A DNA stretch of 36,386 nucleotides, from assembly GCA_965372795.1 (NCBI GenBank), contig CBDVDR010000026.1, forward strand, positions 1 through 36,386, read 5' to 3'. The first letter of the stretch is position 1; every line of letters starts with the position of its first letter. The stretch comes from an uncultured bacterium (GTDB lineage: Bacteria; Zixibacteria; MSB-5A5; GN15; FEB-12). Below, piece by piece: positions 1 to 36,386 of this stretch. A program made the position numbers and the translations under genes. The notes below the pieces were generated by a model. The model did not search any database and was not told the DNA's origin. It saw only the letters and a list, made by a program, of their open reading frames with translations.

Positions 1-88
1 TATTACTAATATCCAAGTTTAAAATTACTTTAAGTTAAAATAAATGTAACTCCGTTACCCTGCCGATAGTATATATAGATAGGTGAAT

Positions 89-733
89 ATGATATATATA
101 ATATCCATAATAATAATAATAATCGGACTAATCTCTTTTTTGAAATTAAGGCTCAAATTTTCATTTGGCCAGGGTGACAGACTGCTTTTTATCGGGATCG
201 GTAAATCAGGACCGGAGTTGAATTTTGTAGACAAAGTCGGAGTAATTAAAATTGCCGGGGTGAAGCTTAAATCATTCTCACTTCAAAAATCTGAGAAAAA
301 AGAAAAGTCTGAAAAAATTAAAAAAGAGAAACCAAAAAAAGAAAAAAAACGAACCAGATCTATTAAACAGGCTGTTTCACTTCTGCCCAATTTACTCAAT
401 TCTTTAGGGCACTTTTTTTTAGGACTGTTAAAATCGATTATTGTTGAGGAATTTCAGGGTAAAATTGAAGCCGGTTTTGATTCACCGGATAACACCGGCA
501 TCGTTTATGGATACTATCAGGCGGCGCTTGCCTCAGCCCCCAATGTTATGAGTCGGGTGCAATATACGCCAATTTGGAACGACTCCGGATTCAGTGTAAA
601 TATCAGAGGGTCGATTGCCCTCCCGTTATATAAAATTATTTATCAATTTTCTAAATTTGCGATCTCGCTGCCATTAAGAGAATTGATTAAATTGGCGATA
701 GGAACAAAGAAAGGAGCCCAGGATGGCAAATAA
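89..733 (+). CDS. DUF2953/YtfI-like membrane-anchored protein
   Basis: N-terminal TM helix, Lys/Glu-rich linker and GFDSPDNTGIVYG motif of the DUF2953 type; overlaps ytfJ, the usual pairing. ORF opens at GTG 83; ATG 89 chosen. Confidence 0.7.
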   Translation: MIYIISIIIIIIGLISFLKLRLKFSFGQGDRLLFIGIGKSGPELNFVDKVGVIKIAGVKLKSFSLQKSEKKEKSEKIKKEKPKKEKKRTRSIKQAVSLLPNLLNSLGHFFLGLLKSIIVEEFQGKIEAGFDSPDNTGIVYGYYQAALASAPNVMSRVQYTPIWNDSGFSVNIRGSIALPLYKIIYQFSKFAISLPLRELIKLAIGTKKGAQDGK

Positions 734-1127
734 CGTAGTTGATATATTAAAAGGTGTTGTAGGGGAACTAAAAGATATAGCTCGCTCAGAAACTATTATT
801 GGTGACCCGGTATCTATTGGTAAAACAACCGTCGTACCGGTTGTAAAAATTTCTGTTGGATTTGGTGCCGGTGGCGGTCAGGGTGAGAACGATAAACAGG
901 GTTCAGGCTTTGGTGGCGGCGGCGGCGGCGGAGCCAGAATAGAGCCGGCTGGATTTATTATCATTGAAGAGGGCGGCGTGCGGTTTCTATCAGCAGGTAA
1001 ATCCAAATGGGATAATATTATAGAGGCTGTTCCCGGGTTTGCAAAAAAGGTCTCAGAATGGACTGATAAGCTTAAAACTGAAAAAGATTCTGATTCAACC
1101 GATTCTCAGGCAGAGCCCGAAGAATAA
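723..1127 (+). CDS. ytfJ: GerW/YtfJ family protein
   Basis: TIIGDPV...VVPVVKISVGFGAGGG...GFGGGGGGGARIEPAGFII family signature. Confidence 0.88.
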   Translation: MANNVVDILKGVVGELKDIARSETIIGDPVSIGKTTVVPVVKISVGFGAGGGQGENDKQGSGFGGGGGGGARIEPAGFIIIEEGGVRFLSAGKSKWDNIIEAVPGFAKKVSEWTDKLKTEKDSDSTDSQAEPEE

Positions 1128-1144
1128 TTTCAAATAAACCACAC

Positions 1145-1175
1145 AAAGCCGATAATTCTTATCGGCTTTTATTTT
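1145..1175 (+). terminator. Rho-independent terminator
   Basis: AAAGCCGATAA-ttc-TTATCGGCTTT followed by a T-rich tail, just after ytfJ. Confidence 0.8.
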
Positions 1176-1260
1176 GTTATAAATCAACAAGTTACATCAC
1201 ACAATCATTGACGGGAACAGTCGGCAGTATTTTACTGTTAAAACTGTAGAATTAAAATAC

Positions 1261-1289
1261 TTGGCTATCCTTTTGGCTGACTGTATATT
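1261..1289 (+). promoter_or_regulatory. Putative sigma70 promoter of yajC-def-fmt-rng
   Basis: TTGGCT-N17-TATATT. Confidence 0.4.
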
Positions 1290-1403
1290 CTGTCTGCCTG
1301 ATCTGTGTCAGGAAATCAAAGCGACGCTGTCGCTTATGTTGAAACTCGATTGCAATTGTGCAGAATTTGAATAGTTAGTCGATAAATATAAGGAGAGAAA
1401 AAT

Positions 1404-1712
1404 TTGAATTGGCAAATTTTAATGTCTGGCGGTGCAGAAGCCGGCGGCAGTGGAATGGTTACTCTTATCTGGTTTGGGCTGATTTTTGTAATTATGTATT
1501 TATTGTTAATTCGCCCTCAGAGAAAGAAACAAAAAGAGCATGAACAGCTCTTAGTAGATTTAAAGAAAGGTGATAAAGTTATAACCAGTGGTGGTATGTT
1601 TGGTGTTATTTTCGCTATCGATGAAGAGCGAGGGCGTATTGTCCTCAAAATAGGAAATGATACCAAAATGGAGTTTTTAAAATCCTCCATCGCCACAAAA
1701 GTAGAAAATTAA
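1404..1712 (+). CDS. yajC: Preprotein translocase subunit YajC
   Basis: TM helix then IRPQRKKQK...LKKGDKVITSGG; AGGAG RBS before a TTG start. Confidence 0.95.
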   Translation: MNWQILMSGGAEAGGSGMVTLIWFGLIFVIMYLLLIRPQRKKQKEHEQLLVDLKKGDKVITSGGMFGVIFAIDEERGRIVLKIGNDTKMEFLKSSIATKVEN

Positions 1713-1727
1713 TTTTTTGGAGTAGTT

Positions 1728-2237
1728 GTGGCAGATAGGCCGATTGTCATATATGGTGACCCGGTTTTAAGGGAAGTATCCAGTCCGGTTGAAGAAGTCA
1801 ACCAGGAGATAAAAGATTTAGTGTCTGATATGATAGACACCTTAAAAAAAGCAAATGGGCTTGGTCTGGCAGCAGTTCAAATAGGTATGCCTAAAAGAAT
1901 ATTTATAGTCGACCTGTCTGTTACAGATATAAATGCCACCCTAAAAGTTTTTATTAATCCGGAAATAATCTCAACCAGTGAAGAAAATTGCGAATTTGAA
2001 GAGGGATGTTTATCATTTCCGGGGATTTATCAAAAAATTTTCCGTCCTGCACGAGTGACAATTAAAGCCTTGGACGTGGACGGCAAAGAATTCAAAATGG
2101 ATGCGAACGGGCTTGCTGCCCGGGCAATATTGCACGAATATTCGCATCTTGAGGGTGAATTATTTATTGATTTGTTTTCGCCTATTGCAAAAACTTTGAT
2201 GAAAAGTCGGTTGAAAAAACTGGCACAGGCTTCTTAA
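1728..2237 (+). CDS. def: Peptide deformylase
   Basis: GLGLAAVQ, EGCLS and HEYSH motifs; adjacent to fmt. Confidence 0.95.
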   Translation: MADRPIVIYGDPVLREVSSPVEEVNQEIKDLVSDMIDTLKKANGLGLAAVQIGMPKRIFIVDLSVTDINATLKVFINPEIISTSEENCEFEEGCLSFPGIYQKIFRPARVTIKALDVDGKEFKMDANGLAARAILHEYSHLEGELFIDLFSPIAKTLMKSRLKKLAQAS

Positions 2238-2311
2238 CTAAGCTGCTTCACAAACTCCTTTTTTTTGATAAACGGGATAGCCGTTTATCTGGTTAATTTT
2301 ATCGTTACATT

Positions 2312-3280
2312 ATGCGCATAGTATTTATGGGTACGCCCGAGTTTGCCTGCAAACCGCTTGAAGCCTTGTGTCAAAGTAAACATGACATTGTGGCAGTGGT
2401 AACCGGTGCGGATAAACCTCAAGGGCGTGGCAAAAAAGTAACTTCGACAGCAGTATGCCAGGCGGCAGATTGCGCCAATATTGTTACTATTAAGGCACAT
2501 TCTCTTAAGGATGATAATCTTTATCAACAACTAAAAGAGTTTGATGCGGATTTGTTTATAGTAATAGCATTTAGAATATTACCAAAAAAATTAATCAGTT
2601 TACCAAAAGTCGGAGCAATTAATATCCATGCTTCACTTCTCCCAAAATACCGGGGAGCAGCCCCGATTAATTGGGCTTTGGTAAACGGTGAAAAAGAAAC
2701 CGGTTTAACAAGTTTCTTTTTAAAAAAGACAGTAGATACCGGAGATATTATTCTCCGGGAAAAAATTAACATTCAAGAAAACGAAAATTTTGATTCTCTC
2801 CATAATCGGCTTTCAGAAATTTCAGGTCAGTTTTTACTTAAAACGATTGATCTGATTGAAAGCGGCGATTATAAACTTATCCAACAGGACGAGTCGCTAT
2901 CCTCCCCCGCACCCAAGATTACACCATTCGATACATTAATCGATTTCGGATTTCCATCTGAAAATATTGTGAACTTTATCAGGGGCATGTCGACTCGGCC
3001 GGGCGCATACACTTTTTTCCGAGGGAAAAAGATCAAAATCTACTCTGCCAAAGTTGCAGAGATTGATCCCTTTGAAAATGAAAGTTATCAAAACCAGCGT
3101 CCCGGTACTGTTATTTATGCTAAAAAGAAATTATGGGTAAGTTCTGCCGATGGCGCCATTGAATTGCTAAAGATTCATCCAGAGGGCAAAAAGGGTATGG
3201 ATGGCCAGGCATTTCTAAACGGTGTGAGACCGGAAATCGGAGAAATTTTTGGAGAGATAGCGCAAGGGGTTAAGGAGTAA
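2312..3280 (+). CDS. fmt: Methionyl-tRNA formyltransferase
   Basis: MRIVFMGTPEFA, NIHASLLPKYRGAAPINWA, DTGDII. Confidence 0.97.
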   Translation: MRIVFMGTPEFACKPLEALCQSKHDIVAVVTGADKPQGRGKKVTSTAVCQAADCANIVTIKAHSLKDDNLYQQLKEFDADLFIVIAFRILPKKLISLPKVGAINIHASLLPKYRGAAPINWALVNGEKETGLTSFFLKKTVDTGDIILREKINIQENENFDSLHNRLSEISGQFLLKTIDLIESGDYKLIQQDESLSSPAPKITPFDTLIDFGFPSENIVNFIRGMSTRPGAYTFFRGKKIKIYSAKVAEIDPFENESYQNQRPGTVIYAKKKLWVSSADGAIELLKIHPEGKKGMDGQAFLNGVRPEIGEIFGEIAQGVKE

Positions 3281-3281
3281 A

Positions 3282-4817
3282 ATGAAAAAAGAAATTCTAA
3301 TCAACTCAAACGATTATGAAACCCGGGTAGCGATGCTTGAAGATGACCGTCTGGTCGAATTTCAAGTTGAACGTCCGGAGACCGAACGTATGGTCGGTGA
3401 CATTTATAAAGGCATAGTCAGAACGGTTCTACCCGGAATGCAAGCTGCCTTTATCGATATTGGTTTGCCACGGGCGGCTTATCTTCATTCATCAGACATT
3501 GGTAAAGATTACGGGAAAAATTTCGATTCCGATGAATTTGATGAAGAAGCGCCGGCTGAAATCATTCGTAAAACAAGACGCGAAACCATAGAACGGGTTA
3601 TTAAGAAGAACCAAACTGTTCTTGTACAAGTTATTAAAGAACCGATTTCGACCAAAGGACCAAGAATCTCAACTGAGATTTCTATCCCCGGCAGATATCT
3701 GGTATTGGTTCCCGATGATGACCATGTCCGCGTATCAAAACGGATCGCCAACTGGGCTGAAAGAAAGAGACTCAAAAACGAGATCTCGCCTCTCAGACCG
3801 GAAGGATTCGGACTAATTATCAGGACTGAAGCAGAAGGTAAACAAGAGCCCGATTTTCGAGCTGATGTTAAAAGACTGTTAAAACTCTGGGCTAAACTTA
3901 AAAAGAAAGCTGAAAATTCCCCGGCACCATCAATGATACATAAAGAAGCTGAGATGACCGTATCAATGATCCGGGATTTATTTACCGAGGATGTCGAACG
4001 AGTTCTGGTTGATAATAAAGATGATTTCAAAAAAATTGTCTCTTACGCCCGACAGGTAGCACCTGAATTAAAAGACAGAGTTGAACTATATAAAGGCGAC
4101 CAGCCTCTTTTTGATCTCTACGATCTCGAACCAGAAATTGATAAAATGCTCGATCGAAAGGTTTGGATTCGCAAAGGCGCCTATCTGATCATTGATCAGA
4201 CGGAAGCGATGGTTACAATTGATGTTAACACCGGGCGCTATGTCGGCACAAAAGATCAGGAAGAAACAATATTCAGAACCAATATTGAAGCAGCCAGAGA
4301 GATTGCCCGTCAGATTCGACTGAGAGATATCGGCGGACTGTTGATATTTGATTTTATCGATATGTATAATCGAGATAATCGCAGAAAATTGTATGATGAA
4401 TTTCTGAAATTTCTGGTCAATGACCGTGCTAAAAGAGCCGTTAACCCGGTAACTGATTTTGGTTTAATGGAAATGACCCGTGAACGGGTGCGCCAGTCAC
4501 ATCTTCATAAATTATCAGATACTTGTCCTAATTGTAACGGACTTGGTCGAGTAATTTCAAAAGAAACAATGGCAACAAAAATCGAACGCTGGTTTGTCAG
4601 AGCCAAAGCTGATAAGAATTTTAGCAGTTTTAATTTAATTTTAAATCCGACTCTGGCTGAATCCATGTCTGATAACGGAGTGAACCGTATTTCCAGATTG
4701 ATGAAAATAAATAAAATCAAAATCAATTTGGTAAGAGATACAACCGTGCTTTTACAGGATTTTTCGGTTTATGATGCGGTTACTAATATTAATATCACTG
4801 AAAAATATATGGTTTAA
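3282..4817 (+). CDS. rng: Rne/Rng family ribonuclease (RNase G length)
   Basis: S1 domain GDIYKG..PGMQAAFIDIG, IDVNTG, ARQIRLRDIGGL..DFIDM, CPNCNGLG Zn-link; 511 aa with no scaffold tail. Confidence 0.92.
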   Translation: MKKEILINSNDYETRVAMLEDDRLVEFQVERPETERMVGDIYKGIVRTVLPGMQAAFIDIGLPRAAYLHSSDIGKDYGKNFDSDEFDEEAPAEIIRKTRRETIERVIKKNQTVLVQVIKEPISTKGPRISTEISIPGRYLVLVPDDDHVRVSKRIANWAERKRLKNEISPLRPEGFGLIIRTEAEGKQEPDFRADVKRLLKLWAKLKKKAENSPAPSMIHKEAEMTVSMIRDLFTEDVERVLVDNKDDFKKIVSYARQVAPELKDRVELYKGDQPLFDLYDLEPEIDKMLDRKVWIRKGAYLIIDQTEAMVTIDVNTGRYVGTKDQEETIFRTNIEAAREIARQIRLRDIGGLLIFDFIDMYNRDNRRKLYDEFLKFLVNDRAKRAVNPVTDFGLMEMTRERVRQSHLHKLSDTCPNCNGLGRVISKETMATKIERWFVRAKADKNFSSFNLILNPTLAESMSDNGVNRISRLMKINKIKINLVRDTTVLLQDFSVYDAVTNINITEKYMV

Positions 4818-4873
4818 TAAAATTTTACTTTTTTTCTTTTCAAGTAGGAACTGTTTACTATATTGATATTGTT

Positions 4874-5512
4874 ATGGCAGAAAATTCAAGATTAAATAGA
4901 GAGATTGAAATAAAACTCGATCTGGGATCGTTCACAAACTATCTGAAACTGATCGGGTATCTTGGTCATATTGAAGATGAGTCCCGGCAGATAAATTCAT
5001 TCTTTGATACCGAAGACAGAAAACTGGCAAGTAAAGGCTGGGCTTTACGGGTTCGGGCAGAAAATAAACGCGGCTTGATTACAATCAAAAGTATTGGAAC
5101 TCAACCGGGAATAGCTGCTATGCGGCAGGAGATCGAAACTCAAATTGGTCGCAATGAGGCTTTGGCTTTGATAAATATGCAGGGCAATGTGATGGACCTT
5201 GAGGTAATGCCGATTGAATATTTAATCGAAAAAGTCGGCAAGCAAAAAGTCACCCGTCTGGTTCAGTTTGAAAATATCCGCCAACGGAAATTATTCAAAA
5301 TCGATGACCAGAATTATATGCTCGAAATTGATAAGACAGAATTCAATGACGGGTCTGTCGATTATGAACTTGAATTGGAAATGTCTGACACCTCAAAAAT
5401 GGATACTATTGAAGCAAGTATACGTAAACTTTTCTTGTCTTTAGATATACCATTTTTGCCACAGGTTGAAAGCAAATTTGCCCGCGCTCTAAAAAAAGCG
5501 AATATCCTTTAG
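4874..5512 (+). CDS. CYTH (triphosphate tunnel metalloenzyme) domain protein
   Basis: EIEIK, FFDT, ALRVR, DYELELE and SKFARAL motifs. Confidence 0.88.
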   Translation: MAENSRLNREIEIKLDLGSFTNYLKLIGYLGHIEDESRQINSFFDTEDRKLASKGWALRVRAENKRGLITIKSIGTQPGIAAMRQEIETQIGRNEALALINMQGNVMDLEVMPIEYLIEKVGKQKVTRLVQFENIRQRKLFKIDDQNYMLEIDKTEFNDGSVDYELELEMSDTSKMDTIEASIRKLFLSLDIPFLPQVESKFARALKKANIL

Positions 5513-5607
5513 AAAATATTCAAATCAAATTATAATTATTAAATTGTTTAATGCGGAACAGGTAAACCTGTTCCCCGTGAGAATGAATAAGTAAGAAAAA
5601 TGTTACC

Positions 5608-5674
5608 CACGAAATAATCACACGAAATAATCACACGAAGTGTGTCAGGTCTCCAAGACACACTTCGTGTGATT
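5608..5674. repeat. 13-bp tandem duplication leading into a perfect 18-bp inverted repeat
   Basis: CACGAAATAATCA x2 (5608-5633); AATCACACGAAGTGTGTC (5629-5646) and GACACACTTCGTGTGATT (5657-5674). Confidence 0.85.
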
Positions 5675-5776
5675 GTTCTCTACTCAAGCGAGTCATTACG
5701 AGCAAGGCAACCATTACAAATTTTGTGAGCGGTAGACGTCATCCATAATTTATATTAAAATTATATATAATTGAAT

Positions 5777-5805
5777 AGACACCCACCCCATGGGGTGGGC
5801 TACCC
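5777..5805 (-). repeat. GTAG-type REP-like palindrome
   Basis: Minus strand GGGTAGCCCACCCCATGGGGTGGGTGTCT; related copy at 32687-32716. Confidence 0.55.
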
Positions 5806-5834
5806 AGTTGACCTACGCAACTTTATACTATCGG

Positions 5835-7293
5835 TTATTTTCCGGGCTCAGGAATTTCTTCTTTAATTCCAGCCAGTTTACGGGCGATTTCGACTTTTTC
5901 TTCAAGTTTCCCACTGGCTCTAATAATTAGTTTCGCACCATCGGGCGAACCGCCGCCATGCATACAGCCCGGGACTCCACCTCCAATGGTACTCCATTCG
6001 ACCAGTCGGGCTGATCGCGCTCTTGAGTCAGCCGAATGTTTAGCCGTCATATATTTTTTAATCAGATGTCCGTATTTTTTTGATTCAAAATCTTTGTATG
6101 ATGGCATACATCCGGTCTCGGCAATCCCGCCGGCAATATCCTGGGCAAGAACCGAGGTTTCATACGGCAAAGTTGCAACATGAACTTTATTTACATTAGC
6201 AAGCATCGGATCGCACAACCAGGCACCGGAAGGATGTTTTTTTCCAATAGCTGCGGCGGCAATTCCGAGTCCGAAAGTTGTTTCATTGTTGATGTGCATC
6301 TTCACTAATTTATCTTTGAAAATTTTTGAGTGCAGTCCGTTGGTTCGGGCGGTTAAAATTGCAGATCCGATTTTTATATCTCCCTGTCCGGCAACACAAC
6401 CGCCGATAGCAGAGCGATACGGCATAATAAAATTGCCGATTGTTTTACCCGAATACTTATATTCACCGCACATGAAAACTCTTTCATTCGGAATAAAAAC
6501 ATCCTCAAAAAACAGAAATGCCTGAGTAATGCCGCCTTGCTGCACCGGATTATCAAAGCCTTCTTCTCCATCACGAGTATCACTTGGATGACGTGTCTCA
6601 ACAATTGTTAAACCTTCAATATCACGAGGAATAACAAATGATATTGCACAGTCAGCATCCTCTTCTTTATAACCTGATCCCGGAATAATAAATATTTCAC
6701 TTGAGGCTGCCACTCCGCAAATCATCAACTTGGCACCTCGCACAACTATGCCATCATCTCTTTTTTCTTTAAGATGCAAATACACATCTTTGTCATTCTG
6801 CTGGGATGGTGTCTTGGTGCGATCACCTTTGGCATCGGTTAAGGCTCCGGCAATTGTAATGTCTCTTTTTTGGGCATCCTCAAGCCAGGTTAAAAACCTT
6901 TTGTGATAGTCGGTTCCATATTCCTGATCCATCTCCCAGCTTGAAATAAACATTGCATTCAAAGCTGACCATCCGGCGCATCTGCCTCCGGTGCAAGTAC
7001 CGGTAAGATGAAACATCAACCTTTTCATTTCAGAGTTGGCGTACATATCTTCAGCAGTTTGAATAATCGAAAGGTATCGGCTAATCGGCTCCCCGGTAAT
7101 ATGCGAGGTTGTTGTAACTTTATCTTTTAATTCATCATCAAAGGCAGCCTTAAAGGTCCAGCCATGCCCCTCAACGGTTCTTTTGGTAGCGGGATGAGTG
7201 GTGACATCTTCAATCGGTTCATCAAATTTATGAATATTCGGTTTTAATATTTTTTAATGTTTCCAGATATTCCTGATATGTCTTTAATGCCAT
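5835..7293 (-). pseudogene. 4-hydroxybutyryl-CoA dehydratase (AbfD)/HpaB family protein with a 1-nt frameshift near codon 14-17
   Basis: ATG at 7293 with GGAG RBS reads MALKTYQEYLETLK and stops early. Another frame continues KPNIHKFDEPIEDVTTHP... into the 403-aa ORF (GALTDAKGDR, GIVVRGAK, MHGGGSP). Removing one A in the runs at 7242-7255 gives 485 aa. Confidence 0.8.
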
Positions 7294-7384
7294 GATTCCC
7301 TCCGAAATAGCTCAATTTTTAATTACTTCAATATATCACCTTGTGAAAAAGATAACAATACATTTATCCAAAAGAATATTAATA

Positions 7385-7412
7385 AAAAAAACCGGCTTAT
7401 TAAGCCGGTTTT
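7385..7412 (-). terminator. Rho-independent terminator
   Basis: AAAACCGGCTTA/TAAGCCGGTTTT with an A-run on its left, after the lipoprotein gene. Confidence 0.75.
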
Positions 7413-7436
7413 ATGAGAAAAATATTATCTGTTATT

Positions 7437-8507
7437 TTAGAAAATCAACCATAGGGGTTCACCGGTTCCACGCCAGGTACTGCCATTATATAAATCTTTC
7501 TGGTCATTCAAAATAACAATCTTTGTCTGAATAGAATCTAATCCGGTCATGTTATAGTCATCCGAATATCCACTGTTTAGGGCAACTTTCATAACAAGCG
7601 TATATTTTCCAAGAAGCGGATCATAGTCTGAAACTGTCCGGGTATCCCAGCGGCTGCCGCGATTGGCATCAGAGATATCACCAAAATCAGTATTTATCAT
7701 CCATCCCGGAACTTTCTGTTGATATATCCATCCAGTGGTTACCGGCCAGTAGTAGTAATCAATAATAATTGTCGTATCCTCACCAACAATAGTTGTGTCA
7801 GCATTCATGATTCCAACCGGATCATCAAACCGATTTATTTTCATATCATAATCAAATAAGTAATCAGTAAATTCGCTGGTATCCTGATGCACATATATTG
7901 GTTCGCCTATAACACCCTGTACATTATGATTTTCCCAGGCAATTTTATCATTAGTCGAAGTACCAACAGTATCGAGTTCTAATGAATCGGCACGGCTATA
8001 GATGTACCCTTCGGCAAATCCTGCTCCACCGGTTGTAAGCACCCGCCAGTTGAAAGCATCCCAATTACTTACCGTAGTGTCCGGGTTCTTAAAAAACAGA
8101 TATAACTGGTCTTCGCTTTCAATTGTATTTCTTCGAAAATGAGGTAATCCGATAGAATCGCTGATAAAATAATAATCAGGCCAAACATTAAAAGTTTCAT
8201 CATCCCATTGAATTCTCATGAAAAGGAATCCATTATTAACAATGACTTGCAATAAAGCAGTTTCAGAAACTTTCAATAATTTTGCCGGCATTTTCGGAAG
8301 CACGGCTGCTTTAGTAATATCAATTCTTACCGTATCGACATTGGTCCAAACCGAAGAATTTGCCGAGGTCATCCCAGGGTCACCGGCGGTAGAGTTGATT
8401 TGTATGGTCTTATCTGGAATTACATCAGGTTCTGTTGGACCATCTTTACCACATCCGAGCCATAATGTTAAACTTAATAAACAAATTAGAAGGAAAATCT
8501 TTTTCAT
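7437..8507 (-). CDS. Lipoprotein with a probable DOMON/ethylbenzene-dehydrogenase-gamma-like domain
   Basis: MKKIFLL..LWLG-C lipobox with GGAG RBS; LFMRIQWDD, EDQL, WDAFNW, YTLVMKVALNSG..DD pattern. The domain call is tentative. Confidence 0.6.
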   Translation of the reverse strand: MKKIFLLICLLSLTLWLGCGKDGPTEPDVIPDKTIQINSTAGDPGMTSANSSVWTNVDTVRIDITKAAVLPKMPAKLLKVSETALLQVIVNNGFLFMRIQWDDETFNVWPDYYFISDSIGLPHFRRNTIESEDQLYLFFKNPDTTVSNWDAFNWRVLTTGGAGFAEGYIYSRADSLELDTVGTSTNDKIAWENHNVQGVIGEPIYVHQDTSEFTDYLFDYDMKINRFDDPVGIMNADTTIVGEDTTIIIDYYYWPVTTGWIYQQKVPGWMINTDFGDISDANRGSRWDTRTVSDYDPLLGKYTLVMKVALNSGYSDDYNMTGLDSIQTKIVILNDQKDLYNGSTWRGTGEPLWLIF

Positions 8508-8601
8508 TGATTGCTCCATATTATAATAATTAAATTGTCCTGATATAAAATAATACAATTCTGAGAAGTAAAAAGCGAAATATTTCCGCTATTATTGGAA
8601 A

Positions 8602-10347
8602 TTAAATTCTCTTTAATACAATTATAGTAAAATCATCAAAAACATGCTCAGGATTTGCGTAATTCCTGACATCTTCAAAAATTATATTTCTGATCTCTTT
8701 GGCTGATTTTTCATTATGTTTTTTAAGAATCTGTACGAGTCCATCAAGACCAAATTCATTCCCATTTGAATCAAAAACCTCCGAGACACCATCAGTATAG
8801 AATAAGAAAACATCCCCTTTATTGATAAATAGAGCCTGTTCCTGAAAGACAACCCCTCCGGTGATACCTAAAACCTGTCCACCCTCCTGCAAATACTGAA
8901 TTTCTCCGGTTTGGCGTAAAACAACCGGAAGATTATGACCACAATTTGAGAAAGTGAAAATATTATTTTTGGAATCAAGCACACCATAGACAGCAGTTAC
9001 AAAATTACCCATTGAAATCGATTCTACCAGCAAATCATTGACTTTTTGGCAAATAGTGCGAATCGAATAGTTATTTCTAATTTCAGCAATTAGAGAAGCC
9101 CGAAATGACGCCATAATCAGAGCAGCCGGGATACCTTTACCGGAAACATCGCCGATTGCAATACCAGTTTGGCTGTCAATAATGTGGATAAAATCGTAGT
9201 AATCACCACCGACCTCTTCTGAAGAAATATTTTTACCGCTGACATCATAGCCATCAATTGAAACTTTTGTCTTGGGCAGGAAACTTGCCTGAATCTGACG
9301 GGCAATTTTTAATTGTTGTTCGATTTGGCGGCTGTTTAAAACCTGTTGATGAAGTCGGGCTCGGTCGATTGAGATACCGGCATGAGATGCAAAGGCTGAT
9401 AAAAGATTTACATCATCCTGAGTGTAGGCATTTTTTTCATTAGATTCCAAATTTAGTACGCCGACAACTCGATCCTCCAAAAGAATAGGCAGAACTATTT
9501 CACTGTTAGTCTCCGAGCGACTGTTTATATACCGCTTATCTTTGGAAACATCAGGAACAATAATGGCTTTACCGCTATGGGCAACAAATCCAACTAAGCC
9601 CTGCCCCATTTTAAGATGTAACTCTTTTTCGGGTATTGCTCCATATCCAATAGAATATATAGAATCTACATCGCTGTTATCCGGTTCAATGACAAAAATA
9701 CCGCAAGCGTCATAATATATGACTTGTTTTAACGATTCAAGAATTTTCCGTAAAACTTCATCAAGACTCAACGGTCCGGATAATTCTTTACCAATTTCAT
9801 AGAGCAGATCTTTTTCAAGCACCTGTTTCTTGAGTTGTCGATATAAATTAGCATTATCAATCGCAACGGCGAGTTGGTTAGACAGACCAATTAAAACATC
9901 CATATCATCTTCAGAAAAATCACCATCAATTTTGTTAAATGCTTTTACAACTCCGATCATCTGACCTTTGCCAATTAATGGAAGAGTTAATACCGAACGA
10001 ATATCCATTCCGGTTTGGTTATTAAGATAGCTATCGTACGATTTATCATTCACAGCATCATTTATAATAGCCGGTTCTTTAAATTTAGCAACCCAACTAC
10101 CGACTTCCTGTCCGACTTCCCTTTCGAAAATTTTCATTTCACAATCATTTTTATCCATAAACCGTACTCGCATATTGGTACGATCATGATCAACCCGGAA
10201 TGCCACCGCGGCTTCGCAATTAACGGCTGTCATAACAAGTTTTAGAATCTGCTCCAGCAATTCTTCATATTCAATGGTAGAATTGAATATCCGGGCAGCC
10301 TCTAATAATAATTTTTCTGTTTTAGTATGATTTGTATGCTGTTTCAT
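8602..10347 (-). CDS. GAF-GAF-PP2C (SpoIIE/RsbU-type) Ser phosphatase
   Basis: Two GAF domains; ARQIQASFLP, VGGDYYD, GDVSGKG, YTDGV, DDFT motifs. Confidence 0.93.
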   Translation of the reverse strand: MKQHTNHTKTEKLLLEAARIFNSTIEYEELLEQILKLVMTAVNCEAAVAFRVDHDRTNMRVRFMDKNDCEMKIFEREVGQEVGSWVAKFKEPAIINDAVNDKSYDSYLNNQTGMDIRSVLTLPLIGKGQMIGVVKAFNKIDGDFSEDDMDVLIGLSNQLAVAIDNANLYRQLKKQVLEKDLLYEIGKELSGPLSLDEVLRKILESLKQVIYYDACGIFVIEPDNSDVDSIYSIGYGAIPEKELHLKMGQGLVGFVAHSGKAIIVPDVSKDKRYINSRSETNSEIVLPILLEDRVVGVLNLESNEKNAYTQDDVNLLSAFASHAGISIDRARLHQQVLNSRQIEQQLKIARQIQASFLPKTKVSIDGYDVSGKNISSEEVGGDYYDFIHIIDSQTGIAIGDVSGKGIPAALIMASFRASLIAEIRNNYSIRTICQKVNDLLVESISMGNFVTAVYGVLDSKNNIFTFSNCGHNLPVVLRQTGEIQYLQEGGQVLGITGGVVFQEQALFINKGDVFLFYTDGVSEVFDSNGNEFGLDGLVQILKKHNEKSAKEIRNIIFEDVRNYANPEHVFDDFTIIVLKRI

Positions 10348-10380
10348 TAATAGAAAAACCCCAAACAGATATTGCAGTAA

Positions 10381-10635
10381 TTAGTCATTATCGATTTCTA
10401 CTTCACCAGTTCCTTTACGAACAAAATTATCCCAAAAAAATAACCGTTCATTATCACGGGCTTCAATAAATGCCATCGCCGCTTCCATATACTCCATTTC
10501 GTTCACATCATCAGTATGGGCTACATTAAAACTTTGAAGATCCTTAAGAGCTTTATGTAAAGGTACTAATTCTTTATACCATTTAGAACGCAATAAAGGA
10601 TCGTTCAATTTTTCGAGAATCAAACTGCCTTTCAA
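10381..10635 (-). CDS. Hypothetical protein (84 aa)
   Basis: AGGAGG RBS before TTG; co-oriented with and 33 bp upstream of the phosphatase. Confidence 0.65.
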   Translation of the reverse strand: MKGSLILEKLNDPLLRSKWYKELVPLHKALKDLQSFNVAHTDDVNEMEYMEAAMAFIEARDNERLFFWDNFVRKGTGEVEIDND

Positions 10636-11098
10636 AATATCCTCCTTTTCTTTGTTCTATAATACTTCCGGTTTATTCCGGGGTCAAACAAATCATTAAG
10701 TTATTTAGTACGCAATGTTGGAACCAAATTCTGTCAGGGGTATGAAAATATGACATTCTCACTATTTGACATATAAGCTTTCAATTTCTTGGTACTGAAT
10801 AAGTTAGGACGTTTAAGTGAAAATCCAATATTTTTCTGACAAAATTCGAATTATAAACATGATAATAAAAAGTACAAACATAGAAAATACTATCTATTTA
10901 ACCTAAAGTATAACGCAATTCCTTCGAGAATAGTAAAAAGTCAATAAATAAGATTTATAGAATTAAATCATTAATAAAAAGGGGAGCTAATGTTCAAAAA
11001 CCCGGAATTTACTATATCAATTATAGTAATGATCACGCCAACACTCAATAAATAGTGTTTGGAAATTATTTTTTAAAAAAATCAAAAGGGAAAATAGT

Positions 11099-13108
11099 AT
11101 GAAGTGGACTATTAAAAACAAACTATTTGCCGGTTTCGGTATTGTTTTAGCCGTCTTACTAACTATTGGCGGGATAGGCTTAAACCAAAGTGCTAATAAT
11201 GTTGAAATGGCAGATGTTAATATGGTCGCCGCGCTTAATGCTGCTGATGGCGCCATGGAATCAAGAATTAATTATTTGAAATTTATCTGGGCTGTAACTG
11301 AAGGCTCTACTGATTTTGATGAAGATGCTCAAATTGAATCATTGGAAAGAAGATCGGGAATTAAAGAAGCATTCGCTGAAACAGTTGAACTTCTGGTCAA
11401 ATCAGGAATTTGCTCTGATAAAATTATTGATGAAATTAATGATGATTTCGCCGGTATGCTTATTGAAGGCAATAAGCTGGTCGAATATTCAAAATTGAAA
11501 AAAGAAGAAATGGAAGAGATTGATGGCGATGTTGTAAATTTCGTTAATCATTTAATTAGTAATGGAGCTTCTGCTAAAGATGTTGACCTTATTTGGTCAT
11601 TTACTATGGCTGTCAATGATTATGCTGCTTATCCTTCTCCTGAAGTAAAAGAAGAATATGATGTTCTTTATAGCAAAATTAAAAATACAAACTATTCTAA
11701 TGGCAAGTCAACTCTTATGAGTGAAGCTGTACTTGCTATTGCAGCTGAACTAATGGAAACTACTGATAAATGGCTTGATTCCAGAGAGTCATTTGATGTT
11801 TATGCTGAAGCTTTGGATGCTGCAATGGAAGTAGTTGAAGAGGGTGACGATACTTTTACCGGTGCTGATGAGTTTGTTGACATTCAGGTCACAACCTTAG
11901 GAGATGAAGCCCGTTTTGCTCAGACCGAGTTTATGATACTTCTTATTGTAGGTTTATTAGTTGGTGTCCTCACTGCCTGGTTTATTGCTAATATGATTAC
12001 AAAACCAATTCAGGCTGTAACTGAAATTTCAAAACATATCGCTCTGGGTGATGTTCAACAGGATATCACAATTAACTCAAAAGATGAAATTGGTGATTTG
12101 GCGAATGCCTTTAGAGATATGATTGCTTATATGACTAATCTGTCAAAAGCTGCTGAAAGTATTGCTAAAAATGATCTTACTTTTAATGTAGTACCTAAAT
12201 CTGAAAAAGACATTTTAGGTAATTCATTTAAAACTATGATTACCAATCTTTCCGCAATTGTTTCTGAATTAAATGGAAGTTCCAATGATGTTGCCTCAGC
12301 TGCGGCTGAAATTTCTACTTCGGCGGAACAGATTTCCAGATCAGCTGAAAATCAGGAACAACAGGTTACTCTGGTTTCAACTGCTGTTGAAGAAATGACA
12401 GCCACAATTGTTGAATCTTCCAAAAATGCTGCTGATGCCTCAGACGGCGCCAAAGGTGCCGCTGATACTGCCGGTACCGGTGGTCAGATTGTAAGTGACA
12501 CAATTGAAGGCATGAATAGAATAGCAACGGTCGTTCGTGAATCTGCTGAAAACATCAATAAATTATCCACTTCTGCTGATCAGATTGGTGAAATCATTGC
12601 TGTTATTGATGATATCGCCGACCAAACTAACCTTCTCGCTTTGAATGCTGCGATTGAAGCTGCCCGTGCCGGTGAACAGGGACGCGGTTTTGCCGTTGTG
12701 GCTGATGAAGTTAGAAAATTGGCTGAAAGAACCGGGAAAGCAACCGGTGAAATCACTGATATGATCAAAGGTATACAAGAGGGAACTCAGGAAGCTGTTA
12801 CCTCAATGGAAACCGGAACCAACGAAGTTAACGCCGGTCGTGACCTGGCTGATAAAGCCGGCAATAGCCTTAGTGAAGTTGTCACCGGTGCTGAACGCGT
12901 TATGGATATGATTCAGCAGATCGCTACCGCTTCAGAACAGCAATCAGTTGCTGCTGAAGAGATTTCCAAAAATATCGAACAGGTTGCCTCAGCGACAAGA
13001 GAATCAGCCGCTGGTTCTCAACAAGCTGCCTCTGCTGCTGAACAACTGAACCGTAATGCTGAAAGTCTCAAAGGGATCGTTTCAAAATTCAAATTAACTG
13101 AAGTCTAA
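11099..13108 (+). CDS. Methyl-accepting chemotaxis protein
   Basis: Two TMs, acidic periplasmic helical domain, [42 protein letters not shown]. Confidence 0.96.
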
Positions 13109-13120
13109 AAATGAGATAAT

Positions 13121-13153
13121 AAACAGAGAGTGATATTTTCACTCTCTGTTTTA
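13121..13153 (+). terminator. Terminator-like hairpin between mcp and cheW
   Basis: AAACAGAGAGTGA-tattt-TCACTCTCTGTTT then TT. Confidence 0.6.
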
Positions 13154-13166
13154 TAAGGATATTATT

Positions 13167-13673
13167 ATGAGTCAAATAAATACTCAAAATACAACAGATG
13201 AGCTGATACAGCTCGTATCATTCAAACTTGGACAGGAAGAATACGGCGTCGATATTCTCCGGGTCCAGGAAATAAATCGGATGGTGGAAATAACTAAAGT
13301 TCCACAGGCACCGTTCTATTGTGAAGGCGTTATAAACCTTCGCGGAAAAGTGATTCCGGTTATTGACTTAAGGAAAAAGTTTGAAATAGAAGTTACTGAG
13401 TGGGATAAAAACACTCGCATTATCGTTTGTGACGTCAATGGGGTTGTTGTTGGAATGATTGTTGATGCCGTTGAAGAAGTTCTTCGTATCCCCGGCTCAA
13501 CCGTTGAACCGGCTCCGGAAATTGTAACGACTGTTAATTCAGATTACATTAATGGTGTCGCCAAACTCGATGACCGCCTTTTAATCTTCTTAGACATCTC
13601 AAAAATTGCCAATGAAGTAAATGAAGCAATTGAGCCGAGCCATTCAGAAGAAGAATTATTGCAAACAGTATAA
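13167..13673 (+). CDS. cheW: Chemotaxis coupling protein CheW
   Basis: QLVSFKLGQEEYGVDILRVQEI, GVINLRGKVIPVIDLR, GMIVDAV. Confidence 0.96.
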   Translation: MSQINTQNTTDELIQLVSFKLGQEEYGVDILRVQEINRMVEITKVPQAPFYCEGVINLRGKVIPVIDLRKKFEIEVTEWDKNTRIIVCDVNGVVVGMIVDAVEEVLRIPGSTVEPAPEIVTTVNSDYINGVAKLDDRLLIFLDISKIANEVNEAIEPSHSEEELLQTV

Positions 13674-13701
13674 TTTCGATATTTCATACTTTATTATATT
13701 T

Positions 13702-13732
13702 GGGTAAGTTTCTTACGAAGCTTACCCTTTTT
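13702..13732 (+). terminator. Rho-independent terminator
   Basis: GGGTAAGTTTC-ttac-GAAGCTTACCC followed by TTTTT. Confidence 0.75.
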
Positions 13733-13955
13733 ATTTAATAAGTAAGATATTGATTCACCGGGTTGGTTCACTAATTTTATTACGAGCATCTTTATAGTCC
13801 TCATTACTAAATCATCAAGTACAAACTTTAAAAATTCCTTTCTCAAATTTATATTCCAATGATAAATACTTTAATGAGCACAATCTCTTATTTTCGAGCC
13901 TTGTGATGACATTTACCCGGTACTTTTTATTTGGAAATAACGGTCTTTGTTTCTA

Positions 13956-13984
13956 TTGACATTAAGTTTTGAGTATGATATAAT
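13956..13984 (+). promoter_or_regulatory. Consensus sigma70 promoter
   Basis: TTGACA-N17-TATAAT with extended TGn, upstream of the FkbM gene. Confidence 0.8.
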
Positions 13985-14041
13985 AAAGTGAGTATTGTTT
14001 TACAGTAAATGTTAAGCAGTTAATCGCATCTCAAGGGAAAT

Positions 14042-14866
14042 ATGAAAATAAAGAATTTATTCCAACTACTCGGTATACGCAGTAAATCCCGGCATTATAA
14101 ATATGAGATGAATGACTTTGATTTAGGTAACGGAACCATTGTGCATTATGCCCAATGGTTACATCCGAGTGAATCGAAAAAGTCAATTACTCCTGCCATG
14201 GTTGATGCTTTCAGGGATATTTTGAATGAAGGAGATTTTTGTATTGATATTGGTGCCCATACCGGCGATTCAACTCTCCCGATAGCATTGGCTGTGGGAA
14301 AAACCGGATGTGTTTTGGCGCTTGAGCCTAACCCGTTTGTATACCATGTACTTGAAAAAAATGCCCGATCCAACAATCATATTGTAAATATAAAAACAAT
14401 GATGGCGGCCGCTACCACCAAAGAAGGATTTAAAAAATTTGAATATTCTGATTCAGGATATTGTAACGGCGGGCACCACAAAAATATATCAGTTTTAAAA
14501 CACGGACACGCTTTCCCTTTAGAAGTGTTTTGTATTGATATGGAAGAAAACCTTTGTGAAGATTTTTACGAATTTCTTCCCCGTTTAAAATTTATCAAAG
14601 TTGATACTGAAGGTTATGACCTGTATGTTCTCAAATCAATGATAAATATTTTAAAGACTTACAAACCGATTGTTAAAGCTGAGATCTTTAAAAAAACTAA
14701 CAGAAAATATCGACAAGAGCTTCTTTTATTATTTCAAAACCTTGATTATTCTATTTTTAAAATATCAGAGGAACCGATTAGTTCGGGACCACGCTTGACT
14801 GAAGAAAATCTGGAAGATTGGAAACACTACGATATTTTATGCCTGCCGAATAATTCTAATAAGTAA
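14042..14866 (+). CDS. FkbM family SAM methyltransferase
   Basis: IDIGAHTG, ALEPNP and FIKVDTEGYD motifs. Confidence 0.9.
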   Translation: MKIKNLFQLLGIRSKSRHYKYEMNDFDLGNGTIVHYAQWLHPSESKKSITPAMVDAFRDILNEGDFCIDIGAHTGDSTLPIALAVGKTGCVLALEPNPFVYHVLEKNARSNNHIVNIKTMMAAATTKEGFKKFEYSDSGYCNGGHHKNISVLKHGHAFPLEVFCIDMEENLCEDFYEFLPRLKFIKVDTEGYDLYVLKSMINILKTYKPIVKAEIFKKTNRKYRQELLLLFQNLDYSIFKISEEPISSGPRLTEENLEDWKHYDILCLPNNSNK

Positions 14867-14947
14867 TCATCTTCAAATTTTCATTTAATTAAGTTAGTTA
14901 CGTAATCCTTAAAATTTTTAAATATATAAATAAATTCTTCAAATTAG

Positions 14948-14977
14948 TTCCCACTGACAGATATGTCATAGTTGTAA
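14948..14977 (+). promoter_or_regulatory. TGACA-N4-TGNCA palindromic box, copy 1
   Basis: TTCCCACTGACAGATATGTCATAGTTGTAA; 24/30 identical to 18227-18256. Confidence 0.5.
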
Positions 14978-15312
14978 TTAAGAAATTTAATAAATTTGTA
15001 ATAATGTGATTAAATTATATATTTTTTCTTTAAATTAGGACAATATACACCAAATATATCTATTTTCATTTGCGTATCAATATCAAATAACATAAATTTG
15101 TATTCAAATAACCAACAAGTAAAAAAATAAAACTTTCAACAGGTAATCGCATTGCCAGTTGTCAAATGCAAACAGCTTGTATTACGATTATTGAAACATC
15201 TCAATTTATATTAATGATTACCCTTATAGCATAAACAGCAAAGGAGGTAAGAACGGAAAATTTCTTAATTTTAATTTAACAGGATGAAGATTAAACTCTT
15301 ATTGGAGGATTT

Positions 15313-18018
15313 ATGAAAAAGTATCTCACCACTTTTTTAGTAATTATTTTCTTGTTTACAAATTTTGTATTTGCTGACAAGTTTGCAAATGTTGACCAAC
15401 AGTTGTATATAAATGAAGGTTCATCGTTTGTAGGGTATGTTGAAGATCAAATTATTGTCGTTTTAAAAGAAGGTGTCACAGTTGATCACTCTAAAGACCG
15501 GGGATCTTCTGTTGCATTGAGTACCCTGGCTGGATTTGATAATCTGGCGAAGCAATTTGAAGTTCATCAGCTAAAACCGATGTTTACCGGATCTGATAAT
15601 CAATCAAAAGCATTATCATCACCAGATTATAATAAACTCTCCCGTTATTATAAAATTCAGTTCAACAATGGCAATTTGGATGAAGTCATAGCAGCCTACG
15701 AGGCTCTCCCCCAGGTTGACCATGTTGAAAAGGATGCTATTCATTTAGTCTATGGCGAAGCTAATGATACTTATTATAAAAATCTTCCAAACCCTGATTT
15801 CCAGTTTAATCAATGGCATTACTGGGATACTTATGGTGTCAACGCTGAGACTGCCTGGGATTCATCACCCGGCGATGCCACGGTGGTTGTTGGGGTTCTT
15901 GATTCCGGGGTTCGTTATTATCACGTAGACCTGGGCGGCAGTGATGTACCGGGACCAAATGATAATGTCACTAATGGTAATATCTGGGTAAATCCTTCAG
16001 AAATTCCCGGTAACGGCATTGATGACGACGGCAACGGATATGTTGACGATGTTGTAGGTTATGATTTCTTTGAGTCAGGATATTCAGGTGTAAATTGTAT
16101 TGACACCGATTGTGGTGGTAAAGATAATGATCCGGCTGATCATAACGGTCATGGAACTCACGTTGCCGGAACGATTGCTGCGATCACAAACAACGGAACG
16201 CTTGTTGCCGGTGTTGCCGGAGGTTTCGGAAACGGTAGTGCAGCCGGTGGCGGTAATGGTGTAAAAATTGTTCCGTGCCGAATTGGTTATACGGGCAGAT
16301 ACCGAGGTCAAGAAGGCGGTTTTGTAATGATGTCAGCCGCGGCTGAGGCGATGTACTATCTTGGCAATTTAAAAGCAAGTGGTGTGAATGTCGCTGCCAT
16401 TAACTGCTCATGGGGTTCATCAAACTCCGGCGGTCTTGGTGCTGCTGCTGATTTTCTCCTTTCACAGGATGTCATGATAATTGTTGCCGCCGGTAACTCC
16501 AATTCATCATCCGCTGATTATCTTGGTAACCGAAGTGACTGTATGGATGTTGGCGCCACCGATAAAAATGGTGATCCGGCCTCATTCTCAAATTATGGTT
16601 CATGGGTAGACATTGCTGCCCCGGGTGTAGAAATTCTTAGCACCCTCCATTATAATCAGGATCCAGCCAATGATTATATTTCTGTCATGGACGGAACATC
16701 CATGGCTTGTCCGCATGTTGTTGGTGTTGCGGCTTTATTGGAATCCTTAGACCCTTCGTTAACCGCTCAGGATAAATGGGACCTAATGGTTCAAAACACA
16801 ACTTCATATAATATGTCAAAAAATGTTGGTGTTGGAATTGTCAACGCCAAAGCTGCAATGGATGCTGCCGGTCCAAATACAAATCCTCCAAGCGCAGCTT
16901 TTTCCGGAAGCCCGACTTCGGGTGACATAAGTCTCTCGGTAAGTTTCTCCGATCAGTCAACCAACAGCCCGACTTCCTGGAGTTGGAACTTTGGTGACGG
17001 TAATTCGTCAACGGCACAGAATCCGACTCATGATTATACGGTTGCCGGCACCTATACGGTTTCTTTAACGGTCTCAAATGCTTTTGGCAATGATACCCAT
17101 ACCAAAACTAATTACATTACGGCAACCCAGCCATCAAATGATCCCCCGGTTGCAAATTTCTCAAGTAACACAACCTCCGGGGATGCTCCCTTGACAGTCA
17201 ATTTTTCTGATCTTTCAACCAATGCACCATCTTCCTGGAGTTGGACCTTTGGCGATGGCGGCTCATCAATGGCACAAAATCCAAGCTATATCTATAATTC
17301 GGCTGGAACATATAATGTGTCATTAACCGCAACCAACGCTTTTGGATTCGACACAAAAACCGTCAATGGATACATAACCGTTACAGATCCACCTGTCGGC
17401 GGCACGATTCATGTTCATGATATTGTTGTCACCAGAGAAAGCAAGGGACCAAACTGGAACGGTGTAGGAACAATAACCATTTATGACAGCAACGAACAGC
17501 CGGTCGCCAATGCCAATGTAACTGTTACAGCATCAGGTCCGACCGGTGGAACCGGAACAGCAGCAACAAATGCAAACGGCGTGGTTGCGTTCCAAACTCC
17601 AAAAATCAAAAATCCATCAGGTGAATGGTGCTTTGAAGTTACTAACGTAACTCATGCCACAGACTCCTATGACTCAGGCGCCAACGAAGCTACTAATGCT
17701 TGTGAGAGCGGCATAGTCTTTGGCAGTGGGACCACAGCAGTTCTTGGATTACCGGGCTCAAATGGTTTGAATCAAAACTATCCTAACCCTTTTAATCCGA
17801 CAACTGAAGTTTCATTCAGACTGGCTTCTGCATCAATTGTTGTTCTGGAAGTATTTAACATCAAAGGACAAAAGGTCGAAGTGCTCGTTAATGGCGCTTA
17901 CGATGCAGGAAGTCATTCAGTTATGTGGGATGCTTCTGATATGCCATCGGGAGTTTATCTCTATCGCCTGACAACTGATAACTTTGTAGAAACTAAAAAA
18001 ATGATCCTGTTAAAATAA
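15313..18018 (+). CDS. Secreted S8 subtilase with propeptide, two PKD domains, an Ig-like domain and a T9SS-type-A-like C-terminal sorting domain
   Basis: Signal peptide; catalytic VLDSG, HGTHVAG, GTSMACP; WNFGDG/WTFGDG PKD repeats; NYPNPFNP...SGVYLY...KKMILLK tail. Confidence 0.93.
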   Translation: MKKYLTTFLVIIFLFTNFVFADKFANVDQQLYINEGSSFVGYVEDQIIVVLKEGVTVDHSKDRGSSVALSTLAGFDNLAKQFEVHQLKPMFTGSDNQSKALSSPDYNKLSRYYKIQFNNGNLDEVIAAYEALPQVDHVEKDAIHLVYGEANDTYYKNLPNPDFQFNQWHYWDTYGVNAETAWDSSPGDATVVVGVLDSGVRYYHVDLGGSDVPGPNDNVTNGNIWVNPSEIPGNGIDDDGNGYVDDVVGYDFFESGYSGVNCIDTDCGGKDNDPADHNGHGTHVAGTIAAITNNGTLVAGVAGGFGNGSAAGGGNGVKIVPCRIGYTGRYRGQEGGFVMMSAAAEAMYYLGNLKASGVNVAAINCSWGSSNSGGLGAAADFLLSQDVMIIVAAGNSNSSSADYLGNRSDCMDVGATDKNGDPASFSNYGSWVDIAAPGVEILSTLHYNQDPANDYISVMDGTSMACPHVVGVAALLESLDPSLTAQDKWDLMVQNTTSYNMSKNVGVGIVNAKAAMDAAGPNTNPPSAAFSGSPTSGDISLSVSFSDQSTNSPTSWSWNFGDGNSSTAQNPTHDYTVAGTYTVSLTVSNAFGNDTHTKTNYITATQPSNDPPVANFSSNTTSGDAPLTVNFSDLSTNAPSSWSWTFGDGGSSMAQNPSYIYNSAGTYNVSLTATNAFGFDTKTVNGYITVTDPPVGGTIHVHDIVVTRESKGPNWNGVGTITIYDSNEQPVANANVTVTASGPTGGTGTAATNANGVVAFQTPKIKNPSGEWCFEVTNVTHATDSYDSGANEATNACESGIVFGSGTTAVLGLPGSNGLNQNYPNPFNPTTEVSFRLASASIVVLEVFNIKGQKVEVLVNGAYDAGSHSVMWDASDMPSGVYLYRLTTDNFVETKKMILLK

Positions 18019-18050
18019 CATAATTTCATAAACAGGATTTTAAATAGAAC

Positions 18051-18083
18051 AAACCCGGTTATTCTTTATAGTAACCGGGTTTT
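18051..18083 (+). terminator. Rho-independent terminator
   Basis: AAACCCGGTTA...TAACCGGGTTTT. Confidence 0.75.
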
Positions 18084-18226
18084 CTTGTTCATTGTACCAA
18101 GAAGAAAGAAAAACATTTTATATATAAATTTATTAGCGTAATAGTTATTAACTATATTCAATCAATGAATTTTATCAGTTAAAATTATAATCAAATATTC
18201 TATTAATTATTTTTAATAAAATATAT

Positions 18227-18263
18227 TTCCCAGTGACAAATCTGCCACTGTTGTAACCGATAT
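18227..18263 (+). promoter_or_regulatory. TGACA-N4-TGNCA box, copy 2, overlapping a possible sigma28-like promoter
   Basis: CAGTGACAAATCTGCCACTG; CAAA-N15-ACCGATAT at 18237-18263. Confidence 0.4.
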
Positions 18264-18357
18264 TAATAAATGACATAATTATAATGAGATTTAAGCATCA
18301 TGGTTTACAAATATATGTGAGCACATTTATTTCATATATAAGTAACAGGAAATTACA

Positions 18358-18603
18358 ATGGATCATTATTACGTAAATGACAATCCTCTTTCAACGGGAG
18401 AGCATCAAGTACACAAAAAGAATTGTGATTTTATACCTGATAACGCAACCTATATCGGCTTACATTCTAATTGCCAAAGAGCAATTGAAAGAGCAAAAGT
18501 AACTTTTCTAAAAGTTGATGGATGTTGTCATTGTTTACCCGAATGTCATCCACAAAAAAAAAGCAGTTTCTTAACTCAGATAATTAAAAATTCCAGAAAA
18601 TAA
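18358..18603 (+). CDS. Small Cys/His-rich hypothetical protein, putative metal binder
   Basis: YYVND..GEHQVH..C...C..A...A...VDGCCHC.PECH; AGGA RBS. Confidence 0.75.
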   Translation: MDHYYVNDNPLSTGEHQVHKKNCDFIPDNATYIGLHSNCQRAIERAKVTFLKVDGCCHCLPECHPQKKSSFLTQIIKNSRK

Positions 18604-18722
18604 TTATATATTCGCAATTCTTTCAAATTCTGATAAATATCATGGAATGATAAATGAAATATTTCTGTTCAAGTTTTATACATGTTTATGATTAGGTATC
18701 CTAACCAACTCCAGCCCAACAA

Positions 18723-18749
18723 CTAACCGCAGTAATAGCAGCCACTTAC
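18723..18749 (+). repeat. TAGTAATAGCAA-type junction box
   Basis: CTAACCGCAGTAATAGCAGCCACTTAC; related to copies at 26423, 30772, 31768 and 32868. Confidence 0.5.
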
Positions 18750-18943
18750 GAATTTCACTTATTGATTGTTCTTCTTTTAATGTAGTTTTGAGAAGCATTT
18801 TCTTAATATTGAATCCTTTATATTATTACACTACTCAAACAAAATTCGAACAATTTCAGCCTAATATTATATAATGAATAATGAAAAACTTAATGAATGC
18901 TTTTTGATTGACTTTTTGTAATTTAAAACTAAATTTGTCGCAA

Positions 18944-19375
18944 ATGAAGAGAGAGCATAAAAACATAATTACATCCCGCTGGTTGAGAACCTTTATATTT
19001 CTACTATTGGCTTATTTTAGCCAAGTATACCCATTTTATCACTTACATCATTCTCACGAAGACGGTTTATTGGATTTTAAAGTAAGCTCTCATCCTATTG
19101 AAGTTGAAGTCGAACATTCATCGGATCATCATCACGATGGAGATACTCCCCAGACAGATGATCATCAGCACACTTATGATAAGCATATTGACTGGAATAA
19201 TGTAAGAATACAAAAGCCAAAAACATTAACCATTGATGATCAATATTCCTCTGCTTCAATCTCATATACCCCTACAAATAATAATTTTTCATATTTAAAA
19301 TATGAAAATTTTCTATTTATACCACATAATTATGTTTCCTCTATAATTATTCGTGGTCCTCCTTTGGTTGGGTAA
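18944..19375 (+). CDS. His-rich membrane/exported protein ending in RGPP (DUF2946-like putative arrest leader)
   Basis: N-terminal hydrophobic helix, HLHHSH and HHH..HQH clusters, C-terminal IIRGPPLVG; TTGACT-N16-TAAATT just upstream. Confidence 0.7.
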   Translation: MKREHKNIITSRWLRTFIFLLLAYFSQVYPFYHLHHSHEDGLLDFKVSSHPIEVEVEHSSDHHHDGDTPQTDDHQHTYDKHIDWNNVRIQKPKTLTIDDQYSSASISYTPTNNNFSYLKYENFLFIPHNYVSSIIIRGPPLVG

Positions 19376-19575
19376 ATCCCCCTATCCTGTTCACTTTAAA
19401 TTATAAAATTTATTGTATGCTAATTTTTTGGTAGTATCGATTATAGGCTTTCAAGGGCAGTAATCATAATTTTTTATACTACCTAAGTGAAAGGTTGCTT
19501 AAGTTTGCAAATAAAGAAAAATTATTAAATTATAATAATTTTTGCTTATAAGAATATTTTTAATGAGGTTAACTA

Positions 19576-20295
19576 ATGATTGACGATTTGAGACGAATTT
19601 TAAACAATAAAAACTTATTGTTTCTATTAGGAGTAGCGGCAGTTATTTTTGCATTTATTCCTGATGCTGCTGCTCATGGTGTCACCGAAGGTGACAAAGG
19701 GTATATTCAGGAGAGTTCCGGTAGAATGATATTACCATTCATCTACCTTGGAGCCAAACACATGGTCACCGGATATGATCATTTACTATTTTTATTCGGT
19801 GTTATTTTCTTTTTGTATCGCTTAAAAGATGTAAGCATCTATGTGACATTGTTTGCTGTTGGACATTCTGTCACTCTTCTTTCCGGCGTTCTCATGGATA
19901 TTAGTGTAAATGCATTTCTCATAGATGCAATAATCGGTTTTTCTATTGTTTATAAAGCCCTTGATAATATGAAGGCCTTTCAACGATGGTTCGGATTCCA
20001 ACCGAGCACTAAATTAGCGACTCTTATTTTTGGACTTTTCCACGGTTTTGGATTAGCCACCAAAATTCTTGATTATAAAATATCTCCCGATGGTCTGATC
20101 CCTAATCTTTTTGCTTTTAATATCGGGGTTGAATTAGGACAAATTATGGGATTGGCAATAATTCTGATTATGATAAGCTACTGGCGTCGTTCCGGTGGAT
20201 TTATGAAACACGCTTATAACGCCAATGTTGCATTAATGGCAGGCGGCTTTATCTTTGTAGGTTATCAAATGACAGGATATTTCTTAAACAATTAA
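19576..20295 (+). CDS. HupE/UreJ family metal-transport membrane protein
   Basis: Signal then H; LGAKHMVTGYDHLLFL, GHSVTL, FGLFHGFG, FNIGVELGQ. Confidence 0.9.
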   Translation: MIDDLRRILNNKNLLFLLGVAAVIFAFIPDAAAHGVTEGDKGYIQESSGRMILPFIYLGAKHMVTGYDHLLFLFGVIFFLYRLKDVSIYVTLFAVGHSVTLLSGVLMDISVNAFLIDAIIGFSIVYKALDNMKAFQRWFGFQPSTKLATLIFGLFHGFGLATKILDYKISPDGLIPNLFAFNIGVELGQIMGLAIILIMISYWRRSGGFMKHAYNANVALMAGGFIFVGYQMTGYFLNN

Positions 20296-20305
20296 AAGGA
20301 AAATA

Positions 20306-20935
20306 ATGATGAAAAATAATAATACACAATCAAACAACGATCTTCCATCGATGGTCAAACTTATCAAATCAACGATTCTGGCAATCTTTATTGCTGCTAT
20401 CATCCTGATAACAGTTGTGCTTCCGGCCGAATACGGAATTGACCCGACCGGTATTGGCAATATCATAGGCTTGGTTAAAATGGGTGAAATAAAAGTATCG
20501 CTGGCTCAGGAAGCTGAGATGGAACAGCTTGCAAAGAAAGATGGCGCGGAAATCATTCAAGAGAAACAAAAAGCGGAAGTAGTCACAGAGGAAAAAGCTC
20601 CTGAAACGGAAGCTAATTCCAGAAATGATAAAATAACTGTTACCCTTGAGCCAAATCAAGGCAAAGAAATTAAACTCGCTATGGCTAAAGGTTCAACGGT
20701 TGATTACTCCTGGTATACCAACGGAGGCAAAGCAAATTTTGATGCTCATGCTGATTCCAAAAAGCTTCAGATAAAATACCATAATTATGAAAAAGGTAAA
20801 CTTGAAAAAAGCTCCGGAACTATGGAAGCGGCTTTTGATGGTAATCATGGCTGGTTCTGGAGAAATAGAACTTCAAAAACCATGACTGTTACATTAGAAA
20901 CCAAAGGTGACTATACCGAAGTTTTTCAATACTAA
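20306..20935 (+). CDS. Membrane-anchored periplasmic protein of the type that accompanies HupE/UreJ
   Basis: TM then VLPAEYGIDPTG; FDAH..., FDGNHGWFWRNR. Confidence 0.8.
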   Translation: MMKNNNTQSNNDLPSMVKLIKSTILAIFIAAIILITVVLPAEYGIDPTGIGNIIGLVKMGEIKVSLAQEAEMEQLAKKDGAEIIQEKQKAEVVTEEKAPETEANSRNDKITVTLEPNQGKEIKLAMAKGSTVDYSWYTNGGKANFDAHADSKKLQIKYHNYEKGKLEKSSGTMEAAFDGNHGWFWRNRTSKTMTVTLETKGDYTEVFQY

Positions 20936-21016
20936 ATAATATTATTTGTTCAATAATGAAGATGCGGCGATAGGCTGCATTTTCATTAGCATAAAATTAT
21001 TTTTTTGGAGTAATTT

Positions 21017-21367
21017 ATGATTTTCTACATAACTAAAATAGCTATTACAACAGCTTCCATTGTTCTGATTTCAGAAGTGGCAAAACGGAGTTCCTTTATT
21101 GGCGCTTTGCTGGCATCAATTCCTTTGATTTCTGTTCTGGCTATGATTTGGCTCTATGTTGATACTAAAGATGTAACAAAAGTGAGTTCGTTAGCAACGA
21201 GCGTCTTTTGGCTGGTTATCCCATCTTTGACTTTATTTGTTTCACTCCCGTTACTTTTAAAAGCCGGTATCAATTTTTACTTGAGTATAAGTATTGCTAT
21301 TGCTCTTACTATTTTTAGTTATTGGTTGATGGTTACAATATTGGGTTATGTGGGGATTAAATTATAA
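21017..21367 (+). CDS. DUF3147-like small membrane protein
   Basis: ISEVAKRS..GALLASIPLIS..AMIWLY; four hydrophobic segments; GGAG RBS. Confidence 0.75.
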   Translation: MIFYITKIAITTASIVLISEVAKRSSFIGALLASIPLISVLAMIWLYVDTKDVTKVSSLATSVFWLVIPSLTLFVSLPLLLKAGINFYLSISIAIALTIFSYWLMVTILGYVGIKL

Positions 21368-21410
21368 AGTTATATGAATATAAATTTTTGCAAGAAAGAA
21401 TTTTATCGTG

Positions 21411-21959
21411 ATGAAGAAACAGAATTTTTATACAATATTTATTTTAATGATATCGGTTTTTGCCTTGCTTGCGACGGGGTGCAGCGATGATGAAAACAAT
21501 GAAATTTTCTCAGGAAATGATATTTCATCGTTTATAGTCTCAATATATCCTCCGGTTGGGGCAACCGATGTTTCACCAAGTTCATCCATGTGGATTAAGT
21601 TTTCGGAACCGATGGATACTATTTCAGTAATGAATAATTTTTATTATTCAGGTGGCGCTAATATGCACGAATGGATGGACTCAACTAATTTATACGGCGG
21701 CATGGGACATATGAATATGGGAATGAATAACCACATGATGAACTGGATCGACTCGATCCAAATACCCGGCACGTATTCATGGAATAATGCTTTTGATAGC
21801 TGTGAGTTCATTCCTGATTCCATTATGCTGACAAATACGGAATATATGATGTTTATGTATGAAGACGGGATAATGAATCATCGCGGCGAAATGATGAACT
21901 TGAATCATGATGATAATGGCTATCATACCTATCAATTTATAACAGGTGAAGGGAATTGA
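21411..21959 (+). CDS. Met/His-rich lipoprotein with an Ig-like (Big_5-type) domain
   Basis: LATG-C lipobox; IYPPVGATDV..IKFSEPMD; MGHMNMGMNNHMM insert. Confidence 0.7.
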   Translation: MKKQNFYTIFILMISVFALLATGCSDDENNEIFSGNDISSFIVSIYPPVGATDVSPSSSMWIKFSEPMDTISVMNNFYYSGGANMHEWMDSTNLYGGMGHMNMGMNNHMMNWIDSIQIPGTYSWNNAFDSCEFIPDSIMLTNTEYMMFMYEDGIMNHRGEMMNLNHDDNGYHTYQFITGEGN

Positions 21960-21961
21960 TT

Positions 21962-22279
21962 ATGAATAAACTTTACAATGTCATTTTAATAATTTTGCTT
22001 GGTACCGCAGGATTAATGATGAGCTCCTGTTCTGAACAAGAGAATAAAACAGACAAGATCGAGGAAATTAAAACGAACAGTACCAATCCCAGCCAACTGT
22101 CGATTCAAACAAAAGATGCTATTTCAGGCAAACCGATAAGCTGGAACATCTATACCGACTATGAAGGGAAGCGAATATTTTTCTGTTGCAATGGCAGTAA
22201 AAAAGATTTCAAGGACAACCCACAAAGGTATTTAACAGAGTTTCAAAAGCAGGGAGTTTCGCTAACTGATACTCCATGA
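21962..22279 (+). CDS. YHS/TRASH domain lipoprotein
   Basis: MSS-C lipobox; DAISGKPI..YEGKRIFFCCNGSKKDFKDNPQRYL. Confidence 0.8.
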   Translation: MNKLYNVILIILLGTAGLMMSSCSEQENKTDKIEEIKTNSTNPSQLSIQTKDAISGKPISWNIYTDYEGKRIFFCCNGSKKDFKDNPQRYLTEFQKQGVSLTDTP

Positions 22280-22452
22280 GAAAACGAGCTGACACGAGAC
22301 TAAGGTGATTAGTTCACCAGTTTTGCAATTAAGTCCTCACACGTTCAGGACAATGTGGTGACCAGTTCAGTTTATTCCGGGAAGAGCGTGCCAACGATGT
22401 TGGAAGTTCGGAGTAAACACCTAATCAGTTACTACAGCTGAAATTGCTAATA

Positions 22453-24303
22453 TCATTTTGAACTTAACAGTTTCATAAAATCTAAAGTATGCTTGCAAAC
22501 CATTTCAGGCTGTCCTAACACCATATGCGAATAGGGCACCCGGACAATTGTATCCTCATGAAAATCATCACCCAGGACATTTTCGTCAAGATGTTGCTGC
22601 ATTATAACATCTAATTCTTCACTGCTGTCAGTATCAAATATTATTCGGGTATGGAGGATTTTCTTTATGGAATTTTTGTACCATTTAGGGAACTGCTCCC
22701 AACTTCCATTATTAAAAGGAGCAATAATATCGGTTGAATATTTTTTTAGAGTCTGTATCTCGGCTCCAAATTTTGAAAACGCAATTAAAAGGTAATCATG
22801 AAAAAGCAACCAGTCACTTATAGAAGCAGCGTTTTGACTAAACAGCTTAATAGTAGCTAAAACTTGTTCTTCATTCCCATTTTCCAACTCAGAATATTTA
22901 CTTGTTGCAAAACAATTCTGAAGATGCAGATTACATCCCAAGGCTAACATGCCTTTCACTTTAATATCTGAAAATAATTCCGAATTTAGAATTTCCAGAA
23001 AATGATCGGCTCCGGATGAAAACCCTACTAACACAACTTGTTTTGGCTTCAAGCTGCTGCAGACATTTTTAATAACAGCGTGGAGAAGGATTGAATGATC
23101 ATCCAGCCCAATCGGAAGTCGGAGCTGCGCATTTTTATCAAACCCGTACAATGATAAAGCTATCGCACGATATGGCAGTTGACGGAGAACATCAGTGAAT
23201 TGGCGGTGGTCATGACCAATGCCATGTAAATAAATTATCAATTCATCGGATGATATTTTATTGTCAATATATGCAAGTTTTGTACCGATCATCTTTGGCT
23301 CTTTAGTCGATAATTTACGAACTAAATCAGTAGTCAGCACAAAAGATTCTTCGGTAAGAGTTGGTGCTGATTTTCCAATACCCTGATAACTGATACTGAC
23401 ATCTATTTCGTTATTCAACTGATGAGATAATTCCTCAAGTTCATTACAAATATCCCGGGCAGACTGGAATCGTTTAGTGGGATTTTTATGTAAGCAGCGA
23501 GAAATAATTCGGTTGAGATCATAGGGGATATTCTCACGTTTGGCGGTCATTTTTAAAGGAGTATCTCTTAAGATCCGGGCTGATATTTCAGAGGCTGAAT
23601 CGGCTGAAAACGGATGTTGCGAGGTAATCATTTCATACAAAATTACTCCGAACGCAAAAACATCAACAAGATGACTGATTTCCTGACCAATAAGTTGTTC
23701 CGGCGCCATATATAAAATAGTTCCGGCAATCTTATTAGCAAACGGAGAACTTGTTACCGTGCTGTCGATCTCATTAGTTGTTGTGGTATCAGAAAGGGTC
23801 GCCAATCCGAAATCAAGAATTTTGATTGTGCCGGAATGATCCAACATGATATTACCCGGTTTCAAATCCCGATGGGTTATACCCTTTTCATGGGCAGCTG
23901 TTAACCCCGAACCGATTTGAATGCCTATATTAATAATTTCTTCAAAAGATAATGTTTTTAAATTGAGCGACTCTCCAAGAGTTTGACCTTCAATGTAAGC
24001 CATTGAAATATACGGCGTGCCTTTATATTCATTAACTTCATGAACGGTGATAATATTCGGATGTTGTAACCGGGCGGCTGCTTGAGCTTCCTTTATAAAT
24101 TGTTGTCGAATGGCAGAATTGTTAATGGGATCAACAAAGAGAAACTTCAGGGCAACTTGACGCTTGAGTTTACTATCCTCAGCCAGATAAACTTCACCCA
24201 TACCACCGGCGCCAATTTTTTTGATTAACCGATAGTGTGACACCATCGTCCCTTTGGAAAAATCATTGTGAGTTTGTGGTTTATCTCTATTCTGGCTATC
24301 CAT
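22453..24303 (-). CDS. Hanks-type Ser/Thr kinase fused to an alpha/beta-hydrolase-fold domain
   Basis: GAGGMGEVY, VALK, HRDLKPGN, DFG, YMAPE; C-terminal YLHGIG, VLVGFSSGA and a late His (YSHM); no TM. Confidence 0.88.
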   Translation of the reverse strand: MDSQNRDKPQTHNDFSKGTMVSHYRLIKKIGAGGMGEVYLAEDSKLKRQVALKFLFVDPINNSAIRQQFIKEAQAAARLQHPNIITVHEVNEYKGTPYISMAYIEGQTLGESLNLKTLSFEEIINIGIQIGSGLTAAHEKGITHRDLKPGNIMLDHSGTIKILDFGLATLSDTTTTNEIDSTVTSSPFANKIAGTILYMAPEQLIGQEISHLVDVFAFGVILYEMITSQHPFSADSASEISARILRDTPLKMTAKRENIPYDLNRIISRCLHKNPTKRFQSARDICNELEELSHQLNNEIDVSISYQGIGKSAPTLTEESFVLTTDLVRKLSTKEPKMIGTKLAYIDNKISSDELIIYLHGIGHDHRQFTDVLRQLPYRAIALSLYGFDKNAQLRLPIGLDDHSILLHAVIKNVCSSLKPKQVVLVGFSSGADHFLEILNSELFSDIKVKGMLALGCNLHLQNCFATSKYSELENGNEEQVLATIKLFSQNAASISDWLLFHDYLLIAFSKFGAEIQTLKKYSTDIIAPFNNGSWEQFPKWYKNSIKKILHTRIIFDTDSSEELDVIMQQHLDENVLGDDFHEDTIVRVPYSHMVLGQPEMVCKHTLDFMKLLSSK

Positions 24304-24518
24304 GATATTATATTCCTTACTTGAGATTTGCAATCATTAGTATAATAATCATCGATGGTATTACCAAGCAAAAAAGACTACAACTGACTACAATAGCCGT
24401 AAGGCTATATCAGTAAAATTGAATGACATGTATTAGTTTCTCTGATAGAAATTACATTCCCTCGTATCTAATCAGTTAGATAACAATTACTCTTTATGTA
24501 ATAATTGTGATGAATGTT

Positions 24519-24773
24519 CTAATTACTGAACACATCGGTGCTAAGATATTTCAGACCGGAATTGACCATCAGGGTTACAACCGTAGCCTCAGGTCCTAAT
24601 TGTTCTGCCAATTTAATTGCTGCAACAACATTTGCTCCTGAGGATGTTCCGGCAAAAAGACCTTCCTCCCGGGCTAACCGCCTGGTCATTGCTTTAGCAT
24701 CTTCGGTGTTAACCGCGATAATTTCATCGACCAGATTTGGTTCCCACAGTGGCGGAGTATAACCGATTCCAAC
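24519..24773 (-). pseudogene. C-terminal fragment of a PLP-dependent cysteine synthase family gene
   Basis: My translation: VGIGYTPPLWEPNLVDEIIAVNTEDAKAMTRRLAREEGLFAGTSSGANVVAA...SGLKYLSTDVFSN*; N-terminal part including the PLP Lys is absent; not in the ORF track. Confidence 0.85.
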
Positions 24774-24814
24774 TAGATGTAAAAAACAAATTGCACCACA
24801 AATGTTGGCGATAA

Positions 24815-25093
24815 CTAAATAGTACGACCTAAGCCCGCTTGCTTGAGAGTTTCAATATTGACACCGGATTTATCACAACAAGATGCGAGTACGCCGTCGA
24901 TTGCAACTGCCGGCAAAGATTTTATGCCATACTCTTTGGCCTTGTCACGACATTCGTTGGTTTCACATCCTTTATTTAAATCATAAACAAAGACCTCACA
25001 ACTCGAACAGGCTGCTTCCTGAACCTGTTTTACGGTTTCTTCACAGACCGGACAACCGGCAGTAAAGACTTCTATTTTTCTTTTCTGAGACAT
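24815..25093 (-). CDS. Thioredoxin/glutaredoxin-like Cys-rich protein
   Basis: IEVFTAGCPVC, YGIKSLPAVAIDG, extra CxxC, CxxxxC and CC. Confidence 0.82.
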   Translation of the reverse strand: MSQKRKIEVFTAGCPVCEETVKQVQEAACSSCEVFVYDLNKGCETNECRDKAKEYGIKSLPAVAIDGVLASCCDKSGVNIETLKQAGLGRTI

Positions 25094-25116
25094 TTGTAGG
25101 CTCCTTTCAGTTTAGA

Positions 25117-25530
25117 TTAACTCGTCTTACAATTTGGACATGATACAATAGAATCACTCTCGTCATGTGAACTACTATGTTTTACAGGAATATTATTCCA
25201 AATGGATGCCATTATCAGGAGAAAAGCACCAGAGTAAAAAATGTAATCGGATAAGCTATAGTATTTCCCGGCAATAATTATCACAGCGCTTGAAAGACCT
25301 ATCCAAAAGGGCAGGTATCCTCTTCTCGTTTGGGCTTTATAGGCTAAGCTAAATAGTGATATACTCAAGAGCATTCCGATAATCAGATAAAAGTATGGTC
25401 CGGTCATCAGGAATCCTAATCCAAGTGATGAAAGTATACCAGCGTAAATTGGCCAGCAGGCCGGACAAGTGGCATTTGGCAGAAGAGCGGCTCCGATCCC
25501 GGGAAGGATTGTAAATATTTTTTTAATCAT
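25117..25530 (-). CDS. merC: MerC-like mercury transport membrane protein
   Basis: CPACWP.YAGILSSLGLGFL, RRGY.PF, four TMs, ASIWN, C-terminal CPNC. Confidence 0.7.
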   Translation of the reverse strand: MIKKIFTILPGIGAALLPNATCPACWPIYAGILSSLGLGFLMTGPYFYLIIGMLLSISLFSLAYKAQTRRGYLPFWIGLSSAVIIIAGKYYSLSDYIFYSGAFLLIMASIWNNIPVKHSSSHDESDSIVSCPNCKTS

Positions 25531-25533
25531 TAT

Positions 25534-25851
25534 TTATTCCTGATTAAATGACAACAATTTCTCTTTTATCAGTTCTTTTGAAGGAAACCCTTCCATCAAT
25601 TCACCATTTTTGTATCGACGGCATCGCATCGAGTATTCTGTAGCTTCGTTTTCAATTGTTTCGAGGTCTTGATCATTGATTCTAATTGAAGGCGAGCCAA
25701 GAAAACGATGTTTTATGATATCCTCATGTTTTTCAATATTGATGACCTCTATTTTATCTTTTAGATCAACCTCTGAAAGGACTTCTTGCAAATTAGTCAG
25801 AGTAATTTCATAATTTGGACAGCCATCAAAATATAGTAATTCTATTTTCAT
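25534..25851 (-). CDS. Thioredoxin-fold protein (DUF2703/DF-family-like)
   Basis: MKIELLYFDGCPNY, FLGSPSIRIN, CRRY. Confidence 0.75.
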   Translation of the reverse strand: MKIELLYFDGCPNYEITLTNLQEVLSEVDLKDKIEVINIEKHEDIIKHRFLGSPSIRINDQDLETIENEATEYSMRCRRYKNGELMEGFPSKELIKEKLLSFNQE

Positions 25852-25852
25852 A

Positions 25853-26269
25853 TTATGTTACTCCTTTAGAAAGTGATTCAATGATAGGACAATTTTTTAT
25901 CGTTTTAGCTTGCTGACATTCATTAACCAGTTTGGTCAAGGTCGTTTTAAGTTTTTTTAAATGCTTCAATTGATTATTTATAATATCCAATTTGCTTTCT
26001 GCGATCTGTCTGACATCACTACACTTATATATTTCACCATCAGCAATGGCTAAAAGTTCTTTTATCTCTGCAAGAGCAAAACCAAGTTCTTTGGCATTTT
26101 TGATAAAGATTAACCGATCTAAATCTTTTTGTGAATATTGCCGGTAGCCTCCATTGGTTCGCACCGGTTCAGCCAGCAAGCCCTTTTTCTCATAGAACCT
26201 TATCGTTTCCTTATTCACTCCGGCAGTGCCGGCTAATTCACTTGTTTTATAAATCTGTGAGTTCATCAT
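25853..26269 (-). CDS. merR: Hg(II)-type MerR regulator
   Basis: ETIRFYE..GL, GYRQY, AKELGF; Cys83/118/127 match the Cys82/117/126 spacing of Hg-MerR. Confidence 0.85.
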   Translation of the reverse strand: MMNSQIYKTSELAGTAGVNKETIRFYEKKGLLAEPVRTNGGYRQYSQKDLDRLIFIKNAKELGFALAEIKELLAIADGEIYKCSDVRQIAESKLDIINNQLKHLKKLKTTLTKLVNECQQAKTIKNCPIIESLSKGVT

Positions 26270-26294
26270 TTTCTCCAGTTCTATATTGTTTAAC

Positions 26295-26320
26295 AGTATG
26301 TACTATACTACAGGGTTTCA
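26295..26320 (-). promoter_or_regulatory. MerR-type operator
   Basis: Minus strand CCCTGTAGTATAGTACATA, resembling the GTAC-N4-GTAC mer operator dyad. Confidence 0.55.
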
Positions 26321-26422
26321 CTTTATACAAAAATAATCATATTTTTTTAATATTATATTAGTCATCTTTTGAAATTGATGGTCAGAACTTCGATAAATAA
26401 TCCAAAAACAGAACAACATCTC

Positions 26423-26450
26423 CTAACAAATAGTAATAGCAACGATTAAC
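26423..26450 (+). repeat. TAGTAATAGCAA-type junction box
   Basis: CTAACAAATAGTAATAGCAACGATTAAC; 12-nt core identical to 32876-32887. Confidence 0.5.
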
Positions 26451-26765
26451 AGGAAGTGGCACTTCTTTTTTATCTAACATTCTTGCTCGATTTGTTAGAA
26501 AAATACTAGAAATTAGAGGTTGAATTTGTAGATTCTTATGTACAATGTTCATTGTGCAATGACGGAGCTTTTTCCTTGCTCTCGAATATCAGAATGGATA
26601 TATTTGTATAGTTGTAAAAACGCTTCCTTAATAGGGTATTGTTATATCCAAAGAAGAAATTTAAATAAATAACTAATCTCGATTCTCTATTCAGTGGAGC
26701 ATCACATATTAGAAAATCGCTCTCAAATCTAATAATTGAAGAGCACAAGTAAATCGGAGATCTAT

Positions 26766-27446
26766 ATGATTGAAGTCTTTCTTGGCACTTTCTTGGGTAT
26801 ACTTTTGGGTGTTGCGTCGTCAATGCTTTCTTGGTTTATTCTCTTTCACGTAATAGTCCCTAAAATACGATTCTCTAATTTTATTAGCAGAACCGCAAAA
26901 CCGGATTCTGCGGGGTGCCATCGATATTGGCTAAAGTTTGAGAATTATGGCAGACGAGGCATTGTAGATGTGGAATTTATTTGTCAACTTCGTATCAAGG
27001 GATTGAGACCTCGAGAAAAGACTTCATGGCGTCTCTTTTATCCAAAAATACAATATCGTCGATTACCGTTCTTCCCATCAATTCTTAAGGGAGGTCTCCG
27101 CCAACTGATAGAGATCATTCCAGTATTTGAGGATTTGGATAGTGAGCGATCGTTACCCAATAACTTGAGGGAGATTTATGCAAAAGGGAACCTTCTATTA
27201 GAAGACTTGTTATCAGCAGGAGACAAAGCAGAATTAAGAATCTTTACATACGGTTACGATTCGTTCAGCGGTACAAGAAAAGCATTTCAGTCTCCAGCAT
27301 ATAATTTAGAGTGTATTCAACCTTTTGCATACGAGCTTAATTCTCTGGCACTTAATCCCGATTCAGGTCCTAAGCCAACAGAACCAGAAGAACATTGTTC
27401 TTCTAAAATAGATAAATTAATCAAATCTAATGAAGTTGGAAAGTAG
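26766..27446 (+). CDS. Hypothetical N-terminally membrane-anchored protein
   Basis: GGAG RBS then ATG 26766; hydrophobic N-terminus; no family recognised. Confidence 0.7.
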   Translation: MIEVFLGTFLGILLGVASSMLSWFILFHVIVPKIRFSNFISRTAKPDSAGCHRYWLKFENYGRRGIVDVEFICQLRIKGLRPREKTSWRLFYPKIQYRRLPFFPSILKGGLRQLIEIIPVFEDLDSERSLPNNLREIYAKGNLLLEDLLSAGDKAELRIFTYGYDSFSGTRKAFQSPAYNLECIQPFAYELNSLALNPDSGPKPTEPEEHCSSKIDKLIKSNEVGK

Positions 27447-27798
27447 CCTCCCTGAATATTGCCTAATTGTAAATCATTGAATCTCAACACACTTCGTTTT
27501 GAAGTAGAGCGTTAAGATGATGTAAAAAATGATTTATTGATAGGAAAGTCTATCTATTTACATCCATCTCGCTTTATGGTCTTTTTAGTATTTGTTTGTA
27601 ACTTATGTTACTATTTGCTGGAATTCAAACAAATTCTAAAAATCAAGGATACAAATTTATCTGAATCAGAAGATAAGCCCGATAACAATAATAATAATAG
27701 TTATGATCAAAATTTTGATGATAATACTCGCACGAGCCAATTCAAATTTTTGATAGTAAACTTCAATCACATCATCCTAAAAAAATAGGTAAACCTAT

Positions 27799-27822
27799 AA
27801 AAGCCGGCAAGTGCCGGCTTTT
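27799..27822 (-). terminator. Bidirectional-type terminator after ric
   Basis: AAAAGCCGGCA-ag-TGCCGGCTTTT. Confidence 0.75.
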
Positions 27823-27919
27823 AATTTAGTCGCTGAAAGAAATTTTCATCCCAATCAATTTTAAGTTTGCTTAAACATCAAAACTCAAGACAGATTGAAA
27901 CTAATTATTTGCAAGACTT

Positions 27920-28639
27920 TTAATTCTGTCTGAGCTTCTCCTCAAGAGCAATGGCGCGGGGAAAAAGAATACTGCTTTCTTTGAGAATATGCTGGTGAAT
28001 ATCAAACTCAAGTTCTGCCATGCCGGCTAACAATGCCTGGTAAGTTGTACAGCCATCCTCCGGAACTTTATATCCATTGGTAAGCGATTTCAAATCAGTC
28101 AGCGCATTACCGGCGTTATTGTGTTCCAGCTCCATCACTCGGATCGAGTTGGCAACTTCGTCACTTTTAAATTTTTCATCAGTGATTGTATCCATCTTAC
28201 GAATTATCGGAAACAATATCTGTTCCTCTTTGCCCAGATGCTGAGTCAGTTCAGCTGTCAAAGCGGTGAGCGTTGCGGCTACTTTTGTCAATTCCGGATG
28301 ATTTCCTGAGTGGGCGTTGACCACTTTTTCCATCAGGAAATTCAAACGGGGAAGCTCTTTGTTCAAATAAGCATGATGAGTTGCTTCGATATGATCAGCT
28401 AACACCGTCAGATTGGCTTGGCGCCAATCAGTATCGTTTTCCTCTTGCCCTGCCTCGTCTGATTTTACCAAAGCATTGAGAAGTTCTTTGGGGTCAATCC
28501 CCTTTTCTTTACAGGCTTCACTCAAAGTGGTATGGCCGCCGCAACAGTAATCAAGACCGTACTGTTCAAACACCCGTGACCGGCTGAGTTTTTCGGCTAC
28601 AATTTCACCAATTGGAATTTCTAAACTATTTTCATTCAT
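27920..28639 (-). CDS. ric: Iron-sulfur cluster repair di-iron protein
   Basis: GLDYCCGG, HHAYL, HLGKEEQILFP, MELEH, HQHILKE; GGAG RBS before ATG 28639. Confidence 0.92.
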   Translation of the reverse strand: MNENSLEIPIGEIVAEKLSRSRVFEQYGLDYCCGGHTTLSEACKEKGIDPKELLNALVKSDEAGQEENDTDWRQANLTVLADHIEATHHAYLNKELPRLNFLMEKVVNAHSGNHPELTKVAATLTALTAELTQHLGKEEQILFPIIRKMDTITDEKFKSDEVANSIRVMELEHNNAGNALTDLKSLTNGYKVPEDGCTTYQALLAGMAELEFDIHQHILKESSILFPRAIALEEKLRQN

Positions 28640-28991
28640 CTTATCTCTCCATTTCCAAAAATGTTTAAACAATACTACTATCACAGACTAAATTAGTCAA
28701 TGTTATTAATTAACGAGCATAACTTTGAAAAGTTCAAGATTTATATATTTTAAAGAATTATTAGATATATTCAAGCGGAAAGGCTGCATAATTTAACTTA
28801 TAAATTTTATTACAGGCTTCTAAGGCCCTGCCAAGGTTGTTTTCGCTCAAACGTGGGCTTATAAAGTCTAATTATTCATTGACGGCAAGCAGTTAGCCCT
28901 TTATCTTTAAATGAAAATATCATCACATCTCTGTAAAACTTCAATAAAATATGATCAGTAAATCGGTACTTAATTAATGAAAGGAATTCAA

Positions 28992-29477
28992 ATGAAAAGA
29001 ATTTCCCTGATCCGTTTTGCGTTGGTTATGCTGATTCTGGTGAGTTTGCTTTTTGTTGCATCAGCTTCACCACAGGAAAAGGCCACCACAGAAGCCAAAG
29101 CTTCTTTGTATGATCGACTGGGCGGTATTTACAGTATTGCTTCAGTTGTAGATGAATTTCTAGAAAGGCTGTTGGTAAATGACATTTTGAATGCCAATCC
29201 TATGATTAAAAATGCACGGGATATGGTTCCAAAAGCCGGACTCAAGTTTAGATTAAGCGCTCTGATCTGTCAACTTGCCGGAGGTCCTGAAGTTTATAAT
29301 GGCCGCACCATGAAAGATGCTCACGTTCACTTGAATATTTCCAACGCGGAATGGGATGAAATGGTCAAAGTCTTTGTGCAGACTTTAACCGATTTTAAAG
29401 TTCCCCAGGCAGAACAAGATGAACTTCTCGCTCTGGTTGGACCAACCAAAGGCGACATTGTGACAGCAACCGAGTAG
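28992..29477 (+). CDS. Group I truncated hemoglobin with N-terminal signal peptide
   Basis: SLYDRLGG, GGPEVYNGRTMKDAH (proximal His); MKR plus hydrophobic core plus ASA cleavage site. Confidence 0.88.
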   Translation: MKRISLIRFALVMLILVSLLFVASASPQEKATTEAKASLYDRLGGIYSIASVVDEFLERLLVNDILNANPMIKNARDMVPKAGLKFRLSALICQLAGGPEVYNGRTMKDAHVHLNISNAEWDEMVKVFVQTLTDFKVPQAEQDELLALVGPTKGDIVTATE

Positions 29478-29496
29478 TTGTTCTTCAAAGTGTTTT

Positions 29497-29529
29497 AAAA
29501 AGGCAGATCATTATGTTCTGTCTTTTTTT
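29497..29529 (+). terminator. Rho-independent terminator
   Basis: AAAAAGGCAGA...TCTGTCTTTTTT. Confidence 0.65.
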
Positions 29530-29596
29530 ATGTTTAGAGAGATTTAATATTCCATTATTGGTCTTATAGATTTCTTCTATTTTATTTTATTCAAGT

Positions 29597-29619
29597 TTCC
29601 AATGACAAAAATGGCATTG
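29597..29619 (+). promoter_or_regulatory. TGACA-N4-TGNCA box, copy 3
   Basis: TTCCAATGACAAAAATGGCATTG. Confidence 0.4.
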
Positions 29620-29734
29620 TAGTTTATTATATTAAAAATTGCAATAGCGATATTTTTCCATCCACAAGAACCACTTCTCTGCCAAATATCGTATATTTTT
29701 GTTCTCTAACAAAATATCTTAAAAGGAGAATTAG

Positions 29735-30448
29735 ATGAATTTACCAAATTTAAGACGTGAGACTATATATGGCATGCCGGCTGCCGATCAAATAATGTTT
29801 AACAGGTATTATGTGCTGGGTTATTCTTACTATTTTCGTCAGCCGAAATGGGCGTTGGAAATTGTTGATGCAATAAATCCTGAGGTGGATCGTTCGGATA
29901 ATTTTCGTTCAGATTATAGAATCCCGGAAATATTTCGCGCCGACCGGGTTGATTTTGTTCGGTCCGGCTACGACCGCGGGCATCTGGTGGCAAGTGCAAA
30001 CAAAAATGAAACAGAAATACAAAATAGCGAAACATTTCTTTTATCAAACATGTCACCGCAACTGCCTCGATTTAACCGAGGGATTTGGAAAAAATTAGAA
30101 TCCGAGGTTAGAAACTTAGATAAGAAGCCTGATATCCTGGAGACCTTTGTAATTTGCGGACCTTTATTCTATTTTGATCAACCCGTTGAAATTATAGGAA
30201 CTAATGACTCAAACGATGTTACTATTCCGGTTCCAAATGCATATTTTAAGTCTGTTTTGACTGAGGATAAAAAAGGGAAATTGAAGATGTGGTCTTTTGT
30301 AATGGAAAACAAAGAATCACATGAACCATTAGCTTCGTTTTTGAAACCGACGACCCTTGTTGAAAAAATGGCTGGCATCAAGTTATGGGAACGATTGACA
30401 GGGACGGTAATTGATAAAGAAAAATCAAGAGTTCGCGATATGTGGTAA
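29735..30448 (+). CDS. DNA/RNA non-specific endonuclease (NucA/EndoG type)
   Basis: YDRGHL, TFLLSNMSPQ..FNRGIWKKLE, VP..YFK; no signal peptide. Confidence 0.93.
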   Translation: MNLPNLRRETIYGMPAADQIMFNRYYVLGYSYYFRQPKWALEIVDAINPEVDRSDNFRSDYRIPEIFRADRVDFVRSGYDRGHLVASANKNETEIQNSETFLLSNMSPQLPRFNRGIWKKLESEVRNLDKKPDILETFVICGPLFYFDQPVEIIGTNDSNDVTIPVPNAYFKSVLTEDKKGKLKMWSFVMENKESHEPLASFLKPTTLVEKMAGIKLWERLTGTVIDKEKSRVRDMW

Positions 30449-30671
30449 TTTTGTTTTGAGTTTTGTGCCGTTCAACTTACGGCGACTCTCCCCCGGGCTG
30501 AACTTGATTGGCTTATTCTCTTTTGTTTTGCAAATTTCCTAAATAGAATTCTACAACTTCAATTAGTTGTGTATTAGAGTGAATGGCATTCAACTTTCCT
30601 ATAACCCACAACAATTCTGAAATTATTATAACTTTTATGTAATTTGATAGAATGATTTTGGGGTCGATAGT

Positions 30672-30799
30672 TGGCTCCGCCTCTTTGAATTTAAACCGCC
30701 TGACAACCACACCGTGTGTGCTTCGGGTTATGAGCTTCCTCAATTGTCAATTCAGCAGAAAACTACAAATTCTAATAGATAACCATAGCAATAACTTAG
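30672..30799 (-). repeat. Degenerate tRNA-fMet 3' half with hairpin insert plus linked box, copy 1
   Basis: Minus strand GCTCATAACCCGAAG-CACACACGGTGTGGTT-GTCAGGCGGTTTAAATTC; similarity to copy 2 continues through CAGCAGAAAAC..ATAGCAAT. Confidence 0.75.
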
Positions 30800-30873
30800 C
30801 TAGAGCTTTTATATAGTATATTATCTTTTTTTATGTTTTATTGATTTTGTAAATAATTTATAGAAAGAAGTCT

Positions 30874-31740
30874 ATGTTAAATCAAATCTTTTTAAAATCG
30901 CTATTAAATTTTATTGTTTTAATTTGTTTTGTATTCTCAGTGCAACTGAGCCGTGCCGAAGAATTAATACCGGGTAAAATATCAAAAATCCAATTCGATA
31001 GTAAAGAATTTCCCCCCACATTGTATACCATGTTCACTGGTCAGCCATCAACAGCGACTTTACAGGTGCGGCTTCCGGATGATTATTCTCCTGACAAAAA
31101 ATTCCCTCTTCTGCTGTATGTACCGGGTTTTCATGGTCATGCCGGTGGTAACATTCAAAACGCAATTGACATTGGCGGAACCGAGGGGTGGATAGTTGCC
31201 AGCCTGCCATTATTTAAAAACCGGATTGATCTCAATGAACCGGGCAAAGGGGTCATTATCAGTTTAGAAGATTATACTATGCTCTCCAAATGTTACCGGA
31301 TTATATTAAGCAAACTATTTGAGTTAGTTCCCAATATTGATTCTGATCAAAGTGCCATGGTCGGGTATTCCAATGGAGCGATTGCTACCAGCATTCTCAT
31401 TTCAAATCATAATGAATTTATTCTACAGCATTTTAAGAATTTTTGTATTGTCGATCAGGGAATGTTTCACCTGACCGATCTTCACAAATCAATATCGCGT
31501 GATTGCCGATTCCTGGTCCTTGCTGGCGGCAAAGATGATTTTGGTCGAAATTTAAAAGTCAGAAAATGCGGGTTGCTTTACGACTCATGGCAATTGCTCA
31601 AGGTTGACTTGCAATATGGTATCATGAACGATGTCGGACATGAGCTCGAACCATTTAAAAAATTAATCGGCAAGTGGCTACGCAATAGAGACATCAAAAT
31701 TCATGGTGAACTTAAACCCGGTGATAAAACCAACAACTAG
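30874..31740 (+). CDS. Secreted alpha/beta-hydrolase-fold protein
   Basis: Signal peptide; LPDDY...FPLLLYVPG, GYSNG nucleophile elbow, GHE. Confidence 0.75.
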   Translation: MLNQIFLKSLLNFIVLICFVFSVQLSRAEELIPGKISKIQFDSKEFPPTLYTMFTGQPSTATLQVRLPDDYSPDKKFPLLLYVPGFHGHAGGNIQNAIDIGGTEGWIVASLPLFKNRIDLNEPGKGVIISLEDYTMLSKCYRIILSKLFELVPNIDSDQSAMVGYSNGAIATSILISNHNEFILQHFKNFCIVDQGMFHLTDLHKSISRDCRFLVLAGGKDDFGRNLKVRKCGLLYDSWQLLKVDLQYGIMNDVGHELEPFKKLIGKWLRNRDIKIHGELKPGDKTNN

Positions 31741-31767
31741 AAACATGATTAAGTTAATAACCCGTCA

Positions 31768-31875
31768 TAAACCTGTAGTATTAGCAACTACTTACATCGG
31801 GGCGAAGCGAGTTTAGATTTTCTTATCCCTGAGCGTAGCGAACGGGATTAGAAAACCTCTTCGAAAGAGGCGTAC
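31768..31875 (+). repeat. Junction box fused to a partial GCGAAGC-rich repeat
   Basis: ACCTGTAGTATTAGCAACTACTTAC then GGCGAAGCGAGTTTAGATTTTCTTATCCCTGAGCGTAGCGAACGGGATTAGAAAA and hairpin CCTCTTCGAAAGAGG. Confidence 0.85.
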
Positions 31876-32088
31876 ATTAACATGGATCGTCTGGTATCCA
31901 ATGTCATGCAATATCGATGTTTGATATCGTATAGATAATCGTCCGAGTTATTCTTGTTGAAACAAACTGTGTGATCAGATAAATTAGTCACTACAAATGT
32001 CAGGTTATTTGCTTTAGAATTGTGTACCAACTGAGCTTGTTTATTCAATGACATAATCATCGTTGGTGCAAAGGAGTGTCACATTAGG

Positions 32089-32643
32089 ATGAAGAAGAAA
32101 TCTTATTTATTTAATATAGCATTCGTTGTAACAATCATTACTTTAGCGATCTTCTTGTTCTTCGTATACAAGACAAATAGATTGGATGACGAGATAAGTG
32201 AAAATGAGAAGGCTATATATACACAGTTAGAAATCTTTAATCAAATGGTCTACTTAGAAGGTATCGCTCATGATACTTGGATAAGTTCAAAAATATTGAA
32301 GAGCCTTGGAAAAGAAAATAGCCCAGAATATGAAGATATGGAAAACGATCATCTTGATAGGGCTATAGACTATTTATCTATATTATATAACATCACTGAA
32401 GGTACGTTTCCAAACGAAATTACCATAGCCAGTTGGAGAAGGCTGTCAGGCGAAGAAATAGAAGATAAGAAAATAGACTTCGTAAAACAATTTGAAGAAA
32501 AAGGTGTCTATAAAAGGATATTGGAAGAGAAAAGGGAATTGGTGAATACAAGAAACTGCTACTTTTCATGGTCTTTAGTTTTTCAATTTCTTAATACTGT
32601 CTTGTTCGCTTTCTCGGGATTCTTGTTTGGAAAGAAATCCTAA
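32089..32643 (+). CDS. Hypothetical protein with N- and C-terminal TM helices
   Basis: 184-aa ORF with two hydrophobic ends and a helical middle; no family recognised. Confidence 0.7.
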   Translation: MKKKSYLFNIAFVVTIITLAIFLFFVYKTNRLDDEISENEKAIYTQLEIFNQMVYLEGIAHDTWISSKILKSLGKENSPEYEDMENDHLDRAIDYLSILYNITEGTFPNEITIASWRRLSGEEIEDKKIDFVKQFEEKGVYKRILEEKRELVNTRNCYFSWSLVFQFLNTVLFAFSGFLFGKKS

Positions 32644-32686
32644 ATCTATTTATGGGTGCTTCTTAAACCTAATGTCTATTAAGGCC

Positions 32687-32716
32687 GGGTGCCCCATCCA
32701 CCTGTGGTGGGTTTCT
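32687..32716 (+). repeat. REP-like palindrome related to 5777-5805
   Basis: GGGTGCCCCATCCACCTGTGGTGGGTTTCT. Confidence 0.45.
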
Positions 32717-32772
32717 CTCAAATACAATAAAACGATTATAATGCTGACTAAATAATTCAGGCTAAGCCGGTT

Positions 32773-32895
32773 TGGTAGCGGAAACGTTCCCGAACCCCTG
32801 ACAACCACACGATGTGTGCTTCGGGTTATGAGCTGCCCAGTAGTCCAACAGCAGAAAACAACAAACACTTACCTGTAGTAATAGCAATTAATTAC
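32773..32895 (-). repeat. Degenerate tRNA-fMet 3' half with hairpin insert plus linked box, copy 2
   Basis: Minus strand GCTCATAACCCGAAG-CACACATCGTGTGGTT-GTCAGGGGTTCG...CGCTACCA. Confidence 0.8.
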
Positions 32896-32929
32896 GGAAA
32901 AAACAGTATCCGGTGCTTTCACTTATTAT

Positions 32930-33036
32930 GTTAGAAAATCTGCGAAGCGAAAGCCCTTTCGGGGCGGAAGCGAGTTTAGATTTTCTTATCCCTGAGCGTA
33001 GCAAACGGGGTTAGAAAACTGTTCGAAAGAGGTGTA
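32930..33036 (+). repeat. GCGAAGC-rich structured repeat, one full unit
   Basis: GTTAGAAAATCTGCGAAGCGAAAGCCCTTTCGGGGCGGAAGCGAGTTTAGATTTTCTTATCCCTGAGCGTAGCAAACGGGGTTAGAAAA. Confidence 0.9.
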
Positions 33037-33084
33037 TGTCAAAATCTTGTAGTAGCTTTAGTCATGGAGTTAGATTATATGGAA

Positions 33085-33115
33085 GGGGGTTCGATTCCCC
33101 CCGGCTGTTGTACCA
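33085..33115 (+). other. tmRNA/tRNA-like 3'-end fragment (T-arm)
   Basis: GGGGGTTCGATTCCCCCCGGCT...ACCA; no 5' part upstream. Confidence 0.55.
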
Positions 33116-33174
33116 CTTTCTAAGTTAGTTTTATCACAGCGTTTGTCAAATTCGCTGGGGGTTGAAAACAGAAA

Positions 33175-34389
33175 TTAGTCCAGTATATCATCGATGCTGT
33201 TGAGTCCATACACCGGAGGAATGCCGGACATAAATTCCGAGGTCAGGCTTTCGCTGTTCAATAACAATCTATTCCCCTTGATGATTTTCTCATTGCGCAA
33301 TTGCTGAGCCCAGTCGATGATGCTATCAATGGTGGGAACGTCCAGAGCTAGTTGGTCGGCAATCCATTTTGCGATGCACAGGCCATAATGAATGTCGTCT
33401 GTAAAGAAGCGGTGGTCCTTGTCAATGATCCATTCGCCGCTTTCTAATTGAATGGTGGGTGGTTTGATGGCTCCCAACGTCAGCGAAGTCGTGAATGACT
33501 CGCGAATGTCGGTGTTTTCCGACTGGTATGAGAGTCGCTCAAGACCCAAATAATCAAGCATGTATTGGAAATCCTGCTGAGGATATTTTGCCTTGATGGT
33601 ATCTCGAATCTTAGAGAAATCCGCGTCTAATTCCTGTAGAAGGTCGGCGGATTTTTGGTCATAGTCGCGGTAAAAATAGGGAATATCTTTTTTGTTCGCC
33701 CATTTCCCATCGTATTTGAGAAACAAACCGTAGCAACGCGAAGGATGGATGATTTGGTTGTCGACAGACAGAGTCAGTGACAAAAAATTGGCGGCCTGTC
33801 GGAAAGATCCTTTTTTCAGCCACCGCTCGCAAATATTCTTCAACAAACGGTCATTGAGTTCAGAGAAACGATTCGGCGGTGACACCGCCACGACATTGAG
33901 CTCCTTACAACCATAGGTCACTCCCACCTTACCATACTCAATGACCCGGCAAATCCACGGAATCAAGCCGATGGCAAAGGTGGTGATATTGTTCAGATCG
34001 AATTTCCTCTTGATCTCATCGACCATCCAGTTAAATCCTGCTTGACCATAGATGGTTCCGACAAACACTTCTTTATCTTTCGCAAGATGCGGCGCCAGAT
34101 CGTGAAGAGCTAAGCGATATTTGCTTACAGGCATGCACAAAATCACAAAACTTGCCTGTGGAATGACTTCAGCCGGATTGTCACTGATTTTCGTCAGGGC
34201 ACCACTAAACACTTCCAGGAGTTCCCCATGAATCGAGTGCAACTGAACATCGACCTTCCGGGACCATTCCTTCGGCTTTCGTGTGAGAATGTTGACGTCA
34301 AAACCCGCACCGGAAAGAAAAGGGATCAAAACATGCGCACTACTGCCGCCACCGACAATCGTCACATTTTGTTTTTCTTGTTCAACCAT
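33175..34389 (-). CDS. NAD(P)-dependent opine (octopine/nopaline family) dehydrogenase
   Basis: VTIVGGGSSAH Rossmann motif, PWICR, IIHP, RFFTDDIHYGL, P.ID.II.WAQ. Confidence 0.85.
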   Translation of the reverse strand: MVEQEKQNVTIVGGGSSAHVLIPFLSGAGFDVNILTRKPKEWSRKVDVQLHSIHGELLEVFSGALTKISDNPAEVIPQASFVILCMPVSKYRLALHDLAPHLAKDKEVFVGTIYGQAGFNWMVDEIKRKFDLNNITTFAIGLIPWICRVIEYGKVGVTYGCKELNVVAVSPPNRFSELNDRLLKNICERWLKKGSFRQAANFLSLTLSVDNQIIHPSRCYGLFLKYDGKWANKKDIPYFYRDYDQKSADLLQELDADFSKIRDTIKAKYPQQDFQYMLDYLGLERLSYQSENTDIRESFTTSLTLGAIKPPTIQLESGEWIIDKDHRFFTDDIHYGLCIAKWIADQLALDVPTIDSIIDWAQQLRNEKIIKGNRLLLNSESLTSEFMSGIPPVYGLNSIDDILD

Positions 34390-34551
34390 GTTTCACCTTA
34401 TTTGTCTGCAATTCTCAAAACGACAGAACTTTCCTTAACATTATCCGCTACGAGTAATTGCGTTTTTCATTCATACAACTCACCCAGATACATTATACTA
34501 TATTAATACAAAACATTAATATGAACATTAGATTAGCGTACAACTCCCGAT

Positions 34552-34626
34552 AACACTTTGAAAGCAGATATGTAGAGATGGGCGACATTCAGCAATCGAA
34601 TCTTCAACATCTGCTTTCAAAATGTT
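34552..34626. repeat. 75-bp imperfect inverted repeat
   Basis: AACACTTTGAAAGCAGAT...ATCTGCTTTCAAAATGTT (17/18 paired), extendable inward. Confidence 0.75.
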
Positions 34627-34646
34627 TCCTATACCGTGAATCAAAT

Positions 34647-35744
34647 TTAAATGACGTTTTTACGTGCGAGTTTTTCAACATTAAGCAGCGATAATTGGGA
34701 GGTCGCTCTATCAAGTTGATCCAGAAGTGCTTTTACTCGCAGGTCACAGCAACTGTTCCGGCAGAAAACACCTTCTTCAAATTGCCATTCTCTATTGGAA
34801 TAGTCATATAAATATCGACCCGGCTTGCCGTCTATGTACATTTGAGACTCTATGGAGGCAGCAAAGTGTGATTGAATTTCGTTGACGACAAAATCTCCAT
34901 CAGGAGTCTCAAAGATGTCCACATTCATCGCCGTGTATCCGGCATTGTCTGTTAACTCACGAATAAAGTCCAACAGTTCAATAGGAGGATTATACCATCC
35001 CACTTTTCCGGAACCACTATGAAATGCCCCATCTGCAAGTTTCTGATGTCCGAAATATGATTCACCGATTCGAATCATTCGCCATTCGGCTACTTCGGGT
35101 AGGAATTTCTGAAACAGGATGTTACCCCATTCACTATCCCGACTGTCGGCTCCTCGGCAGACAAGTCCATTCCCGAAACGATCATTTACATATTGTAAAA
35201 GTTCAGTACGTTCATAAAAAATTTCCACACCTGCACTTCTGGAACCCATATCATGTTTGACTACAATCGGTAAGTCAGCATCTTTTGCAAATTCCAGCGC
35301 TTGTTCGTGTGAGTAGAAGACCCATGTTTTCGTATGTGGTATGTTATGCGATTCCAGCCAATAAGACATCCGCAGTTTACTCTCATTCAACCATACTTCA
35401 TCGTAGGTTGGATAAATCGTCTTATGCATTTCATCAACTATTATTTTCAATCGTTCGTCAAACATACGCTTCTGTATGCTCACTTTGAAAGAGGGCCAAA
35501 CAAGAAAAGCGTCACATCTACAGTCCCGTACGACATGAATCCAGTCAGAGCCAGAGATGTCAATAGTCTTGTAGCGAACCCCTAAGTCTTCACATGCGGC
35601 GATATATGGTAAATGGTTGTTATCAAACTCTTCGATTATGCCAAGCACGTGCTGCGATTTGCTTCGAAGTGGGAGCACAGGTTTGATTCTTTGATGAAAA
35701 TCAGACAACGGCGGTATAGTTGCATTAGCATTGTACTTGTTCAT
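34647..35744 (-). CDS. ATP-grasp (RimK-like) ligase
   Basis: ESK..M, IPHTKT, LPIVVK..GSRSAGV, FQKFL..EWRM, VDIF...VNEIQ. Confidence 0.8.
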   Translation of the reverse strand: MNKYNANATIPPLSDFHQRIKPVLPLRSKSQHVLGIIEEFDNNHLPYIAACEDLGVRYKTIDISGSDWIHVVRDCRCDAFLVWPSFKVSIQKRMFDERLKIIVDEMHKTIYPTYDEVWLNESKLRMSYWLESHNIPHTKTWVFYSHEQALEFAKDADLPIVVKHDMGSRSAGVEIFYERTELLQYVNDRFGNGLVCRGADSRDSEWGNILFQKFLPEVAEWRMIRIGESYFGHQKLADGAFHSGSGKVGWYNPPIELLDFIRELTDNAGYTAMNVDIFETPDGDFVVNEIQSHFAASIESQMYIDGKPGRYLYDYSNREWQFEEGVFCRNSCCDLRVKALLDQLDRATSQLSLLNVEKLARKNVI

Positions 35745-36018
35745 TCAATAAATCCATTCTTATTAAAAATAAAAATAAATATCTTTCCGTTCGAAATATC
35801 CCAAGACAAATTGGGTCGTATTCTCACGGTTTTCCACAAGAGGAATCACCAGACGAATTTAACTCGTCAGTTATCTGTAGCGAATGTGGAAAACATTTTG
35901 AAGTTTTGGGGGGCTAATGAATCAGTCCGTCAAAATCTCATAGTGAATATATCATAGAAATATTGCAAATTCAAGTCTTATCTTATCGAATCACGGAAAA
36001 ACTCCGTAACTAGGTTTG

Positions 36019-36031
36019 TATCAAGTAGTTA
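36019..36031 (+). promoter_or_regulatory. IHF-consensus site
   Basis: TATCAAGTAGTTA matches WATCAA-N4-TTR (another match, AATCAACAAGTTA, at 1182-1194). Confidence 0.4.
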
Positions 36032-36096
36032 AGTCAGATGTAGGGTAATCTTCAGGATTGTTAGATAATCAGAAATCTGAAGGAAATCCCACTTAT

Positions 36097-36129
36097 AAAA
36101 AAATCCCCAAAGCTTTTAGGCTTCAGGGA
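36097..36129 (-). terminator. Rho-independent terminator following the tRNA 3' fragment
   Basis: Minus strand TCCCTGAAGC-ctaaaa-GCTTTGGGGA-T7; two G-U pairs make the full stem minus-strand specific. Confidence 0.75.
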
Positions 36130-36139
36130 CTTAAATTTC

Positions 36140-36225
36140 GTAGCGAGGAGGGGATTTCATCAGTCCTAAAGCAAAGCGTGGAGAAACCACTAACAACCAC
36201 ACAATGTGTGCTTCGGGATTTGAGC
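36140..36225 (-). repeat. Degenerate tRNA-fMet 3' half with hairpin insert, copy 3
   Basis: Minus strand GCTCAAATCCCGAAG-CACACATTGTGTGGTT-GTTAGTGGTTTC-[about 24 nt]-GAAATCCCCTCCTCGCTAC. Confidence 0.75.
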
Positions 36226-36252
36226 TTGTTTTAGCCTGTTCTTGCTTGTTTT

Positions 36253-36386
36253 GTTAGAAAATCTGCGAAGCGAAAGCCACATCGTGGCGAAGCGAGTTTA
36301 GATTTTCTTATCCCTGAGCGAAGCGAACGGGGTTAGAAAATCTGCGAAGCGAAAGCCACATCGTGGCGAAGCGAGTTTAGATTTTC
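36253..36386 (+). repeat. Tandem 79-bp GCGAAGC-rich repeat, running off the window end
   Basis: Unit 36253-36331; second unit from 36332 is identical as far as visible. Confidence 0.92.

Follow-up and report, generated by a model that had tools for sequence, protein, structure and literature searches.

The window, i.e., the whole 36,386-nt stretch of contig C26 that we analysed, ends in a row of unrelated genes separated by repeated pieces that resemble one half of a tRNA. How did such a row come together, and is it the undescribed system of gene capture that the original prediction saw in it? Our best reading as a whole, which we consider probable, is that a tandem array of gene cassettes without integrase is located at an initiator-type tRNA gene and that the region from 26.4 to 36.4 kb forms its distal part. 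The locus is a real and tidy example of unrelated accessory genes split by the leftover attachment (att) sites of mobile elements that repeatedly entered this tRNA gene, a known route of foreign-gene collection that is found here in a little-studied phylum.

The repeats and their tRNA anchor

The assembly comprises 3.35 Mb in 69 contigs. A 41-nt repeat is present in the window in three same-strand copies (30699-30739, 32797-32837 and 36189-36229; 80-93% identical), each containing a 15-nt stretch (30721-30735, 32819-32833 and 36211-36225). In reverse complement, this stretch matches the anticodon loop and 3' stem of tRNA-Met(CAT) exactly in copies one and two, whereas the third has two differences. 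A second repeat was found at 31794-31858, 32930-33021 and 36253-36386, the last copy being a 79-nt tandem on which the contig ends and for which Tandem Repeats Finder gave no report. When seven repeat pieces were compared by blastn with all 69 contigs, the only matches were to C26 and C10:1-2054. The repeats are therefore not scattered genome-wide but confined to the 3' end of C26 and the start of C10, and all copies share a single orientation. The intact tRNA-fMet expected on the minus strand beyond 36386 is found in the second of these contigs, as an initiator-type tRNA-Met(CAT) at C10:2152-2228, on the minus strand and oriented as the repeats; it is the only initiator-type tRNA gene of the genome. 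Thus the original prediction was right about the anchor, about the tie of the repeats to this locus and about the one orientation kept by each element class. The end of C26 and the start of C10 overlap by 22 nt and the repeat is absent from every other contig end; the contiguity of both contigs is taken from this overlap and from the repeats exclusive to them, with no spanning read. Within the window, ARAGORN and Rfam at gathering thresholds gave zero RNA genes.

Attachment-site junctions

Each of the units first described as a tRNA half followed by a box and a repeat is an attachment-site junction. It contains the displaced 3' part of tRNA-fMet, a conserved arm of ~170 nt (P') and an arm of ~95 nt (P) formed by the 3' end of the coding sequence of a tyrosine integrase. 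With an nhmmer profile built from 24 att copies of relatives, the junctions of the window are as follows.

26423-26515, + strand: remnant of the oldest junction that can be recognised, consisting of the tail motif and a decayed P' arm (profile positions 149-252, E 1.4e-5)
30640-30885, + strand: junction 1, with degenerate tRNA 3' part, 16-nt hairpin insert (30705-30720), core (30721-30735) and degenerate P' arm
31771-31885, + strand: junction 1b, 5'-truncated and without core or tRNA part; what remains is the inner P' arm (31771-31795), one half of the 79-nt insert and the tail motif
32770-33050, + strand: junction 2, the most complete (E 5e-30), with acceptor-like 3' end (32773-32781), hairpin insert (32803-32818), core (32819-32833), P' arm (32834-32929), genome-specific 79-nt-type insert (32930-33009) and tail motif (33010-33050)
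36056-36386, + strand: junction 3, with P arm (integrase 3' coding tail, 36058-36156), tRNA-terminator hairpin (36101-36132), acceptor-like end (36138-46), T-loop insert, hairpin insert (36195-36210), core (36211-36225), shortened P' arm and the 79-nt tandem (36253-36386)

The remnant means that the array begins at least at 26423. The junctions of this genome are eroded, one having no core, one no arm hairpin and one lacking most of the arm. The ORF that follows junction 1 has its start codon within the tail motif (ATG at 30874), and the P arm of junction 3 matched the integrase of a relative, genome G005, by tblastn (residues 404-436, 64% identity). There are also "empty" units in which the P' arm is fused straight to the P arm (C10:2054-2152 in this genome, and another case in genome G044). 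The 16-nt hairpin, inserted at the variable-loop position of the tRNA, is present in all four junction copies here and in at least nine in relatives, and its stems covary among them. The 79-nt-type insert is private to this genome and common to three of its junctions, which implies that junctions were copied or homogenised and did not arrive independently.

The P arm is formed by the last ~35-45 integrase codons, runs into the tRNA 3' part and doubles as the tRNA terminator, and the core is located in the anticodon stem-loop. The P' arm has a 10/11-bp inverted repeat and, at its end, a direct pair of 9-nt repeats spaced by one helical turn; this pair is present in the integrase tail as well. 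These repeats are placed as arm-type binding sites would be and, judging by this position, may bind the integrase. The arm motif GTTAGAAAANNGTTAGAAA (at most one mismatch), which closes P' and recurs in the integrase tail, was detected in 153/285 genomes, a count that includes sister att families; the reversed control gave 0-1 per genome. The canonical arm is a conserved element end across at least 10 families and folds far better than shuffled sequences (z -5.63; 0/200 shuffles as good). Over 41 copies, three inner pairs show compensatory change, and the 11 outer pairs never vary and are therefore uninformative on structure.

Cargo genes

Between the junctions we identified the following genes and blocks.

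26736-30448, no single strand: cargo segment 0 (ORF calls and Pfam)
26736-27446, + strand: 236-aa ORF, in segment 0
27920-28684, - strand: ScdA_N/hemerythrin protein (Pfam), in segment 0
28977-29477, + strand: bacterial-like globin (Pfam), in segment 0
29735-30448, + strand: DNA/RNA non-specific endonuclease (Endonuclease_NS, Pfam), in segment 0
30874-31740, + strand: cargo 1, 288-aa secreted-looking protein (ORF)
31848-32060, - strand: 70-aa ORF, doubtful
32089-32643, + strand: cargo 1b, 184-aa protein with hydrophobic ends (ORF)
33052-36034, - strand: cargo 2, one mobile block (Pfam and NCBIfam)
33175-34389: opine-dehydrogenase-family gene (Octopine_DH), in cargo 2
34647-35744: ATP-grasp gene (weak ATP-grasp match), in cargo 2

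The cargo genes are indeed as unrelated as had been predicted, with Endonuclease_NS, Octopine_DH, a weak ATP-grasp match and two proteins without family side by side. These two had been labelled a hydrolase (288 aa) and a 2-TM protein (184 aa), and neither has a Pfam or NCBIfam family. For the putative REP, what was noted is a terminator-like hairpin (32693-32711) 3' of the 184-aa gene, and cargo 2 contains an inverted repeat besides its two genes. Three other features that had been proposed found no support. What was taken for a tmRNA-like end is only a 17-nt T-arm-like hairpin (33085-33101; 16.7 bits, with the gathering score at 47) that forms part of the cargo block with the opine dehydrogenase. 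The 79-nt repeat, thought to be structured, folds no better than shuffles (z -0.75, -0.59 and -0.17). As for IHF boxes, the consensus WATCAANNNNTTR occurs 6 times in the window as a whole, where 5.2 matches are expected; 41/100 shuffles also reached 6, and only one match falls in the region (36019-36031).

The cargo has close relatives elsewhere. The endonuclease gene has 77% DNA identity to a gene inside the G044 array, and the cargo 2 block is 85.4% identical over 2508 nt to G005 and 86.5% identical over 3020 nt to G047:C25:11179-8171, with no att copy within the 20 kb examined there. Opine-dehydrogenase blocks in other genera or families are 85-93% identical, and a PNPOx-MarR-ATC_hydrolase cassette retains 85.8% identity between two families, whereas the flanking core genes are only 68-73% identical between genera of one family. 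The genome G001, of the same genus, has none of the 10 kb of cargo, which agrees with the predicted lack of conservation among relatives. The GC content of the cargo goes from 32% to 50%, vs. 38% for the genome. In three comparisons, and also in metagenome contigs, the cargo breakpoints fall at the repeat edges, again as foreseen. The limits of the opine-dehydrogenase block are 33052 and 36034 (vs. G047) and 36033 (vs. G005), the block occupying just the stretch that separates the tail motif from the P arm; the homology of the PNPOx cassette spans from one tail motif to the next; and the metagenome contigs diverge at 33042-33051, with at least four different sequences after the tail motif. The same cassettes have different neighbours in different families, and 37/46 of the ORFs between junctions are co-oriented. 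These comparisons show the cargo blocks to be horizontally mobile and modular.

Integrase and intact elements in relatives

We searched 285 genomes of the phylum, probably Zixibacteria, for the integrase. In relatives the junction bounds intact integrative elements of 26-31 kb with the integrase adjoining tRNA-fMet, and the repeats are thus att-type junctions of a tyrosine integrase, in agreement with the original prediction. In G005, a junction consisting of a true tRNA 3' half plus the arm is located 26.5 kb from the intact tRNA-fMet. The element codes for Fic, a DNA methylase, ResIII, ArdC, two Replic_Relax proteins and a TraG-like coupling protein, besides a tyrosine integrase of 436 aa with an ORF that terminates within the tRNA. 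Co-orientation of genes is also the rule along the element. The same layout was found in G121 (~26.8 kb) and G059 (~30.7 kb). The elements responsible are an integrative family with a lambda-type tyrosine integrase, and they are probably conjugative or mobilizable. The integrase has the catalytic Phage_integrase and the SAM-like core-binding domains, with a hint of an N-terminal arm-binding domain (Arm-DNA-bind_4, E 0.098, below threshold).

The integrase was detected in 35/285 genomes (E<=1e-40), near full length in 23/35 (two with internal stops) and partial in 12/35. All 12 partial versions keep the 3' end, starting at residues 88, 157, 181, 234, 256, 261, 266, 284, 292, 298, 330 and 338, although three of them begin at a contig end. 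The last 33-37 codons are recognisable at C26:36058-36156, at C10:2060-2170 and in junctions of the G031, G044 and G015 loci. The genome studied here has no cognate integrase; the best of four PF00589 matches elsewhere in it is 25-35% identical to that of G005. Arrays of 1-6-kb integrase-less cassettes occur in G015, G031 (two), G044 and G129 (two), with inter-junction gaps of 964-5975 nt (n=23). Sizes look bimodal in this small sample of our own choosing, with 23 gaps below 6 kb, three intact elements of 26-31 kb and none between. Most of the array-rich genomes have no intact integrase: among 30 genomes with at least four copies of the arm motif, any integrase match was found in seven, and a near-full-length one in only two of these (G041, and G015 with one internal stop), a rough comparison since the motif count includes sister att families. 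The T-stems of the displaced halves in relatives differ from the resident tRNA by compensating changes.

Origin of the array

We think it probable that the array was formed by site-specific accretion followed by decay to CIME-like cassettes. Each integration would restore the tRNA and displace the previous 3' half outward, and deletions would then strip the integrase and transfer genes, leaving cargo between two junctions as CIME-like remnants; the graded integrase remnants are an indication of this decay. Events would have followed that order, and the array would now be immobile in this genome. The idea that the locus gains one or two genes at a time found no support, since with intact 26-31-kb elements and graded remnants in relatives, large gains followed by deletion fit at least as well. 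Against accretion and decay speak the cargo edges, sharper than random decay predicts, and the bimodal-looking sizes, albeit of a small sample. Besides, the 16-nt hairpin would spoil the tRNA if its P arm restored it, and the accretion model has no explanation for it. The private 79-nt-type insert shared by three junctions is a further point on this side, as is the 22-nt overlap from which the C26-C10 join is taken.

A more doubtful possibility is active, integron-like exchange, with the 1-6-kb units (cargo plus a complete ~330-bp attP-like junction) as mobile cassettes. Circles would be excised and would re-enter at the tRNA or a resident junction through the integrase of a visiting element acting in trans, so that arrays would gain and shuffle single cassettes. 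Junctions between cassettes often keep both arms, and the junction-edge limits of cargo homology, the several sequences that follow one tail motif in metagenome contigs, the changing neighbours, the empty units and the prevailing co-orientation all speak for it. However, co-orientation is equally found in the intact G005 element, no resident integrase lies beside the arrays (near-full-length in only 2/30 motif-rich genomes, by the rough comparison above), the junctions are eroded, and the graded integrase remnants indicate decay. Neither an excision product nor a circular form was seen in the metagenome contigs over the region, which are short and do not bridge the junctions.

An origin without site-specific recombination, through repeated duplication of segments of the tRNA 3' region, unequal homologous crossing-over and the entry of unrelated DNA between the copies, is unlikely. 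The private 79-nt-type insert and a CACAC/GTGTG hairpin in the copies do suggest copying within the lineage, and deletion between two tail-motif copies would account for the empty units. However, the arm beside the core is the conserved end of integrase-bearing elements and not tRNA-flanking DNA, and the compensating T-stem changes are expected if each displaced half arrived with an element. Still less likely is a role of the ~170-nt unit as expressed RNA or as promoter/leader module for downstream genes, with an incidental tie to recombination. The fold of the arm and its three compensated inner pairs would suit such a role, as would the purine-rich stretch and ATG of the tail motif (the start codon at 30874) and the cargo starts, usually within about 100 nt of it. 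But the unit has no Rfam family match, the invariant outer pairs say nothing on structure, sigma-70-like promoter matches are 20 vs. 18.7 expected with none on the tail motif, and the unit is always joined to the tRNA 3' part and bounds integrase-bearing elements. That the metagenome-assembled genome is chimeric by repeat collapse is hardly credible: the contig does end inside a tandem repeat in an assembly of 69 contigs, yet at least five other genomes have the same architecture well inside long contigs and independent metagenome contigs reproduce the cargo-junction boundaries.

Comparison with known systems

The array is of a known kind, like the CIMEs of Streptococcus and the ssrA islands of Dehalococcoides, and the claim of an undescribed system is not supported: at tRNA or tmRNA genes, both the tandem accretion of integrative elements and remnants that lack an integrase and are mobilizable in cis are already in print (PMC5704250; PMC3146451). 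The first of these papers sets out three steps, integration, decay to a CIME and accretion (PMC5704250). As presented there for ICESt1 and ICESt3 of Streptococcus thermophilus, CIMEs have lost integration and transfer genes, are att-bounded, stack in tandem at the 3' end of the target gene because each newcomer enters a site containing the end of the gene, and have functional integrase-bearing relatives at the same site in other genomes, all as here. By that account they differ in host phylum, integrase family and target, the initiator tRNA in our case. Here the units are also tiny, at about 1-6 kb, with as many as five or six following one another; the coding tail of the integrase itself serves as P arm, and the junctions have extra small inserts. 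CIMEs are mobilizable in cis, a property that is putative for the array described here.

The ssrA islands, in the passages of PMC3146451 devoted to them, are likewise multiple tandem islands, located downstream of a small-RNA gene that is essential and single-copy and bounded in each case by a direct repeat of the gene 3' end, with strain-specific cargo and a recombinase gene overlapping the target 3' end. Many have no integration module, and the 15 without one were interpreted as cis-mobilizable. Theirs is a large serine recombinase with a 20-bp repeat at a tmRNA gene; here it is a tyrosine integrase at a tRNA-fMet gene, with a tRNA 3' part (about 31-47 nt) and conserved arms totalling about 265 nt.

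Integron arrays are similar in being a one-directional row of mostly co-oriented unrelated genes with a recombination site after each and a fixed anchor. The predicted resemblance is one of layout, and the enzyme falls short of an integron integrase (67.5 bits vs. a cut-off of 265). There is no IntI-type integrase here and no resident cognate one, and the junctions are homologous to each other and to the tRNA gene, unlike the imperfect palindromes of attC type.

Heterobivalent tyrosine integrases of the lambda/HK022 type have arm-type and core-type sites, and lambda and HK022 share the arm sites and differ in core specificity. The integrase of the relatives has the same catalytic and core-binding domains, with binding to the arms being putative and an arm-binding domain at the level of a hint, and the direct 9-nt repeats lie on both arms, far from the core. 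A sister att family of this genome, at tRNA-Ser and tRNA-Gln, has the same arm motif with a different core, which by analogy would parallel the relation between lambda and HK022.

Repeats and Target Gene

The assembly comprises 69 contigs (3.35 Mb), of which C26 is the window. From position 1 to ~25 kb the window carries ordinary chromosomal genes (YajC, deformylase, formyltransferase, RNase E/G, chemotaxis proteins and an S8 protease), and the feature flagged in the original prediction takes up its last 5.7 kb. A repeat search identified here two families of repeats, all on one strand:

30699-30739, 32797-32837, 36189-36229: family A, 41 nt, 80-93% identical
31794-31858, 32930-33021, 36253-36386: family B, the last copy being a 79-nt tandem that reaches the contig end

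Inside every A copy there is a 15-nt stretch (30721-35, 32819-33 and 36211-25) that in the first two reproduces, on the opposite strand, the anticodon loop and 3' stem of an initiator-type tRNA, with two mismatches in the third, and acceptor-like tRNA pieces were found at 32773-81 and 36138-46, alongside the cores 32819-33 and 36211-25. At default thresholds, tRNA, tmRNA and Rfam scans of the whole window gave no match. The repeats are specific to this locus: when seven pieces of them were compared with the whole assembly by blastn, the only matches were in C26 and in nucleotides 1-2054 of another contig, C10. There is a 22-nt overlap between the C26 end and the C10 start, and the repeat is absent from all other contig ends. 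As had been predicted, an intact tRNA-fMet does lie on the minus strand past 36386: ARAGORN located a tRNA-Met(CAT) at C10:2152-2228 (minus strand), whose sequence reads as that of an initiator, with a mismatch at 1:72 and an anticodon stem closed by three G-C pairs. The two other genes with a CAT anticodon lack these hallmarks and, judged by them, this is the only initiator-type tRNA gene of the assembly. The displaced tRNA 3' parts share the orientation of the intact copy nearby, forming the direct repeats expected of att sites.

Anatomy of the Junctions and Their Integrase

The most complete unit of the window (junction 2 in the list below) was used as a DNA query against 60 relatives and this genome, and 22 of the 61 genomes matched. 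The units were cleaner in the relatives than here. Their tRNA part is either the final 46-47 nt of tRNA-fMet or 31 nt plus a 16-nt hairpin insert, and is accompanied by an arm of ~95 nt with an invariant 10/11-bp inverted repeat enclosing a 37-nt loop and by a tail in which a 9-nt motif appears twice, in direct orientation and 11 nt apart. Compared with shuffled versions, the canonical arm has a much stronger fold (z -5.63), and among 41 arm copies the outer 11 pairs were invariant while three inner pairs displayed compensatory changes between two arm variants.

In the relative G005 a junction and the intact tRNA-fMet lie 26.5 kb apart. Between them are genes for Fic, a DNA methylase with a ResIII helicase, ArdC, two Replic_Relax proteins, a TraG-like coupling protein and defence-type genes, and a 436-aa tyrosine integrase (Phage_integrase and SAM-like domains) abuts the tRNA. 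The integrase frame crosses the tRNA terminator and has its stop codon in the T-loop, so that the last ~40 codons are the other arm of the att site. The same 9-nt motif pair is found inside these codons; it is then present on both arms (the P' end and the integrase tail), and the copies are candidate arm-type sites. Elements with the same layout were found in G121 (~26.8 kb) and G059 (~30.7 kb), and the integrase adjoins the target tRNA in G005, G015, G121, G059 and G041, the copy of G129 being truncated. By tblastn, the last 33-37 codons of the integrase were detected at C26:36058-36156, at C10:2060-2170 and in the junctions of the G031, G044 and G015 loci. The presence of the same junction in integrase-bearing elements, together with integrase tails in this genome, indicates that the unit is the P-core-P' junction of a tRNA-fMet-specific integrative element. 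The original prediction, which had read it as a tRNA half with a box and a repeat, was right about a real repeat unit at tRNA-fMet, but its IHF-like boxes were not supported. The cognate integrase is absent from the locus, all four PF00589 matches being elsewhere in the genome, and tblastn detected no integrase remnant longer than 37 codons in this genome. The end of tRNA identity in the anticodon loop suggests a crossover there; the hairpin-bearing copies would fit only a crossover in the T-loop region, or insertion of the hairpin after displacement.

Other elements that had been proposed from the sequence did not stand. Using an IHF consensus, we counted 6 matches in the window versus 5.2 expected, and only one in the region. 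The tmRNA-like end amounted to a 17-nt T-arm (16.7 bits versus a gathering score of 47 in a permissive Rfam scan of 30400-36386), and the acceptor part differs from that of the genome's own tmRNA (C8:23049-23402). We rejected this piece (33085-33101) as the scar of an ssrA island, as it accompanies the opine-dehydrogenase block in the relative G047. As for the structured repeat, the 79-nt unit folds no better than shuffles, and neither does the hairpin-bearing core region. Matches to sigma-70-type promoters were at chance level (20 versus 18.7 expected), and there were 9 terminator-like sites versus 5.5 expected.

Organization of the Array

Through C26 and into C10, the elements of the array are:

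26423-26515: older arm remnant (remnant 0), located with a profile from 24 copies of the relatives
After remnant 0: cargo of a 236-aa ORF, ScdA/hemerythrin protein, globin and non-specific endonuclease
30640-30885: junction 1; its degenerate tail supplies the start codon of a 288-aa ORF
31771-31885: junction 1b, truncated, without core
Between junctions 1b and 2: 184-aa ORF
32770-33050: junction 2, the most complete
33052-36034: opine-dehydrogenase/ATP-grasp block (cargo 2)
36056 to contig end: junction 3
C10: isochorismatase-family gene (GC 50% versus 38% for the genome) and IS3-type HTH fragment
C10, ~1905-2054: junction 4, truncated
C10, between junction 4 and the tRNA: "empty" unit of ~100 nt

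The arm remnant indicates that the array begins at least at 26423-26515. Recognizable att sites bound cargo 2 on both sides (junctions 2 and 3) and cargo 1 (the 288-aa ORF) on its left side, and no integrase or transfer genes were found among the cargo ORFs by Pfam and NCBIfam scans and integrase tblastn. The B repeat corresponds to the P' arm tail with an extra insert of the 79-nt type, which was found in none of the 60 relatives searched with an insert-containing query; metagenome contigs that reach 33010 from the left have the canonical arm without it. The genes at the left flank of the G005, G031 and G021 junctions have no homologues near this locus and so gave no ancestral left boundary. 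Just to the left of the oldest remnant (25117-26269, minus strand) there is a MerR-family regulator, a 105-aa ORF and a MerC-like membrane protein, a segment that may also be part of the variable region.

Mobility of the Cargo

The breakpoints of the cargo fall in the repeats, as anticipated, in the cases examined (G047, G005, one further cassette and metagenome contigs). The block 33052-36034 shares 86.5% identity with its counterpart in G047, which belongs to another family, over 3020 nt (93% over the first 1569 nt), and 85.4% with that of G005 over 2508 nt, and in both comparisons the right end of the homology is at 36033/36034. Similarly, a PNPOx-MarR-ATC_hydrolase cassette shared by G015 and G041, again of different families, is 85.8% identical, and the homology spans from one tail motif to the next. 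Between genera of one family, the core genes that lie right of the tRNA share 68-73% identity. When the same-genus genome G001 (540 contigs) was searched with 26400-36386 as DNA query, the arm alone was retrieved and no cargo at all. Metagenome contigs with the tail motif had at least four different continuations from 33042-33051 onward. Assembled contigs of other samples (four metagenome runs) over 29500-36386 were short, mainly within 32.7-35.7 kb, and none of them bridged a junction; one contig had a single weak joint that skips 32897-33098, with a shorter side of 27 nt.

We found no junction in 20 kb of G047 around the block. Here (G047:C25) the block is flanked instead by inverted repeats of ~70 nt (~8090-8170 and ~11180-11260), each with its own CCCACC...GGTGGG hairpin; these repeats possibly delimit a mobile unit of a different type.

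Distribution in the Phylum

The exact arm hairpin (57-nt form) was found at 21 loci, 15 of them labeled Candidatus Zixiibacteriota or Zixibacteria and 6 labeled Ignavibacteria-type, Calditrichota or "bacterium"; the pattern with other spacings appeared at 7 loci of unrelated taxa, the chance expectation for a palindromic pattern. A phylum-wide search with the G005 junction, scoring two candidates per genome (2-11 in the genome searches overall), matched 249 of 285 genomes, many of them by the tRNA part alone. Matches reaching the arm were counted by eye in ~80 genomes of at least 10 families, among 150 of the 369 matches. The integrase was detected in 35 of the 285 genomes, belonging to ten families, with 56-100% identity; 23 of these matches were near full length and 12 partial, and the 3' end was kept in all 12. 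The tail motif was present in 153 of the 285 genomes (the reversed control gave 0-1 matches per genome), with at least four copies in 30 of them by our own count.

Two to five junctions per locus were found in G015:C4, G031:C4, G031:C5, G044:C44, G129:C10 and G129:C5. These loci were chosen for their multiple matches and are not a random sample; in them and in this genome the gaps between junctions (n = 23) were 964-5975 nt long, and 37 of the 46 intervening ORFs of at least 100 aa were co-oriented with the junctions. Two three-junction arrays (G129:C5:183000-202999 and G031:C5:35000-54999) have no tRNA-fMet gene in these 20-kb segments, which indicates that arrays are able to sit away from the anchor gene, perhaps by rearrangement between junction copies.

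Inserts in the Displaced tRNA Halves

All four displaced copies of this genome, and at least nine in the relatives, have a 5-bp hairpin at the position of the variable loop. Its stems vary by lineage and stay complementary (CACAC/GTGTG, CACAT/ATGTG, CACCT/AGGTG). The hairpin was found in none of 8 intact tRNAs checked and in none of the 3 far-end junctions of intact elements. In addition, the T-loop of displaced halves of G015, G129 and this genome contains short GC-rich inserts with a common CTGAG-G-A-CGAA-type motif (GCGAAGC-like mini-hairpins), at:

Window, 36146-36190
C10 of this genome (locus L001), 1950-2010
Locus L022 of a relative, 9230-9290 and 18220-18290
Locus L048 of a relative, ~500-560

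In this genome, where the P' arm contains the motif as well (the 79-nt unit), it occurs only at this locus and one other place; no intact tRNA gene that we saw carries these inserts. Near-identical intergenic palindromes of the CACAC-TTCG-GTGTG type, resembling the hairpin in the displaced tRNA halves, were observed off the array at 5626-5677 of the window and at 2655-2680 and 2748-2775 of C10.

Origin of the Arrays

We propose that the arrays would derive from a lambda-type family of tRNA-targeting integrative elements with accretion of the kind described for CIMEs (cis-mobilizable elements). The three-step model, as presented in PMC5704250, consists of integration, decay to a cis-mobilizable element and a next integration at the site containing the gene's end. 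PMC3146451 describes a similar situation at the ssrA gene of Dehalococcoides, where islands lie in tandem and repeats of the 3' end of the gene bound them; 15 of the islands lack integration modules, and a recombinase gene overlaps the target. The model and this precedent fit most of our observations. The relatives have graded integrase remnants (the 12 partial ones among the 35 matches, all with the 3' end), as an origin by deletion from once-complete elements would leave; the longest remnant in this genome is 37 codons. Together, graded remnants, eroded junctions and the lack of a cognate integrase point to decay.

A different reading is that small integrase-less units are individually excised and re-inserted by the integrases of visiting elements, i.e., a tRNA-anchored exchange of cassettes across the phylum. 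The unit may then be a cargo plus a complete attP-like site of ~330 bp, building integron-like arrays at tRNA-fMet and, with the same arm motif, sister arrays at tRNA-Ser and tRNA-Gln, and the covarying hairpin and the GCGAAGC-type inserts, found only in displaced copies, would be switches that disarm or tune the junctions. The sharp edges of the cargo, the small units separated by complete junctions, the recurrence of the same cassettes with different neighbors, the "empty" units and an apparent size gap (units below 6 kb versus elements of 26-31 kb) are all in its favor. However, an intact integrase was counted in only 2 of the 30 array-rich genomes (our own rough count, since the motif also marks the sister families), which speaks against a resident enzyme in an integron-like system, and on balance we consider such an exchange unlikely. 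The array is not an integron either: the integrase of the element family reached 67.5 bits versus the cut-off of 265 of TIGR02249 and is not of the IntI type, this genome has no resident integrase (no recombinase was found in the window or in C10:1-20000), and the junctions, unlike attC sites, are homologous to a tRNA gene and have conserved arms. If cassettes could be mobilized singly, they would represent a second, integron-independent route to cassette arrays.

As it stands, accretion and decay is a known process of which this is a new instance. We found no study of Zixibacteria integrases and tRNA genes among open-access full-text papers and preprints, which is not proof of absence. The result maps the anatomy of an integration hotspot, in a phylum for which metagenome bins are the main source of knowledge, and covers the target tRNA, the ~330-bp att site, one arm of which is the integrase coding tail plus the tRNA terminator, the integrase family and the route to short co-oriented att-bounded cassettes. 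The use of the only initiator-type tRNA as target, the small and numerous remnants, their spread in a poorly known phylum and the odd inserts are noteworthy. Genomes of Zixibacteria and metagenomes of marine sediments can be screened for variable gene content with two markers, the arm hairpin and the 19-nt tail motif.

Other Integration Sites in This Genome

Sister att junctions were found outside the window at:

C13, ~49900-50240
C3, ~78870-79290 and ~83140-83550
C1, ~68170-68500

They contain the last 19-22 nt of tRNA-Ser(CGA), tRNA-Ser(GGA) or tRNA-Gln(CTG), identity ending in the T-loop, and have a different arm of ~125 nt and the same closing tail motif as the tRNA-fMet junctions. All lie 1.9-11.7 kb from the matching intact tRNA gene, in matching orientation, so at least four tRNA loci of this genome have such bounded segments.

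On the other side of the initiator tRNA (C10:2196-2595) there is a small GIY-YIG ORF (Pfam E 1e-16; weak match to a group I intron endonuclease), located between two copies of the tRNA 5' part and its upstream flank, in the outer of which the D-arm is replaced by a short hairpin. Homologues that are 45-48% identical appear in junction-bearing loci of two other genomes (L012 and L062). Another integrative element lies farther along the same contig (C10:63000-66240, outside the window), where the frame of a large serine recombinase ends inside tRNA-Ser(TGA) (66152-66237), with a tyrosine recombinase (PF00589, 51 bits) and an HTH gene just upstream of it.
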